Below, piece after piece: positions 1 to 64,000 of a stretch of 64,000 nt of DNA. The DNA is from Thermoproteota archaeon (GTDB lineage: Archaea > Korarchaeota > Korarchaeia > B14-G2). Below the pieces are notes generated by a model. It did not search any database, had not been told where the DNA came from, and saw only the letters and a program-made list of their open reading frames with translations. Both the position numbers and the translations under genes were made by a program. Positions within the stretch are counted from its first letter, which is position 1. Each line of letters opens with the position of its first letter. The DNA is taken from assembly GCA_037917675.1 (NCBI GenBank), contig JAVCBW010000036.1, positions 1 through 64,000 on the forward strand. The letters run 5' to 3'.

Positions 1-621
1 CCGTCATTGAGCTTAAAGCTCTAGTAGGGCTTTCAGGATAGCCTCAGAGCCCATAGCTCAGAGCCCCACATCTGAAGGCTTAGCCCGATAGCCACTAGGT
101 GGCTTGACAGAGGCTCCAGTCAACTAGCACCACAGAGAACTTAAAGCTTCCACTCACCTAACCAACCTACCTCCTATGTGTTTCCATGAAAACCGGGACT
201 GCAGCAGAAGGCATCTTCATCCTAGAGGTATACGCAGCTGTTGTGGTTGATCGTTTCAGAGTCAGAGAAGCTCAGTTATAAAGGCAAGCTTCTGTGATTA
301 TCGAGAGAAGAGCGCTAGCATATTACTTCAAGCTAAAGATGGTTGACTGAGAGATGGCTTGGTGTACTCAGTAAAGCTCATGATATATGGTTGCCTTAAA
401 TTGGCTAAGTGGCGTCTCAGATCTGATGATCAGGACGAGAGGATGATAGGCTGAAGATCTCTACTATGGCAAAACATGCCAACGTTCAGAAGCAACCCTA
501 TGCTCAGCAGATACTACTTAAAGTCGAGCTTAGTAGCTACAGGCAGGCTGGCACAGGCATCTTCATGAAGCTTATGCCAAGATTCTAAGGTCTCGAAGTG
601 CAATCTGGTCAAGACGGAGAG

Positions 622-646
622 AATAGGCTTTTTCAAGAAGCCTATT
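622..646. repeat. Perfect 9-bp inverted repeat AATAGGCTT-N7-AAGCCTATT upstream of asnS
   Basis: Read directly from sequence; function (operator or hairpin) unknown. Confidence 0.5.
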
Positions 647-737
647 GTAGCTGAAGTCTCTTGCTAATTTGTGACTTGTTCAGCTTTAACCATAGCAGCT
701 TTAAGAATTTGTTCCACATCTCATTTAGAGTGGGAGG

Positions 738-2045
738 TTGGCAGCGGAGCAGCTGCAGCCAATAGACACAAGGATAGCTAAGATAGATGGCAGCTTTGAA
801 GGTAAGCTCGTAAAGCTCAAGGGATGGGTGTATAAGAGGAGGGACATAGGTGGAGCAGCTTTCCTAATGCTAAGAGACGGGTCTGGTGTGATCCAGGTAG
901 CTTTCAAGAGAGGATACTTACCACCAGAGCAGTATGAGGTAGTAAGGCGAGTAGGTCTCGAATCGAGCTGTGAGATAACTGGCATAGTCAAGACAGATCC
1001 CAGGGCGCCAGGAGGTTTGGAGGTACACGCCTTGAGCTTTAAACTGGTAGGGGAATGCAGAGACTATCCGATAGCGAAGAAAAGCCATGGAGTAGAGTTC
1101 CTGCTAGACCACAGGCACCTATGGATCAGGAGCCCTAAGGTGGCTGCAATCCTCCGGATCAGGGCTGAGCTGCTTAAAGCTGCAAGAGAGTGGTTTGAGG
1201 CACATGACTATGTAGAGGTCACTGCGCCAAGCATTGTGACAGCAGCTGTCGAAGGAGGTGCGACTCTCTTTGAGCTAGAGTACTTTGGGAGGAAAGCATA
1301 TCTCACTCAGAGCTCTCAGTTCTACTTGGAGGCAGCAATATTCTCCTTAGGAAGAGCCTACACGATCCAGCCTAGTTTTAGAGCAGAGAAATCTAGAACA
1401 AGAAGGCACCTCACAGAGTTCACGCACATGGAGGGGGAAGCAGCATTCATGGACTTAAATCAGCTGATGGCAGAGCTAGAGGACCTGGTTTCCTACATCT
1501 GCAGAGCGGTTGCTGAGAAGAGAAAGAGAGAGCTAGAAGACCTCAGAAGGCGGTTTACTCCTCCAGAACCTCCATTCCCTAGGATATCCTATGATGAAGC
1601 TATAGAGATAGCTCAGAGCAAAGGGGTTCCCATAGAGTGGGGTGAGGACCTGTCAACAGAGTCTGAGAGAGCGGTTGCATCAGAGTTCGAGAAGCCTGTG
1701 CTAGTACATAGGTATCCTCGTGAGGTCAAAGCATTCTATCATAAGCCCGATCCAGAGAATCCTAAAGTCGTCCTATGTACAGACATGCTAGCACCAGAGG
1801 ATACAGGAGAGATAATAGGTGGAGGTCAGAGAATACATGACTATCAGGAGCTTGTCAAGAGAATAGAGGAGTGTGGCCTGAACATGGAGGACTATGAGTG
1901 GTATCTAGACCTCAGGAGATATGGTAGCGTACCGCACTCAGGGTTCGGCCTAGGTGTTGAGAGGGTAGTTAAGTGGATCTGTGGGCTAAGTCACATCAGA
2001 GAGGCAACTCTCATTCCAAGGACACCAGTCAGAGTTTATCCATAG
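738..2045 (+). CDS. asnS: Asparaginyl-tRNA synthetase (class IIb)
   Basis: N-terminal OB fold (LRDGSG), TQSSQFYLE, motif 2 FRAEKSRTRRHLTEF, EIIGGGQR, motif 3 PHSGFGLGVER; GGAGG before TTG start. Confidence 0.92.
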   Translation: MAAEQLQPIDTRIAKIDGSFEGKLVKLKGWVYKRRDIGGAAFLMLRDGSGVIQVAFKRGYLPPEQYEVVRRVGLESSCEITGIVKTDPRAPGGLEVHALSFKLVGECRDYPIAKKSHGVEFLLDHRHLWIRSPKVAAILRIRAELLKAAREWFEAHDYVEVTAPSIVTAAVEGGATLFELEYFGRKAYLTQSSQFYLEAAIFSLGRAYTIQPSFRAEKSRTRRHLTEFTHMEGEAAFMDLNQLMAELEDLVSYICRAVAEKRKRELEDLRRRFTPPEPPFPRISYDEAIEIAQSKGVPIEWGEDLSTESERAVASEFEKPVLVHRYPREVKAFYHKPDPENPKVVLCTDMLAPEDTGEIIGGGQRIHDYQELVKRIEECGLNMEDYEWYLDLRRYGSVPHSGFGLGVERVVKWICGLSHIREATLIPRTPVRVYP

Positions 2046-2125
2046 CTTCTGCTTCCTTCGAAACGCTTTTAACTAGCAGAGGCGACTAGCCTTCAAGCCT
2101 CAACAGAGGGCAGAGAGGTGAGTAG

Positions 2126-2335
2126 ATGTCTGGCATCCTATTATCCGACAAGATCCTTGAGGAACTGAAGGCAAAAGCCCCAACTGCAAAGGTATGGAAG
2201 ATCTTCTACCCAATGAGAGAAGACGAACCGATCAAGGTCTCAATAATACCAGGAACTGCAAAGACTCCAATGGAGTTAGAGGTAGAAGGCAAGAGGGTCG
2301 AGGTAGTAGAGGAAGAGAGGCCGAGAAGAGGTTAG
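2126..2335 (+). CDS. Small hypothetical protein (69 aa)
   Basis: GAGGTGA RBS before ATG and protein-like composition; family not recognised. Confidence 0.65.
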   Translation: MSGILLSDKILEELKAKAPTAKVWKIFYPMREDEPIKVSIIPGTAKTPMELEVEGKRVEVVEEERPRRG

Positions 2336-3357
2336 CAGCGGGGGCTACCCCCACTTCCTATTTTTCCCTCCTCTATGAGTCTAAACAGCTCATCTTGGCT
2401 AGGTTGCTCTATAACTCTCCTCCCTAAATCCACAACTTTAGCTTCTCCAGCTGAGGTGACCTCTCCTATCACAGCAGCATTAATCCCTTCTGCTCTAAGG
2501 AGCTCAAGCAGCCTACTACATGTCTCTCTAGGGGTAGATATAAGCAGAGAGCCTGAGCCAATCAACTTCAGTGGGTCAACTCCAAGTGCATGGCATATCT
2601 CGGCTGTTTCAGGTAAGACAGGAATCTTATTCAAGTCTACTCTAATCTCTACACCAGATGCATAAGCCATTTCCCATAGCCCACACAGAACTCCCCCCTC
2701 AGTAGGGTCATGCATGGCATTAGCTAGTCCAGCTCTGGATGCAGAAACGCCTTCTTTCACAACACTGATCTGTCTTCTGAGCTTGAGCCCACGTGCAAGA
2801 GCTTTCCTGCTAACTTCACTCTTCTTTGCTTCCGTGAGCTCCCTAGCCAAGATATACGTCCCCTCTATTCCAGCATATTTCGTCATAACAATATAATCCC
2901 CGGTTCTGCATGCTGAGGCTGGAGTAGGTTTTGGTCCAGCTAGCACTCCTGTCATAAACCCGATTATAATAGGGCTCTTGACAGGTGGCGCAACTTCACT
3001 ATGGCCTCCAACAACGCCTACCTTAAGCTCAGCTGCAGCCTCTCTAATCCCCTTCACGATCTCTGAGAGCTCACCTATGCCAGCTTTCTCAGGAAGCAGT
3101 ATGCAGTTTAGGAACCACTTTGGTATAAAGCCTGAGGCTGCAGTGTCATTTGCACATACATGGACACATAGCCATCCCATATCTCTAGATGCTCCAGTTA
3201 TTGGATCTGATGTAAGAGAGAGTAGCTTCCCATCAATGTGAACAACTGCACTATCTAACCCTATCCCTGGGCCGACTACGACATCCATACCATGTGGCAG
3301 AGCTTTTAAGACATACTCCTCAAGCTTCTCAGCAGGTAGCTTGCCTGCACGAAGCAA
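2332..3357 (-). CDS. AIR synthase/PurM-like superfamily protein (HypE/ThiL-related)
   Basis: GPGIGLDSA, SDPITGA, ANDTAASG, GGHSE, MHDPTEGG, DPLKLIGSG motifs. Confidence 0.85.
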   Translation of the reverse strand: MLRAGKLPAEKLEEYVLKALPHGMDVVVGPGIGLDSAVVHIDGKLLSLTSDPITGASRDMGWLCVHVCANDTAASGFIPKWFLNCILLPEKAGIGELSEIVKGIREAAAELKVGVVGGHSEVAPPVKSPIIIGFMTGVLAGPKPTPASACRTGDYIVMTKYAGIEGTYILARELTEAKKSEVSRKALARGLKLRRQISVVKEGVSASRAGLANAMHDPTEGGVLCGLWEMAYASGVEIRVDLNKIPVLPETAEICHALGVDPLKLIGSGSLLISTPRETCSRLLELLRAEGINAAVIGEVTSAGEAKVVDLGRRVIEQPSQDELFRLIEEGKIGSGGSPRC

Positions 3358-3404
3358 TCCAGGTCACAGGAGTCTAAAACCATGATTGCTTTAAAGGTGA
3401 GGGC

Positions 3405-4007
3405 TTGAAGCTAGAGATGGAAGTTAAGTTGAAGATCAGTAGATCTCGCATTCTAGATGCTGTGAGAAAGCTGAGATTGAAGCTAGAGAAGATGAGAGAA
3501 GTCTATCAGAAGGATATATTCCTCGACTTCAGCGATCTGAGGATGTACAGGCAGGGATGTGGTCTGAGAGTCAGGGTAGAGCCTGGTAGAGTGATCCTAT
3601 GCTACAAAGGTCCCAAGGAAACTATAGCTGGAAGGAAGACGAGAATGGAGATAGAATGGGAGCTTGGAGGGAGAGAAGCAGAATTCCACAGGATACTCGA
3701 GGAGATAGGAGCTAGATACAGGAACCCCCCTGATTCTCTCAAGGATCTACTGGAGATGCTAAGGGACATAGGGCTCAAGGAGACAGTCTGTGTAGAGAAG
3801 GTGAGAGAAGAATACCTACTGCCATCCCTAGGATGCAAGCTATGTATAGATAGAGTTAGGGGGCTAGGTGAGTTTGCTGAGCTAGAAGGCCATAGATCAC
3901 TTGAGGTCGTTAAGCTCCTGAAGCTAGAACCTTACGTAGTCGAGAAGACATACGCTGAGATGATAGCCTCAAAGAACCTCAAGTGCTCTAGAGAAAGCAT
4001 CTACTAG
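3405..4007 (+). CDS. CYTH-domain protein (class IV adenylate cyclase / triphosphate tunnel metalloenzyme)
   Basis: ExExK at N-terminus, LRVR, YKGP, EKVRE, D..GLG.F.E.E, TY near C-terminus. Confidence 0.85.
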   Translation: MKLEMEVKLKISRSRILDAVRKLRLKLEKMREVYQKDIFLDFSDLRMYRQGCGLRVRVEPGRVILCYKGPKETIAGRKTRMEIEWELGGREAEFHRILEEIGARYRNPPDSLKDLLEMLRDIGLKETVCVEKVREEYLLPSLGCKLCIDRVRGLGEFAELEGHRSLEVVKLLKLEPYVVEKTYAEMIASKNLKCSRESIY

Positions 4008-4508
4008 ATCTGGTGTAAAGCCTACAAGTAGCACCTTCCTGACATGTCTAGACCTAGGCAGAAACTTTAGGACTTCATTGACCATGGCAGCTGCAGCCTC
4101 CTCAGCTCTAAGCCCCCCTATACCAGTACCCATGCCAGGGAAGGCTATGCTCTCAGCTCCAACCTCCTCCGCAGCGGCGAGAGCTGCTCTAACAGCCTTC
4201 TTCACGTTGTCGAGAGTAGCTCTGCTAGCTGGCCTCTCCATAGTAGGTGCGTGGATCACGTGCTTAGCCCTAAGCTTCCCAGCTGTCGTAGCCACAGCAG
4301 ACCCAACTGAGATAGGTGCTTGCCTCATCGCTTCCTTCTCTATCTCAACACCCCCCTTCCTCTTGATAGCGTAGGCGACTCCTCCTCCCATAATGCCAAG
4401 CGAGTTAGCTGGATTAACTATCGCATCCACCTCTAAGTCAGTTATATCCCCCTCCCAGACTTCAATCTGCTTCTTATCCACCTTCTTACTCAGGACAGGC
4501 CTCATCAC
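3969..4508 (-). CDS. Macro domain ADP-ribose-binding/hydrolase protein
   Basis: GDIT, DAIVNPAN, GGGVA, HAPT, FPGMGTGIGG. Confidence 0.92.
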   Translation of the reverse strand: MMRPVLSKKVDKKQIEVWEGDITDLEVDAIVNPANSLGIMGGGVAYAIKRKGGVEIEKEAMRQAPISVGSAVATTAGKLRAKHVIHAPTMERPASRATLDNVKKAVRAALAAAEEVGAESIAFPGMGTGIGGLRAEEAAAAMVNEVLKFLPRSRHVRKVLLVGFTPDLVDAFSRALEVL

Positions 4509-4934
4509 CCTCCCTCAGCCACATGCTCTATTGATTCTAATGTGTTTACTCAGCGCCCCTCTGCTCACTTTTAAACTAAGATTAGCAGCTGAATACTGCA
4601 TCCCTCTACTCGAGAACAGTGCTCTGCTTTTCCTCCAGCAGCTATCGCGCTTATATGCAGTCCAGAGCTCTCTGATGAGCTTCTCACATATATCAGCCTA
4701 CCTCCTTCTCTTCCTCTACTAAAGCATTTCTGAGACGTGATTTCAGCGAGAAACCTGGAGAAGCCACCCGCCAATTAGCTCTTCTGTGTCAGCTTCCTAT
4801 GTCTTGATGAGCAGCTTCACCAGAATACGGCTGCTCAAGAGAAGTTCCTGGCAGAGCAAAAACGCTATTAAAGGACTACTGATAGCACTAATACCCGCTA
4901 CTGAGAGTATTGGTGTTATATGATAGCTGTTAGG

Positions 4935-5831
4935 CTAATCTCCCTTGCTTCCTGATGCTGCTCTCTCAGCTAGCCCAGCTATGGGCTTTATCAGGCTGGT
5001 GAACTCCAGTGGTAGCACTATTTTCGTAGCTGGGCTACCAGCTATCGACTTAAGGGTCTCAAGATACTGTAGGCTTAGCGTCTTCGGATCTATCTCCCTA
5101 GCAACCTCGAATATGGTCTTTAAAGCTATGGCATAACCTTCTGCTTTCAGTATTGCTGCCTGTCTCTCACCTTCTGCTTTCAGTATTGCTGCCTGCTTCT
5201 CGCCTTCAGCTACTCTGATTGCTGCCTCCTTCTTACCTTCAGCCTCTGTTACCATAGCTCTTCTGTTTCTCTCAGCTGACATCTGCCTAATCATAGCATC
5301 CTGTACGTCTGCTGGAGGTTTTATCTCCCTTATCTCAACGCTAGTAATCTTAACACCCCACCTTTCAGTAACTTCATCAAGTTTCGCTCTCAGGATATGA
5401 TTTATCCTATCTCTCTGAGCTAGTGTTTCGTCTAGTGTGATATCTCCAACAACAGCTCTCAGAGTTGTTGTAGCAAGCCCTAGTGCAGCAGCCTTGAAGT
5501 CTTGAACGTTTATCACTGAGGATTTGGGGTCTACTACCTTGTAGTAGACTAGGAAATCTATGTCTGTTGGAGCATTATCCTTTGTTATACAAGTCTGATG
5601 TGGAACTGAAAAGAACCCCTCTCTCAAGTCCACCTCGACAGGCTTATCTATGACTGGTATTAGGAAGACCATTCCAGGGCCTCTCACACCCAAATACCTT
5701 CCAAGCCTGAATACTACAAGCCTTTTGTACTCTGGAACTATTTTAATCGCCTGAGATAAAAGCCAAAGCAGGAAGAATGCTATTATCAGCAGAGTTAGTA
5801 GGGTAATTGGATCTACGGTAGGTATCTGCAT
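4935..5831 (-). CDS. SPFH/stomatin (band 7) protein
   Basis: N-terminal TM, FRLGR..GPG..FLIP, ITKDN, TTLR, WGVKI..VE, AEG coiled-coil repeats. Confidence 0.92.
   Translation of the reverse strand: MQIPTVDPITLLTLLIIAFFLLWLLSQAIKIVPEYKRLVVFRLGRYLGVRGPGMVFLIPVIDKPVEVDLREGFFSVPHQTCITKDNAPTDIDFLVYYKVVDPKSSVINVQDFKAAALGLATTTLRAVVGDITLDETLAQRDRINHILRAKLDEVTERWGVKITSVEIREIKPPADVQDAMIRQMSAERNRRAMVTEAEGKKEAAIRVAEGEKQAAILKAEGERQAAILKAEGYAIALKTIFEVAREIDPKTLSLQYLETLKSIAGSPATKIVLPLEFTSLIKPIAGLAERAASGSKGD
5136..5195. repeat. Two identical 27-bp copies with 33-bp period inside the stomatin coiled coil (QAAILKAEG)
   Basis: ACCTTCTGCTTTCAGTATTGCTGCCTG at 5136-5162 and 5169-5195. Confidence 0.8.
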
Positions 5832-5867
5832 GCCTTTTCATCGCGGTGAGAGTTAATAAGTGTTTCA

Positions 5868-7124
5868 CTATGCCTCTACCCTCTCAACTATTAGTGTAAG
5901 CCCATCAACTCCAACTACTCTTACTCTCTCACCTGACCTTATGGTAACTGGCCTCCTAGCCTTAGCACTCCACAGCTCTGCCTCAACCAAGACTACTCCA
6001 GTCTTATATGGCTCTATGTCCTCTCTGACCTCCCCTTCCTTACCTATAAGTTCCCTCTTATAGTCTAGAAGCTTCTCCTTCTTCAACAGAATCTGCCTTA
6101 TCTTATGCATGTAGAAGCCGACTACACCAGCGAAAAAGAAGCTCAGCAAGCTTACAGCTATGAGAGTAGACCTCGGCTTGAGTAGTGGCTGCCCGCTGTA
6201 TAGGAGCAGTAGTCCTAAGCAAGCTAGCCCCACGCCTACGAGCGCATTTATACCATGCCCTGTCTTAAGCTCAAATAGCATGGTTACGACGCCTATTAGA
6301 GCTAGGAGGGCTGGAATAGCGCTGCCACCAACTATGCCAAGTCCATATATGCCGAGGAGCACTAGAGTCAGTCCAACCCCCTCGCCAATGAATGTTGGAT
6401 GCGTCAAACCAACTAAGAGGATTAGCCCACCAAGCACTGTCAGAATCCAGGCTGTGATAGGGTTTCCGATGAGTGATAGCAGAGTAGACTTGGCATCAGG
6501 CTCTACATACAAGATCCGGTCTACTGTGATATTCAGGAATTCAAGCAGCTCGTAGACGTCTGAGGCAATCAAGTCTATCGCACCGTCTCTGGCAGCTTCC
6601 TCTGAGGTCACCACGAGGTTCTCTCTCACCATAAGAGTGAGGGCAGTCTTGTTTCTGTCTCTGGCGATCGCTATGCTCTCCATCCATTTCTCCATCGCGT
6701 TAACCACTTTAGGATCCGGCGGCCTAGGCTCACATGCTCCAACTATGGTATCTGGAGCCATTGCAGCATATTTTGTGGAGAAAAGGATATATGCTCCAGC
6801 AGATAAAGCTCTGCCCTGGGGAGGGACGTATCCTACTGTAAGCATGCCTGAACCTACTATACTGTTGACTATTTTCCTAGTTGAATCCAAGAGGCCTCCA
6901 TCAGTATCAATTAAGAGTACTATGGCTTCAACTCCGCTTTCAGCTACCGACTTCAACGTCCTCTCAACAAGGTCTGCTTTGCCGAGGTCTATCATGCCGG
7001 TTAGCTCAATAACTACTGCAGTCTTCTCCTTATGACACGAGAGGCTGTGGGCCATGCTTAAGGTGAATAGCAGTAGCATCCAGCTTTCTCTGATGTATAC
7101 CACCTGCCATGAATGTCGTGGCAA
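5868..7124 (-). CDS. nfeD: NfeD long form, membrane-bound ClpP-like serine protease (stomatin operon partner)
   Basis: Signal-like N-terminus, DTDGG, SAG catalytic Ser, TM bundle, C-terminal OB fold (G.V....ELW.A); directly upstream of stomatin; start may be slightly downstream. Confidence 0.88.
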   Translation of the reverse strand: MPRHSWQVVYIRESWMLLLFTLSMAHSLSCHKEKTAVVIELTGMIDLGKADLVERTLKSVAESGVEAIVLLIDTDGGLLDSTRKIVNSIVGSGMLTVGYVPPQGRALSAGAYILFSTKYAAMAPDTIVGACEPRPPDPKVVNAMEKWMESIAIARDRNKTALTLMVRENLVVTSEEAARDGAIDLIASDVYELLEFLNITVDRILYVEPDAKSTLLSLIGNPITAWILTVLGGLILLVGLTHPTFIGEGVGLTLVLLGIYGLGIVGGSAIPALLALIGVVTMLFELKTGHGINALVGVGLACLGLLLLYSGQPLLKPRSTLIAVSLLSFFFAGVVGFYMHKIRQILLKKEKLLDYKRELIGKEGEVREDIEPYKTGVVLVEAELWSAKARRPVTIRSGERVRVVGVDGLTLIVERVEA

Positions 7125-7136
7125 GGTTCATAAAGA

Positions 7137-7781
7137 TTGCAAGCCATGTTAACCAGCTTGAACATGAGGAATCAGCTCATCAGAGAAATACTACATGCTC
7201 TTGAAGACACCATCAAGTCTCCAGTTATAGAGAAGTCTCGTGTACGCCTGTCAGTAGCAGTGCTGGCTGAGATCGGGGTAGTGAGGGATGAGGGAGATCT
7301 TATAGAGGTAGATAGGCCCAGAGCTCTACTAGAATATCTAAGGGCTGGAGGAGCCTACCAGAGGGTAGCTCACCTAGTAACCTGGCGGGACTTTGAAGGC
7401 TTCACCTCACTCGCGCTAGAAGCCTTCGACTACACTGTGATAAGGGACTATAGGTTCAAGTTCATGGGGAGAAGGTACCAAATAGATGTTATAGGATTCA
7501 AGCCTGGTGTAGTAATGTGCTTTGAGTGCAAGATGCTCAGGAGAATGCACAGTATAGCTAAGGCAGCTAGGCTGCATGCTAGCAGAGTTAGAAAGCTATG
7601 CTTAGTGAAGCCTAGCTGGCTTCCAAGCTCATCTAGAGTGCACCCTGTAATTGTGTCAGCTCTCGAGTACAGGGAAAAGACAGCACATGGAGTCCCTATC
7701 GTACCCTTCTACAGGCTAAACAGCTTCCTCATGGAAGTCGAGTTCGCCCCAATACCTGAGGCTGTGTTCTTCATGACATAG
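7137..7781 (+). CDS. PD-(D/E)xK restriction-endonuclease-like protein (Mrr/NERD-like)
   Basis: WRDFE, QIDVIG, ECK motifs; true start possibly ATG 7164. Confidence 0.7.
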   Translation: MQAMLTSLNMRNQLIREILHALEDTIKSPVIEKSRVRLSVAVLAEIGVVRDEGDLIEVDRPRALLEYLRAGGAYQRVAHLVTWRDFEGFTSLALEAFDYTVIRDYRFKFMGRRYQIDVIGFKPGVVMCFECKMLRRMHSIAKAARLHASRVRKLCLVKPSWLPSSSRVHPVIVSALEYREKTAHGVPIVPFYRLNSFLMEVEFAPIPEAVFFMT

Positions 7782-7848
7782 CTTATGTAGCAGGCAGCGC
7801 TCGCTAGCTTTATTAGCATCCCCTCATTCACCAGCCAGCTTGCATTAG

Positions 7849-8121
7849 ATGGGGTTAGGGTTGGAGGTGAAAATCTATCTTCCACTCTCAAGCCCTTCTG
7901 TCGGCGCCGCAGGGAAAACAGGTTTATGGCGTGTGTTTAAGCCTGTCATAGACCAAGAGAAGTGCACAAAGTGCCTGCAGTGCTGGCTCTTCTGCCCAGA
8001 TGCCTCAATAAAGAGGGGTGAAGACGACTCCATATCAGTAGACTACGAGTACTGTAAGGGCTGCGGGATATGCTCAGATGTCTGCCCAGTTGGAGCCATA
8101 GAGATGGTAAAGGAGGGCTAG
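7849..8121 (+). CDS. porD: 2-oxoacid:ferredoxin oxidoreductase delta subunit (2x[4Fe-4S])
   Basis: TG.WR..KP, CTKCLQCWLFCP, DYEYCKGCGICSDVCP. Confidence 0.88.
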   Translation: MGLGLEVKIYLPLSSPSVGAAGKTGLWRVFKPVIDQEKCTKCLQCWLFCPDASIKRGEDDSISVDYEYCKGCGICSDVCPVGAIEMVKEG

Positions 8122-8122
8122 C

Positions 8123-9307
8123 ATGGGGGAGTGGAAGATCATAACAGGTAACCGGGCTGCAGCTGAGGCAGCTAAGCTATCTAGAGTACAGGTCGTCGCA
8201 GCCTATCCAATAACACCACAGACCACAATCGTAGAGTATATAGCTCAGATGGTTGAATCAGGTGAGCTAGATGCCAAATATATCAGAGTTGAGTCAGAGC
8301 ACAGTGCTATGGCAGCTTGTATAGGCGCATCTTCAGTTGGTGCAAGAGCCTTTACAGCGACATCCAGCCACGGCTTGCTGCTCATGCATGAAATGCTACA
8401 CTGGGCAGTCGGAGCAAGGCTACCGATAGTCATGGCCGTTGTAAACAGGTCTATAGGACCACCATGGAACATACACTCAGAGCATCAAGATGCCATCTCA
8501 CAGAGAGACACAGGCTGGCTGATATCATTCGCATCAGACCCACAGGAGGTTCTAGACAGCATAATAATACTCTACAAGGTATGCGAGACCTACGGGGTCT
8601 ACTTACCTGGATTTGTGTCACTAGATGCCTTCATCCTCAGCCACACATCAATGCCTGTCAACATACCATCTCAAGCAGACGTAGACGAGTTTCTCCCTCC
8701 ATACAAGCCGAGACACTACCTGATAGATGTAGAGGATCCGAAGACCTACGGGAACCTAGCTTTTCCAGACAGGTACATGGAGCTGAGATGGAGTATCCAG
8801 AAGGGACAGGAGCTTGCAGCCCAGAAGATCAGGGAGTACACGCGAGAATATGCCAAAGCCTTTGGCAGAGACTACCAGGGGCTTGTCGAGCAGTATAGGA
8901 CAGAGGATGCCAAGCACCTGCTTGTGACAGTAGGCGCCATGGCATCTGAAGCAAGGCTTACAGTAGACAAGCTGAGAGAAGAGGGCATAAAAGCTGGCCT
9001 CCTAAAGATAAGGTTCTATAGGCCATTTCCGAGAGAGGATATAGAGAAGGCTGCTGAAGACATAGAATCCATTACCGTAATAGACAGGAACGTGTCTTTC
9101 GGAATGGGAGGAGCCATAGCAACAGATCTAACCGCCGTCCTCTATGGTGCTGATAGGAACATAACACTAGGCAGGTTCATAGCAGGCTTAGGAGGCAGAG
9201 ACGTGACTTTTGAGCATATGGCTCAGATGGTTAGGCACACGCTTAAAGCTCACCAGTCAGGTGAGAAGCTGCCTCCAACACTCTGGTTTGGGCTAAGAGA
9301 GTGGTAG
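8123..9307 (+). CDS. porA: Pyruvate/2-oxoacid:ferredoxin oxidoreductase alpha subunit
   Basis: YPITPQT, ESEHSA, TATSSHG, GLGGRD. Confidence 0.9.
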   Translation: MGEWKIITGNRAAAEAAKLSRVQVVAAYPITPQTTIVEYIAQMVESGELDAKYIRVESEHSAMAACIGASSVGARAFTATSSHGLLLMHEMLHWAVGARLPIVMAVVNRSIGPPWNIHSEHQDAISQRDTGWLISFASDPQEVLDSIIILYKVCETYGVYLPGFVSLDAFILSHTSMPVNIPSQADVDEFLPPYKPRHYLIDVEDPKTYGNLAFPDRYMELRWSIQKGQELAAQKIREYTREYAKAFGRDYQGLVEQYRTEDAKHLLVTVGAMASEARLTVDKLREEGIKAGLLKIRFYRPFPREDIEKAAEDIESITVIDRNVSFGMGGAIATDLTAVLYGADRNITLGRFIAGLGGRDVTFEHMAQMVRHTLKAHQSGEKLPPTLWFGLREW

Positions 9308-9308
9308 C

Positions 9309-10202
9309 ATGATGACTGTAAAGAAGCTTCCAAGAGAAGAGTTCCTTCTACCTGGGCATGCAGCCTGCCCTGGATGCGGTGCGATGATAGCCTTGAGAAC
9401 GATGCTAAAAACCCTAGGCAAGAGAACCATCTTGGTCATCCCAGCATGCTGTACCTCAGTGATACAGGCTCTTGTGCCAAAGACCAGCATAGCTGTCCCT
9501 GTGATCAACATAGCTTTTGCAGCATCTGGTGCCACTGCAAGCGGGGTGGTAGAAGCGCTTGATAGGCTCGGGAAGAAGGATATAAACGTGGTGGTATGGG
9601 CTGGTGACGGTGGGACAGCAGACATAGGGATACAGGCATTGTCAGGTGCAGCTGAAAGAAAGAACAACATCATATACGTATGCTATGATAATGAAGCCTA
9701 TATGAACACAGGGATACAGAGGTCTGGAGCCACACCGTATGGAGCCTGGACTACCACGACGCCAATTAAGGGGAAGACAGAGTTCAAAAAGGACATGCCT
9801 ATGATAATGGCTGCTCACGGCATCCCGTATGTAGCTACAGCGTCATCAGGGTTCCCTATAGACTTCGCGAACAAGCTGCTTAAGGCATCTAGGCTAAAGG
9901 GCTTAAAGTATATACACCTACTGGCACCATGCCCAACAGGCTGGAGATATGACAGCAAGCTTACCCCTAGACTTGGAAAGCTAGCTGTATGGACGTGGAT
10001 GTGGCCTCTATTCGAGGTAGAGCAGGGGGTTTTCAAACTCACGTTAAAGCCGAAACCTAGGCCTATCAGAGAGTTCTTAGAGCCACAGGGCAGATTCAGG
10101 AGGATGACATCAGAGGAAATCGAACTCTTACAGAGGTGGATAGATCAGAGGAGAGAGCTCCTGCTTAGAATGGATGGAGCAAGGCTCTTCCCACAAGCCT
10201 AA
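9309..10202 (+). CDS. porB: Pyruvate/2-oxoacid:ferredoxin oxidoreductase beta subunit
   Basis: GHAACPGCG, GDGG..DIG TPP motif, DNEAYMNTG.QRS, PCPTGW. Confidence 0.9.
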   Translation: MMTVKKLPREEFLLPGHAACPGCGAMIALRTMLKTLGKRTILVIPACCTSVIQALVPKTSIAVPVINIAFAASGATASGVVEALDRLGKKDINVVVWAGDGGTADIGIQALSGAAERKNNIIYVCYDNEAYMNTGIQRSGATPYGAWTTTTPIKGKTEFKKDMPMIMAAHGIPYVATASSGFPIDFANKLLKASRLKGLKYIHLLAPCPTGWRYDSKLTPRLGKLAVWTWMWPLFEVEQGVFKLTLKPKPRPIREFLEPQGRFRRMTSEEIELLQRWIDQRRELLLRMDGARLFPQA

Positions 10203-10210
10203 CCTAGAGC

Positions 10211-12103
10211 CTACGTGTCTTGCGAGCTCCAGGCCTGGTATACGTAGCCTAGTATACCTCTCTCATATGCGTAAAGAAGCAATAGATCTGTTTCACTTGC
10301 AGCATGCTCTGGCAGGTTGTATCTTCTTCTGAGCATCCTAATCAACTCATCAATTGTTAAGACAACAAATCCTCCATAGAATCCCCTGTCCTCTATAGCC
10401 TGCCTCAAGCATAGGTCTCTCAGCATAGCTAAAGTCTCAGGAGTTACTGGATACCTAGATCTCAGATCAGAGAGCAGTCTAAGGAGCTCTCTCCTCCTCC
10501 TGCTTACCCTAGCCATATAGCTTAGCAGCATAGCTCCAATACCTGCTATCCCAGTGATCCCTCCAAGCAGGAGTACAGCCCCATAGTCAAGGATGAATTC
10601 TACTTTCCTGATCCTCCTGGCAGCTTCCTCCAAATCTCCTCTAGCTACAGCAGCCTCCGCCTCTCTCAGCTCTTCTTCGAGATATCCCTTAAATGGCTTA
10701 AGGATGGGGTTGATGTTCTCAACTCTCTCCCTGGTCTCATCTAGCTTGTTATGTATTCCCAGTAAGCTTGAGACAGCGAAGCCCCACCTCCTAAACTCTG
10801 GAGTAAGATCCCTACCAGCTGCTATACTCAGGTAGTACACGAGGCTGTCCATCGTCTTAAGCCTAACTCCTGTGCCAGTGAGCTCCTTAAAGAACTTAGA
10901 GTAGAGTTCCAGCCCACCATACTCGTCTCCAAGCGTCTTCACTATATAGAGGCTTGCAGCGTAGTAGAGACCTGGGTTTGGAGAGGGGTTCCAAGGCTTC
11001 CATGCTGTAAGGAAGCTTAGATCTCCGCCAGCTTTCTCAAGATACCCAGCAAAATCAGATAGGCTCCTATAGGTGTCCTCTTTCACCTCTGGGAACCCAT
11101 GCTTCGCTGCAAGCTCACTGCTGAGATATTCAGCCATACCCTCATGGAACCACAGGAGCTCAACATCGATCCCAGCTTTGTCAAGATAGTGGTGTGTAAG
11201 CTCATGGAGAGCTACAGCCTCGACCATACCTCTTATCATCCTCACTGTCACGAGGTTTATGCTGATTTCCCCAAGGCCTCCTGATGGCGTATACGGCGTG
11301 TAGCCTAGTGTAGTCAGGAACCCCTCTAGCGTGGAGGGGACATAGAAGTGGAATGTGACGTTCTCGAGCTTAACATGAGCTATGCTCTCAAAGTCGGCTA
11401 TAGCCTTCTCATATATGTCCAGAACTCTCCTAGCTATGCTCACGTATCTCTCTGGTGTCTCGAAGAGAGCTCTCCCACCAACACCCTTTATCACCTTGAA
11501 TGTAGCTGGCTTAGTCTTGAAGCTTATGAATATCCTCCCATTCTCTGAGAGGCTGTTATAGTAGAGGGTCAGCCACTCCCCCTTTCGTGTGCTACTGGAG
11601 TATGATGGGCTGCTACTGACCTCATTAACCATAGAAGGCAGCTCAACATACCCTCTCCATCTACATCCTTTCTCATAGGTTATCTGAGTTGAGAAGAACA
11701 CTCCATATGGCTCAACTATCAGAGCACCATACTGATACCTAAACTCGCTTTTCATAATGAACAGCCCACCTTGAGACGCATACTCAAACGTCAGGTTGCT
11801 ATAGAAAATGTACTCTTCCCCAGAGGCTGTTAACGCCATGCTAGTGGACTTATTCAGAACCCTTCCTCTCACGACTTCAAGAGTGTAGTCCTGGAACTTA
11901 GGGACTAAAAACCAGCTTTCACCATGTGGAAGCGTAGATCTGAATGTTATAGTTACATCCATGGTACCATTGCCATATACTCTATACCTGTACACATACT
12001 CCTCTCCTCCCTGTGAGATAGCATATCCGATTGGGATAAGCAGCATCAAGCTCATAGTGACCAGCATTGCGACAGACTTTCTTTCCAAAAGCTTCCCTGC
12101 CAT
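10211..12103 (-). CDS. Secreted, membrane-anchored gluzincin (M1/MA-like) zinc metallopeptidase
   Basis: Signal peptide, HELTH followed by WFHEGMAEY, TM helix near residue 510-530, cytoplasmic tail. Confidence 0.78.
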   Translation of the reverse strand: MAGKLLERKSVAMLVTMSLMLLIPIGYAISQGGEEYVYRYRVYGNGTMDVTITFRSTLPHGESWFLVPKFQDYTLEVVRGRVLNKSTSMALTASGEEYIFYSNLTFEYASQGGLFIMKSEFRYQYGALIVEPYGVFFSTQITYEKGCRWRGYVELPSMVNEVSSSPSYSSSTRKGEWLTLYYNSLSENGRIFISFKTKPATFKVIKGVGGRALFETPERYVSIARRVLDIYEKAIADFESIAHVKLENVTFHFYVPSTLEGFLTTLGYTPYTPSGGLGEISINLVTVRMIRGMVEAVALHELTHHYLDKAGIDVELLWFHEGMAEYLSSELAAKHGFPEVKEDTYRSLSDFAGYLEKAGGDLSFLTAWKPWNPSPNPGLYYAASLYIVKTLGDEYGGLELYSKFFKELTGTGVRLKTMDSLVYYLSIAAGRDLTPEFRRWGFAVSSLLGIHNKLDETRERVENINPILKPFKGYLEEELREAEAAVARGDLEEAARRIRKVEFILDYGAVLLLGGITGIAGIGAMLLSYMARVSRRRRELLRLLSDLRSRYPVTPETLAMLRDLCLRQAIEDRGFYGGFVVLTIDELIRMLRRRYNLPEHAASETDLLLLYAYERGILGYVYQAWSSQDT

Positions 12104-12118
12104 CAGTGGCTCAGCTCA

Positions 12119-12128
12119 TATTTTAAGT
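12119..12128. promoter_or_regulatory. Candidate TATA box (TATTTTAAG) in the short divergent gap between the peptidase and the deaminase
   Basis: AT-rich box about 25-30 nt upstream of ATG 12152. Confidence 0.4.
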
Positions 12129-12151
12129 TGAAGCTTAGAAATGGGGGTCAT

Positions 12152-13450
12152 ATGATACTCCTAAAAAATGCCATCGTAGTTACCCAGGATTCTGAGAGGA
12201 GAATCCTCCCAGGTTACGATATCCTGTTAGATCAAGGGAAGATAGTTAAGGTTGCTCGCGACCTGAATCTAGGGGGATGTGAGACCATAGATGTCTCAGG
12301 GTGCATAGCTGCCCCAGGGTTGATCAATACACACACGCATATCGCGATGACCTTTCTCCGTGGGATAGCTGACGACGTGCCTCTCAGAGAGTGGCTTGAG
12401 GAGAACATATGGCCTCTGGAGGCAAAGCTCACGAGAGAAGACGTCTATAGGTTTTCGAGGCTTGGTATAGCAGAGTCCCTGTTATCTGGTGTCACATGCT
12501 TTGTTGACATGTACTTCTATCCTGAGGAGGTGGCTAGGGCAGCTGAGGAGCTGGGGAGCAGAGCTGTGGTCTGTGGCCCAATAGTAGACTTCCCAACATG
12601 TTACTCAAAGAGTGCGGATCATGCGCTGAAACTGGCTGAAGCTCTCATAAAAGCATACTCCAAGTCGCCTACCATAAAGCCTGCTGTAGGACCTCATGCC
12701 CCCTACACGTGTTCTAAGGAGACTCTGATAGCATCAAGTAAGCTGGCTAGAGAACATGATGTAATGCTTCACATACACTTGTCAGAGACCAGAGATGAAG
12801 TCGAGGAGGTCAAGAGGAGGCATGGCCTGACGCCAACGGGGTACCTAGAGTCAATAGGGTTTTTCGAGGGTAGCAGGGTTAATGCAGCACATTGTGTCTG
12901 GCTTACAGAGGAGGACATGGACATAATAGCTAGCAGAGGGGTTTATGTGTCACATAATCCAGTCAGCAACATGAAGCTGGCTTCAGGGATAGCTCCGGTA
13001 TCAAGGCTTATCAAAAGAGGAGCTCATGTGACTCTAGGTACAGATGGGCCAGCAAGCAACAATGTCCTAGACATGCTTCAGACGATGAAGATAGCATGTC
13101 TTCTCCAGAAGCTAGCATCAGGTGATCCAACAGCTCTGACGGCTCAGCAGGTCTTAGACATGGCTACCATAGAGGCAGCTAGATCTATAGGTATGGCTCA
13201 TGAGCTTGGATCCATAGAGCCAGGCAAGCAAGCTGATATAGTCATAGTAGACTTCAGGAAGCCTCACCTCAGGCCCCTACATAACCCGGTATCTCATCTG
13301 GTTTATGCAGCAAGAGCAGGCGACATCAAGATGGTCTTTGTGAAGGGAGAGCTTGTGGCAGAGGATGGAAGGATTATGAGAGCTGACCTCCATGACGTGA
13401 TCCGTGAAGCTGAATATGCTACCAAGAGGATAGTGGGAGGTTCTTCTTGA
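12152..13450 (+). CDS. mtaD: Amidohydrolase, MTA/SAH or 5'-deoxyadenosine deaminase family
   Basis: PGLINTHTH, GPHAPYT, HIHLSET, AHCV, SNMKLASG, LGTDG; start moved to ATG 12152 behind GGGGGT. Confidence 0.82.
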   Translation: MILLKNAIVVTQDSERRILPGYDILLDQGKIVKVARDLNLGGCETIDVSGCIAAPGLINTHTHIAMTFLRGIADDVPLREWLEENIWPLEAKLTREDVYRFSRLGIAESLLSGVTCFVDMYFYPEEVARAAEELGSRAVVCGPIVDFPTCYSKSADHALKLAEALIKAYSKSPTIKPAVGPHAPYTCSKETLIASSKLAREHDVMLHIHLSETRDEVEEVKRRHGLTPTGYLESIGFFEGSRVNAAHCVWLTEEDMDIIASRGVYVSHNPVSNMKLASGIAPVSRLIKRGAHVTLGTDGPASNNVLDMLQTMKIACLLQKLASGDPTALTAQQVLDMATIEAARSIGMAHELGSIEPGKQADIVIVDFRKPHLRPLHNPVSHLVYAARAGDIKMVFVKGELVAEDGRIMRADLHDVIREAEYATKRIVGGSS

Positions 13451-14268
13451 AGCTGCTGTCAGCAAAGCCACCATACTTCATACCAGTCATAGCTTCAGTA
13501 TCAATAGCTTACATGCTGAGCCTAGCTACACTTGAGGTGAAGCCAGCTTATCCGATGTCAGCCTCAGTGAGCCTAGGTGTGTCAGCTGCATCTGTTGTGT
13601 CAGCTGCTCTAGCTGCAGTATTCATTGCATTTCTTATAAGGCTGAGGAGGTTTCATGCTATAAGAGTAATCATAACATCTGCCTTAGTATACACCTCTGT
13701 AGTTTCATCTGCCATGCTAGCAGATAGGATAGCATCTCAGCCATCCCTCCCACTAGCTGCTACAGTAGGCATTCTGATGGCCTTAGCTTCCCTGAGTAGG
13801 GGGCTAGTTGGCTTAGCAGGACAGATCTCTCTCTCAGCAATCTTCTCTAATGCCATAGTCTCGTCATTCGGTGTAAAGCTCCCAGTTGCCCTCTTAGCCC
13901 TCTTATCTGTCTATGATCTATGGGCTGTGTATCGTGGTCCGGTCAAGAAGCTCATAACAGAGGTTGAGAGAGTCTATCAGGCAGACTCCAGTGAGAGAGC
14001 TGACGGGAGCCCGCCGAGCTTTACTCCAATAGTAGTAGAGATCAAAGAAGGCTACATAGGGTTCGGGGACATAGTCTCATATGCCCTAGCTTCTTCTGTA
14101 GCTGGTAGAGTGTGCCCAGCTCCCCTTTCTATAGCTCCTCTCACAGCCCTGCTAGCTGGAGTGTACCTGAGCTTTAAGCTTGCAAGGAGATTCAGGCATT
14201 TTCCCGGCCTCCCTATACCCATCTCCCTATGGGCTATCACGGTGGCTACAGTTCAGATTCTGACATAA
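13447..14268 (+). CDS. Presenilin/SPP-like (A22) intramembrane aspartyl protease
   Basis: Multi-TM protein with YD (SVYDLWAV), GxGD (IGFGD) and PAL-like PGLP motifs. Confidence 0.75.
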   Translation: MKLLSAKPPYFIPVIASVSIAYMLSLATLEVKPAYPMSASVSLGVSAASVVSAALAAVFIAFLIRLRRFHAIRVIITSALVYTSVVSSAMLADRIASQPSLPLAATVGILMALASLSRGLVGLAGQISLSAIFSNAIVSSFGVKLPVALLALLSVYDLWAVYRGPVKKLITEVERVYQADSSERADGSPPSFTPIVVEIKEGYIGFGDIVSYALASSVAGRVCPAPLSIAPLTALLAGVYLSFKLARRFRHFPGLPIPISLWAITVATVQILT

Positions 14269-14370
14269 GCTTCTTAATCTGACAACAGTGTGTAAAGTTG
14301 GGGGGATGAGGAGAATTGGCAAGAGGCTCGGTTAAGTGGCCTCAAGAGGGTCAGCTGACCCCCACTAGAG

Positions 14371-15156
14371 GTGATAGCATTGGATTTTAGGCTGGATTGG
14401 CGTGACAACACTAGGCTTAGGAGGCTATGTGAGTTCCTAGAAGGCAACTCCTTTGTCAATGCACTATGGAAGCAGTCTAACATAGTTGCGGTAGGGCGGC
14501 TGAAGTACACAGATCATGGCCCAGTGCATGCAAAGATAGTTGCAAAGAGGAGCTTAGAGATCATAAGGCTGCTCTACAAGGGTGGTATAAAGCCTACGAT
14601 GATGACAGCGCACGGAATGAGCTTCCATGACTCAGAGCTAGTGGTAGTAGCTGCATCCGCTCTACATGATATAGGCCACGTTGTTCACAGGCATGGTCAC
14701 GAGCTGCATGCAATACCCTTTGCAGTGAAGATACTTGATGAGATCCTTCCATCGATCTACAGCAGAGAAGACTACCCAATAGTCCTCAGTGAGATCTTAC
14801 ATGCAATATACTGCCATGATGCTACGATACCTCCCTTGACCATAGAGGCTGGGGTAGTCTCAATAGCAGACGCACTCGACATGGAGCAAGGTAGAGCTAG
14901 AATCCCATTCTCAATAGGGAAAGTAGACATACATAGTGTTTCAGCTCTTTCAGTAGAGAAGGTCATCGTAGCAGAGGGAGAAGAGAGGCCAGTTATGATA
15001 ATAGTCAAGATGAGTGATCCATCAGGGATCTTCCAGCTAGACCAGCTTCTGAGAAGGAGGATAGAGAGCTCAGGGCTGAAAGACCATGTATACGTGCGGG
15101 GAGAGATAAAGTCGGCAGGAGAGCCTCCACTGAAGATGTTTGAGATGAAGCTTTAG
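14371..15156 (+). CDS. HD-domain phosphohydrolase
   Basis: DHGPVH, LHDIGH, H, ADALD motifs. Confidence 0.85.
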   Translation: MIALDFRLDWRDNTRLRRLCEFLEGNSFVNALWKQSNIVAVGRLKYTDHGPVHAKIVAKRSLEIIRLLYKGGIKPTMMTAHGMSFHDSELVVVAASALHDIGHVVHRHGHELHAIPFAVKILDEILPSIYSREDYPIVLSEILHAIYCHDATIPPLTIEAGVVSIADALDMEQGRARIPFSIGKVDIHSVSALSVEKVIVAEGEERPVMIIVKMSDPSGIFQLDQLLRRRIESSGLKDHVYVRGEIKSAGEPPLKMFEMKL

Positions 15157-15157
15157 C

Positions 15158-16108
15158 TTGAGGCTCAAAATCAGGCCTGAGGTATACAGCCTAGAGCTGA
15201 CCTTCTATCCTTCATTCCTCTCATCACTATATGAGAGGAGAGGGGAGTGGCTAGTTAAGGTAGCTGGAGTATACAGGAGGCTTGCATTGAGGCAGCTGCC
15301 GGGAGGCGCTCTAGAAGTCGAAGTCCCTCATGGCCTAAGCATACCCGAAGACGATCTGCTGGAGCAGACAGGCCTATGGCATAAGCCGTTCGAATATAAG
15401 CTTCGTCTCCTAGATGAGCCGCTGAGAGGATATGCTGAGGCAGTCGCAGAAGCCCTCTCAGGCCTCAGAATACCTATCTCACCTCGAGATCTACAGCAGA
15501 TATCCATAGCTGCCTTGCTATCTAAGAGGACAGACTACCACAAGTTTACCCTTAGATGGTGTAAGAGGATATGGAGTGAGATAGGTGAGTCCTGGCATCT
15601 AATAGTCTCGTCGAGCATGCTGAGTAATGTAGGGTCAAGCTACCAGATAGGGGAAATGAGGAAGTCTCTCTCATGCCTCCTAAAGCTTAAACCTACGCTT
15701 GAGTCCCTAGCTGCTGAGAGGGCCTCACTTTCCATGAGGAGGCTTCTCATGTCATGTTGGGGAGTAGGCCCGAAGACAGCAGACGCTATAGTCATGTGTA
15801 CAACTGGCTCTACCTCGCTATATCCATGTGATATAAACCTCATCAGAGTACTCAGAAGAGTAGGTGTCCTCTCAAGTCTACATTCACCACCAGAGAAAGC
15901 ATACTGCATGAGATATGTGTGCCAAAGCTGTCCAAGAGAAAGTTGCGTGATAAAGGTACTCAATGCTAGAGAGCTTGGAGGATGGATTCAGTCACTAACA
16001 TATGTAGTAGGGAAGGTATATTGTAGGCCTGTGAAGCCGCGCTGCTCAGACTGCCCTGCGCGAGCTGTCTGCTCTAGCTTTTCAGAGCTTTCTCGATGGC
16101 ACTCTTAA
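15158..16108 (+). CDS. HhH-GPD superfamily DNA glycosylase/lyase with C-terminal [4Fe-4S] (FCL) motif
   Basis: GVGPKTAD HhH, PCD acidic residue, CRPVKPRCSDCPARAVC (Cx6Cx2Cx5C). Confidence 0.72.
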   Translation: MRLKIRPEVYSLELTFYPSFLSSLYERRGEWLVKVAGVYRRLALRQLPGGALEVEVPHGLSIPEDDLLEQTGLWHKPFEYKLRLLDEPLRGYAEAVAEALSGLRIPISPRDLQQISIAALLSKRTDYHKFTLRWCKRIWSEIGESWHLIVSSSMLSNVGSSYQIGEMRKSLSCLLKLKPTLESLAAERASLSMRRLLMSCWGVGPKTADAIVMCTTGSTSLYPCDINLIRVLRRVGVLSSLHSPPEKAYCMRYVCQSCPRESCVIKVLNARELGGWIQSLTYVVGKVYCRPVKPRCSDCPARAVCSSFSELSRWHS

Positions 16109-17024
16109 GTGCTGGAACAACCTTGTAAAGGTCTCCCACTATCCCATAGTCCGCCACTTTGAATATAGGGGCCTCAGGATCCTTGTTTATTGCTACTATT
16201 ACTTTAGAGTCTCTTATGCCAGCAATATGCTGTAGTGCTCCTGATATGCCGACTGCAATGTACAAGTCTGGCTTCACCTTGACCCCAGAAAGCCCTATCC
16301 ACTGTGGGAACCATCCTCTATCTGCTGCCACAGGCCTACTGCACCCAACTTCCCCATTCAGCAGCTCAGCTAGCTCTCTAAGCATTTCGAGATCCTGCTT
16401 CGCTTTCACCCCTCTGCCAGCTGACACTATAACCCTAGCTTCATCCAGCCTAGCTTTAGCTGCCTCCTTCTTCTTCACCTCAATAACCTTGACTCTAGGC
16501 TTAGGAAGGTCAAGAGAAACTTCCTCAACGACACCTCTTTTACCTGTCTTCTCAGCTGGCTCAAACTTCCTAGGAGGCACCGTCACTACAAGCGGTAGAG
16601 AAGCTGTCATAGTAGCTATAGCTACACCACCGTATGCAGGCCTCTTAGCATAAATCACTCCATCTCTATAACTGAGCTCAGTGCAGTCTGTTATGCACCC
16701 AGCATCAAACTTCGTTGCTAGCCTTGGTGCCAGCTCCTTCCCTCTCTTAGTCCCTCCCACTAAGACCAGAGCTTGATCGCTGCCAGCTAGCCTAGCTAAA
16801 GCTTCTGCATAAACCTCTACATCAAACTCCTTCAGCCTGTCTCCAGATACAGCTACAGCCTTATCGACTCCATACTCTACAATGTGCTCAGCGTCTCTCA
16901 GCGCGTCGGCTCCAAGAGAGGCCGTGAGGAGCTTCCATCCAGTAGCCTGCTTGAGATCGAGGCCTACTCTAACCAACTCCAGTGCTATAGACTGCAATTC
17001 AGAGTAGACCCATATGCTAGGCAT
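16074..17024 (-). CDS. etfA: Electron transfer flavoprotein alpha subunit
   Basis: VSAGRG, GCSRP, IGLSG, GISGALQH, AINKDPEAPIF. Confidence 0.92.
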   Translation of the reverse strand: MPSIWVYSELQSIALELVRVGLDLKQATGWKLLTASLGADALRDAEHIVEYGVDKAVAVSGDRLKEFDVEVYAEALARLAGSDQALVLVGGTKRGKELAPRLATKFDAGCITDCTELSYRDGVIYAKRPAYGGVAIATMTASLPLVVTVPPRKFEPAEKTGKRGVVEEVSLDLPKPRVKVIEVKKKEAAKARLDEARVIVSAGRGVKAKQDLEMLRELAELLNGEVGCSRPVAADRGWFPQWIGLSGVKVKPDLYIAVGISGALQHIAGIRDSKVIVAINKDPEAPIFKVADYGIVGDLYKVVPALKSAIEKALKS

Positions 17025-17028
17025 GCTA

Positions 17029-17841
17029 TCACCCCAAGACTCCTTCTTGAAGAAGATATTTCACGAGCTCCTCAGCAGCTTCTTCAGCTGGCTTCTCTTC
17101 GATGACTACACCCTTCCTCTTAACTTCAGGTGCATAGACTTCCGCTACCTTTACCTTAGCTCCCTTTTCTCCGATGATGCTTGCATCTAAGCCAAGATCG
17201 CTTGCACCCCAGTAGACTATAGGTTTCTTAGATGCTCTCAGTATGTCTCTAAGCGATGGAAGCCTTGGTTCATTTATCTCCCTTGTAACTGTGACTACAG
17301 CTGGTAAGCTGACTTCGACGACTTCATATTCTTCCTCAAGATCTCTCTCAGCAACAAGCTTATCCCCCTCGATGCTCAGCCTCCTGACATAGGTTACCTG
17401 AGGTAGCCCTAGTAGCTCAGCTAACCTAGGACCTACCTGGGCTGAAAGCCCATCTAGAGACATCTCACCGCACAAGAGGATCTTATAGTCTCCCAGCCTC
17501 TGTACTGCTGCTGCTAATAGCCTTGCAGTTGCAAGTGTGTCTGACCCCTCAAATGCAGGATCACTTAGAATGTAGGCTTCATCAAGCCCCATTGCCAAGG
17601 CCTCTCTTGCAGCTTCTCTTGCAGCCTGGGGGCCAACACAGAGCCCTGTTGCAGTCCACCCTGTCTTCTCCTTTATCCTGATAGCTTCCTCTATAGCTCT
17701 CTTATCCATGTCTCCTGTCTTCCTCTTAGCTCCTTCAACAATAGGCCTCCTCGTAGAGGGGTCTATTCTGAGCTCAGAAGCGTCTATTGAGTACTTGAAG
17801 CATGCTATGACACGAGGCAAGCTACCACCACCAGCCCCCAT
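17029..17841 (-). CDS. etfB: Electron transfer flavoprotein beta subunit
   Basis: ALAMG.D, DTLATA, G.MS.DG...QVG, NEPR.PS. Confidence 0.92.
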   Translation of the reverse strand: MGAGGGSLPRVIACFKYSIDASELRIDPSTRRPIVEGAKRKTGDMDKRAIEEAIRIKEKTGWTATGLCVGPQAAREAAREALAMGLDEAYILSDPAFEGSDTLATARLLAAAVQRLGDYKILLCGEMSLDGLSAQVGPRLAELLGLPQVTYVRRLSIEGDKLVAERDLEEEYEVVEVSLPAVVTVTREINEPRLPSLRDILRASKKPIVYWGASDLGLDASIIGEKGAKVKVAEVYAPEVKRKGVVIEEKPAEEAAEELVKYLLQEGVLG

Positions 17842-17892
17842 ATAGGATATTAAAATCTCTTAGGCGTCTCATAGTGTAATAGAGGTATTTGC

Positions 17893-18918
17893 ATGCTAAA
17901 CAAAGAAGGCTTCCTCAGGAGAGTACAGCTGGTTGGAGGGTCAACGCTCATCGTATCCATACCAAAGAGATGGGCTTCATCAGTAGGCGTCAAACCTGGA
18001 GACTACATGGCTGTACTCCCCCTAGAGGACGACTCTCTTCTTCTTATACCAAGAGGGCTGCCGAGGAGAGAGATCGCTGAGAAGATAATGTATGTTTCTC
18101 AGGATAAGCCAGCAGAGTCTGCAGTAAGGGAGTTCATAGCATATTATCTAGTGGGCTACGATGTGATAAAGGTGAAGTTCGCACCTGGAACTTCAAAACA
18201 TAAACTGCTGATAAGAGAGGTGATAAGGAAAAAGCTGATTGGAGTAGAGCCGATAGAGGAGTCAGCTAAAGAGCTAGTAGTCAGGTGCCTCATTGGATCA
18301 AATGAGCTTCCAGTTTCTATTGCGCTAAACAGGATGGGCATGATAGCAAGCTCAATGATATCTGATGCTGTAGAGGCTCTTATGACATGCAACAGGGAGT
18401 TAGCTCACGAGATCATAGAGAGAGATGATGAGGTAGACCGCATCTACCTATATATAGTCAGGCAGCTTAAGAAAGCTGTGAGAAATAGGCTGATGTTGAG
18501 AGAGCTGGGGCTCTCGACTGCAAGAGACTGCTTAGGATACAGGCTTGTAATAAAGAGCATAGAGAGGTCTGCAGACCATGCATGCAAAATTGCCCAGATA
18601 GCCTCGCTTCTCAGAGCTCCTCCAGCTCCTCATGTTTCAGATCTCATAACCAAGATAGCGTCAAGTTCCCAGAGCATATTCAGAGACTCTCTCAAGGCTC
18701 TGATGGATCTGAGCCTAGACCTGGCAAATGAGACTATAAACAGGATAGATGCCATAAGAAGCCTAGAGCAGGAAGCGATAGAGGCTCTGCTGTCTCAGCC
18801 AATAGACATAGGGGACGCATCTAACATAAGGCTTGCCTTAGAAAGCCTAGCTAGGATAGCAGAGTATGGTGCTGACATAGCTGAGATAGCTGTCAATCTG
18901 TCAGTAAGGGTTCCCTAG
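17893..18918 (+). CDS. phoU: Archaeal PhoU-family regulator with N-terminal AbrB/SpoVT domain
   Basis: RRVQLVGGST..VSIPK.W N-terminus; two PhoU repeats (DDEVDR, ERSADH, RIAEY..DIAE). Confidence 0.85.
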   Translation: MLNKEGFLRRVQLVGGSTLIVSIPKRWASSVGVKPGDYMAVLPLEDDSLLLIPRGLPRREIAEKIMYVSQDKPAESAVREFIAYYLVGYDVIKVKFAPGTSKHKLLIREVIRKKLIGVEPIEESAKELVVRCLIGSNELPVSIALNRMGMIASSMISDAVEALMTCNRELAHEIIERDDEVDRIYLYIVRQLKKAVRNRLMLRELGLSTARDCLGYRLVIKSIERSADHACKIAQIASLLRAPPAPHVSDLITKIASSSQSIFRDSLKALMDLSLDLANETINRIDAIRSLEQEAIEALLSQPIDIGDASNIRLALESLARIAEYGADIAEIAVNLSVRVP

Positions 18919-19847
18919 CTTTTGCTGAATGTAGCATGGAGCCTCAGCTCAAGGCTCCTCACTCTGCTGTTAGCTGCCTCTGCCTTGCTACTCTCTCCAG
19001 CTTTCCTCCAGCACCAAGCTGCATCCTTGAGAGCATGCCTAGCAAGGTGCATGAGCTTCATATCAAGGTACATCCTAGCTTCTCTCTCATACATATCAGC
19101 TGCCTTCCCATAATCTCCATCTACTTCAGCTGATAGAGCAGACCAGAAGCCAGGATAGCGGCATAGTGAGCTTAGGTAGCCTATCGACTTGTTGAGCTCT
19201 ATTTCAAGCGAGGCTCTGAGATTTTCTCTGGCCCAGCTTTCTACTGGTATGCTTAGATCTCTGCTGGTGTTCACGTTAAGGAGCTCTAAAGCTGCCTCCC
19301 AGGGAAGCTCGCTTATGGCCTGGAAGAACACGGTTCTAGCTCCCCTAACGAGGTCACCTGGCCTCCTCCTTCCCATGGCATATAGTATGCTTGCTATGAG
19401 CTTAAGGACTTTAACCTGGAAAACTGATGCAAGAGGCTCTATAGTCCCATCAGGCCACACAGGTACGACGCAGTCTCTTCCATTTAGTCTCGAGAGCAGA
19501 TGCTTTAGGAATCTACTGCTAATGTATGGCATGTCAGATGCTAAGAGGAAGCATACATCTCCAGTTACATATGGCAGAGAGGACACCACCCCCCTGAGTG
19601 GCCCACTACATGGGAGCTGTAGATCTACAGCGACAACCACATCTGCATCAACTTTCTCATTCAGCTTGAGCCCTGTAATAGCGCTCTTAAGCTGGCTGCT
19701 AGTGGACACCACTATTTCAAAAGCTACTTCACTGAGTGATGTGCACACTCTCTCAAGCATAGTCTGCCCACTTACCCTAAGCAGAGGCTTAGGCTTTCCA
19801 AGCCTACTACTTCTGCCTCCAGCTAGCACTATGCCAGAGCACTTCAA
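18915..19847 (-). CDS. mobA: Molybdenum cofactor guanylyltransferase (MobA-like) with C-terminal helical extension
   Basis: LAGGRSSRLG..K, GPL.G, DMP, EPL, NVNT. Confidence 0.78.
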   Translation of the reverse strand: MKCSGIVLAGGRSSRLGKPKPLLRVSGQTMLERVCTSLSEVAFEIVVSTSSQLKSAITGLKLNEKVDADVVVAVDLQLPCSGPLRGVVSSLPYVTGDVCFLLASDMPYISSRFLKHLLSRLNGRDCVVPVWPDGTIEPLASVFQVKVLKLIASILYAMGRRRPGDLVRGARTVFFQAISELPWEAALELLNVNTSRDLSIPVESWARENLRASLEIELNKSIGYLSSLCRYPGFWSALSAEVDGDYGKAADMYEREARMYLDMKLMHLARHALKDAAWCWRKAGESSKAEAANSRVRSLELRLHATFSKS

Positions 19848-21481
19848 TTAGCCCACCTAAGCTGCCTAGCGAGCTCCTGTATAGTATTAATCTCACTTAC
19901 CGACTTGTCTTCTCGTATCCTCTTTATCCTAGCTAACCTGAGAGCTATCCCCGCCTTATACCTTGGGCTAGGCTGTACCTCATCGTACTCTACTTCCACC
20001 ACAACCTCTGGCTTGACTACGATTCCGCCCTTGAACTCACGTACCTTAATAGACAGCAGCTTCTTGGTTATCTCCTCAAACTCCTCGTCTGTGAGTCCTT
20101 TAAACGTCTTCCCAACGACCATCAGCTCTCCTGTCTCCTCGTCCCTAGCTGCTAGATGGTAGTTACTAAGCCACCCTGTCCTCCTCCCATACCCCCATTC
20201 AGCAGCTACTATCACAAGGTCTGCTGTAAGAGCTCTCTTCAGCTTCACCCAGTTAAAGCCTCTTTTCCCAGGTACATACTTGGATCTAGGGTTCTTCAAG
20301 ACAAGCCCCTCATAGCCCAAGTCAACTGCTCTCTTGAACTCTCTAGCAACATCGTCAACAGACGTTACTGGTGCTCTTTCAACCAGCAGCTTGCTGTCAA
20401 CAGCATCTACCAGAATATCATGCCTCTCTACATAGCTCTTGCCCATGAGAACCTCTCCATCAAGTAAGATGACGTCAAACAGGTAGATCCTAGCCTCAAC
20501 ATCGCTATAAGGCTCTTTCTTCCTAAACCTCCTCATCAGGATGTTAAATGGGAGAGGTCTCTCCTCAGACATCGCTACTATCTCACCCTCTAGAATACCC
20601 TCTCTGCCATGGAGGGCATCTGCCAAACTGCTGGCTACATCGGGAAAGCTACTGGTTATGTCATGTCTTCTCCTGCTAAAGATCCTAATTTCACCTCCTT
20701 TGAAGTGCACCTGTACTCTTGCACCATCCAGCTTAGCCTCAGCATAGGCTGGGGAGCCAACGAGCTTAAGAGCTTCCTCTGGACTAGTAGCCTGCTGAGC
20801 AAGCATCGGCTTAATCGGCTTGAAGACACGCGGCTTGACTTCCATTAGAGCCTTCATCCCGCTGCTTACTGCTATCGTAGCAGCCTCCCAGGGCCCCTCC
20901 AGAACACCCATCACATACTCTCCAGTTTCATGGTCGATCCCTAATGCCTTAATGACTGCTTCCTCTATGATTCCCTCAGCTATACCAGCCCTCATGTCGC
21001 CAAGCAGTATCCTAGCTATAAGAGCCCCCTCCACTGGTTTTGCTCTCCTAAAAATGGATCTAAGTAGCGTGATCCTCCTTTCGAAAGCTCCTTCCCCTCT
21101 AGCTGAAGCTAGTGTCTTGAATAGCTCATAGACCTCAAGTATTGTGATCGGCCTATCCTCTAACGCAGCTTGAAAGCTCCCTCTCTGCTCTAATGCAGCC
21201 CTGACCAGCTCACCAGCATCCTCTATCTTCCTTCTAGCAGGAGGTCTAGCAGGCAAGCTCCTCAAGACGGTCTTCCATCCAACCATTACTCTAGAGTCCC
21301 CCTCCCCTGGCAGCCTCCTCCCAGACAGCATGACTATAGCGGGCACAACTTCGTCTGCACTCAAACCCTTCAGGAACTCAGCTACCATAGCTACTTTAGC
21401 GTTCCTGCTGGATGTTCCTCTAAGCTTCTCATGGAGCTCAGCTAGCCTCCTAAACTCCATCGGTACCCTAGCCATAGTCAC
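19844..21481 (-). CDS. lig: ATP-dependent DNA ligase
   Basis: PMLA, motif I EAKLDG.R, EGE, FD, EGLVLK, WVKLK, R..R.REDK. Confidence 0.92.
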   Translation of the reverse strand: MTMARVPMEFRRLAELHEKLRGTSSRNAKVAMVAEFLKGLSADEVVPAIVMLSGRRLPGEGDSRVMVGWKTVLRSLPARPPARRKIEDAGELVRAALEQRGSFQAALEDRPITILEVYELFKTLASARGEGAFERRITLLRSIFRRAKPVEGALIARILLGDMRAGIAEGIIEEAVIKALGIDHETGEYVMGVLEGPWEAATIAVSSGMKALMEVKPRVFKPIKPMLAQQATSPEEALKLVGSPAYAEAKLDGARVQVHFKGGEIRIFSRRRHDITSSFPDVASSLADALHGREGILEGEIVAMSEERPLPFNILMRRFRKKEPYSDVEARIYLFDVILLDGEVLMGKSYVERHDILVDAVDSKLLVERAPVTSVDDVAREFKRAVDLGYEGLVLKNPRSKYVPGKRGFNWVKLKRALTADLVIVAAEWGYGRRTGWLSNYHLAARDEETGELMVVGKTFKGLTDEEFEEITKKLLSIKVREFKGGIVVKPEVVVEVEYDEVQPSPRYKAGIALRLARIKRIREDKSVSEINTIQELARQLRWAN

Positions 21482-21542
21482 CTACCAGAGCCTCCTAAGG
21501 ATGGAAAAGCGTAAGCAGCTTACATGCCTCTACTGCCACCTA

Positions 21543-22019
21543 TTAGAGGTACTTACGGCAGTGATCACACCACCATCTCTTATACTCCCTTATGTACCTT
21601 GCTGGACTACCACATGTCGGACATTTAACAGCCACAGCAGCAGGTCTCTCCGCTTCAGCGTATCCTACCGCACCTATGCCTCTTATCAGCTCTACTTCAA
21701 TACCTCCAACACGCCCTGCTATGAAGTTATATAACGCAGCTTCTATAGCAAGTATGATTGCTGACACCACCCCTCCAATAAGCCCCGCTAAGAGCCCCAT
21801 GATCACCATCACTGCTGCAGCAAGCCCCATTCCAATCCCGGGGAGCCATCCAGGCACCCCTGGGATCGGTGGGAGCCTGACTGCTGTAGCAGCTAGCACT
21901 ACAGCATATATCATACCTAAAATCAGCCCTAAGATTATGCCTATAAGCAATGCAATCTTAAAGACCGAAGATACCCCGATACTCTTGATCTCATATCTCT
22001 CACTCATCGCTATACCCAT
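21543..22019 (-). CDS. DUF3566-like two-TM membrane protein with C-terminal zinc ribbon
   Basis: IKSIG..SVFK, LYN..A...GGI.V.L; CPTC...CDHC. Confidence 0.6.
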   Translation of the reverse strand: MGIAMSERYEIKSIGVSSVFKIALLIGIILGLILGMIYAVVLAATAVRLPPIPGVPGWLPGIGMGLAAAVMVIMGLLAGLIGGVVSAIILAIEAALYNFIAGRVGGIEVELIRGIGAVGYAEAERPAAVAVKCPTCGSPARYIREYKRWWCDHCRKYL

Positions 22020-22158
22020 ACAGCCTGCTAGATGCTCCTTACATAAACCTTCCTAATAGCACTTAGCTTTGAACTAGCTGGAAGCTGCCACTTTTCTCGT
22101 ATTAGCTAGATGGCTGGCAGCACCTAAAAGTTATTAACTACAGCTACAGGCTACTGAT

Positions 22159-22608
22159 ATGCCTGTTATTGACGTGGATATCGGTTCTTTGCTGTCAAAG
22201 AAAAGAGTCATAGCAGTAGTAGGCCTCTCAAGAAGCCCAGATAAAGACAGCTATAGGGTCGCTGAGTACTTAAAGAGCAAAGGACATAAGATCATTCCGA
22301 TAAACCCATTTGCATCTGAGATACTTGGCGAGAAAGCCTATCCCTCTTTGTCAGCGGTTCCTGAAGAGCTTAAGAAGCAGATCGATATAGTCGACATCTT
22401 TAGGCCACCAGATGAGGTTCTTCCTGTAGTTAAGGAGGCAGCTGAGCTCAGAGAGAAGTATGGGAAGCCTGATGTCATCTGGATGCAGGAAGGTATAGTA
22501 AGTGAGGAGGCAGCTAACTTAGCTAGGAGAGCTGGCATGAAGGTGGTTATGGACCTCTGCATGATGGTAGAGAGCAAGAAGCTTGAGAAGCTAAGCTTCA
22601 TGGTATAG
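22159..22608 (+). CDS. CoA-binding protein (YccU-like)
   Basis: IAVVGLS, PINP, DIFRP, WMQEG, VMD.C. Confidence 0.88.
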   Translation: MPVIDVDIGSLLSKKRVIAVVGLSRSPDKDSYRVAEYLKSKGHKIIPINPFASEILGEKAYPSLSAVPEELKKQIDIVDIFRPPDEVLPVVKEAAELREKYGKPDVIWMQEGIVSEEAANLARRAGMKVVMDLCMMVESKKLEKLSFMV

Positions 22609-22612
22609 CAGG

Positions 22613-23650
22613 CTACTGCACTTCATGCCTGCTCTTCTTCATCTCAGCAAGCTTCACAACTGAGGTGAGCTTCTCGATCTCTGATGCCTCAATATACCCT
22701 GTCTCGACAGCCCTATTGAAGAAGCCTGCTCCATCTTTGGTTCTCACTAGGACAGTAGAGAATCCCGCCTTCGTCCCTACTGAACCGACTGAAATGTCCG
22801 CGAGCTCGCTTGTGAAATCTGTGCAGAGCTCACAGGACTTACGTATATAATCCTTCATTTCACTGACAGGCTTTGAGAACACCTCCTCACTGCCGCAATA
22901 GGCTATGAACCTCCCCTTTTTTATGTCAAACCTCGTGACCTCCTCTAAGCTTACAGAGCTTTCCTCTAGTAGCTTGATAAGCTTCCTGTAGTCAAAGGAC
23001 TCCATGCAGAAGAGCCCGACTATGAGCTTCACTCTCTTGCCAAGCTTGAGAGCCCCCTTAGGAGAGTACTGCATCCTTCTCACCCCTCTAACCACACATG
23101 GTGTCCCCACTATCCCTATCTTCTCAGCTCCATAGCAGTAAGCTGCATCCCAGAGGGCAGAGGCCATGTGTGGAGGCGTATACTTTGTGCCAGCTGCCTC
23201 CACGACTTCTTCAGGAGTCAAGGCGACTTTCGCATATGGTCTCCATGCCTCCTCTCTTGAGACCCCTGCTACAATCACAGCGTCAAGCAGCCCCCTCTCT
23301 AGAGAGAACTTCAGTAGGGCAGTGACTACTCCTCCATCCTGCCCCCTCTCTTGTATCGTCGGATCTATGGCTCTAGCCTTATATGCCTTGGTGAACACTC
23401 CAAGAGGCCCTGGCCTGCTGCTGCCAAACAGTAGCCTGTATTCTTCACCACCTCCTGTCTGAGGGCAGCTGTTATAGCAGAAGCCGCATCTGAGGCATAG
23501 GCCAGCGAGCTTCGGTGTGTCATCAGCTATTGTAATCGCGTTCACGAAGCATGCTGACACGCATGTACCACAAGCAGTACAGGCTTCTGCTCTAATAACT
23601 TCCTTAAGGAGGTGTGCAAACGTCTTTCTAGGCAAGGAGCTACGCCTCAT
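22613..23650 (-). CDS. FrhB/FpoF-family F420-binding flavoprotein with N-terminal 2x[4Fe-4S] ferredoxin (FpoF/FqoF-like architecture)
   Basis: CTACGTC..AC and CLRCGFC..SC; GQDGGVVT, GTKY, VGTPC, GLFC, C..C.DF...ADISVG. Confidence 0.85.
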   Translation of the reverse strand: MRRSSLPRKTFAHLLKEVIRAEACTACGTCVSACFVNAITIADDTPKLAGLCLRCGFCYNSCPQTGGGEEYRLLFGSSRPGPLGVFTKAYKARAIDPTIQERGQDGGVVTALLKFSLERGLLDAVIVAGVSREEAWRPYAKVALTPEEVVEAAGTKYTPPHMASALWDAAYCYGAEKIGIVGTPCVVRGVRRMQYSPKGALKLGKRVKLIVGLFCMESFDYRKLIKLLEESSVSLEEVTRFDIKKGRFIAYCGSEEVFSKPVSEMKDYIRKSCELCTDFTSELADISVGSVGTKAGFSTVLVRTKDGAGFFNRAVETGYIEASEIEKLTSVVKLAEMKKSRHEVQ

Positions 23651-23958
23651 AGCTCTTCAAAGCCTAGTACATGCCTAACTATCAAGTCTACGGCTTCGCT
23701 GACATCTACCTTCAGTATCCTGCTTGCTTTCTCCTCAGCCTCCTCCTCTATCTTCTTTGCTTTCATGCTAGCCTCCTTAATCTTCTTCTCCTTGATCTCC
23801 TCAGCTTTATCTAGTGCCCTCTTCTTCTCTCTCTCAAGTATCTCCTTAGCCTTCTCCTCTGCTTCAGCGAGCAATTCGCTGCTCTTTCTCTTAGCTGCCT
23901 CAACTATCCTCTTAGCTTCCTCCTCTGCCTTGATGATCTCGAAGAGGATGTCACTCAT
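23647..23958 (-). CDS. A/V-type ATP synthase peripheral stalk subunit H (G-like), probable
   Basis: IKAEEEA..IVE.A charged coiled coil ending EAVDLIV..VL; ATG 23958 has GGTGA RBS and TTTAAA about 28 nt upstream. Confidence 0.62.
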   Translation of the reverse strand: MSDILFEIIKAEEEAKRIVEAAKRKSSELLAEAEEKAKEILEREKKRALDKAEEIKEKKIKEASMKAKKIEEEAEEKASRILKVDVSEAVDLIVRHVLGFEEL

Positions 23959-23993
23959 CAGCTTCACCCAGCTTCTGACTCTCATTTTAAAAT

Positions 23994-25499
23994 TTAACCT
24001 GAGACTCTGATGAGCTTCTCACTACCTGTAGACTTCTCTCTGATCTTAATTACAGCTGCCTGCGGGAGTGCTAAGGCGATGTAGCATAAGCCTTTAACAG
24101 CCTCCTCTGCTGGAAGCCCAAGTGAAGCTCTGAGCATGGCTGAGGCCTCTATGGCACATGGATCCTTAGCCCTATAGCAGCTCACTTTATCTCCTCCTGC
24201 TGCCTCAACTAGCACTACACGCTCCCCCAACGGGTCCTCTACTCTAGCTGCGTAAAGGCCCTTACCTGCCTTTCTAGCGACTCTAGCTCTGAAGGCGCCT
24301 GTAGGAGCTGCATCGAGAGCCTCGGCAGCAATATCTGCTGCCTCAACAGCTTCCTTGAGCTGAAGCCTCAAGATGCCAGCTAGATCCCCGCTACTTTCTG
24401 TGAGAGCCCTCTTCTTCAGCTCACTGTATGCTGCATAGGGTGCATCAACTCTGACATCTAGAGCAAGCCCACATGCCCTAGCAGCTAGTCCAGCAGCCCC
24501 CTCAGCTGCATCCCTGAGCCTATACAGGCCACTAAGCTCCTCGAAAACCTTGTCTGCTGTCTCGCTTCCCTCAAGCTTCTCCTTAACTTCACTTAACCGT
24601 CCAGCTAGCTCACTAGCTCTATCTCTCCTGACATCGAATGCGACACCACCTATCAGGACTGCTCCAAATCCTAGAGGGCTTCCTGTCAATGATCTCAGCC
24701 AATCTACCAGCAGCTTCCCAGCCTCCCGTCCCTCCATCCAGGCATGTCCAAGCCACTCAAAGAACCTTGTTAAGTGCTGCACATGTGAGAGAGCTCTCTC
24801 CACCTCAAGAAGCATAGTTCTAAGATACTCTCCTCGCAGCGGCGGCTTTACGCCAAGAGCCTCTTCAGCAGCCATCGAATAACACACAGCCTGAGCTATA
24901 GGATGCCTTCCAGCTCTCTCAGCTAGGAGAAGCCCCTTAAATAGCCCCTGCTCTTCAATCATCTTCTCAATGCCATAGTGCATTCCTCCGATAGCCAGAG
25001 CTACCTCGCTGACTTCACCACCATCAGTCAGAGCAGTGATGGATACTTCTCCACTCAAGCTTGCTGCAGCCAGCTTCTCCCTCAGATCGCTGGCGCTCGC
25101 CTTAAATGGATGCAATCCACTAGGCCACCCTTCAGGTAGGAAACTGATGTTATCCTCGGCTTCTCCACTGAACTCTACACCAAGCAAGCTAGATATCTCC
25201 CTTTCATAGACCTGTGCACCAGGATAGATGCTGGCACTTGAAGCAAGCTTCCATCCTCTAGTTGCTAGAATGACCTCTCCTCTTCTGCTAGCTAACAGAT
25301 ATCTGACTAGAGGCCTTTCTTCCCTCAGGCATGCAGAAATATAAGCCAGCCTGAATCCCGCTCCTCTAAGCCTCCTCAAGGCTCCAGCTAGGGAGGATGC
25401 CTCGATCCAGGCCTCCACTCTGTATTTCTCGAGCTCTCTTATCTCAGCAGCATCCTTAATCAAGCTTCTAGCGAGCTCAAGTAAGCTTCCTGGCATCAT
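23994..25499 (-). CDS. Degenerate group-4 hydrogenase/complex I NuoC-NuoD fusion lacking Ni-Fe ligands
   Basis: NuoC motifs YPGAQVYERE..LLGVEF and LPEGWP.GLHP; NuoD motifs H.GIEK, YLRT..LE.ER..SH, IGGV..D, RACG...DVR...PYAAY, RVE.P.GE; no RxCGxC or DPCxxC; start ATG 25499 with GTGGTG RBS. Confidence 0.75.
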   Translation of the reverse strand: MMPGSLLELARSLIKDAAEIRELEKYRVEAWIEASSLAGALRRLRGAGFRLAYISACLREERPLVRYLLASRRGEVILATRGWKLASSASIYPGAQVYEREISSLLGVEFSGEAEDNISFLPEGWPSGLHPFKASASDLREKLAAASLSGEVSITALTDGGEVSEVALAIGGMHYGIEKMIEEQGLFKGLLLAERAGRHPIAQAVCYSMAAEEALGVKPPLRGEYLRTMLLEVERALSHVQHLTRFFEWLGHAWMEGREAGKLLVDWLRSLTGSPLGFGAVLIGGVAFDVRRDRASELAGRLSEVKEKLEGSETADKVFEELSGLYRLRDAAEGAAGLAARACGLALDVRVDAPYAAYSELKKRALTESSGDLAGILRLQLKEAVEAADIAAEALDAAPTGAFRARVARKAGKGLYAARVEDPLGERVVLVEAAGGDKVSCYRAKDPCAIEASAMLRASLGLPAEEAVKGLCYIALALPQAAVIKIREKSTGSEKLIRVSG

Positions 25500-25592
25500 A
25501 GCACCACTAGGCCTGTATGCAGGGTTCAATAAGGTTACTAGCCTACTGCCTCCAGCTATGGCAAAACTTATCTTAAGGCCTATAAGCCCCAT

Positions 25593-26183
25593 ATGGTGCC
25601 CTGCTTGCATGCCGTGTCTGGATCTAAACTCACTCACGTTGCTATCGGCTTATGTAGCAGCTGTTCAAGGCAAGTTGAGGCTGCTTTGAGCTCTATGGAG
25701 ATAGAGCTTAAGGAGAGCATACTAGTTGTCTCAGGCCTACCATCTCACATAAATCTACATGAGATACAGAAGGTTTGGGAGTCTCTACCAGACCCCAAGA
25801 TTGCTATAGCTGTGGGGGTATGCGCCTGTACTGGTGGAGCTTTCAGAGAATGCTATATGTATAGGGAGCTAAGCAGCATCATACCTGTCAAGATCATGGT
25901 TTCAGGATGCCCACCGCCTGAGGAGGCTATTCTAAAAGCTATCAGAGGAGAAGCAGCTTCGCTTCACATAGAAGGCTATAGGGGCCCTCCTACCATAGAC
26001 GAGAACCTATGCATTGCATGCGGGCTATGTACTCAAGAGTGCCCATCTAAGGCGTTAGAGGCAGAGGAGGGGGGGAAGCCAAGGCTCAACCAGTGGGTAT
26101 GCATGAGCTGTAGCAGGTGTGAAGCCATATGCCCGAGAGGAGCTGTGAAGGCGTCTTCTATGTTCACCGTGATCTTCAGGTAG
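25593..26183 (+). CDS. Group-4 hydrogenase small-subunit (NuoB/HycG-like) domain fused to a NuoI-like 2x[4Fe-4S] ferredoxin
   Basis: CSSC, PDPK.AIAVGVCACTGG.F, SGCPP; then YRG.P, CIACGLC..ECP, CMSCSRC..ICP. Confidence 0.78.
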   Translation: MVPCLHAVSGSKLTHVAIGLCSSCSRQVEAALSSMEIELKESILVVSGLPSHINLHEIQKVWESLPDPKIAIAVGVCACTGGAFRECYMYRELSSIIPVKIMVSGCPPPEEAILKAIRGEAASLHIEGYRGPPTIDENLCIACGLCTQECPSKALEAEEGGKPRLNQWVCMSCSRCEAICPRGAVKASSMFTVIFR

Positions 26184-26206
26184 CTCATCTAAATCTGCAG
26201 CCATCT

Positions 26207-27208
26207 TCAAGCTTCTCTGAGCATCCTCCTTATGACGTACCTTGGAAACTCCTCTAGGATTCTCTTGTACTTGCTCTCTGGGAAGGCTGAAAGAGCTTCT
26301 CTAGCTAGCTTACACTTCTCACAAACATATCTAAATGCGCGTCTTGTAGCCGTCTTCAGGTAGCTCATCTCACGTCTGATCACAGCTGCCTTCAAAGCCG
26401 CCCTGTAGCCTGGTATCATCATGAAAGCTCCTCTAGGGCCCCTTGCGAGCACAAGCCGCCTAAAGAGCTCTATGGCTGCTTCTCTACCTGAGAAGAAAGC
26501 CACCATAGGGAATATAGAGGTCATGAGGTCTGCTTCAGCAAATCCATCTCTGAGAAGCCTGTTTAAGTCGACGAGGTCATCTGCTACCTGGAAAGCCATC
26601 CCGCAGAGAAGCCCATAGACGTAAGCTTTCTCCTGTAGGTTCGAGGATGCTCTAGCTGCTATAGCCCCGAGCTTACAGGCTGTAGCGAAGAGCTCACCTG
26701 TCTTCAGTTTCACTATGCTCTCATAGAGTTCCTCCTGTATGTTGCCGTAGACCAGGCTTAAAGCTATATCCTTGAAACCAAGAGGCTCCACGACAGCCCC
26801 CCTAGCAACATTGTATACAGCCTCACTTAAGGCGTCCTTGCTTCCATCCTCGCTTCTAGTCAGCTTTATGGCAGCGCTCATAAGTAGGTCTGCAAGCAGC
26901 ACAGCTTTCCTAGGGCCTATAGCTGCATAGAGCGGTGTTTTCCCTCTTCTAGCTCTATGCCTGTCAACATAGTCATCGTGAGTCAGCGTCCCTGCATGTA
27001 TCATTTCGACTGCTGCAGCATACTCGAGAGCATCCTCTTTTCTCCCTCCAAGAGCCTCACATGTAAGCAGGCATAGGACTGCGCGAAGCCTCTTGCCTCC
27101 AGTGAGCTGGAAGAGCATGTGTTTGCTGAAGTGTAGCTTCTTAGCCATCTCAGTGAGCTTCGAGTCTATCAGAGGAATAGCTTCCCTGGCATAGTGCTCG
27201 ATGTCCAA
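26207..27208 (-). CDS. Trans-polyprenyl diphosphate synthase, probably long-chain
   Basis: GGKRLR, first Asp-rich motif GTLTHDDYVD..RRG, KT, FQVADDLVD. Confidence 0.85.
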   Translation of the reverse strand: MDIEHYAREAIPLIDSKLTEMAKKLHFSKHMLFQLTGGKRLRAVLCLLTCEALGGRKEDALEYAAAVEMIHAGTLTHDDYVDRHRARRGKTPLYAAIGPRKAVLLADLLMSAAIKLTRSEDGSKDALSEAVYNVARGAVVEPLGFKDIALSLVYGNIQEELYESIVKLKTGELFATACKLGAIAARASSNLQEKAYVYGLLCGMAFQVADDLVDLNRLLRDGFAEADLMTSIFPMVAFFSGREAAIELFRRLVLARGPRGAFMMIPGYRAALKAAVIRREMSYLKTATRRAFRYVCEKCKLAREALSAFPESKYKRILEEFPRYVIRRMLREA

Positions 27209-27250
27209 TGTCCCTCTAGAGCTCAGCCAATCTATCTCATAAGCTTGGCG

Positions 27251-28279
27251 CTATACCGATCTAAGCAGGGAGATTCCAAGAGCTCCTATAGCCTCTAGGA
27301 GTGGTATCCTTCCAGCAAGGTAGAGCTGGGCGACGAGCTTGTCCCCTGCTTCAGCTACAGCCCTGCTTCTTAGCTTCTCTGGGATAGCGACTGTCATCTT
27401 GAGTACAGTCTTACCTATCTGAAACCTCCTTCCAAAAGCTTCCCTCCAGAGCTTCTCATAGCGTCTAGTGAAGCATATCCTCCCAGAGAAGAGGGCATAC
27501 TTTATCCCCTCCCCACTAGAGGGCATCACAAGGCCAGCTGCTTCGCCAGCAGCTACAACACCTTTAGCTGAAAGCTTCCTTATTGGGCCGCTGACACATA
27601 CTGGCGCAGCTCTGATGCTGCTGCCAAGCTCCAGCCTAAGCCTCCTCAAACCAACCTTAAGCCAGCTCTCAAGATTCCTCACGCTGGAAAACCCTCCTAC
27701 ACCGAAGTTCACGCTCCCATCGCCTCTGGGAAAAGCCCAGCCATACCCGAAGGGAAGTATACTTATCAGGATCTCATCTTCACTTAGCCTACCCTTACAG
27801 TAGCACTGTAGAGCTGGAATAGACCTATACCCATGGTAGTTAAGCCCCCTCCATCTGGCTATGCTGCCAGGGTTCCCACTTGCATCCACGATAAGATCGT
27901 ATTCAAGCTTACTCCATGGTTTCACGCTTCTCCCCATTCTGACGACAGCTCCCTCTGACTCTGCTGCTTCCTTAAGCTCTCTGAGCATAGCCTTCTTGTC
28001 TATGATGTACCCGAAGGTGCTAGTAGCGTCTATTCTCTGAATAGGCTCCCAGTGCAAGCACAGTAGGCATCTAGTTACCTTGTTTAATATGAAGCACCTG
28101 CATCCTGGCGGTAGATGTCTCAGCGCATCCTCTGGTACTCCCTCTCCACACGGCTTAAGACCAAGCTCACGATTCCTCTCGTATACCACCACATCATGCC
28201 CAGCCTTAGAAGCCCAGTATGCACAGCTCAGCCCAGCTACTCCAGCTCCCACGACTGCTAGCCTCAAGCCTCCTCCCAT
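27251..28279 (-). CDS. Geranylgeranyl reductase-family FAD oxidoreductase
   Basis: VVGAGVAG, KPCGEG, YGWAFP, GEAAG...P.SGEGI; start moved to ATG 28279 (or TTG 28267). Confidence 0.8.
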   Translation of the reverse strand: MGGGLRLAVVGAGVAGLSCAYWASKAGHDVVVYERNRELGLKPCGEGVPEDALRHLPPGCRCFILNKVTRCLLCLHWEPIQRIDATSTFGYIIDKKAMLRELKEAAESEGAVVRMGRSVKPWSKLEYDLIVDASGNPGSIARWRGLNYHGYRSIPALQCYCKGRLSEDEILISILPFGYGWAFPRGDGSVNFGVGGFSSVRNLESWLKVGLRRLRLELGSSIRAAPVCVSGPIRKLSAKGVVAAGEAAGLVMPSSGEGIKYALFSGRICFTRRYEKLWREAFGRRFQIGKTVLKMTVAIPEKLRSRAVAEAGDKLVAQLYLAGRIPLLEAIGALGISLLRSV

Positions 28280-28532
28280 GTCCTCATAACTGTTATAAAC
28301 AGCTTCCCTAGCGATAGATGCCTCAAGAATGGTGTTGGCTAGACCAGACGACTTTGATACCTTGCTCCAGGCTATGGCCAGGAACGTGCTTTTAGTCTTA
28401 CTATCCGTAGCTCTAGCATCAGTAGGGCTCTCCATTACAGTGTTCATATGAAGTAGAGGCTTTTTTTCTTCTATGGTTAATACTTTTAAGCTATCCATCG
28501 TGAAGGTTGCTGAAAGCCCCTCGGGGGGTTAT

Positions 28533-28931
28533 ATGCCTACTCCAGGCTTCGACTTGACGGCAGCTATCACTTTAGCTCTCGCCTTCACTGTAGGTGCTGT
28601 TATAGGGACCATCGGCTTCATAATCGGTAGAATAATCTCGCCAAGGCGAGAGCTCCCAATGAAGCATGAGAGATACGAGTGTGGCAACAAGCCTATGGGG
28701 AGGGCTAGAGGATGGTTTGCAATGCAGTACTATCCATACCTCATAGTATTCCTCACAGTAGAGCCCATAGCGATATACTGCTTTCTTTCACTGATTCTTG
28801 CCAAGCAAGCTCTCCTCCAGGTGTCAGGTATCCTAGCACTGATAGTAGCTATGCTAGCTCCAACCTTACTCTTCGGTTTAGAGGCAGCTAGGAGGGTTGA
28901 ACTATGGCTTGTTCAGGAGGAGTCGTCCTGA
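28533..28931 (+). CDS. nuoA: Complex I-like subunit A
   Basis: K..RYECG, QYY....FL..E; start moved to ATG 28533. Confidence 0.88.
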   Translation: MPTPGFDLTAAITLALAFTVGAVIGTIGFIIGRIISPRRELPMKHERYECGNKPMGRARGWFAMQYYPYLIVFLTVEPIAIYCFLSLILAKQALLQVSGILALIVAMLAPTLLFGLEAARRVELWLVQEESS

Positions 28932-29434
28932 TAGGCAAGCTCGAGGAGGCAGCTCGAAGAGCTGCACAATGGCTCATAGAGAAGCCTCCAATCAGGACGA
29001 TAAGAGACTGGGGAATAAGGTTTTCTCTCTGGCCAGTACACTTCACCACAGCATGCTGTGGTGCAGAGTTCGCAGCTGCATCAGGCCCAAGATATGACGC
29101 AGAGAGGTACGGTTTCCTCCCATTTACAGCTCCGAGGCAGTGTAATCTGATGCTGATAGAAGGCACTTTGACCAAGAAGATGGGTAGAGCTGCTAAGATA
29201 GTCTATGACCAGATGCCTGAGCCAAAGTTCGTCATAGCGATGGGGGTCTGTGGCCTAGATGGAGGAATATTCTGGAACAGCTATAACATAGTGAGGCCAT
29301 GGCAGATTCTACCAGTCGAGGTGTTCATACCAGGCTGCCCACCTAGACCTGAGGCTGTGGCCCGAGCAATACTCATGCTCCAAGAGAAGATAAGGAGGGA
29401 AGGTGTCAGAGTTGAAGCTGGAGGAGGCACTTGA
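28904..29434 (+). CDS. nuoB: Complex I-like subunit B
   Basis: Tandem-Cys TACCGAE, YD.ER.G, PRQ, QMPEPK.VIAMG.C, PGCPPRPE. Confidence 0.92.
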   Translation: MACSGGVVLIGKLEEAARRAAQWLIEKPPIRTIRDWGIRFSLWPVHFTTACCGAEFAAASGPRYDAERYGFLPFTAPRQCNLMLIEGTLTKKMGRAAKIVYDQMPEPKFVIAMGVCGLDGGIFWNSYNIVRPWQILPVEVFIPGCPPRPEAVARAILMLQEKIRREGVRVEAGGGT

Positions 29435-29891
29435 GCTTCTTAAGGCTACATTAAGCGGCGTGGAATGTCTCATTGGAGAAGAAAGCGGGATACCAACTGT
29501 CAGAGCTACTCCAGAGAATCTCTCTAAGGCTGCTGAGAGGCTAAAGGAGGCTGGCTTCGACCATGTGAAGTCAGTGACTGGAATAGACTACCCAGAAGAG
29601 GGGAGCATGGAGGTAGTATACCACATCTCGTCTTACACGAAGCCTGAGCTAGCGAAGCTAATAGTAGCTTTGAAAACCAAGGTTGAGAGAGGGTCGCCTA
29701 AGCTCAGCTCGCTCTATAGAATATGGCCTAGCTCCGCCTACCTAGAGTCAGAGACCTATGACCTGATGGGCATAGAGTTTGATGGAAATCCCAAGCAGAG
29801 GAGGCTTCTCCTACCTGAGGACTACGAGGGGATCCCCCCACTCAGGAAGGACTTCAAGATACCTGTTGAAGAGGTTGATGCAGTTGAGTGA
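29403..29891 (+). CDS. nuoC: Complex I-like subunit C
   Basis: VTGIDY, E.E.YDLMGI.F.G, RRLLLPED, PLRKDF. Confidence 0.9.
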   Translation: MSELKLEEALELLKATLSGVECLIGEESGIPTVRATPENLSKAAERLKEAGFDHVKSVTGIDYPEEGSMEVVYHISSYTKPELAKLIVALKTKVERGSPKLSSLYRIWPSSAYLESETYDLMGIEFDGNPKQRRLLLPEDYEGIPPLRKDFKIPVEEVDAVE

Positions 29892-31047
29892 GAGGACAAT
29901 CGAGCTCTACATAGGCCCTCAGCACCCTGGCTCAGGTCACATGAGATTCGACATAACTCTGGATGGAGACATAATAGTGAAGGCCGAGCCGAGCATAGGC
30001 TATGTACACAGGTCAGTTGAGAAGATAGCTGAAACTAAGACATACATCCAAATAGTCCCTCTAGTTGAGAGGCCTTCTCTAGCTGACACAGTCAACCCAA
30101 ACCTCGGCTACATCCTGGCAGTAGAGAAGCTCCTAGGGATCGAGGCTCCACCCAGAGCACAGTACCTGAGGACGCTTGCAGCTGAAGCAAACAGGATCCA
30201 CAGCCACTTCTATGGCATAGGGATCCTAGGCATAATGCTAGGTTCCTCAACAGCATTCATGTGGGCTTTCGCAGACAGGGAGATCATGATAGAGCTTCTT
30301 CAGATGCTGACTGGAGCCAGGATAACATACTCGTATATAGTTCCAGGTGGTGTCAGAAGAGATCTTCCAGCAGGCTTCAAGGAGGCTGCTGAAAAAGCGC
30401 TACGGTACCTGGAGAGGAGGCTAAAGGACTACGAGAAGCTTTTCTTTGAGAACCCTGTTACTGTAGCTAGGCTTAAGGGAGTCGGGGTGTTAAGGAAGGA
30501 GGATGCCATAGCTCTAGGTATAGTGGGCCCAAACTTGAGGGCTTCAGGAGTTAACTATGATGTCAGAAGAGCAGACCCCTATGCTGCCTATAGCGATCTA
30601 GACTTCGAGGTCGTCGTCAAAGAGGAGGGAGACGCTTACGCTAGGCTTATGGCTAGAGTCGATGAGATAAAGCAGAGCATGCAGATAATAAGACAGGTTC
30701 TCGAGAAGATACCTGATGGCCCAATCCTCCACGAGAAGTACTATAGGATGATCCCTCCCAAAACCAGGCAGCAGATAGAGGAGACTGGCAGGCTTAAGTT
30801 TCCAGCTGCATTCGCAACGTTAAAGCCCCCGAAGGGAGAGGCTCTATCTAGAGTAGAGGGAGCTAGAGGAGAGTTCCTCTACTATGTTGTTAGCGATGGC
30901 TCACCTAACCCATATAGGTTCAGGATGGTCTCTCCGTCATTTAGGAACGTATGGCTGTTTGCTCACCTGCTCCCAGGCCATAGGCTAGCTGACATCCCAG
31001 CGATATATGGCAGCATAGACTACTTCCCTCCTTGTGCTGACAGGTGA
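29878..31047 (+). CDS. nuoD: Complex I-like subunit D
   Basis: GPQHP, GY.HR..EK, TGAR, PGGVRRD, RASG..YD.R, E..RGE, C-terminal DR; no Ni-binding CxxC; start moved to ATG 29878. Confidence 0.9.
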   Translation: MQLSERTIELYIGPQHPGSGHMRFDITLDGDIIVKAEPSIGYVHRSVEKIAETKTYIQIVPLVERPSLADTVNPNLGYILAVEKLLGIEAPPRAQYLRTLAAEANRIHSHFYGIGILGIMLGSSTAFMWAFADREIMIELLQMLTGARITYSYIVPGGVRRDLPAGFKEAAEKALRYLERRLKDYEKLFFENPVTVARLKGVGVLRKEDAIALGIVGPNLRASGVNYDVRRADPYAAYSDLDFEVVVKEEGDAYARLMARVDEIKQSMQIIRQVLEKIPDGPILHEKYYRMIPPKTRQQIEETGRLKFPAAFATLKPPKGEALSRVEGARGEFLYYVVSDGSPNPYRFRMVSPSFRNVWLFAHLLPGHRLADIPAIYGSIDYFPPCADR

Positions 31048-31056
31048 GGTGGTATC

Positions 31057-32082
31057 ATGCAGGTGTCTATGATCATAAGCTGGCTGATAAATCTCCTCTT
31101 CTATCGGCCTGAAGTGTTCTGTCCCCTATTCTATCCTGGGCTAGTCACGATACTAGCACTTCTCCTATTCATAATCTGGCTTGAAAGGAAGATAGCTGGC
31201 AAGGTACAGCTCAGATACGGGCCCCTCTACGTCACCAGGAAGGCTGGTGGAGTCCTCCAGCTGCTAGCAGACCTCCTCAGGTACCTGTTCCAGGAGCCTA
31301 TCATACCGAAGACTGTAGACAAGATAGCCTTCATAGCAGGCCCAGTCCTCTTGTTCACAACAGCTTATGTGCCTGCAGCTATCCTGCCAGCTACAGCAGA
31401 GTTCACAGGGCTGAGAAGTGACCTCAGCCTGCTAGCTGTGCTAGCTCTCCTCACTCTAGCACCGATATTCGACATGATAATAGGCTGGGGTAGCAACAAC
31501 AAGTTCAGCTTGATAGGAAGCCTAAGAGAAGGATACCTCGTGATGTCATATGAGATCCCGATGTTCCTCTCCACTCTAGCGATAGCAATGGTATATGGGA
31601 GCTTAGACCTAGTTGAGATAGTTGAGATGCAGAGACACTACTGGGGCATCTTACTCAACCCAATTGCAGCAATAACATTCCTCCTAGTTGCTCTCATGTC
31701 TACAGCCAGATTCCCATTTGAGATAGCTGAAGCTGAGACAGAGATAGTCATGGGGCCCTACACAGAGTACAGTGGAATCCTATACGGCCTGCTGATGGGT
31801 GCTAGCTATGTCAAGTTCTATGTGCTAAGCATGCTCTTCGCTCTCCTGTTCCTAGGAGGATGGCATCCTGGCATCACATGGCTCGAGAAGATACATCCAG
31901 CTGCACCAGGCCTAGTGGTGTTTATCAAAGCCCTTATCATAATGGTGTTTGGCATATTTCTGAGAGCAGTATACCCAAGGTTCAGGGTAGACCAGGCGAT
32001 AAGGATAGGCTGGCACATGCTGTTTGTGCTCTCAATGCTCTCAATAGTCTACTCTCTAGCTGTAATCTGGCTGGTAGGGTGA
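31057..32082 (+). CDS. nuoH: Complex I-like subunit H
   Basis: ERK...Q.R.GP, Q..AD, SYE, R.PFE..EAE.E, EYSG, PRFR.DQ. Confidence 0.92.
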   Translation: MQVSMIISWLINLLFYRPEVFCPLFYPGLVTILALLLFIIWLERKIAGKVQLRYGPLYVTRKAGGVLQLLADLLRYLFQEPIIPKTVDKIAFIAGPVLLFTTAYVPAAILPATAEFTGLRSDLSLLAVLALLTLAPIFDMIIGWGSNNKFSLIGSLREGYLVMSYEIPMFLSTLAIAMVYGSLDLVEIVEMQRHYWGILLNPIAAITFLLVALMSTARFPFEIAEAETEIVMGPYTEYSGILYGLLMGASYVKFYVLSMLFALLFLGGWHPGITWLEKIHPAAPGLVVFIKALIIMVFGIFLRAVYPRFRVDQAIRIGWHMLFVLSMLSIVYSLAVIWLVG

Positions 32083-32086
32083 TAGC

Positions 32087-32563
32087 ATGGAGCTTCCTAA
32101 GAGGGTTGCTCATCATATAGAAGCACTCTTGACAGGAGCCAAGTACCTGGTTGCAAAGCCTAGGATAACAGTGATGTATCCTGAGGAAGCTCAGATGCTT
32201 CCAGAAGGCTACAGGGGGATGCCTAAGTTCAACAAAGAGAAGTGCAGGAGCTGCAGTCTCTGTGCTAGGATCTGCCCAGCTAACGCCATAAAGATGTATG
32301 CTTTTGAATCTGAGGATGGGAAAAAGAAGAAGTATCCTGGGATAAACTACAATAGATGCATTTTCTGTGGGTTCTGTGTTGATATCTGCCCAGCTGGCTC
32401 CCTAGAATTCACCGACATCCACGACTATGCCTCATATAGCCTCGAAGACCTAATATTCAAGCCTGATAGACTTGCTGAAGGCCCTCCCCCGAGGCCTTTC
32501 AAGCCTAAGCTAGTTAAGCCCATATTAGATGAGGAGGTGGGGTTGAAGTATGTTTCAGGCTAG
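32087..32563 (+). CDS. nuoI: Complex I-like subunit I (2x[4Fe-4S])
   Basis: T..YP, YRG, CRSCSLCARICP, RCIFCGFCVDICP. Confidence 0.92.
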   Translation: MELPKRVAHHIEALLTGAKYLVAKPRITVMYPEEAQMLPEGYRGMPKFNKEKCRSCSLCARICPANAIKMYAFESEDGKKKKYPGINYNRCIFCGFCVDICPAGSLEFTDIHDYASYSLEDLIFKPDRLAEGPPPRPFKPKLVKPILDEEVGLKYVSG

Positions 32564-33035
32564 CATAGTTGAAGGCCTGATATTCACGCTGGCTGCAGCC
32601 CTCACGATAACCTCAGCTGCGCTCGTAGTATCCATGAGGTCCCTAGTCTACTCTGCCTTCTTCCTAGCTCTAGTGGGTGCAGGGAATGCTATCTTCATGG
32701 CCATGCTCGGGTTCCCAGTGCTGTCACTATTCCAGCTATCAGTTTACGTTGGAGCTGCAGTAACATTCATCCTGTTCTCTATAACCATGTTCAGGAAGCC
32801 AGTAAGGGTAGAGGCTGCAGCCAGCATGCTAGCACTAGATGCTGCAGCCCTGGTTGCAGCAGGCTTACTCTATGCATTCCAGTCAGTCACAGGGGCACCT
32901 GTCTCAGTCAGCTTCAGGGAGATATCATCCCTGCTTATAGGCAAGTACAGGTTTGCTCTGATCATAGCATCTCTAGCCCTCGTCACCACGCTTATTGAAG
33001 CTATAACTCTAGCTATGAGAGGTGAGATGAGATGA
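32550..33035 (+). CDS. nuoJ: Complex I-like subunit J
   Basis: Hydrophobic, VYSA..L, Q..VYVGA; operon position. Confidence 0.85.
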   Translation: MFQASIVEGLIFTLAAALTITSAALVVSMRSLVYSAFFLALVGAGNAIFMAMLGFPVLSLFQLSVYVGAAVTFILFSITMFRKPVRVEAAASMLALDAAALVAAGLLYAFQSVTGAPVSVSFREISSLLIGKYRFALIIASLALVTTLIEAITLAMRGEMR

Positions 33036-33334
33036 CCGTCTTGCCCTACCTAGCTGTATCTGCCTGCCTTTTTGGAATAGGCCTATATGGCCTGATGTCA
33101 AGTAGGAATTTCATCAAGATGCTCCTGTCAGCTGAGGTGATATTCAACGGCGGCTTGCTTGCACTGCTCTCCATGGCAGCTGCCTCAGGAGCTGCCCCAG
33201 TTGGAGGCGCCATAGCTATACTTGCCATAGCAATAGCTGCAGCTGAAGTAGGTGTAGCTGTCTCGATAGCTATCCTCATGTTCATGCTGAAGGGAGACGT
33301 AGACGTGTATAAGCTTGAGAAGTTTAAAGGGTGA
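33032..33334 (+). CDS. nuoK: Complex I-like subunit K
   Basis: GLYG...RN....L..E, AAAEV.V. Confidence 0.88.
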   Translation: MTVLPYLAVSACLFGIGLYGLMSSRNFIKMLLSAEVIFNGGLLALLSMAAASGAAPVGGAIAILAIAIAAAEVGVAVSIAILMFMLKGDVDVYKLEKFKG

Positions 33335-34878
33335 GTGACATGCAGCTGGGATTTCCAGTCCTGATGTCCACTGTGGTTGTTCCCATATTAGGATCTCTGC
33401 TGCTGCCACTATTCGGCAAGGATGAAAGCCCAGAAGCCAACGCTACAGCAGCAACCATGCTACTGCTATGGCCTCTAGTAGCCATAGCAGGGCTCATGGC
33501 TGTCACAGGGCTTAAGGAGCCTGTAATAGATCCACCTGTCCTTGCAAGCACCAGAGCAGGCGTTTTCACCATGATACTAGATGGGCTGAATGCTCCGCTA
33601 GCTATCTCGATAGCAGTGGTCACAGCATTCGTATCAGCATACTCCCTGCCATACATGAAGCATAGGTTCGAAGAGATGGAGCATGAAGGCGAAAAGCCCC
33701 CATCCTGGGGAGTATACTACATGCTCTACGTCATGTTCTCTGCTGCAATGCTTGGTACAGTCCTCTCAACAAACATCCTTGAGTTCTACTTGTTCCTGGA
33801 GCTCAGCTTGCTTCCAAGCTTCCTCCTGATAGCTTTCTACGGCTACGGTGAGAGAGCTAGGATAGCTATACTGTATCTAATCTGGACTCACATAGGAGCT
33901 CTCCTATTCCTAGCTGGAGCAATGGTTCTAGGACTGAAGACCGGGATATTCGACATAATAAACCCAGCTACTATGCAGCACTACATAGCACTAGGAGAGA
34001 GGCTCCCAGCAGCTATGAGGATGCCTGTAGCAATAGCTCTCATAGTAGGGCTTTTCATCAAGATGGCTGTCTTCGGCGTGCACATATGGCTACCATATGC
34101 ACATGCTGAGGCACCTACCCCAGTGTCAGCTCTCCTGTCACCAAACCTGATAGGGATAGCAGGCTACGCGCTAGTCAGGATAAGCTACACGTTCTTTCCA
34201 GCGGAGTTCAAGGCTCTATCTCCATACCTGTCGTTTCTAGCCCTCCTCACAATGATATATGGTGGGTTCATGGTTCTAGCTCAAGACGACTTCAAGAGGC
34301 TACTAGCATACTCTAGCATAAGCCAAATGGGCTACATCCTGCTAGGTGTTTCAAGCCTGCTTCCAAGCGGGATAGCTGGAGCAATGCTCCACTACGCTTC
34401 ACATGCAGTCGGGAAAGCTCTGCTCTTCATGACTGCAGGAGCCCTGATAGTGCAGCTACATGGGCTGAGAAGCATAAGCAAGATGGGTGGGCTAGCACCA
34501 AAGATGCCGTATACAGCTGCACTAGCTCTGATAGGCTTCATGCACATCACTGGTGTGCCTCCTTCACTAGGGCTATGGAGTGAGATCTTCATCGTAATGG
34601 GTGCAGTCAACAGAGCCATGGAATCAGGGTCAAATTGCTTCATAGCTCTCGTAGCTGGCCTGATTGCAGCCATAGGGCTATCTACAGCATACTCCTTCGT
34701 CACCATGAAGAGGATATTCTTCGGTGAGCCCTCCAAGGCATCTGAGGAAGCTAGGGAGGCGAGCAAAGGCATCATAGTGCCTATGGCCCTCATAGCTGCT
34801 ATGGGCATGATACTCTTCCTGATCCCCTATAAGCTCGTCAACCCACTAGTAGAGCTAGCAGCTTCTCTACTGAGGTGA
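33331..34878 (+). CDS. nuoM: Complex I-like antiporter subunit M
   Basis: DGL, FY.F.E..L.P, K...F..H.WLP.AH.EAP, AYSS.SQMG. Confidence 0.88.
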   Translation: MSDMQLGFPVLMSTVVVPILGSLLLPLFGKDESPEANATAATMLLLWPLVAIAGLMAVTGLKEPVIDPPVLASTRAGVFTMILDGLNAPLAISIAVVTAFVSAYSLPYMKHRFEEMEHEGEKPPSWGVYYMLYVMFSAAMLGTVLSTNILEFYLFLELSLLPSFLLIAFYGYGERARIAILYLIWTHIGALLFLAGAMVLGLKTGIFDIINPATMQHYIALGERLPAAMRMPVAIALIVGLFIKMAVFGVHIWLPYAHAEAPTPVSALLSPNLIGIAGYALVRISYTFFPAEFKALSPYLSFLALLTMIYGGFMVLAQDDFKRLLAYSSISQMGYILLGVSSLLPSGIAGAMLHYASHAVGKALLFMTAGALIVQLHGLRSISKMGGLAPKMPYTAALALIGFMHITGVPPSLGLWSEIFIVMGAVNRAMESGSNCFIALVAGLIAAIGLSTAYSFVTMKRIFFGEPSKASEEAREASKGIIVPMALIAAMGMILFLIPYKLVNPLVELAASLLR

Positions 34879-36989
34879 AGCCCTTGGAGCTAGCTGTAGC
34901 CTCAGCTGTACTCACATGGCTACTACCATACATTGGAGCTCTGGTAGCAGTGGTAGCTAGAGGCAAGGCTAGAGACTACGCTTGCGTCGGGGCTCTGCTA
35001 GTCAGCGCCCTCCTCTCCACAGTGCTCTGGCAGTCAGTGATAGCTAGAGAGGAGCCTGTAGTCTTCAGGAAGCCTTGGATCGAGGCTTCAGGCCTAGAGG
35101 TAAACCTCGGAGTGTACGTGGATAGCTTAGCAGCCTACATGGGGCTAGTTGTAGCCTGGTTATGCTTCCTGATAGGCTTCTACAGCTTGAAGTACATGGA
35201 GGGCGACCCAGGCTTAACCAGATACTGGTTCTTCTTCGATTTCTTCGTGGGCTCAATGCTCCTCCTAGTCTATGCTGAGAACCTGATAACAATGTTCCTA
35301 GGCTGGGAGGGGACAGGCTTGGCATCATATGCCCTAATAGGCCACTGGTACACTGATGAAGAGGAGCGCTGGGTAGGTGACCCAGGAAGAAGGGCATTAG
35401 GGGTTCCAATGTGGTTCCCACCAAGCCACAGTGGGGTGAGAGCCATAGTCTTCACTAGGCTGGGCGATGTAGGCTTCATAGCTGGCATAGCAGTACTATA
35501 TGCGCTTACAGGGACATTTAGCATACCTGAGCTAGCTGAGCACCCAGAATACTGGGCTCTCCCCCTGGCAACAAGAGGCCTCCTCTATCCTCTACTGCTC
35601 ATATTCTCGCTAGGAGCACTAGCTAAGAGCGCCCAATTCCCGTTCCACGAGTGGCTTGTCACAGCGATGACAGGCCCAACATCAGTTTCAGCCCTGATAC
35701 ATGCTGCAACCATGGTTAAGGCTGGAGTCTTCTTCATGCTGAGGTTTGCCCCAATATTTGTGGCAGCAGCCCACATACATGAGGCAGCACCGCAAGTACA
35801 CGCCTTCTTCGCTACAGTAGCCCTGATAGGAGGGTTCACAGCATTCTTCATGGCAACCCAGGCTACAGTAGCTAGGGAGCTGAAGCTCATACTGGCATTC
35901 TCGACAGCATCTCAGCTAGGCTACATGTTCCTGGCAATAGGGTCCTCAGGCCTCCTACACGAGTTCATAGGTGGGTTCACAGCTTGCTTCAACCACCTGA
36001 TGAGCCATGCTGTATTCAAGGCGTCTCTGTTCTTAGCAGCTGGAGCAATAATACATGCTGTCCACTCTAGGTTCATAGATGACATGGGTGGCCTCTCGAA
36101 GTACATGAAGCTCACCTTCATAGCTATGCTCCTAGCAGCACTAAGCCTGTCAGGAGTCCCGCCATTCATGGGGTTCTGGTCCAAAGACTCTGTTATCGAG
36201 GCTGCAAAGCACGCGCACCTAGCTCTACCCTATGCATTTGGGGTCATAACATCGCTTTTGACGGCATTCTACTCAATGAGGATGCTTTGCATAGTGTTCC
36301 TAAGCCGAGAGTCCAAGACTGTAAAGCATGTACTAGAGGAGCACAAGCTTCATGAGGCTCATCCAGTAATGCTAGCCCCATATCTGCTGCTAGCTATAGT
36401 GTCGATAGGTCTAGGCGTAGCTTGGCCACTAGCCTACCCAGCTCTAATGAGGACATTAACATGCAATGTCGTAGGTCTAGAAGAGGCTCCACGCGAGTTC
36501 CACCTACACATTGATATGCAGCTTACAGCTACATGCTCCACACTAGTAGCAATAGGCCTCTTGGTAGCTATAGCAAACTACTTTAAGCCAGCTTTCAGGC
36601 TGGATGCTACCCTACTGAAGCAGCCTCTGCTGAAAGCTCTCAGAGACTTTTTATATGACAGGTGGCTCCTCAACTCTATATACTACAGGGTTTTAGTCTA
36701 TGGTGGAGCAGCTTTCGCCAGAGCAGTCTTCAAGTGGTTCGACACCCTCATAATAGATGGAATATACCACAGGCTAATACCGTGGCTCACGCTGTGGTTC
36801 AGCAGAGAAGCATTTGAGAGCTTTGAGACACCAGTCATAGATGAAGGCTACCACAGCAAGATCCCACATGCATTCATTGAGGCAGGTAGCGTTTTCAGGA
36901 GGGCTCAAACTGGCCGCATAAACCACTACCTACTCACGTTCTTCACAGGATTAGTTGTTGTAGCCATACTAATCCTCTGGGTGATATGA
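34875..36989 (+). CDS. nuoL: Complex I-like antiporter subunit L
   Basis: GWEG.G..SY.LI, R.GD, KSAQFP.H.WL..AM.GPT.VSALIHAATMV.AG, HA.FKA, QTG. Confidence 0.92.
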   Translation: MKPLELAVASAVLTWLLPYIGALVAVVARGKARDYACVGALLVSALLSTVLWQSVIAREEPVVFRKPWIEASGLEVNLGVYVDSLAAYMGLVVAWLCFLIGFYSLKYMEGDPGLTRYWFFFDFFVGSMLLLVYAENLITMFLGWEGTGLASYALIGHWYTDEEERWVGDPGRRALGVPMWFPPSHSGVRAIVFTRLGDVGFIAGIAVLYALTGTFSIPELAEHPEYWALPLATRGLLYPLLLIFSLGALAKSAQFPFHEWLVTAMTGPTSVSALIHAATMVKAGVFFMLRFAPIFVAAAHIHEAAPQVHAFFATVALIGGFTAFFMATQATVARELKLILAFSTASQLGYMFLAIGSSGLLHEFIGGFTACFNHLMSHAVFKASLFLAAGAIIHAVHSRFIDDMGGLSKYMKLTFIAMLLAALSLSGVPPFMGFWSKDSVIEAAKHAHLALPYAFGVITSLLTAFYSMRMLCIVFLSRESKTVKHVLEEHKLHEAHPVMLAPYLLLAIVSIGLGVAWPLAYPALMRTLTCNVVGLEEAPREFHLHIDMQLTATCSTLVAIGLLVAIANYFKPAFRLDATLLKQPLLKALRDFLYDRWLLNSIYYRVLVYGGAAFARAVFKWFDTLIIDGIYHRLIPWLTLWFSREAFESFETPVIDEGYHSKIPHAFIEAGSVFRRAQTGRINHYLLTFFTGLVVVAILILWVI

Positions 36990-36990
36990 G

Positions 36991-38424
36991 ATGATCACAG
37001 CTATGTTTACTCTAACACTCTTCATCCTAGCTGGAGTAGGCCTCTCTATCCCTGCCCTAGACTATGTTCTCCTCAAAGGCAGGAGGAGGACAGCTCCATA
37101 CCTCACGCTGGCTACTATGGCTATCGCTCTAGCAGTATATGCTATGATGGCAGCATACCTGTTTTCATCGAGTAGCATAGCAATGTTCGATGGTGCGCTC
37201 AGACTAGACTTCTATGGTGCATTTCTAGGAGCATTAGTGGTAGCTGGAGCACTACTTGTGGCAGTGGCAAGCTTCCCAGAGGCCTCAAAATGGCCTCTCT
37301 CCCCAAGCTTCTACTCCCTACTCTTACTGGCACTAATGGGAGTCGAGGTCATGCTGTACATAGCAGACCTAGTGGTGCTTTTAGTCACATGGGCTCTAGT
37401 AGCGGTAGCATCCTATGTGCTAGTAGGCATAAGAAAGGATGAGGCCTCTGCTGAGGGAGCAGCTAAATATGCTCTGATGGGTGTGGCATCTTCATCACTC
37501 ATGGTCTATGGTATAGCAGTCCTCTATGGGCTCACTGGCTCAACAGCTCTCCCACCGAAGTCACCACAGCAAGGCTTCCTCCTCTTCTCAGCTGGGGTAA
37601 TGCTCCTAGTAGCATCATTTGGTTTCAAACTTGGAGTAGTACCGTTCCATGGCTGGCTTCCAGACGTCTATGGTGGAGTACATCCCCTCATAGTGTCTTA
37701 CATAGCTGGCGTAGTTAAGGTAGTAGGCATCATAGCTCTGGTCAGAGTACTATACCCTCTAGCTCCAGCTCTAGGCATCAAGTGGACTCAGCTCCTAGCA
37801 GTCCTCTCGATAGCAACGATGACCTTTGGCAATATAGTGGCGCTAGTACAGCAGAATGTCCAGAGGATGATGGCCTATAGTAGCATAGCGCACGCAGGCT
37901 ACCTTCTAGTCGGGCTAGCAGCTGCAGTGAGCCCTGCTGGAAGGCCCTATGGGATACAGGGAGTAGCACTACACATGGCAGCCTACATACTAGCGAAGGT
38001 AGGCATATTCCTAGGCCTAGCATACCTAGCTCGAAAGGGAGTAGAGCTGACCTTATCAGGCATAAGTGGAGTAGGCAGGACGATGCCAGCTATATCTCTA
38101 GGGATCGCTGTTCAGGTAATAAGCCTGATGGGGATTCCACCATTCCTAGGGTTCTGGAGCAAATTCATCTACTTGTTCCTCTCAGTATTCGATATCGCAC
38201 CAGGCCTAGCTCTTGTAGCAATAATTAACAGTGGAATATCAGTGGGATACTATGCTCAGGTGCTGAGACAAATGTACTTCCCAAAAGAGCCTCCTAAGGA
38301 AGCCAGGGAGGAGGCTGTGACAGACCCTGCTGTCATAGCAGTCCTGATAACAGCTATAGCAACAGTAGCACTAGGGTTAGGCCCAGCAGTAGCGTTAGCA
38401 CCTAGGCTCATACCAGCAACATAA
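36991..38424 (+). CDS. nuoN: Complex I-like antiporter subunit N
   Basis: E.A.KY, FK...PFH.W.PDVY.G, R..AYSSIAHAGY, G.PP..GF..K. Confidence 0.9.
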   Translation: MITAMFTLTLFILAGVGLSIPALDYVLLKGRRRTAPYLTLATMAIALAVYAMMAAYLFSSSSIAMFDGALRLDFYGAFLGALVVAGALLVAVASFPEASKWPLSPSFYSLLLLALMGVEVMLYIADLVVLLVTWALVAVASYVLVGIRKDEASAEGAAKYALMGVASSSLMVYGIAVLYGLTGSTALPPKSPQQGFLLFSAGVMLLVASFGFKLGVVPFHGWLPDVYGGVHPLIVSYIAGVVKVVGIIALVRVLYPLAPALGIKWTQLLAVLSIATMTFGNIVALVQQNVQRMMAYSSIAHAGYLLVGLAAAVSPAGRPYGIQGVALHMAAYILAKVGIFLGLAYLARKGVELTLSGISGVGRTMPAISLGIAVQVISLMGIPPFLGFWSKFIYLFLSVFDIAPGLALVAIINSGISVGYYAQVLRQMYFPKEPPKEAREEAVTDPAVIAVLITAIATVALGLGPAVALAPRLIPAT

Positions 38425-38538
38425 CCCAATCTACTTTCTTAGATGGCATAATTCAATCTAGAATATTCCTTCACCCTACTGGAGCACCTTACGTCACCCT
38501 TAGAACCTTTATAATGTCCTAATAGCTGCGGTCATGAG

Positions 38539-39684
38539 ATGAGAGTAGACCTCCTCATTGTCGGCGGCGGCCCAGCAGGAGCTTCCCTAGCATACCTTGC
38601 TTCTAGGGCAGGCTTTAAAGTCACTGTTGTCGAGAGGAAGCATACTCCAGAGCAGCCTACCATCTGTGGTGAGTACCTGCCTGACTGGGATGTCCTCAGG
38701 AGCAGTCTATCAAGCTATAAGGATATGCTTCAATTCATATCAGACAGATTTTACAGCCAGGAGCTAGCTCTAAACAGAACAGAGACGCTAACATTAAATT
38801 TCTCAGGTGTGAAAGCTACTTTCAGGTTCAGAGGGCTGGTTATAGATAGAGCTAAGGCAGTATCTACCCTGCTAGAGGAAGCTGAGTCACATGGAGCCAA
38901 TATACTGCTCTCAACATGGTACTATGGAAGTAAGATTCACAGTGACAAGGTGGTCTCTAAAATAGGATCTAGCAGCGTGGAATCAAGCTATCTGATAGCT
39001 GCTGATGGCTATCTATCTCTTGCAGCCAAGTCAGCCCATCTCAGCTCCCAGCTTCCTCCAGAGGATGTAGCTTTAGTAACTTTGCAGAGAACAAAATGTG
39101 AACACAATGAAGACGATGTCTACATGGAGTTCAGTAGGATAGCTCCAGGAGGATATGCCTTCATAATACCAAGAGGAGGACTCTATAACATCGGAGTAGG
39201 CTATCCAAGGTCTCATAGGAAGAAAGTAACACTAGCACATAGAGAGTTCCTAAGAAAAGTAAAGGCTACACCAGCTGGCAGCAAGATACATGCTAAGCTA
39301 CTCCCAGTAGGAGGTCTAGTTAAGAAACCTACAGCAAGCAGAGTACTGCTGATAGGTGATGCAGTTGGTGCAGTAATGCCGACAAACGGGGGAGGGGTTC
39401 CTCTAGCAGCTCTAACAGCATGCTTAGCGGCGAAGGCTCTCCAATCAGAGAGGCCGGAAGAAGAATACACGTGCCTTCTAAAGCCTCTGTCACGCCTGCT
39501 CCAAACAGGCCTAGTAGCTAGGAGAATAGGAGAAAAGCTAGTATTCAATAAGATCCTGGCAAAGACTATGCTTAAAGCGATCCCAAAGACGGTGATCCTA
39601 GCGGCTTTATCGATGGATATGAGAGCAAAGACACTGCAGCTCATAAAACACTGGTTAGTACTCTCTAAACCCGATAGCTTCTAG
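38539..39684 (+). CDS. Geranylgeranyl reductase-family FAD oxidoreductase (second paralog)
   Basis: IVGGGPAG, CGE, ADG, PGGYAFIIP, GDA.G...P..GGG. Confidence 0.8.
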   Translation: MRVDLLIVGGGPAGASLAYLASRAGFKVTVVERKHTPEQPTICGEYLPDWDVLRSSLSSYKDMLQFISDRFYSQELALNRTETLTLNFSGVKATFRFRGLVIDRAKAVSTLLEEAESHGANILLSTWYYGSKIHSDKVVSKIGSSSVESSYLIAADGYLSLAAKSAHLSSQLPPEDVALVTLQRTKCEHNEDDVYMEFSRIAPGGYAFIIPRGGLYNIGVGYPRSHRKKVTLAHREFLRKVKATPAGSKIHAKLLPVGGLVKKPTASRVLLIGDAVGAVMPTNGGGVPLAALTACLAAKALQSERPEEEYTCLLKPLSRLLQTGLVARRIGEKLVFNKILAKTMLKAIPKTVILAALSMDMRAKTLQLIKHWLVLSKPDSF

Positions 39685-39825
39685 CATGTAGCTGCCGCAT
39701 GCAAGCATCATATCTAACTGGCGGCTGGCAACATAAAACAGTGTACATCATGGCATGGAGCTAACCTGCTGCATTGCATGCTGAGTATGCTTCCTTACAT
39801 GTAGCCTATCCTGAGCTCTGCTTTC

Positions 39826-40611
39826 CTATAGTGGTAATTTATGGAGTATTTCTGAGAGCTCCTCTACAAACCTAGTCTGCAGAAGTTTTTCAGGATCACC
39901 ATGGTCTGCTGCCAGAGAGGCTTCTGGATCAAGTGGGAGCCTGCCGAGAAATGCTACTTGAAGCTCCCTAGCCAGCTTCTCTGCAGCTCCCTCTCCAAAC
40001 AGCTTTACCTCGCCTTCTCCGAGTATTAATGTCGACATATTCTCTATGACTCCAAGCAATTTCACATTCATATCCTTCAGGAGCATACCTGCTCTTTTAG
40101 CTACTCTGGCTGAGAGAGCTGATGGAGTAGTCACTAGAATACATCCTCTTCTTTCCGGAATATGCTCTATGGCTGCCAGCATTTCGTCTCCTGTTCCCGG
40201 TGGGAGATCTACTACAAGCAGATCTAAGCTACCCCAGTCTGTTAAAGCTAGCAGCTCTCTGATAACTTCACGCTTCCCAGCTCCGCCAGCTGGGAAAGGG
40301 TTCTCTCCAGCGAAGAACTCTACCGACATAACCCTCACTCCCATTTTCTCAAGTGGTATGATCCCGCTTTCACCCTCTACTGGAGCTCCAGTGATGCCGA
40401 GTATGGCTGCAGAAGAGGGCCCATGTAGATCTAAGTCTAAGAGGCCAGTTCTCATGCCATCAGAGGCCTTAGTTAGAGCTATCGCAGCTGAAATCAGGCT
40501 CTTGCCTACTCCCCCCTTCCCGCTTGCAACCATCAGCGTGTACCCTATTTCAGAGAACCTCTTTGGTATCAGCACGCTTCTATAGTCTAGCTTACTCCAG
40601 CTCGACCTCAA
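39826..40611 (-). CDS. Mrp/MinD-family P-loop ATPase, probable ATPase-type HypB for nickel delivery
   Basis: SGKGGVGKS, DLDLHGPS, DLPPGTGD, ENMS without the following CxxC; overlaps hypA by 20 bp. Confidence 0.75.
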   Translation of the reverse strand: MRSSWSKLDYRSVLIPKRFSEIGYTLMVASGKGGVGKSLISAAIALTKASDGMRTGLLDLDLHGPSSAAILGITGAPVEGESGIIPLEKMGVRVMSVEFFAGENPFPAGGAGKREVIRELLALTDWGSLDLLVVDLPPGTGDEMLAAIEHIPERRGCILVTTPSALSARVAKRAGMLLKDMNVKLLGVIENMSTLILGEGEVKLFGEGAAEKLARELQVAFLGRLPLDPEASLAADHGDPEKLLQTRFVEELSEILHKLPL

Positions 40612-40993
40612 CGATCTTCACACTCCTACCTGACTCTATCTCAAAGTCTCTTCCACCACACCTAGGGCATCTCGAGAACGAAGAGACCAGCTCTGGTAGG
40701 AAGTGCATCATCTCCCTTTCATCTTCTGAGAGGGGCCCTATAAGCTCTCTGAAGCCTAGCGTTGCCCCACAGCTCAAGCACTTCACTCCAGCAGCCTCTG
40801 CCTCAACAGAGAACTCAGCTCCCTCCAGCTCTGTCTTCTTAACCATATCCCTCAAGAGCTCTCTGATTAGCTCTATGCTAAACCCTGCCAGCTCACCTAC
40901 TGCAACCCTAAACCTCACTACCCTTTTCCCCTCCTGCCTAGCATACCTTGACACTGCTTCTACGATGCCACTTACAACCACAAGTTCATGCAT
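40592..40993 (-). CDS. hypA: Hydrogenase nickel chaperone HypA
   Basis: N-terminal MHE, CLSC and CPRC zinc motifs, HFLPE insertion. Confidence 0.92.
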   Translation of the reverse strand: MHELVVVSGIVEAVSRYARQEGKRVVRFRVAVGELAGFSIELIRELLRDMVKKTELEGAEFSVEAEAAGVKCLSCGATLGFRELIGPLSEDEREMMHFLPELVSSFSRCPRCGGRDFEIESGRSVKIVEVELE

Positions 40994-41128
40994 CCTCCCT
41001 CCCCTATCTGTCTCCAGTTAATTTCTTAAACCCATGCCACGGATCTAGCCTCTCCCATGGACACTACCTTGAACCCTGCCTACTCAGCTTAAGATTTGCA
41101 TACCACATGTGTACAGACCCATGAATAG

Positions 41129-41140
41129 CTATATATAAGT
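41129..41140 (+). promoter_or_regulatory. Candidate TATA box (TATATATAA) upstream of the hydrogenase operon
   Basis: About 33 nt upstream of TTG 41172, which has a GGTGA RBS. Confidence 0.5.
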
Positions 41141-41171
41141 CAGCTAATGGAGGGTTTGCCGGTGAACAGCC

Positions 41172-42284
41172 TTGGCTGACCCCACCGAGTCTTCTCTCGA
41201 TCACAGCTATCTGGAGATGAAGAGGCGTGATTTCCTGAAGCTTGCTGCCGTAACCGGCACCTCCATAGCGCTCTCACAGGTTAAGCCTATTGTCCTGGAG
41301 GTATTAGCTCAAGCGAAGGACTACGTACACATCTGCTGGCTGAATGGAGCAGGATGCACAGGCTGCAGCATATCCTTCGCTCAGGCAGCTGACCCAGACA
41401 TCATAGAAGTGCTCTGCAGCATAACAGTAGGGAACTCAGGGCTTCCAATAGCTCTACCAGACTGGATGTATGTCATACACCCTGCAGCCGGCACCCTAGG
41501 AGTAGAGCTCATAGAGGAGTGGATAGCTCACAAGGGACCAGGCCCCAAAATCATGGTAGTAGAGGGAGCAGTGCAGAAACCAGGCTTCTGTGAGACAGGT
41601 GAAAGAGACTTTAGAGACTGGGTCAAAGACTGTGCTGCTGCAGCAGACTACATAGTCGCATTCGGCTCATGCTCAGCCTACGGAGGCATCCCTCATGCTA
41701 AAGGTAACGTCACTGGAGCAATGGGGGTACAGGAGTTCCTAAAGCAAGCTGGGATGGCTGAGAAAGCGAAGGCCGTTATAAACCTCCCAAGGTGCCCTGG
41801 GCACCCAGACAGCCTGATACTGACCCTAGCAAGCCTGATAGTAGGCGTAGTCCCAAAGCTAGATAGATACAATAGGCCTCTAATGTTCTATGGGAGGAAC
41901 ATGCATGAGGAGCTTTGCCCATATAGGCCCTTCTATGACAGAGGCATCTTCGCTGAGTTCGGGCAGAGCGAGCAGGGATGCAGGTTTAAGATAGGATGTA
42001 AGGGCCCAGTGGCTTGGACAGACTGTGCTCTGAGGAAGTGGAACAATGGGGTAGCATACTGTGTTGAGGTCGGTGCACCATGCATAGGCTGCTCTGAGCC
42101 AGACTTTCCAGACGGCGATACAGCACCCTTCTTTAAGGAGCTCCCTACACTGCCGACGATACTAGGGATACCAGTGGAGACGTGGGCTAAGGCATTCGCT
42201 GGGGCAGCTGCAGTAGGTGTCGGAATACACCTAGCAAAGAAGATTGCTACGAGAGGAAAGGAGGGGGAGGAGGGAGGTGAGTGA
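41172..42284 (+). CDS. Group 1 [NiFe] hydrogenase small subunit with Tat signal and C-terminal membrane anchor
   Basis: KRRDFLK; CTGCS, GSC, CPGHP (proximal cluster); H...C, C...GCKGP (distal); PCIGC (medial); hydrophobic tail. Confidence 0.92.
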   Translation: MADPTESSLDHSYLEMKRRDFLKLAAVTGTSIALSQVKPIVLEVLAQAKDYVHICWLNGAGCTGCSISFAQAADPDIIEVLCSITVGNSGLPIALPDWMYVIHPAAGTLGVELIEEWIAHKGPGPKIMVVEGAVQKPGFCETGERDFRDWVKDCAAAADYIVAFGSCSAYGGIPHAKGNVTGAMGVQEFLKQAGMAEKAKAVINLPRCPGHPDSLILTLASLIVGVVPKLDRYNRPLMFYGRNMHEELCPYRPFYDRGIFAEFGQSEQGCRFKIGCKGPVAWTDCALRKWNNGVAYCVEVGAPCIGCSEPDFPDGDTAPFFKELPTLPTILGIPVETWAKAFAGAAAVGVGIHLAKKIATRGKEGEEGGE

Positions 42285-44014
42285 GCTTGGCCAAGTTTAG
42301 AGTGGATCCTATCAGCAGAATTGAGGGCCACCTCAAGATAGAGTGTAAGATCGAGAGGAAACCTGAGCTGAACAACGAGTACTTTGTGACAGAATGCAAG
42401 GCTCCAGTCACGATGTTCAGAGGATTTGAGATATTCCTCAGAGGGAGAGACCCTCGTGATGCTGTGCTGATAAACCAGCGCATATGCGGCGTATGCCCAC
42501 ATCCCCATGCGCTAGCTACAGTCCAGGCATTAGATGATGCGTTTGACGCTGTACCACCTCCAGCTGCAGTCCTAATCAGGAACATAGCCTCAAGTGCCTA
42601 TTACCTATACGACCACCTGATACACTTCTACCTTCTGATAGGCCCTGAGCTAGCTGTCCTAATGGGCCCAGAGCATGGTGCTCCAATACTCCCACCAGTC
42701 CTCGGCAAGGAAGGGCTGGCGAAGGGAATAGGTACACACTATGCGGAGTGCGTCAGGGTGCAGCGTAGAGCTAACCAAGTTGTCGCACTGTGGACAGGGA
42801 AGTTTCCTCATGCAGCAAACTACTATCCTGGTGGAGTCTTAGTTGAGCCGACCCTAGACAGGATAGCTAAGTCTGTTGCAGCCATGGTAGATGTCTGGGA
42901 GTTTGTAGCCTTAACTCACATACAGGACATAATGAACCTGATAGAGGCTAATGAGAGGCTAAAGGAGGTGACCGGAGATGCTCTGGGAGCCAATGTAGGG
43001 CTAGAGGACATAGGAGTGACGACAGGGAACTTTCTATCCTATGGGATGCTTCCCTGGCCAGAGGACTATGAGTCAGATTGGCTGGAGACATCAAGGCGTG
43101 AGAAGTCTGTGATAAAGGCAGGCTGCTGGTATGATGGGTCAAGGCATCCACTAGACGAGAATAAAATAACAGAGGATGCCAAGTACTCCTGGTATGATGT
43201 TCCTGACGGCTTACATCCATGGGAAGGTCAGACCGTTCCAAACCGCAACAAGCCTGGAGCCTACACATGGACTAAGGCACCACGCTACGACGATAGAGTC
43301 TGCGAAGTCGGCCCGCTGGCCAGAATGCTGAACACCATGGGCACAGAGTGGAGGATCCCCAGGGTACATCCGATAACAGGAGAAGATTACGGTGACTTTG
43401 TCTATAGGGTCAGAAACCCTAAGGGATCGGTCCTCGACAGGGTGGTTGCCAGAGCAGCTTGTGCCCTGATATGTGCTAATGTAGCATTCGATTTCCTGAA
43501 AAGTCTAGCTAGCCTGGTCAAGGCAGGGATGGCAAAGAACCTAAACTACAAGCCAGTACCAAAGGAGGCTAATGGAAGGGGGCTATGGGAGGCTCCAAGG
43601 GGAGCACTAGGCCACTGGGTCAAGATAAAGGGATACAAGATAGAGAGCTGGCAGGCAATAGTCCCAGGAACATGGAACTGGAGCCCACGTGATAGCAAAG
43701 ACAGGCCAGGAGCAGGAGAGCATGCAATCCAATGTGGGACGACATGGATACCTACACTGACAGTGCCTGAGCTAGCTAACGCACTGTACCCAGGCTGGGG
43801 GGACACCGTAGCAATGGCTTTAACAAAGCTCAACCCGAAGCTGGCTGGCCTCAACATGGAGCCAACTGACACAGGTGAGAAGGTTAATGCTACCCTACCG
43901 CTGATAATAGTAAGATCGTTTGACCCCTGCCTGGCGTGTGGTGTGCACATCATATCACCGAGTAAGAAGACCTATGTGTTTGAGCTCAAGCATGGCTTAT
44001 GCAGCCTATACTAG
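42281..44014 (+). CDS. Group 1 [NiFe] hydrogenase large subunit
   Basis: RIEGH, L1 RICGVC, EAPRGALGHW, L2 DPCLACGVH plus cleavable C-terminal extension. Confidence 0.94.
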   Translation: MSLAKFRVDPISRIEGHLKIECKIERKPELNNEYFVTECKAPVTMFRGFEIFLRGRDPRDAVLINQRICGVCPHPHALATVQALDDAFDAVPPPAAVLIRNIASSAYYLYDHLIHFYLLIGPELAVLMGPEHGAPILPPVLGKEGLAKGIGTHYAECVRVQRRANQVVALWTGKFPHAANYYPGGVLVEPTLDRIAKSVAAMVDVWEFVALTHIQDIMNLIEANERLKEVTGDALGANVGLEDIGVTTGNFLSYGMLPWPEDYESDWLETSRREKSVIKAGCWYDGSRHPLDENKITEDAKYSWYDVPDGLHPWEGQTVPNRNKPGAYTWTKAPRYDDRVCEVGPLARMLNTMGTEWRIPRVHPITGEDYGDFVYRVRNPKGSVLDRVVARAACALICANVAFDFLKSLASLVKAGMAKNLNYKPVPKEANGRGLWEAPRGALGHWVKIKGYKIESWQAIVPGTWNWSPRDSKDRPGAGEHAIQCGTTWIPTLTVPELANALYPGWGDTVAMALTKLNPKLAGLNMEPTDTGEKVNATLPLIIVRSFDPCLACGVHIISPSKKTYVFELKHGLCSLY

Positions 44015-44680
44015 GTGTCCTCTATGAAGCTGAAGAGGGTTCGAGTTAAGCGGCATACGCTGGTTTTCAGGATACTACACTGGCTCATAGTAGTGGAAGG
44101 TATCACACTGGGGCTAACAGGCCTCCAGCTTGGTGGAATATGGGGTGTCAGGATACTGCCAGGTGGGATGACGAGAGCAGTACACGTCGTAGCAGGGTTA
44201 GCATGGTTCTTCACGGCTCTCCTCTTCACCCAATACTTCCTGTCCAAGGACTACAAGTGGTATAGCATAGGGAGGATCCCCTACTCGATATCATACATGA
44301 TAGCAGAAGCTAAAGCATGGCTTGGAATAGGCCCCCACCTAGAGGAGCCGATAAGATACGACCCTAAGAGGAAGAGGTATGTAGAGAAGATAGTGCCGAC
44401 AGAAGCCATGGTATGGTGGATTTTCCTGGTATTAGGCTTGATAATAGCTTTCACAGGGCTGGCGCTAGCTTTCACAGAGTACTTCCCCCTAGTCTATGAG
44501 ATAGCTGGAGGCCTAGCAGCAGTCCTTGGAGGAGGACCATACTCCATGGTCAGAGCAATACATAGAGCAGCTGCAGCAGCGATCCTAGGAGTAGTCATAT
44601 TACACGCCTATGCGGCAGTAGTCTTCAAGATGCTCCGAGCAATAACCCTAGGGTACAGAGATGAGCCAGTAGCCGAGTAG
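44015..44680 (+). CDS. Hydrogenase b-type cytochrome subunit
   Basis: Four TM helices with His ligands (RILHW, VHV, IHR, LHAY). Confidence 0.88.
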   Translation: MSSMKLKRVRVKRHTLVFRILHWLIVVEGITLGLTGLQLGGIWGVRILPGGMTRAVHVVAGLAWFFTALLFTQYFLSKDYKWYSIGRIPYSISYMIAEAKAWLGIGPHLEEPIRYDPKRKRYVEKIVPTEAMVWWIFLVLGLIIAFTGLALAFTEYFPLVYEIAGGLAAVLGGGPYSMVRAIHRAAAAAILGVVILHAYAAVVFKMLRAITLGYRDEPVAE

Positions 44681-44699
44681 CACTCCTATTTTTTCTAAG

Positions 44700-45176
44700 T
44701 TGAGGATAGTAGTTGTTGGAATAGGGAATATACTGAGTGGAGATGAGGGGGTAGGTGTTCATATAGCTAGGAAGCTGAAGGCATATAGGCTTCCTCCAGG
44801 AGTAGAGGTTTATGACTGTGGGACAAGCGGGGTAGCTCTCTTAGAGGCACTAGATGGAGCAGATAAAGCCATCATAGTAGATGCAGCTTTAACTGGAGGT
44901 AAGCCAGGGGAGATATCGAGGCTAACCTTAAGTGACCTAGAGAAGCTAGAGTCTTCTCTCCTCACTATGGCATCACTACACCACCTAGACCTAGTAACTA
45001 CACTACATGTAGCTAAGCTGACAGACGCATATAAGCTACCTAAGGATGTGGTTATATTAGGTATTGAGCCATGCTCGCTTGAGCCTAGCATGGAGCTATC
45101 TCCTATCCTAAAGAGGAAGATGCCTGAGCTGATAACCACTGTGATACAAGAGATCCATCGTCTACTAGGCGAGTAA
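44700..45176 (+). CDS. Hydrogenase maturation endopeptidase (HyaD/HycI family)
   Basis: GIGN....DEGVG, D.GT, IVDA, SLH, LS. Confidence 0.92.
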   Translation: MRIVVVGIGNILSGDEGVGVHIARKLKAYRLPPGVEVYDCGTSGVALLEALDGADKAIIVDAALTGGKPGEISRLTLSDLEKLESSLLTMASLHHLDLVTTLHVAKLTDAYKLPKDVVILGIEPCSLEPSMELSPILKRKMPELITTVIQEIHRLLGE

Positions 45177-45370
45177 AATCAATCAGCTGGAGTCGACTTC
45201 GATAGAAGACCCTACAGCTCGTAGCTTCACCAGCATCTGACAGGAGAAGCAAGCTACCGAATCTCCTGTTAGCCAGAAGGACCTATGGGAAAGCTGCTCT
45301 TAAGGCAGTCATCTGCAGCAATTATTAAAAGCCTCCTCGCTGGTGGCTTCCTTGCTAGAGGCTTGCAGCC

Positions 45371-46288
45371 ATGTCATCAGCTGAGCAGCTGCTGAAGAGC
45401 AGGCTTCTGAAGCCTGACCTCACCACTCTAAAGCTAATGGATGCCTACATTAAGCTTACCAAGCCAAAACAGACCTTTCTACTTGTTTTGACGTCAGTAT
45501 TCACATACATAGGCTTTGGTGGTAGGTCTCTAGCAGATCTCATGAAGCTCCTTACTGCTATCACTTCCTCAGTTTCTGGGTCTACAGCCATCAATATGGT
45601 GCTGGACTCCGATATAGACTCCATGATGGACAGGACTAGGATGAGGCCTATACCACGTGGCATAGTCTCTGAAGCTAGGGCTGCAGTATTCGGTATCATT
45701 CTCATTTCACTTGGATTAGGGCTGTCTACTCTACTAAACTCATGGGTTGTGTTATCTGTTATGCTCGGTATCATGTTTGACCTGTTAGTGTATACGCTTT
45801 GGGCTAAGAGAAAGACTCCTCTCTCGATAGTATATGGTGGTGTTGCTGGAGGAGCTCCCTCCTTAGCAGGTTATGCTGCTGCAAGAGGGTGTTTAGATCT
45901 GGTTTCTCTCCTCGTAGTGCTGATAACAGCAGCCTGGATTCCAGCTCACGTCTGGTACATTTCAATATACTACATAGAGGACTACAGGAAGGCTGGAGTA
46001 CCCATGCTTCCAGTAGCTGTTGGTATAAGACAGGCTGCCAGGATAATCACAGCATTTATAGCTATGATGGTCCTAGCAGAGCTCTTTCTCTTCTTGATAG
46101 GAGAGTTCAGCATCATCTACCTAGCTATAGCTCTGATACCAACCCTCTTCCTTCTCTATAAGGCAGCCATCTATGCTAAGAACCCGAACATAGAAGATGC
46201 TAGACGGATGTATAAGCTGGCTTCACCAGTAGAAGGGCTGGCTTTCATGGCTATGCTAGTAGATCGACTGCTATCAGGCTTCCTATAA
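45371..46288 (+). CDS. cyoE: Protoheme IX farnesyltransferase (heme O synthase)
   Basis: LTKP, N...D.DID..M.RT..RP, YT...KR, GG.AG..P, W.P.H, DY..AG.PM.P. Confidence 0.88.
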   Translation: MSSAEQLLKSRLLKPDLTTLKLMDAYIKLTKPKQTFLLVLTSVFTYIGFGGRSLADLMKLLTAITSSVSGSTAINMVLDSDIDSMMDRTRMRPIPRGIVSEARAAVFGIILISLGLGLSTLLNSWVVLSVMLGIMFDLLVYTLWAKRKTPLSIVYGGVAGGAPSLAGYAAARGCLDLVSLLVVLITAAWIPAHVWYISIYYIEDYRKAGVPMLPVAVGIRQAARIITAFIAMMVLAELFLFLIGEFSIIYLAIALIPTLFLLYKAAIYAKNPNIEDARRMYKLASPVEGLAFMAMLVDRLLSGFL

Positions 46289-46290
46289 CC

Positions 46291-46590
46291 TCACTTTTCC
46301 TTTTCCTCCTCAAGCCGCTGGACGATCTCCTTAGCTATCTCCTCTGTACTCTTCCCCTCAGTGTTTATTCCAAGCTTTTCAGCAGCTTTCATCAAGGCCT
46401 CTCTCTCCTCTGCAGCTTTCCTCTTCTTTTTCTCCTCTACATCCTCCTCTTCCTCAAGAAGGCCTGAACTGGCCTTCCTATACTCGTATATCGCTTTTCC
46501 TATGCCTCTAGCCAATTCAGGAAGCTTTTTCGGCCCAAATAGCAGTAGAGCTATTGCAAGGATAGCCACTACCTCCCACGTACCTAGCAC
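46291..46590 (-). CDS. tatA: Twin-arginine translocase TatA
   Basis: E...I....LLLFGPKKLPELARGIG; GTG start. Confidence 0.9.
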   Translation of the reverse strand: MLGTWEVVAILAIALLLFGPKKLPELARGIGKAIYEYRKASSGLLEEEEDVEEKKKRKAAEEREALMKAAEKLGINTEGKSTEEIAKEIVQRLEEEKEK

Positions 46591-47133
46591 ACTATCCCCA
46601 GAGAAGGTACGGCAGCTATCCCATTTTAAGCTTATACCCCAGCTAGTACATAGACTTATTCCAGCAGATGTGAGTAGGCAAGCGGAATCTGCCTTCTATG
46701 ATGTTGTGTTGAGCTCTCTACTGATAGCTGATGGAGACTCATATGACGGTATTAAGTAGCAATAGTGCTCAGCTATAACAGTAGTGCTAGGATGCAGAAG
46801 ATCATGATCTATGTGAGCTCAGAGCTTAAGCAGGGGTGTCAAGGGATAAGACATGGGAGGCTTTTCTCTGAGCCAGCTAGGTCAAATGATGCCACATATT
46901 GGCGCTAAGAGAATCTATGCAGAAGTTTAAGTGCTAGCAGAGGTTCATAGAGGAGAGAAGTCTACTGATAGCAGCTACCGCTACATTGCATGGAAGACTT
47001 CTCTCGTAAAAAGCTCCGTTATGGAGGTTCAAGAAGTGCAGGCTTCTCTGGCACGATGTCACCATGTCATATGCGACGGAAGTATGCTATGGTCTTATAG
47101 TAAATTTTCTTAACAGCAGATTAGGGGGGTCCC

Positions 47134-48039
47134 TTGAGAATCATATCCTTCTGGGGTAAAGGTGGTGTAGGCAAGACCACATGCTCAGCTTCTATAGCAG
47201 TTCGGCTAGCTAAAGGTGGCTATAGAGTTCTGCTGGTCACTAGCGACCCCACCCCATCTCTGTCAGATATACTTGGCATCAGCCTTAATCCTCAGCCAAG
47301 GGCTGTGAGCGGCTCTCTGTATGCTGCTGAACTCGATGAGAATGCCATAGTTGAGATGTGGAAGAAGAGATTTGGAGACGAAGTCTATGATGTAGTGTCT
47401 TCTTTTCTACCTGTTGGAGAGGAGATTATAGACTACATTGCTGGAGCTCCTGGCATAGGATTCGAGTTCATGCTCTGGTACATCCTAGACAAGAAGTCCA
47501 CTGGAGAGTATGACTTTATAGTCTGGGATACTGCTCCTGCTGGTGGAGCTTTGTCCCTAGTGAAGCTAGAGGAGCAGCTCTACAGTCACTTAAGTGATGC
47601 AGCAGCAATTTACCTGAAGATCAAGTCTACACTAGACAAGATAAGGCGTAAAGAGAAAGCTGATCCCCTCAGGCTGATAAGCAGCTGGAGGAAGCTAGCT
47701 GAGGACGTGCTGGCCATGCTTGCCTCCCCAGATTTCGAAGCATACATAGTGACTATACCAGAGTGGCTAGGGTATACTCAAGCTAAGCGCATAATGCGAG
47801 AGCTAGCTGCATTCAGCATAAGGGTACGCAAAGTAATAGTTAACCAAGTCTTTCAGAGAGAAGCATGCAACTGCAAGCCTTGGGTCAAGAAGTCAGAAGT
47901 GCATGCCAAGTACCTTAAGCTCCTTCAGAGAGAGTTTGGAGAGAAGCCCGGTATCGCGGTGATACCGATGCTCCCAGAGGACATTCAGGGAGAAGAGAAG
48001 CTACTAAGCTTCTCAGAGTACCTTAAGGGGGTGCTCTGA
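47134..48039 (+). CDS. ArsA/GET3 (TRC40)-family ATPase, single domain
   Basis: GKGGVGKTT, SDP..SL.D, DTAP.G, VNQ. Confidence 0.88.
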   Translation: MRIISFWGKGGVGKTTCSASIAVRLAKGGYRVLLVTSDPTPSLSDILGISLNPQPRAVSGSLYAAELDENAIVEMWKKRFGDEVYDVVSSFLPVGEEIIDYIAGAPGIGFEFMLWYILDKKSTGEYDFIVWDTAPAGGALSLVKLEEQLYSHLSDAAAIYLKIKSTLDKIRRKEKADPLRLISSWRKLAEDVLAMLASPDFEAYIVTIPEWLGYTQAKRIMRELAAFSIRVRKVIVNQVFQREACNCKPWVKKSEVHAKYLKLLQREFGEKPGIAVIPMLPEDIQGEEKLLSFSEYLKGVL

Positions 48040-48746
48040 TGACATATGGTCTCTCACGGCAGCTCTGGGTTTCCGTGGAGCTAGCCTTGAGAGACACAAT
48101 TCCATGCTATGAGCAGGTAAACAGAGTAATAACTCTAGGGCTCTCAGGCGTCATGAGGTCTAAAGTGCTTGGCTCCCTCCCCCTCAGCCCTGGCTCTAAG
48201 GTTCTAGATATCGGATGTGGCCCAGGCCAGTCTTCTATCATTTTAGAGTCTAAAGTACACCCGGGTGGAGAAGTATGTTGCCTAGATATCCTCCCCGGTA
48301 TGGTCACTTCTCTGAAAGAAGCCTCATCAGGCCTCTCTTTAAGTCCTGTGTTAGCAAAGATGGAGGAGTTGCCTTTTCAAAGCGAGTCTTTTGACTGCGT
48401 CGTCTTCTCATATTCTCTCAGAGACTCCTTAAACCGCATAAGGGCTTTAGCTGAAGCACATAGGGTGCTGAAGCCTAGAGGACTGCTAGCTATACTAGAT
48501 CTATTCAAGCCTGAAGTCAGAATATGCCAGGAGCTCCTCTCCATGTATCTCAAAAAACTGGTTCCTCTAGCTGCAATCGCAGTATGCGGCTTGAGAGGCA
48601 AAGCTTGGAGAATGCTTCATCCAACATACCAGCTCATGTGGACTCTAAGCTCTCTCAAGGACGCTCTAGCTAAGGTAGGCTTTGTAGTACTACAGGTCAC
48701 ACGAGCACTAGCCTTAGCTGGAGTTGTTGCCAGAAAGGTGGTTTAA
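48039..48746 (+). CDS. UbiE/MenG-like class I SAM methyltransferase
   Basis: Y...N..I.LG, LDIGCGPG, LPF...FD, LR......L.E..RVLKP.G, Y....VP. Confidence 0.75.
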   Translation: MTYGLSRQLWVSVELALRDTIPCYEQVNRVITLGLSGVMRSKVLGSLPLSPGSKVLDIGCGPGQSSIILESKVHPGGEVCCLDILPGMVTSLKEASSGLSLSPVLAKMEELPFQSESFDCVVFSYSLRDSLNRIRALAEAHRVLKPRGLLAILDLFKPEVRICQELLSMYLKKLVPLAAIAVCGLRGKAWRMLHPTYQLMWTLSSLKDALAKVGFVVLQVTRALALAGVVARKVV

Positions 48747-50431
48747 TGAGGGTCGATGTAGCTCTCATACATCCTCCAAGTGTATATGACTTCAGAGAGC
48801 TTCCATCTTATGCTGGCCCAATGAGCGAGGTAGTTCCATCACTTTACGTATTCGACATGTACCCCTATGGGTTCCTAACGATCTCAACACATCTAGAGGA
48901 AGCTGGTTTCAGAGTTGGAATATTCAATATAGCTGCAAAGATGCTAGCAGACAGAAAATTCAGCCCAGTCAAGCTCCTTAAGAAGCTGGATGCTGACGTC
49001 TATGCGATAAGTCTCCACTGGCTTGTCCACGCTCATGGTGCGCTAGAGCTAGCTAAAGTCGTCAAGAGCCTTCACCCAGAGTCTACAGTAGCACTCGGAG
49101 GCTTCTCAGCAACATACTACTGGCAGGAGATAATGTCTCACTACCCCTACGTAGACATCATAGTCAGAGGAGACTCTACAGAGGAAGTAATGAGGCAGCT
49201 AGTAGAGAGGATAAGCCAACACAGAAGCTTAGAAGGAGTTCCCAACATAGTATGGAGAGAAGACAGCAAGGTGAGAGCTGAACCAATATCACACGTCCCC
49301 ATCGACTTCAATAGCAGGATAGACCACTGGATCATAGCTAAGAACCTCCTAAAGACAAGAGACATGGACTTGACATCCCCCTTCTATGGGTTCAAGGAGA
49401 AGCCTGTAACAGCAGTCATCACAGTAAAAGGCTGCACATTCAACTGCATAACATGTGGAGGCTCAGCATCAGCCTTCAGATGCTACCTAAATAGAAGCAG
49501 TGTTGCGCTGAAGCCTCCAGATAAGATAGTGGAGGAAGCTGAGTCTATAGCAAGCATGATATCTGCTCCAATATTCTTTGTCGGAGATCTGAGAATAGGA
49601 GGTGAGGAGAGAGCATTAACTATAGCAAAGGCGCTGAGAGAAGCTGACTTAGGAAACGACCTCTTCTTCGAGCTTTTCTACCCAGCCTCAAGGAGGGTCC
49701 TCCAAGAGCTAAGGAGAGTAGGAGACAGCATATACCTACAAATCTCACCTGAATCGCCAGTAGAGGAAGTTCGAAGAGCATTTGGGAGGCTCTATGGCAA
49801 CAGTGAGCTGGAGAAAACGGTGAGAAATGCAGTGCACCTTGGTTTCAAGAGGATAGACCTCTACTTCATGATAGGACTCCCCCTACAGACACCAAGCCAT
49901 GCTGACAAGCCTGCAAGCTACCTGCTACATGTCACGCAGGAGGCTGGCGTCAAAGGGAGAGTAGACGCATTTGTAGCTCCTCTAGCTCCATTCGTTGACC
50001 CCGGCAGCCTAGCTTTTGAGAGCCCAGGCAGCTATGGCTACATGATCCGGTGGAGAACTCTGTCCCAGCACAGAAAGGCCCTGACAGAGGTACACTGGAA
50101 GCACTCTCTAAACTACAGGACAAGCTGGATGAGCAGAGAGGAAATATCTGAGTCCTCAGCGAGAGCAATAGAGGAGATGGCGAAGGCGAAGCTCAGGCTG
50201 GAGCTCATAACCAGAGATCAATATGAGCTCATATCGAGGAGAGTAGATCTTGACAGGAGGATATCTAGTCTAGCTGCACACATGCATAGAGACGAAGTTT
50301 CTGAGGCCATAAGAGATCTAATCGAAACAGAATACAAGGCTACAGAAGACCTCTACCCGTCAAGAAGATTATCTAGAAGCCTAAGGCTACCACTCCACTT
50401 AAAGCTGCTCGCCAAGCTTCTGATCAGGTAG
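48746..50431 (+). CDS. B12-binding/radical SAM protein (class B; resembles Ta0216/TIGR04190 family)
   Basis: D..LIHPPS.YDFR, F.MYP.G, LHWL.H.HG, RGD.TE, CTFNCITC (CxxxCxxC), FMIGLP, PFVDPGS. Confidence 0.8.
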   Translation: MRVDVALIHPPSVYDFRELPSYAGPMSEVVPSLYVFDMYPYGFLTISTHLEEAGFRVGIFNIAAKMLADRKFSPVKLLKKLDADVYAISLHWLVHAHGALELAKVVKSLHPESTVALGGFSATYYWQEIMSHYPYVDIIVRGDSTEEVMRQLVERISQHRSLEGVPNIVWREDSKVRAEPISHVPIDFNSRIDHWIIAKNLLKTRDMDLTSPFYGFKEKPVTAVITVKGCTFNCITCGGSASAFRCYLNRSSVALKPPDKIVEEAESIASMISAPIFFVGDLRIGGEERALTIAKALREADLGNDLFFELFYPASRRVLQELRRVGDSIYLQISPESPVEEVRRAFGRLYGNSELEKTVRNAVHLGFKRIDLYFMIGLPLQTPSHADKPASYLLHVTQEAGVKGRVDAFVAPLAPFVDPGSLAFESPGSYGYMIRWRTLSQHRKALTEVHWKHSLNYRTSWMSREEISESSARAIEEMAKAKLRLELITRDQYELISRRVDLDRRISSLAAHMHRDEVSEAIRDLIETEYKATEDLYPSRRLSRSLRLPLHLKLLAKLLIR

Positions 50432-51203
50432 ACTTCTCAAGCCTTCTTCCAATGAATATCACAACAAGATATAGTCCCATAAACGGTATGCTAAGTAGAA
50501 GCATACTGATGGGAGACGGGTCTGGTGTAAGCACAGCTGTAAGCACCAGGACTACAAGGAATACCTTCCTGACATTACTAGAGAGAGTATTTGTGTCTAT
50601 CACACCAGCCTTGAGTAAAACAAGCAGTATAAGCGGGAAGTTAAAGAAGAGGCCTGTAGCCACAACAGCTAAGAATATGAAGTTCATGAAGTCCTTGAGA
50701 GTAAATACAGGGGTAGCTCCCCCCTTAACAGCAAGCCACATTATAACCCTAGCAGTGATTGGGACAATTATGTAAAAGGCATAAACTCCTCCCAGAGCAA
50801 AGAGCGAGACAAATCCTAGGACAAAGTAGGTAATCATCTTCTTCTCATGCCTATAAAGGGCGGGGCTAATGTACTTCCAGAGCTCATATGCTACGACAGG
50901 AGACGCTACCAGAAAGCCTAGGACAAGAGAGGTAGTCAGGTATACAGTCAGCACATCCATCCAGCCACCAGCTATGACCTCAGCTCCCTCAGGGAGCATC
51001 TTCTCCTCAAGACAGCTAATCACCTGTGAAACCAAGGTCGTATAGTTCCCTCTATAGCTAGATGGGTCCAAAGGCCTAGCCGGTACGATGCCTACTATGA
51101 AGGCTGCAGCACCAACCACGAGCACTATAACCTTAAGTCTCTCAGAGAGCTCAGTTATATGGTCCCAAATAGGCTTCTCGACATCATACTCCAAGCACTG
51201 CAC
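50424..51203 (-). CDS. tatC: Twin-arginine translocase TatC
   Basis: H..EL..R, P...Y..W..I.P.LY..E, F..P, A..TPD. Confidence 0.9.
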   Translation of the reverse strand: MQCLEYDVEKPIWDHITELSERLKVIVLVVGAAAFIVGIVPARPLDPSSYRGNYTTLVSQVISCLEEKMLPEGAEVIAGGWMDVLTVYLTTSLVLGFLVASPVVAYELWKYISPALYRHEKKMITYFVLGFVSLFALGGVYAFYIIVPITARVIMWLAVKGGATPVFTLKDFMNFIFLAVVATGLFFNFPLILLVLLKAGVIDTNTLSSNVRKVFLVVLVLTAVLTPDPSPISMLLLSIPFMGLYLVVIFIGRRLEKST

Positions 51204-51408
51204 CTCATATACCAGAGAACCAATTCTATAAGCAGCATTACCTAAAAAGTTTCTTTAGCTTCACATTATAACTTCCTACATACACTTCATGTCCTACCGG
51301 CCCTAACAGCCACCAAGTGTTATGATTCTATCAACCACAAAATCATGCCTACTAACCTCTAGCTATCCTAAGCTTATGGCACTTAAGCTGAGAGCTTAGC
51401 GTATGCTA

Positions 51409-51828
51409 CTATATGGATTCCCTAGCGAAGGCATACTGTGTTGTTGTTGGAAGGCTCCTCCTAAGCTTCATGACCTGTGGCCTGTACAATATGAGTTTCT
51501 CGTTCCTAGCTGGCTGAGGAAGAGCGAGGATCTTTGCTATCACCTGCCTCTCAACATCCCCCTCTACCTCATAGGTTCCTCTACCATACTTCGGGTTTAT
51601 GGTGAGGATAATAGGAAGCTTCAGTCTGTCATGTAGCTCCTCTGGAACCATCTCAGCTAATCTTTCAAGCTCTCTCTTGTCAAACATGTGGACTGACCCA
51701 TCTCTACAAAGCACCTTTGGGTCCTTCTCGCCTAAAAGCTGTCTTAGCGTCTTAAACTCTGCTGGGAGATGTGCGTTAGCAATGGAGATCAACCTCCTTA
51801 TAGCCTGTTCCTCTCCCAGCTTGAACAT
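51409..51828 (-). CDS. DUF61/UPF0216-family conserved archaeal protein
   Basis: N.HLP...KTL..LL, P.V..RDG..H.F...EL, LKLPI, R..LPTTTQ.F. Confidence 0.72.
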   Translation of the reverse strand: MFKLGEEQAIRRLISIANAHLPAEFKTLRQLLGEKDPKVLCRDGSVHMFDKRELERLAEMVPEELHDRLKLPIILTINPKYGRGTYEVEGDVERQVIAKILALPQPARNEKLILYRPQVMKLRRSLPTTTQYAFARESI

Positions 51829-52021
51829 ACGATCCCCATAACCACGCTTCTATGCACTTAAAGATTTATCACTCGGCGAGTTGAGAGATATGCTCCAATT
51901 GGAAGCTAGATCCTATCAGTGTAAAGGAGCCTAGGAATACAGCCTCCTAGGAGTCTTCTTGAGGTACTCTGTTATCTCGAAGCTTGCCCGCGAAATCTGA
52001 ATTTAGCCTCCTAGCTGCTTT

Positions 52022-52317
52022 ATGGTAGTATCATGGAGGGCGAAAACTCACGGTATGCCCTGTTGCAGTGGTTTCATGTACAGGGCTGAGTATAAGATTG
52101 CGATAGAGCTTCCTGGTGTTGAGAAGGAGGATATCGACCTGTCAGTAACTGAAGAGGACATCTGTCTCTGAGAGAGGATTTAGTGTTCTATGACTGTTGG
52201 GCTTTAGCTCACAGGATAAACATCGAGAGGGCTACTGCAAAGTTCGATGATGGCTTGCTCACTAACCGTGTGCTTCTTAAGGAACCAATTAAGGCTAGGA
52301 AGATTAGGATAGAGTAG
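52022..52317 (+). pseudogene. Frameshifted small heat shock protein (Hsp20) remnant
   Basis: One frame gives EYKIAIELPGVEKEDIDLSVTEEDICL-stop (TGA 52169-52171); a shifted frame continues REDLVFYDCWALAHRINIERATAKFDDGLL..KARKIRIE-stop (52315-52317). Confidence 0.75.
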
Positions 52318-52323
52318 GCTAAC

Positions 52324-52343
52324 TTTCCTCCCCTTTTTCTTTT
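52324..52343 (+). terminator. Pyrimidine/T-rich archaeal terminator candidate after the hsp20 remnant
   Basis: TTTCCTCCCCTTTTTCTTTT immediately after the stop codon. Confidence 0.45.
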
Positions 52344-52771
52344 AGAGAGAGCTTAGGAGGCTGCACTGCAGCGCTTGCTTTCTAGATGGCCTTTCTAAAG
52401 CTGCAGCAGCTTTAGCAGCATTTTTCTGTGATCTAGCAGGCTATCAGCTTCAGTTCTTCCAAGTATATGTTGATGCTGGCCTGGAGCTGCCTGACACGAG
52501 ACAGCTTTCACGCGTGGTTATAGCCTTCTGAACTAGGTGCTATGGCCCCTTCTATAGTATCGTATTAGGTTCTTCCCTTAAACAAGCTCCGAGAGCTCTA
52601 AGCTGAAGTCTCATAAGATCTTTGTGTCCTCCAATCTGCATGTCAACGTTTTATGGCTCTTCGTGCTGAGGTCCCTGTTCTCCTGATGTTGCGTCCTGCT
52701 GTCTCTGCTATGCTGTAGGCAGGGTGGTTTAACTTTTATAAGCTGGTTGCTGAGGCGGCGTCTGGTGGTAT

Positions 52772-53389
52772 TTGATGTCAGTGGAGGTTGCTGGAGACTA
52801 CCATAAGATTACAGAGGCGCTCCTTGAGAAGGCTAGGAGTGAGGCTAACGATATAATTAGTGAGGCTAGGAATAGAGCTGAAGCCAAGATTAAGGAGGCT
52901 GAGGAGAGAGCTAAAGCTGAAGCTGAGGTTCTGCTTGAATCCAAGATCAGAGAGGCTGAAAGGGAGGCTGAAAGGCTCCTTATAGATGCAAGGTTCAGAG
53001 GTAGGCAGAAGCTTGCTCAGGCTAGAGAAGAGCTTGTGAAGAAGGTGTTTAAGGAGGCTGAGGAGAGGATTCGAAGGGAATATGGTGGCGAAGCCTTAGA
53101 GAACCTGATGATAAGGTCAATTGAGCTCGCTGGCACAAGCAACCTTATAGCATATGTCAGCGAGTCAGATCTCAATGTTGCAGCTAAGATAGCTGAGAAA
53201 ATAAAGAGAGAGCATGGAGTTAGGCTGAAACTCGAGGCTTCTCCTATGGTAAAGGGTGGTATCATAGTCAAATCCACCGACGGGAGAATTGTGGTTGACA
53301 ACACCCTTAAAACCAGGATTGAGCAGGCCAAGAAGAGGCTTAGGCCTCTCATCGCTAAGATAATCCTTGAGAAGGCCAAGGTGTCCTGA
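52772..53389 (+). CDS. atpE: A/V-type ATP synthase subunit E
   Basis: N-terminal coiled coil, GGII...DG.I.VDNT...R. Confidence 0.88.
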   Translation: MMSVEVAGDYHKITEALLEKARSEANDIISEARNRAEAKIKEAEERAKAEAEVLLESKIREAEREAERLLIDARFRGRQKLAQAREELVKKVFKEAEERIRREYGGEALENLMIRSIELAGTSNLIAYVSESDLNVAAKIAEKIKREHGVRLKLEASPMVKGGIIVKSTDGRIVVDNTLKTRIEQAKKRLRPLIAKIILEKAKVS

Positions 53390-53709
53390 TGAAGATTGTA
53401 GTGATAGGAGACGCTGACACTATAGCCGGCTTCAAGCTAGCTGGTGTGACTGAGGCATATGAGGTAAGTGAAGAGAGCCCTAGGGAGTCAGCTAAGAGAG
53501 CTGTCAGAATGCTGCTCAACAGGAGAGACGTAGCTCTAGTGATCATAACAGAGAAGGCTGCTGAGCTAGCTAGAGAGGAAATAGAGATGTTCAGGGAGAG
53601 GATGTACCCAATTTTCATAGAGATCCCAGATAGAGGTGGCCCTAGGCTTCCAGCTGAAAGGAAGTATAAGGAGATGATAAAGAGGGCTGTTGGAATAGAA
53701 GTAGGCTGA
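53389..53709 (+). CDS. atpF: A/V-type ATP synthase subunit F
   Basis: IGD.DT..GF.LAG, P...EIP, IKRAVG. Confidence 0.92.
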   Translation: MKIVVIGDADTIAGFKLAGVTEAYEVSEESPRESAKRAVRMLLNRRDVALVIITEKAAELAREEIEMFRERMYPIFIEIPDRGGPRLPAERKYKEMIKRAVGIEVG

Positions 53710-53720
53710 GGTGAAGCTAA

Positions 53721-54362
53721 GTGGCTGCAGCCAGAGTCAGTCCAACTAGAATGGAGCTTCTGAAGCTTAGAAGAAGGATAGCTCTCGCCAACAGAGCTTA
53801 CAGGCTTCTCAGGGAGAAAGAGGAGGCTCTCATAATAGACTTCATGAATCTGCTAAGCGAAGCCAGGGAGAAGAGGAAGAAACTTGAGGAAGCCATTAAG
53901 GGAGCTTTTGAGAAGCTGCTTGTAGCCAATATGGTCATGGGGAACCTTGGGGTCAGGAGAGCTAGCATAGGGCTCAGAGAGGGTATGGAGATTGAAGTGG
54001 GCTTCAGGAACATAATGGGCGTCATAGTGCCTGTTCTAAAGGTAAAAAAGGCTGAGCTAGGTGTTATGGAGAGTGGATATCCCATCATGGATACATCAGC
54101 CTACCTAGATGAGTCCAAGATGGCGTTTGAGGAGGTGCTGGGGTACATCGTCTCCTTGGCTGAGACGGAGAGAGCTCTTGAGCTCCTAGGCAGAGAAATC
54201 AGGAGGACTAGGAGAAAAGTCAACATCCTAGAGTACATAATACTACCTAGGCTCGAGGCCTCTGCTAAGGAAATAGAGATGAAGCTCGAGGAGCTAGCGA
54301 GGGAAGACTACTTCAGGCTCAAGCTGATCAAGAGGCTTGTGCTCTCTAAGAGAAGGGCTTAG
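53721..54362 (+). CDS. atpD: A/V-type ATP synthase subunit D
   Basis: PTRMEL, LL..K, N.MGV.VP, T.R.VN.LE...P, RLK. Confidence 0.92.
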   Translation: MAAARVSPTRMELLKLRRRIALANRAYRLLREKEEALIIDFMNLLSEAREKRKKLEEAIKGAFEKLLVANMVMGNLGVRRASIGLREGMEIEVGFRNIMGVIVPVLKVKKAELGVMESGYPIMDTSAYLDESKMAFEEVLGYIVSLAETERALELLGREIRRTRRKVNILEYIILPRLEASAKEIEMKLEELAREDYFRLKLIKRLVLSKRRA

Positions 54363-54451
54363 CTCTACTTCCGCATGTAACTGTAGGCGAAAGAATTATA
54401 AGTTAATCTCTGAAGCCCCAACCTGAAGAAAGAAGCTTAAAGGAGATTACA

Positions 54452-56131
54452 ATGCTAAAGCCAGTCTCCATGCTTAAGGTCAGAGGCTATATCCCAGTTG
54501 AGTGTATTGACAGGTTTCTAGCTGCTATAGGAGAGCAGAAGCTTATCGAGCTCAAAGATATGAGAGGCAGGATAGGAAGGAAGCTTGAAGAAAAGGTCAG
54601 GCCAATAGAGCCCACCGAAAGGCTGTTCAGGCTATCTGCCCTCTCATCTAGAATAGATAGCCTAGCAGCCTCTCTAGGCATCAGTATGGAAGCTGTCAAG
54701 GAGACCAGGAAGAAGGCTTCACCTGAGGTGATAGACGAAGCTGAAAAATACATATCAGAGCTAGAGGCAGAGATCTCCAGCATACAGAGCAGAATAGCAG
54801 AGCTAGAGAGGGAGGCTGAGGAAGAAGAGAAGGCAGTAGAAGAGAGGAGAAGATTAGGAGAGGAGCTTAAGTCGATAGCTAAGGAGAGCAAAGCCAGGTT
54901 AATTGAGTACAAGAGTGCTGTGGAGAGCTTCAGAATAATAGAAGAGGCCAAGACGAAGATGGCTAGCTCTGAAACTGTAGCCGTGTTCGAGGGGTGGGTT
55001 CCAGAGGAGAGTAGGCGAAAGCTGGAGGAGATCGCTGAGAAATGCACTGGAGGAAAGTATGTGCTAGAGTTCACCAAACCACAGCTTGAGCACGGGCATC
55101 ATGCTGAGAAGCCTCCAACGCTTCTCAAGAACCCGAGTGTAGTTCGCGTTATAGAGGCTCTTGTAAGAAGCTATGGAACACCCAACTACTTCGAAATAGA
55201 CCCGTCTATACTCTGGTTCTTCACGTTTCCAGTGATATTCGGAATGATGTTCGGTGACCTAGGCCACGGCCTTGCTCTCACAGTCCTCGCTTCCATAGCT
55301 TACCTACTGAAGAGAAGAGGGTTTGAGGGTGGAGGAGAGATCATAAGATACGTGCTAGAGGGCTCTACATTCTTCATACTAGGAGGGTTGGCAGCTATGT
55401 TCTTTGGCTTCGTCTACGGTGAGGTGTTAGGCCACCATCTTCATGAGGTATTCCATAGCGAAGCTCTAGAGAGCACAAGAGAAAAGCTCCTACAAATGCT
55501 AGGCTTCCCATCACACTGGTCTCCAGCTGAGGATCCCATGCCTCTCCTAAAGTTCTCCGTTTACATAGCCATACTACACATCCTAGCGGGTCTCATCCTG
55601 GGACTGATTAACAAGCTTAAGATGAGAGAGCTGAACGAAGCTGTAGCAGGTCCACTTGTGTGGATATGGCTTTACTTAGGTGGCGTCTACCTTTTCTTCA
55701 AGCATGGGATAGGGGCCTTCATGGCTGCCTTTGATTTCAGAGAGAGTTTCCCATTCCTGTGGCTTCCATTCATAGTAATGCTGATACTAAAGATGAGGGT
55801 TCTAGGTGTTACAGAGGGATTTGGTGAAGCACTTGACTCTCTGTTAGCATCGCTATCTAACACTATATCCTACTCAAGAATCTTTGCATTTGAGATGATA
55901 CATGTAGTGCTAAGTAAGCTCTTTGTGGATGTGACCAGGAGCCTCTCATGGATAGGCCCATTCACGATAGGTGCTATAGTAGGAACACTGTTCTTCGTTT
56001 TCTTCGAGGTGGTCTTCGTCTTCTTCCAGGATCTAAGGCTTCACTGGGTGGAGCACGGTCTAAAGTTCTATCATGGTGATGGCGTCGAGTTTAAGCCACT
56101 AGCAACATCTACGCCTATCAGCATACCATAG
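54452..56131 (+). CDS. atpI: A/V-type ATP synthase subunit I (a)
   Basis: GW.P, PPT...N, Y..P.Y.EIDP, FGMMFGD.G.G, essential Arg in SYSR, LRLHWVE..KFY. Confidence 0.9.
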   Translation: MLKPVSMLKVRGYIPVECIDRFLAAIGEQKLIELKDMRGRIGRKLEEKVRPIEPTERLFRLSALSSRIDSLAASLGISMEAVKETRKKASPEVIDEAEKYISELEAEISSIQSRIAELEREAEEEEKAVEERRRLGEELKSIAKESKARLIEYKSAVESFRIIEEAKTKMASSETVAVFEGWVPEESRRKLEEIAEKCTGGKYVLEFTKPQLEHGHHAEKPPTLLKNPSVVRVIEALVRSYGTPNYFEIDPSILWFFTFPVIFGMMFGDLGHGLALTVLASIAYLLKRRGFEGGGEIIRYVLEGSTFFILGGLAAMFFGFVYGEVLGHHLHEVFHSEALESTREKLLQMLGFPSHWSPAEDPMPLLKFSVYIAILHILAGLILGLINKLKMRELNEAVAGPLVWIWLYLGGVYLFFKHGIGAFMAAFDFRESFPFLWLPFIVMLILKMRVLGVTEGFGEALDSLLASLSNTISYSRIFAFEMIHVVLSKLFVDVTRSLSWIGPFTIGAIVGTLFFVFFEVVFVFFQDLRLHWVEHGLKFYHGDGVEFKPLATSTPISIP

Positions 56132-56136
56132 CAAAA

Positions 56137-57021
56137 CTACATTACCATAAGCTTTAGAGCTTCTCCTCCCCTTATTCCTCTCATCAGCTTAATGAATGCT
56201 ATGTTTAGGTTATAGCACTCAATCCAAGATAGAAGTATCATGCTAAGGGCAAGTGATGGCTGGAATGGATAGCTCACAAGTGGTATATTAGCTACTAACC
56301 TTACTCTTCTCAAGAACCCAAGATCTCCCTCAGGAACCTGCCTTGATACAAGTTTGCTAATCAAGCTACTCGGGATCCCCCTTAGGTACCTTGTGTTCTT
56401 TATGGAGGAGGTTACATAGTATGATAAGGCATCTTCTGCCGCTTTCTCCAATCCAGCAAGCAATCTATCAACTCCTCCATTCACAGAGCTCCCTCTAGCT
56501 AGCCTTCTGACAGAGTTAACAGTCTTTAAGACCACATAGTAATGTAGCCCATGTGCCTGCTCAACTTCTAGCATCATCCTCTTCTCCTCTTCACTCAGCT
56601 TCACTCCTAGCAGAGCTGTTGCCTGTAGTGGAGGCAATTTGAGAAGCATGCTTCTCTTAACCCTATAAGGAGGTATCACCATGGCCTCTGAGGTAAAGCT
56701 TCTCTCTATTCTAGCCTTAATAGCTGATGATATGCACCATATGCCTAACACTCTCCTAAACTCCTCTATAAGCTCTTTCCCTAGCGGTATGTTGTCGACT
56801 ATAAAGTCGAGTGTTTCTGAAAACTGATACATGAGCTTATCGTTAAGCTCCTCTATACTCTTAGCAAAGGAAAGCTCTCTGTACTTGGTTCTGGCCAGGG
56901 TTACCTGCAGCTCTCGCAGGTCTTTGCAGCCCAATACACTCTTATAATCACTTTCATCAAGTAGTTTACCGATCTGAGCTCTCAGTCTAGATGCGAAGTA
57001 GCTGTAGCTCCCACTTTTCAC
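56137..57021 (-). CDS. Divergent paralog of ATP synthase subunit C (AC39/d family), shortened, opposite strand
   Basis: N-terminus Y.Y...RLRA....LL...Y and C-terminal YPFQ....E..NL match 57495..58541. Confidence 0.65.
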   Translation of the reverse strand: MKSGSYSYFASRLRAQIGKLLDESDYKSVLGCKDLRELQVTLARTKYRELSFAKSIEELNDKLMYQFSETLDFIVDNIPLGKELIEEFRRVLGIWCISSAIKARIERSFTSEAMVIPPYRVKRSMLLKLPPLQATALLGVKLSEEEKRMMLEVEQAHGLHYYVVLKTVNSVRRLARGSSVNGGVDRLLAGLEKAAEDALSYYVTSSIKNTRYLRGIPSSLISKLVSRQVPEGDLGFLRRVRLVANIPLVSYPFQPSLALSMILLSWIECYNLNIAFIKLMRGIRGGEALKLMVM

Positions 57022-57219
57022 CTATCTCCCCTTTGAGATAAGCTCCCTCTTCAGAATTATTCCCCACATTAGAATTGTGCCACATATTGTGCCAATTAGC
57101 ACCCCTATTCCCGGATGGTAGTTCAGCCTCTTAGCTAAGTAGTAGCCGACCATAGCTAAGGCGAGTATATCAAATGGTAGCGTAAAGTACCACATTGCCT
57201 TAGCCATCTCACCGCTCAA
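57022..57219 (-). CDS. Small two-TM protein, AtpZ/AtpI (ATPase gene 1)-like
   Basis: GYYL..L....G..IG...G pattern; abuts the subunit C paralog. Confidence 0.5.
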   Translation of the reverse strand: MSGEMAKAMWYFTLPFDILALAMVGYYLAKRLNYHPGIGVLIGTICGTILMWGIILKRELISKGR

Positions 57220-57248
57220 GATACCCCCTCAATAGGGATTCAGGTAAG

Positions 57249-57257
57249 CTTTTAAAG
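57249..57257. promoter_or_regulatory. Palindromic TTTAAA TATA box, candidate bidirectional promoter
   Basis: Centred in a 61-bp gap, about 25 nt from ATG 57281 and about 31 nt from TTG 57219. Confidence 0.5.
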
Positions 57258-57280
57258 ATTCAGACATGTGGTAGGCCGCC

Positions 57281-57490
57281 ATGCGTAGAGAGTTGCTTAT
57301 CCTAGTGAAAACTCTCATATTAGGCCTCGAACTTCCAGCTTTGGTTATAGTCGGCGTTTTAATAGGATTGCTTGTTGGGAGAAAGATCTCTCTCATAGCT
57401 GCATTTATATTATCTCTCATAGGAGGCTTTGTTGGTCTTGCTATGGGTATTCTCCTATTCCTCAAACTAGTAAGATACGTAGTGAGGTGA
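57281..57490 (+). CDS. Small two-TM protein, AtpZ/AtpI-like
   Basis: GLE......G..IG..G ... GG..G pattern; directly upstream of subunit C. Confidence 0.5.
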   Translation: MRRELLILVKTLILGLELPALVIVGVLIGLLVGRKISLIAAFILSLIGGFVGLAMGILLFLKLVRYVVR

Positions 57491-57494
57491 TAAT

Positions 57495-58541
57495 GTGTTC
57501 TCTAGAGCATCTGCATATGCTTTTGCAAATGCTCGCTCAAGAGCTCTCCGCTCCTTTATGCTGACTCCAGCAAACTATGATATGCTTCTCAGAGCTAAGA
57601 ACCTACCTATGATGATCCAGACTTTACTCTCTATGCCCGCTTACTCCCAGTATACTAGAGAGCTTATGCAAGCTAAGACTCCAGCTGAAGTCGAAAAGAT
57701 TCTAACTAGAGACTACTATGACAAGGCTAGTGGGGTTTCAACTTGGGTCTCAGAGCGGAGAGGTAAGCAGTTACTAAAGACCCTATCTACGAGACTTGAC
57801 ATTGAAAACCTTAAACTACTCTTGAGGGCAGTTTTCACAGGCATGAAAAAAGAAGAGGTCTCTCTGCTAGTGCTTCCATCAGCATATTATCCTCTTGATA
57901 CAGTAGCTAAGCTGCTTGAAGGAGGAAGTATAAGCGACATCATAGCATCAGCATGGTCTCCTAGGCTGAGATCTCTTTTACTTGATGCGAAAACAATGTC
58001 TGAGGACTTCAAAAGCCCAGTTCCTCTCGAACTTGCAGCTGACAGCTACTTTATAGATCTTCTATGGAGGCAGGCTCAACAGCTCCCTATGGTAGACAAG
58101 CAGACTGTAAGGCATGTTCTTGGAGCAGAAGTTGATGTAAAATCGATGCTCGCCTGTTTAAGGGCTAAAACCTTCGGTGCAGGCCCTGAAGAAATAGATA
58201 GTCTGATACCTAACGTGAGATACAGACTAGCTGACGACCTAGAGAGAGCAGCTAGGGCAGCTACCATAGGAGAGGCTCTAAGGATCTTAGCAGAAGGAGC
58301 TTACTCCAGCATACTTCGAGGTGTTCAGTCTCTAAGCGAGGCTGAGAGGAGGCTTACCCTATATATGATAGATGTCAACGAACAGGTATTCACACAGTAT
58401 CCCTTCCAGCTAGCAGTTGTCATAGCCTTCCTAAACCTCAAGTACCATGAAATACGCAACTTAAAGAGCATAGTCATTGGAAAGTATTATGGGCTCCCCA
58501 TTAGTTCCATCAAAAGTGTTCTCTTCCATGTTATCACCTAA
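57495..58541 (+). CDS. atpC: A/V-type ATP synthase subunit C (AC39/d)
   Basis: Y...NAR.RA, D..NLK..LR, D..., YPF......L.K..EI.NL..I..GK. Confidence 0.85.
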   Translation: MFSRASAYAFANARSRALRSFMLTPANYDMLLRAKNLPMMIQTLLSMPAYSQYTRELMQAKTPAEVEKILTRDYYDKASGVSTWVSERRGKQLLKTLSTRLDIENLKLLLRAVFTGMKKEEVSLLVLPSAYYPLDTVAKLLEGGSISDIIASAWSPRLRSLLLDAKTMSEDFKSPVPLELAADSYFIDLLWRQAQQLPMVDKQTVRHVLGAEVDVKSMLACLRAKTFGAGPEEIDSLIPNVRYRLADDLERAARAATIGEALRILAEGAYSSILRGVQSLSEAERRLTLYMIDVNEQVFTQYPFQLAVVIAFLNLKYHEIRNLKSIVIGKYYGLPISSIKSVLFHVIT

Positions 58542-58587
58542 ATACTTTTAAAAGACGTGTCCTGCGGGCTCACTAGGGTGGTGTCTC

Positions 58588-58929
58588 ATGAAGAGAAGTA
58601 TGCTGCTGATTCTTGCAGCAGCTGCCGTAGCTGCTCTTCTCTCAGCAGTTGGTGTAACAATGATAGCTGCTGGCCAGGAAGGTGGAGAGCAAGGCAAAGG
58701 CGAGATTGCAAGTGGGCTAGCCTTAATGGGTGCTGGAGTTGCCATAGGACTAGCTGGTTTTGGAGCTGGAGTAGGTATGGGAACAACTGGCGCAGCTGCT
58801 ATGGGAGCCATAGCCGAGAAGCCAGAAGTCTTCGGTAGATCCCTGATATACGTAGTCTTTATAGAAGCCATAGCAATATATGGTCTAGTGGTCGCGCTGA
58901 TGATTATAATGATGGTCCCTCAGCTCTAG
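58588..58929 (+). CDS. atpK: A/V-type ATP synthase proteolipid subunit K (c) with N-terminal leader
   Basis: Gly-rich helix GLAGFGAGVGMG, loop EKP, conserved Glu in FIEAIAIYG. Confidence 0.9.
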   Translation: MKRSMLLILAAAAVAALLSAVGVTMIAAGQEGGEQGKGEIASGLALMGAGVAIGLAGFGAGVGMGTTGAAAMGAIAEKPEVFGRSLIYVVFIEAIAIYGLVVALMIIMMVPQL

Positions 58930-58989
58930 TGCATATTTCTATGCTGGCATTAGGAATGTTTTTAGCTACACTAGAACTAAGGTGCTAAC

Positions 58990-60768
58990 ATGTCTGCTAA
59001 AGGTAGAATAGTAAGGATAGTGGGGCCAGTGGTTATTGCTGAGGGTATGAAGGGCAGCCAGATGTATGAGGTCGTATACGTAGGTAAGGATAAGCTTATA
59101 GGTGAGATAATAGGGCTCGAAGAGGATAAGGCCACTATACAGGTTTATGAGGAGACTGTAGGCTTAACTCCAGGAGAGCCTGTAGAGGGAACTGGCAGGC
59201 CTCTGTCAGTTGAGCTTGGCCCAGGGCTCATAGGGAGCATCTATGACGGAGTTCAGAGGCCTCTCCCATCAATATGGGATCTGGTAGGCCCCTTCATAAG
59301 GAGGGGGGTGAAGGTCCCACCGTTGTCAAGAAATAAGAAGTGGCACTTCATTCCCAAAGCAGAGAAGGGAGAGAAGGTTGAGGCAGGAGACTTCATAGGG
59401 GTCGTGAAGGAGACCCCCTTAATAGATCACTATATCATGGTTCCACCAGGAGTCCACGGTGAGATAGTTGAAGTGGCTCCAGAAGGAGAGTACACGATAG
59501 TAGACACAATAGCTGTCCTGGAGACTCCTGATGGCAAGAAGGAGCTGAACATGGTTCAAGTTCAGCCTGTGAGGGTGCCTCGGCCATATAAGGTGAAGCT
59601 TCCTGCAAGAGGGCTCATGGTCACAGGCCAGAGGATAGTCGACCTGTTCTTCCCGATAGCGAAGGGAGGTACAGCTGCAGTTCCAGGAGACTTCGGGACA
59701 GGGAAAACAGTCCTGCTACAGCAGTTCGCAAAGTGGTCCCAAGCTGATGTATGTATTCTAGTAGGTTGTGGGGAGCGAGGTAATGAGATGGCAGATGTCT
59801 TGACAGGATTCATGGAGCTAAAGGACCCGAGAAGTGGCAGGCCTCTCCTCGAGAGAACCATAGTCATAGCTAACACCTCAAACATGCCTGTTGCAGCAAG
59901 AGAGTCTAGTGTCTATTCTGGGATAACGATAGCAGAGTACTTCAGAGACATGGGATATGACGTGTTCATGATGGCTGATTCAACAAGCAGGTGGTGTGAG
60001 GCTATGAGAGAGGTATCAGGGCGGCTAGAGGAGATGCCTGGAGAAGAGGGCTTCCCAGCCTACCTGGCCTCCAGGCTGGCAGAGTTCTATGAGAGGACAG
60101 GTAGAGTCATAACACTAGGCAAGGAGGAGAGAGTAGGCTCTGTTACAGTGATAGGTGCCGTGTCGCCTCCAGGTGGAGACTTCTCTGAGCCTGTAACCCA
60201 GAACACGCTTAGAATAGTCAAAGTATTCCTCGCCTTAAGCAAGATGCTAGCTGAGAGAAGGCACTTCCCAGCTATAGACTGGCTTGAAAGCTACAGCCTA
60301 TACATTGATGCTGTAGCAGACTGGTGGAGCAAGCTAGGCCCATGGAAGGAGATGAGAACAGAGGCCATGGCTATACTGAAGGAGGAAGCTGACCTACAGG
60401 AGATAGTACGCATAGTAGGCCCAGACGTGCTCCCAGAGAGAGAGAAGATGATCTTAGAGTCAGCTAGGATGATCAGAGAGGATCTACTATACCAGAGTGC
60501 TCTCCACGAGGTAGACACCTACTGCCCTCCTGAAAAATCTATCAAAATGATGGAAATTATCCTAAAGTTCCACAAGCTAGGCATAGAGGCAGTCCAGAAG
60601 GGAATCTCAGTTAAAGACATAAAGACTCTACCAATAAGGTACAGGATAGCTAGGATGAAAGAGCTCCCATATGACAAATTCGCTGAGGAAGCTAAGAAGA
60701 TAGAGAGGGACATGGAGGAGCAGTTCCAAAACCTAATTAAGAGTAAAGTCATAGAGGCTGTAGCATGA
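58990..60768 (+). CDS. atpA: A/V-type ATP synthase catalytic subunit A
   Basis: [41 protein letters not shown]; no intein. Confidence 0.96.
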
Positions 60769-60777
60769 GGTGATCCT

Positions 60778-62181
60778 ATGAGCCTAGCTGCAAGAGACTA
60801 CTATACAATATCAGAGGTCAGAGGCCCACTGCTGGTCGTTGAAGGTGTCCAGGGCGCTAAGTACGGTGAGATAGTTGAGGTCATTACTTCAACAGGGGAG
60901 ACAAAGCTAGGTCAGGTCATAGACGCCAGATCAGATGTAGCCATAGTCCAAGTCTTCGGTGGAACCAGGGAGATAGACATAGTAGGGACAAGAGCCAGGT
61001 TCACAGGAGAAACCTTTAAGCTACCAGTCTCACTAGACATGCTTGGGAGGATATTCACAGGGATGGGTAGGCCCAGAGATGGAGGCCCTGAAATACTCCC
61101 AGAGGAAGAGCTTGATGTCAATGGTGCTCCAATGAACCCTGCAGCAAGAGATTATCCGAGAGAGTTCATCCAGACAGGCATATCAGCAATAGACGGCCTT
61201 AACACCCTGGTCAGGGGCCAAAAGCTTCCGATATTCTCAGGCTCAGGCCTCCCCCACGCCGAGATAGCAGCTCAAATAGCAAGACAAGCAAAAGTTCTAG
61301 GGAAGGAGGAGGAGTTCGCTGTAGTATTCGCAGCGCTAGGCATAACATTCGAGGAAGCTCAATTCTTCATAAAGAGCTTCAGGGAAACAGGCGCATTCGA
61401 GCACACAGTAGTCTTCATGAACCTAGCAAGCGACCCAGCTATAGAAAGAATAATCACACCCAGAGCAGCCTGCACAGTAGCAGAGTACCTGGCATTCAAA
61501 CATGGCCTACATGTCCTAGCTATAATGACAGACATGACGATGTACTGTGAAGCCCTAAGAGAGCTTTCAGCAGCTAGAGAAGAGGTCCCAGGGAGAAGAG
61601 GCTACCCAGGATACATGTACACAGACTTAGCCACAATATACGAGAGGTGTGGCAGAATAAGAAGAGGTGCCCAGGGCACAGTTACACTCATGCCAATACT
61701 CACAATGCCCTATGATGACATGACACACCCTGTACCTAATCTGACAGGATATATTACTGAAGGCCAGATAGTCTTATCAAGAGGACTACATGCCAAGGGT
61801 ATATATCCACCCATAGACGTGTTTAAGTCGCTGTCAAGGCTGATGAAAGATGGCATAGGACCAGGGAGGACTAGAGAAGACCACAAGGACGTGTTTGCTC
61901 AGCTCTATGCTGCCTACACAGAAGGCTGCTATCTCAGAGAGCTAAGCGCAATCGTAGGCAAGGAAGCCTTGACACCAAGGGACGAGAAGTATCTCGCGTT
62001 CGCAGATGCATTTGAGCGTAAGTTTATCCAGCAGGGAAGATATGAGGATAGAAGCATAGATGAGACTCTGAACATAGGATGGGAGCTCCTAGCAATGCTA
62101 CCTGAGGAAGAGCTAACCAGAGTAGATGAGAAGTGGATCAAAAAATACCACCCGAAGTATAGAAGGAAGAAAGAGGAATAG
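60778..62181 (+). CDS. atpB: A/V-type ATP synthase subunit B
   Basis: [46 protein letters not shown]. Confidence 0.96.
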
Positions 62182-62606
62182 GCACCTAACCTCCAGGCTC
62201 CATCCATTTCAACTACATTCCACCACCTTCAGGTCATCCTAAGCTCAGCAGACATACCTCGCCTTAGATAACCATACAGTTATGGAGTATGATCAGTAAC
62301 TGCCATGGCCAGGTTTCTGAGCTTATTAAGAGATGCTTGTTAATGCTGCTGTGCTTCAGGCTGAACTCGGAAGGAGATTAGGCCTTGACGCAGCTATGAG
62401 CTTTCTCTTGGAGGCTTGAGGCTGAGAGCTCAAGCTCACTCCTTAATCGTGTTAAGAGCAGTGAGAGGCTCTTAGAGCGCTTTATCCTGAGAGGGCTAGA
62501 GATGGAGAGCTGGAAGGACTCTTTTGATGTCAGTATTCTGATGGAGGTCTTCTTAACATAAGTCATCCTATATGGCTTTATTACATGGGTTACGTGTAGG
62601 TGATGT

Positions 62607-63221
62607 ATGAGGGAGCTAGTATACTCTCTGCTAAGGAGAAGAGCTTCTGTTAGGTGGTATGCTAGTAAGGAGATAGATCAGCGTGTGGTTGAGCAGCTGA
62701 TTGAGGCAGCTACTTGGGCTCCTTCTGCTCATAATGCTCAGCCCTGGAGGTTTGTTGCTGTGTTTAGTAGGGAGGTTAAGGAGAGGCTTGCTAGGTTGAT
62801 GGGTGAGCGTTGGCTTAGAGACCTCACTAGAGACGGTGTTCCAGCTGATAGAGCTGAAGTGATGGTCGAGGAGTCTGTTAAGAGGATTACTGGCGCTCCT
62901 GTTGTGATAGTGGTTGCTTTGAGCATGATGGATATGGATCAGTATCCTGATGAGAGGAGGCGTAAGGCTGAGTTTTTGATGGCTGTTCAGAGTGTCGCTG
63001 CTGCAGTAGAGAACTTGCTGATAGCTGCTGAGGCAGAGGGGCTGGGCGCATGCTGGATGTGTGCTCCATTGTTTGCTCCAGAGGAGGTGAGGGCTGCTGT
63101 CAACTTTCCGAAGGAGTTTGAGCCTCAGGCTCTGATAACGCTAGGCTTTCCACTGGAGAGGCCTAAGAAGCCTCCTAGAAAGCCTCTTAAAGAGGTGCTC
63201 AAGTTTGACGTGTGGAGCTGA
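62607..63221 (+). CDS. Nitroreductase-family protein (FbiB C-terminal-like, F420 locus)
   Basis: RASVR, APSAHNAQPWRF, GLGACW..AP; overlaps cofD start. Confidence 0.82.
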   Translation: MRELVYSLLRRRASVRWYASKEIDQRVVEQLIEAATWAPSAHNAQPWRFVAVFSREVKERLARLMGERWLRDLTRDGVPADRAEVMVEESVKRITGAPVVIVVALSMMDMDQYPDERRRKAEFLMAVQSVAAAVENLLIAAEAEGLGACWMCAPLFAPEEVRAAVNFPKEFEPQALITLGFPLERPKKPPRKPLKEVLKFDVWS

Positions 63222-64000
63222 TAGTATAGTTGCTTTAGCAGGAGGTGTAGGTGCAGCTAGGCTTCTTCAGGGGATGGTTAGGGTTCTAAGCCCAGAGCAG
63301 CTGACTGTAATAGTTAACACTGGAGACGATATAGAGCTCTGTGGGCTCCATATATCTCCTGATCCTGACATAGTGACCTATACGCTAGCTGGTATAGTAG
63401 ACGAGGAGAAGGGCTGGGGGGTTGCAGGAGACACATTTAACTTCATGGAGATGCTCGAGAGGTACGGCTTTGAGACCTGGTTTAAGCTGGGGGATAGGGA
63501 TCTTGCTACACACGTCTTGAGAACTTGGCTGCTTAGAAGTGGGAGAAGGCTTTCAGATGCCATAGACTTAATAAGGAGGAAGCTCGATGTTAGCGTAAAG
63601 ATCCTCCCTATGACAGACGATAGGGTACGTACGAAATTGGTAACTGACAGGGGCATCTTAGAGTTTCAGGAGTATTTTGTCAAATATAGGATGAAACCTG
63701 AGGTCAGAGATGTTTTCTTTGAGGGTGTAGAGAAAGCTAAGCCAGCTCCTGGAGTCATAGAATCTATCCAGGAGGCCTCTGGTATAGTGGTCTGCCCTAG
63801 TAACCCTATTGTAAGCATAGCTCCAATCCTCTCTATCAGTGGCGTCAGAGAGGCTATCAGAGAGTCTAGAGCTGTTAAGGTAGCTGTGAGCCCGATAGTA
63901 GGTGGGAGGGCAATAAAGGGTCCTGCTGACAGGCTGATGAAGTCGCTAGGATACGAGCCTACAGCATATGGGGTGGCATACATCTATAGGGACTTCCTAA
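63205..64000 (+). CDS. cofD: 2-phospho-L-lactate transferase (F420 biosynthesis), runs off the window end; absent from the ORF track
   Basis: Hand translation: LAGGVGAA, VNTGDD, SPD.D, WG..GDT, LGDRD.ATH..RT, PMTD, FQEY, PSNP..SI, VSP..GG...KGPA; TTG 63205 after GAGGTG. Confidence 0.92.
   Translation, partial: MTCGADSIVALAGGVGAARLLQGMVRVLSPEQLTVIVNTGDDIELCGLHISPDPDIVTYTLAGIVDEEKGWGVAGDTFNFMEMLERYGFETWFKLGDRDLATHVLRTWLLRSGRRLSDAIDLIRRKLDVSVKILPMTDDRVRTKLVTDRGILEFQEYFVKYRMKPEVRDVFFEGVEKAKPAPGVIESIQEASGIVVCPSNPIVSIAPILSISGVREAIRESRAVKVAVSPIVGGRAIKGPADRLMKSLGYEPTAYGVAYIYRDFL

Follow-up and report, generated by a model that had tools for sequence, protein, structure and literature searches.

What can a protein do that has kept the scaffold of a hydrogenase or complex I large subunit when neither a Ni-Fe site nor a quinone site is left in it? 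This question is raised by two divergent genes in a 64,000-nucleotide stretch of DNA from a member of the Korarchaeota (the window), which encode a fused NuoC-NuoD/HycE-type large subunit (CD-like) and a fusion of a NuoB-type small subunit with a NuoI/HycF-type 2x[4Fe-4S] domain (B-I). To our knowledge, Ni-free hydrogenase-like proteins (NuoD, FpoD, Ehr, MBS) have hitherto been described only in membrane-bound, ion-pumping complexes. A word search of the main text of open-access literature found no description of a soluble Ni-free NuoCD-type protein together with a NuoB-NuoI fusion and FrhB. A related question, raised in PMC7886697, is which partner FrhB has in Thermoproteota that possess an 'orphan' FrhB and lack hydrogenase subunits.

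Organization of the locus

The minus strand carries an operon in the order CD-like, H-like and FrhB-like gene, with short gaps or overlaps between the genes, and the same order is found in genome G001. CD-like (501 aa, 23994..25499) was assigned by Pfam, alignments and AF2. It is followed by a coiled-coil protein of 112 aa (H-like, 23647..23985) and by an Fe-S flavoprotein of the FrhB/FpoF type (345 aa, 22613..23650), which consists of an N-terminal 2x[4Fe-4S] domain plus FrhB_N/FrhB_C and whose start overlaps the stop of the H-like gene by 4 nt. The first-pass annotation of this DNA had linked the pair to the flavoprotein as a nearby gene; the link is stronger than that, CD-like and the flavoprotein being encoded in the same operon. 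B-I (196 aa, 25593..26183) lies on the plus strand and contains ligands for three [4Fe-4S] clusters.

The full minus-strand ORF extends over 23994-25637 from a GTG and has an internal ATG at 25499. This ATG is supported as the start of CD-like because two 1-nt indels just upstream of it, seen in the DNA alignment of the window with G001, would disrupt the extended frame; the N-terminus of the orthologue (MSPNGAMMAG) and a conserved TATA-like CTTATTGA about 29 nt upstream also favor it. Given this start, the intergenic gap is 93 bp (25500..25592), and the ORFs, both open, and the gap are as first annotated. TATA-like elements (CTTATYT) are located about 26-30 nt upstream of each of the two ATGs, with an imperfect palindrome at the center of the region, which presumably functions as a divergent promoter. 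It is 81% identical to G001, the genes on either side showing about 0.65 differences per synonymous site, and this conservation together with the palindrome suggests regulated expression.

Large subunit

CD-like matches the Pfam families Complex1_30kDa (PF00329; E 1.1e-8, 36 bits, cut-off 22.5) and Complex1_49kDa (PF00346; E 1.5e-14, 54 bits, cut-off 24), with no match to PF00374. The AF2 model is very confident (pLDDT 95, pTM 0.94) and shows the HycE/NuoD scaffold with an N-terminal NuoC domain. Its closest fold is HycE (7z0s_E, TM 0.84/0.80), which is also the best PDB sequence match (E 2.3e-23). The residues of the scaffold that are conserved throughout the superfamily are nearly all present, and the tail following L2 (AAVIKIREKSTGSEKLIRVSG) aligns with the extensions that group-4 hydrogenases in the match list have at their C-terminus. 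Pfam, fold and tail alignment thus bear out the NuoC+NuoD/HycE scaffold with a group-4-like tail that had been recognized in the first place.

The ligand motifs of group-4 [NiFe] large subunits, RxCGxC in L1 and DPCxxC in L2, are absent from CD-like. L1 reads AERAGRHP in the window and AERAGRYP in the orthologue, and L2 reads YIALALP and YMALMTP, respectively; as had been claimed for the window, all four Ni-Fe Cys are replaced, and this holds for both family members. The L1 region is among the best-conserved stretches of CD-like (0.86-0.90 identity vs 0.64 overall). The model for group-3 FrhA (TIGR03295) is absent among the matches.

CD-like equally lacks the two features of complex I NuoD, namely the GPxHP...HG loop and the Tyr by cluster N2. 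Where the genome's own NuoD reads IGPQHPGSGH, CD-like has AASLSGE and a shorter loop without His, and the GPxHP loop is missing in both family members, in agreement with the first-pass annotation. In an HMM alignment Arg198 of CD-like aligns with the Tyr of DRLDY in NDUS2; the quinone-site Tyr next to N2 is one that we take to be Tyr87 in Thermus Nqo4. NCBIfam NuoD models reach 82-107 bits on CD-like vs cut-offs of 360-522.

Maximum 19-residue Kyte-Doolittle values do not exceed 1.6 in either CD-like or B-I, so neither protein has hydrophobic segments. No genes for NuoH-like or Mrp antiporter-like membrane subunits are present in the locus, and none are to spare in the genome (92.7% complete), where the one NuoH and the three antiporter-like genes all belong to the nuo operon. 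The pair is therefore without membrane subunits of its own, as had been noted.

In a FastTree phylogeny of 103 rows the pair falls inside a 35-row set of fused HycE/4f/Ehr-type proteins. A PMSF quick tree of 53 rows places it on a branch of 2.6 substitutions at an unresolved node, outside the 15-row Cys-less (Ehr-like) clade (98 in this quick tree). The Cys classes in these trees come from simple regular expressions, and sequences shorter than 340 aa were dropped beforehand. Trees in which the pair was forced to join the Nuo clade (lnL +17.0, p-AU 0.845) or the Cys-less clade (lnL +13.8, p-AU 0.811) both score better than the quick free tree, and no origin of the pair is claimed from them.

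Fused small subunit

B-I matches Oxidored_q6 (PF01058; E 2.4e-16, 60 bits, cut-off 27) and Fer4 families in Pfam. It contains the motifs CSSC, GVCACTGG and GCPP, i.e. the ligand set of a proximal [4Fe-4S] cluster (CxxC or CC, GxC, GCPP), followed by two CxxCxxCxxxCP motifs. All 12 cluster Cys are present in each of the three B-I orthologues, which upholds the earlier description of a small subunit with hydrogenase-type ligands fused to a 2x[4Fe-4S] ferredoxin. The first motif is a CxxC, a spacing reported for MBH and cytosolic [NiFe] hydrogenases, whereas the two Cys are adjacent in complex I (PMC7684303) and in the genome's own NuoB.

Residues 42-130 of B-I are 31% identical to this NuoB, whose long N-terminus is missing, and an 11-residue deletion takes out the xxDxxRFG/PRxxD stretch. 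The ferredoxin part (about residues 120-190) shares 35% identity over 79 residues with the NuoI of this genome and has the NuoI/HycF arrangement of two CxxCxxCxxxCP motifs after (E)GYRG, including EGYRG itself. NCBIfam models for HycF, HyfH and NuoI match below their cut-offs. With this part being NuoI/HycF-like, each of the four subunits of the hydrophilic core (B, C, D, I) has its counterpart in the pair. An AF2 model of B-I from a 6-row alignment reached pLDDT 59.5 (below 50 in the ferredoxin part) and was left out of the fold search. A two-chain prediction of B-I (6 rows) with the FrhB-like protein (54 rows) gave scores of 0.35, 0.01 and 0.14 against a mark of 0.32, which carry no weight either way on binding.

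Operon partners and F420

The FrhB-like protein matches PF04422 (E 1.5e-23), PF04432 (E 1.3e-46) and NF006807 (276 bits, cut-off 269). It has every invariant Cys of a 54-sequence alignment, belongs to the FrhB/FpoF family and is the sole member of that family in the genome. Its cofactor is presumably F420, for which the genomic context speaks: cofD, cofC and cofE are all found on the same contig, a second cofE adjoins a Mer-like gene, and the genome has two luciferase-family matches. A search for cofH (FO synthase) in the assembly, which is 92.7% complete, gave no match.

The H-like gene between CD-like and FrhB-like, with its conserved start probably at MSDIL (23958), is by homology most likely subunit H of the ATP synthase. 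It is the sole homologue of the A-type ATP synthase stalk subunit H in the genome and gives the single match there to TIGR02926, at 36 bits under the cut-off of 48.5. Homologues in genomes G011 and G023 sit in the arrangements atpF-H-E and H-E, and the ATPase cluster of the window comprises E, F, D, I, C, K, A and B, with H missing. A dedicated subunit in a module of CD-like, B-I and FrhB was considered and set aside, given the homologues in ATPase operons; membership of the H-like protein in such a module is doubtful. If the gene is an ATP synthase gene, as is most likely, a shared operon at this locus is no guarantee of a shared complex.

Proposed function

The CD-like/B-I core probably carries electrons in the cytoplasm, since it has no Ni site, quinone site or membrane part and CD-like is encoded in the same operon as an F420-type flavoprotein. 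The reading that we prefer, with confidence somewhat short of even, goes further and holds that the proteins form a complex in the cytoplasm, Frh-like in its architecture and Fpo-head-like in its ancestry, through which F420 is connected with an Fe-S wire. What we infer here is the formation of the complex, the mutual binding of the proteins, the substrate and the direction of electron flow.

The two polypeptides between them supply B, C, D and I, the whole hydrophilic core of an enzyme of the group-4 hydrogenase or complex I type. Ni-Fe site, quinone site and membrane-coupling loops have disappeared from this core, and all Fe-S ligands remain. Most likely it would join the co-transcribed flavoprotein of the FrhB type in a cytoplasmic assembly, giving the architecture of an F420-reducing hydrogenase from parts that may descend from the peripheral arm of an Fpo/FHL-like enzyme. 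The FrhB flavin would exchange electrons with F420/F420H2 on one side and, on the other, with a wire of at most six [4Fe-4S] clusters, to which FrhB and B-I would contribute three each and of which the proximal cluster beneath the large subunit is the putative terminus. CD-like would serve as scaffold and cap for this cluster and act neither as hydrogenase nor as quinone reductase. Candidates for the other redox partner are a ferredoxin and a substrate that would react at the remodelled pocket.

A bolder version of the latter, to which we give a low probability, is that, within the hydrogenase/MBS/complex I superfamily, the complex represents the first soluble member with a catalytic end that uses neither Ni-Fe nor quinone. 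It would be a reductase of the cytoplasm, driven by F420H2 and fed through FrhB, in which the proximal [4Fe-4S] cluster at the remodelled pocket (conserved AGR(H/Y)P...Q..CY) passes electrons to a new soluble substrate, e.g. sulfane or disulfide. The analogy is with MBS, where chemistry can shift to the proximal cluster (PMC7684303).

The core has apparently come away from the membrane, been condensed to two fusion proteins and become genetically linked with an F420 flavoprotein. Should the complex exist, the B-C-D-I module would be reusable as a soluble electron-transfer device, and one answer would be at hand to what an orphan FrhB works with; as the pair is confined to one genus, that answer is limited to this lineage.

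Alternative explanations

An unlikely alternative is that the module and FrhB dock on Nuo, either at NuoH in place of NuoBCDI or, as an input arm, on NuoI/NuoB, to give an Fpo/Fqo-like F420H2:quinone oxidoreductase. The true nuoA-N operon begins 2.3 kb from the locus in both species and lacks its own NuoEFG and FpoF, the FrhB-like protein is the only F420-type input protein of the genome, and the genes around the locus are quinone-related. Fpo and Fqo employ such an FpoF subunit (PMC7886697, PMC4543118), but FpoF docks in Fpo without needing a second B-C-D-I set. The Arg at the position of the quinone-site Tyr, and the missing N-terminus and 11-residue stretch of B-I, also argue against docking. 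In MBH, MBS and complex I the beta1-beta2 loop is one of three by which the peripheral arm is connected with the membrane arm (PMC7684303), and in CD-like this GPxHP/beta1-beta2 loop is short and shows the lowest conservation within the protein (0.24-0.38 identity). With two NuoH-facing loops shortened, docking on the complex I membrane arm, as had originally been suggested, is not supported.

It is also rather improbable that the pair works independently of FrhB, as a small Fe-S electron carrier, redox sensor or regulator, the operon reflecting shared transcription of bioenergetic genes only. The ATP synthase H homologue speaks for it, since it suggests that unrelated bioenergetic genes are co-transcribed here, as does the unusually conserved divergent promoter region with its palindrome. 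FrhB homologues, 33-39% identical in the relatives searched and 40-50% in a wider database, are common without the pair, which FrhB therefore does not require, and elsewhere adjoin genes for Mer, RACo, Hdr or glutamate synthase. On the other hand, domain and profile searches revealed no DNA-binding or signalling domain in either CD-like or B-I, and three wire-like clusters with a scaffold of 500 aa would be costly for a sensor.

That the pair is the decaying remnant of a group-4 hydrogenase with no function left is very improbable. CD-like and B-I do evolve faster than their neighbors, with 64% and 67-69% identity to the sister species vs 78-95% for most neighboring genes, and the family is tiny. 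However, the pair stands in conserved synteny in the one sister species with frames open in both, all Fe-S Cys are kept in the three B-I orthologues, and the scaffold residues and confident fold of CD-like are retained. The dN/dS is 0.165 for CD-like and 0.147 for B-I, compared to 0.04-0.21 for the other 15 of 17 syntenic gene pairs and to about 1 expected under decay; with dS near saturation (1.5) these values are rough. The pair is intact and under purifying selection. Recent decay, to be recognized by Cys in orthologues or a dN/dS near 1, had been named as the test of the first interpretation, and the orthologue likewise lacks the Ni-Fe Cys.

No other family member was found by a profile search of 1.84 billion representatives (1047 bits, next 146 bits). 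Among 87 pattern matches in genome contigs one was a relative, namely the sister genome; among 261 in metagenome contigs there were two, one being the sister contig again and the other a Mrp-linked locus of the ordinary Mbh/Mbx type (L066). The ESM Atlas gave HycE/NuoCD-type clusters only. The range of the family is thus one genus plus a 712-bp fragment, and statements on conservation are based on two or three sequences.

It is hardly credible that B-I and FrhB serve an orphan group-3 [NiFe] large subunit of about 400 aa on contig C1 (47.2-48.4 kb; intact RICGIC and DPCISC, no adjoining small-subunit gene) as a true F420-reducing hydrogenase with CD-like as bystander, because the sister genome retains the CD-like/B-I/FrhB locus although its copy (73% identical) is preceded by dedicated genes for an MvhD-like protein and a 248-aa small subunit, and because the N-domain of B-I matches NuoB families and not group-3 small subunits (the FrhG model matches the ferredoxin part alone).

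Comparison with known systems

Ehr are defined as group-4 relatives with a large subunit free of Ni-Fe ligands and a small subunit that keeps its cluster (PMC6349859). CD-like resembles the large subunit of Ehr, including Mbx/MBS, in this respect, but their operons contain NuoH-like and Mrp antiporter-like membrane subunits, of which there are none here. The present locus also differs in the four Cys retained for the proximal cluster, in the fusion of B to I and in the presence of FrhB in the operon.

Fpo and Fqo likewise combine a Ni-free B-C-D-I module with an FrhB-family F420 flavoprotein that has an extra 2x[4Fe-4S] domain. Both are membrane-bound and have a functional site for quinone or methanophenazine, whereas neither membrane subunits nor quinone-site residues are found here, and the present module coexists with a complete, separate nuo operon.

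E. coli HycE shares with CD-like the NuoC-NuoD fusion and the C-terminal tail. Unlike CD-like, it has the four Ni-Fe Cys and sits on the membrane subunits HycC/HycD, and HycG and HycF are separate proteins, whereas their counterparts are fused in B-I.

The soluble FpoF of Methanosarcina mazei, a ferredoxin:F420 oxidoreductase as cited in PMC4543118, is also an FrhB-family protein placed in the cytoplasm between Fe-S carriers and F420. It works alone, whereas here a five-domain Fe-S module is genetically attached to the FrhB-like protein.

FrhABG (group 3a) provides the soluble three-part design of large subunit, three-cluster small subunit and FrhB that the gene content suggests for the putative complex. 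The large subunit here is of the NuoCD/HycE type (PF00329 plus PF00346, not PF00374) without a Ni-Fe site, and the small subunit joins a NuoB-like N-domain to a NuoI-like ferredoxin part.

Gene organization

The large subunit of the pair, a fused NuoC-NuoD/HycE-type protein (CD-like), lies on the minus strand in an open frame of 23994-25637, and the small subunit, a NuoB-type protein fused to a NuoI/HycF-type 2x[4Fe-4S] domain (B-I), on the plus strand in an open frame of 25593-26183, both delimited by ORF scan. ATG 25499 was taken as the CD-like start (23994-25499, 501 aa), because the orthologue start MSPNGAMMAG aligns with MMPG of the window, because two single-base indels relative to the sister species genome (G001) would break a longer frame upstream, and because a conserved TATA-like element precedes this ATG by about 29 nt. 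With this start the 93-bp gap of the first-pass annotation between the divergent genes is retained. The protein-database gene calls are 532 aa for CD-like and 165 aa for B-I; the latter would drop the N-terminal CxxC, and since this stretch is conserved in both other orthologues (called at 192 aa), the 196-aa form is the better call. The intergenic stretch 25500-25592 is 81% identical to G001, above the synonymous sites of the flanking genes, and TATA-like CTTATYT boxes precede both genes. A palindrome of 16 nt, TAGCTGCATGCAGCTA, is perfect in G001 and imperfect in the window, and may be a shared operator.

Downstream of the CD-like gene on the same strand follow a coiled-coil gene of 112 aa (H-like, 23647-23985) and an FrhB-type gene of 345 aa (22613-23650), the start of which overlaps the preceding stop by 4 nt; the unit is closed by a convergent CoA-binding gene. 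The 112-aa protein most likely represents stalk subunit H of the A-type ATP synthase, and is for this reason not counted as a proven part of the module. It is the sole AhaH-like match in the genome, with a score below the cut-off, and 23 of the 40 other genomes searched each carry a single full-length homologue, which in two relatives (G011 and G023) is placed in atpF-H-E and H-E arrangements. The ATPase cluster of the window (52772-62181) contains E, F, D, I, C, K, A and B, and H is absent there. The operon thus mixes bioenergetic genes, and if the ATP synthase needs the H-like gene, at least part of the operon would have to be transcribed.

Large and small subunits

CD-like matches Complex1_30kDa (residues 77-179, 36 bits) and Complex1_49kDa (residues 310-453, 54 bits) of Pfam weakly but above the curated cut-offs, and scores only 82-107 bits with the NuoD and FpoD models of NCBIfam, against cut-offs of 360-600. 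Among solved structures E. coli HycE (7z0s_E, E 2.3e-23) is closest in sequence, ahead of complex I 49-kDa subunits. A very confident AlphaFold2 model from 86 sequences (pLDDT 95, pTM 0.94) retrieved HycE as best fold match (TM 0.84/0.80) and E. coli NuoCD as second. The L1 site reads AERAGRHP in the window and AERAGRYP in the orthologue, the L2 site YIALALP and YMALMTP, so that none of the four Ni-Fe cysteines is present in either protein. The HMM alignment to plant NDUS2 pairs Arg198 with the Tyr of DRLDY, the residue that binds the quinone head group (Tyr87 in Thermus Nqo4). Where the genome's own NuoD has IGPQHPGSGH, CD-like has a shorter AASLSGE stretch, and the G-P columns that are near-invariant across the 86-row alignment have no match in the first row. 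The tail beyond L2 is similar to C-terminal extensions of true group-4 hydrogenases among the search matches. The first description of CD-like, as a NuoC+NuoD/HycE scaffold with a group-4-like tail in which all four Ni-Fe cysteines and the GPQHP loop are missing, is correct.

Residues 36-117 of B-I match Oxidored_q6 (Pfam, 60 bits). Its cluster motifs, CSSC (21-24), GVCACTGG, GCPP and two CxxCxxCxxxCP, all occur in the three orthologues (window, P0009 with 69% and P0010 with 61% identity). B-I is hydrogenase-like at the first motif, where it has CxxC, a spacing given in PMC7684303 for MBH and cytosolic [NiFe] hydrogenases as opposed to neighbouring cysteines in complex I, while the two cysteines are adjacent in the genome's own NuoB; compared with this NuoB and two other small subunits its N-terminus is short, and 11 residues after the CxxC are absent. 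Residues 120-190 share 35% identity with the genome's own NuoI, including the EGYRG motif ahead of the first cluster, and by this alignment the C-terminal domain is NuoI-like and not a generic ferredoxin, so that the two fusions together represent all four hydrophilic core subunits. Two proteins from other sources (P0011 and P0012, 267 aa each) are fused the other way round, with the 2x[4Fe-4S] domain at the N-terminus and a small subunit of hydrogenase type behind it, which indicates that B/I-type fusions arose more than once.

Conservation and origin

The gene order from phoU to nuoI is identical in G001 (QMWA01000001.1). Identity to G001 is 64% for CD-like, 67-69% for B-I, 81-82% for the FrhB-like and 81% for the H-like protein, and 93-95% for nuoB, nuoD and nuoH. 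Nei-Gojobori dN/dS is 0.165 for CD-like and 0.147 for B-I, and the remaining 15 of 17 syntenic pairs span 0.04-0.21; with dS about 1.5, near saturation, these values are rough, yet far from 1. In 21-residue windows against the orthologue, conservation of CD-like is among the highest in the L1 region and the next helix (0.86-0.90 identity) and lowest in the beta1-beta2 region (0.24-0.38).

Of 40 further genomes from the class and phylum, G001 alone has CD-like; the fused C-D proteins of four relatives are 36-44% identical to the window's true NuoD versus 26-31% to CD-like. A profile search of 1.84 billion representatives gave 1963 proteins at E <= 0.001 and five at E <= 1e-30, with 1047 bits for its own cluster and none other above 146 bits, and pattern scans of genome and metagenome contigs delivered no further family members. 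At the level of its genes the pair is real and selected, and it is known from a single genus.

The tree comprised 96 matches, all of at least 340 aa and Nuo types included; by regular expression 47 have all four cysteines, 37 have none and 12 are partial. The branch leading to the pair has a length of about 2.6 substitutions per site, and constraining the pair to the Nuo or to the Cys-less (Ehr-like) clade gives, in both cases, a tree at least as good as the quick free one. On character grounds, descent from a hydrogenase would be favoured over duplication of the adjacent nuoBCD: C and D are fused, the C-terminal tail is of hydrogenase type and B-I has the CxxC spacing, all three being rare characters.

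Genome context

The assembly (1.78 Mb, 62 contigs) is 92.7% complete. The FrhB-like protein, the only FrhB-family member of the genome, combines both FrhB domains with a 2x[4Fe-4S] domain at its N-terminus. It passes the NF006807 subfamily cut-off (276 vs 269 bits), but stays below the FrhB and FpoF equivalog cut-offs. Its family, in contrast to that of the pair, is large (2020 matches, many 40-50% identical, from Thermoproteota and other archaea); homologues of 33-39% identity in relatives adjoin Mer-like, RACo, Hdr/MvhD, glutamate synthase or CofE genes. One such locus (G023:C22:45.4-53.6 kb, L048), with an HdrA-MvhD fusion of 1149 aa, HdrC-like and HdrB-like proteins, an FrhB homologue, a GXGXG protein and a glutamate synthase domain, resembles an F420-linked cluster of Hdr or glutamate synthase type in a class relative.

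About 38 kb downstream on the same contig (window 62607-64000 on to G000:C53:66.2 kb; L032 2608-6154) gene content marks an F420 biosynthesis cluster, nitroreductase-cofD-cofC-(ECF S-component-like)-cofE. The transporter-like gene within it resembles a riboflavin-transporter S component and could serve uptake of the FO precursor. A second cofE adjoins a Mer-like gene, there is a second luciferase-family match, and cofH was not found in the 92.7%-complete assembly.

A group-1-like membrane-bound [NiFe] hydrogenase (41172-45176) is encoded with small and large subunits, cytochrome b and a HycI-type protease, followed at 45371-50431 by a UbiA prenyltransferase, an ArsA-like ATPase, a UbiE-type methyltransferase and a B12/radical SAM protein; with nuo and the ATPase included, the stretch amounts to a 35-kb bioenergetic island. 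The genome also has a Vhu/Mvh-like hydrogenase pair followed by hypE, while hypD and hypF are read from the other strand. A further group-3 [NiFe] large subunit (G000:C1:47072-48424, L033 7073-8428) with intact RICGIC and DPCISC is an orphan that has no small-subunit gene beside it. In G001 its orthologue (73% identical) has MvhD-like and 248-aa small-subunit genes directly upstream, for which no orthologous match was found in G000. Given these true hydrogenases and hyp genes, the nickel ligands were not lost for want of maturation machinery.

Of membrane-subunit genes, only one for NuoH and three antiporter-like ones are present, all within the nuo operon (28.4-38.4 kb), and none of the CD-like, B-I, FrhB-like and H-like proteins has a hydrophobic segment. 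A geranylgeranyl-reductase-like ORF (27251-28498, minus strand) has 415 aa from its first ATG versus 337 aa in G001; its true start is probably about 78 codons downstream, as the Rossmann motif begins at residue 79.

Proposed function

The simplest reading, held at somewhat less than even odds, is a cytoplasmic complex of FrhB-like protein, B-I and CD-like that links F420/F420H2 to an Fe-S chain: every Fe-S ligand is retained under selection, catalytic sites and membrane-facing loops have been lost, a spare membrane partner is absent, and the sole F420-type flavoprotein shares the operon. The three proteins would assemble in the cytoplasm, electrons would be exchanged between F420/F420H2, bound at the flavin, and a chain of as many as six [4Fe-4S] clusters, and CD-like would act as scaffold and cap for the proximal cluster. 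Soluble FpoF alone is on record as ferredoxin:F420 oxidoreductase (cited in an excerpt of PMC4543118), so that a ferredoxin-F420 link is plausible as the overall reaction, though it would not account for the extra module. A bolder version of this reading, rather unlikely, is that a new soluble substrate receives electrons from the proximal cluster at the remodelled pocket, in the manner of the cluster in MBS.

Among the rivals, which include the docking on the neighbouring membrane arm of the first-pass proposal, a role of the module as head or adaptor of the Nuo complex nearby is unlikely, with roughly one chance in five, the membrane-facing loops of CD-like being gone. Slightly less probable still is that the pair works without FrhB. 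Decay of the pair is very improbable with dN/dS of 0.165 and 0.147, far from 1 though rough, and service to the orphan group-3 large subunit is the most doubtful.

Comparison with known systems

Word searches of open-access papers yielded no description of such a module. The pair fits the sequence definition of the energy-converting hydrogenase-related (Ehr) complexes, the lack of Ni-Fe ligands, but not the architectural one, the membrane subunits, as given in an excerpt of PMC6349859. An F420H2 dehydrogenase (Fpo) head with FpoF has similar parts, which occur here without membrane arm and quinone site. The layout is like that of the F420-reducing hydrogenase Frh, but the large-subunit family differs. 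The parts of the module are of the type found in the head of Fpo or formate hydrogenlyase.
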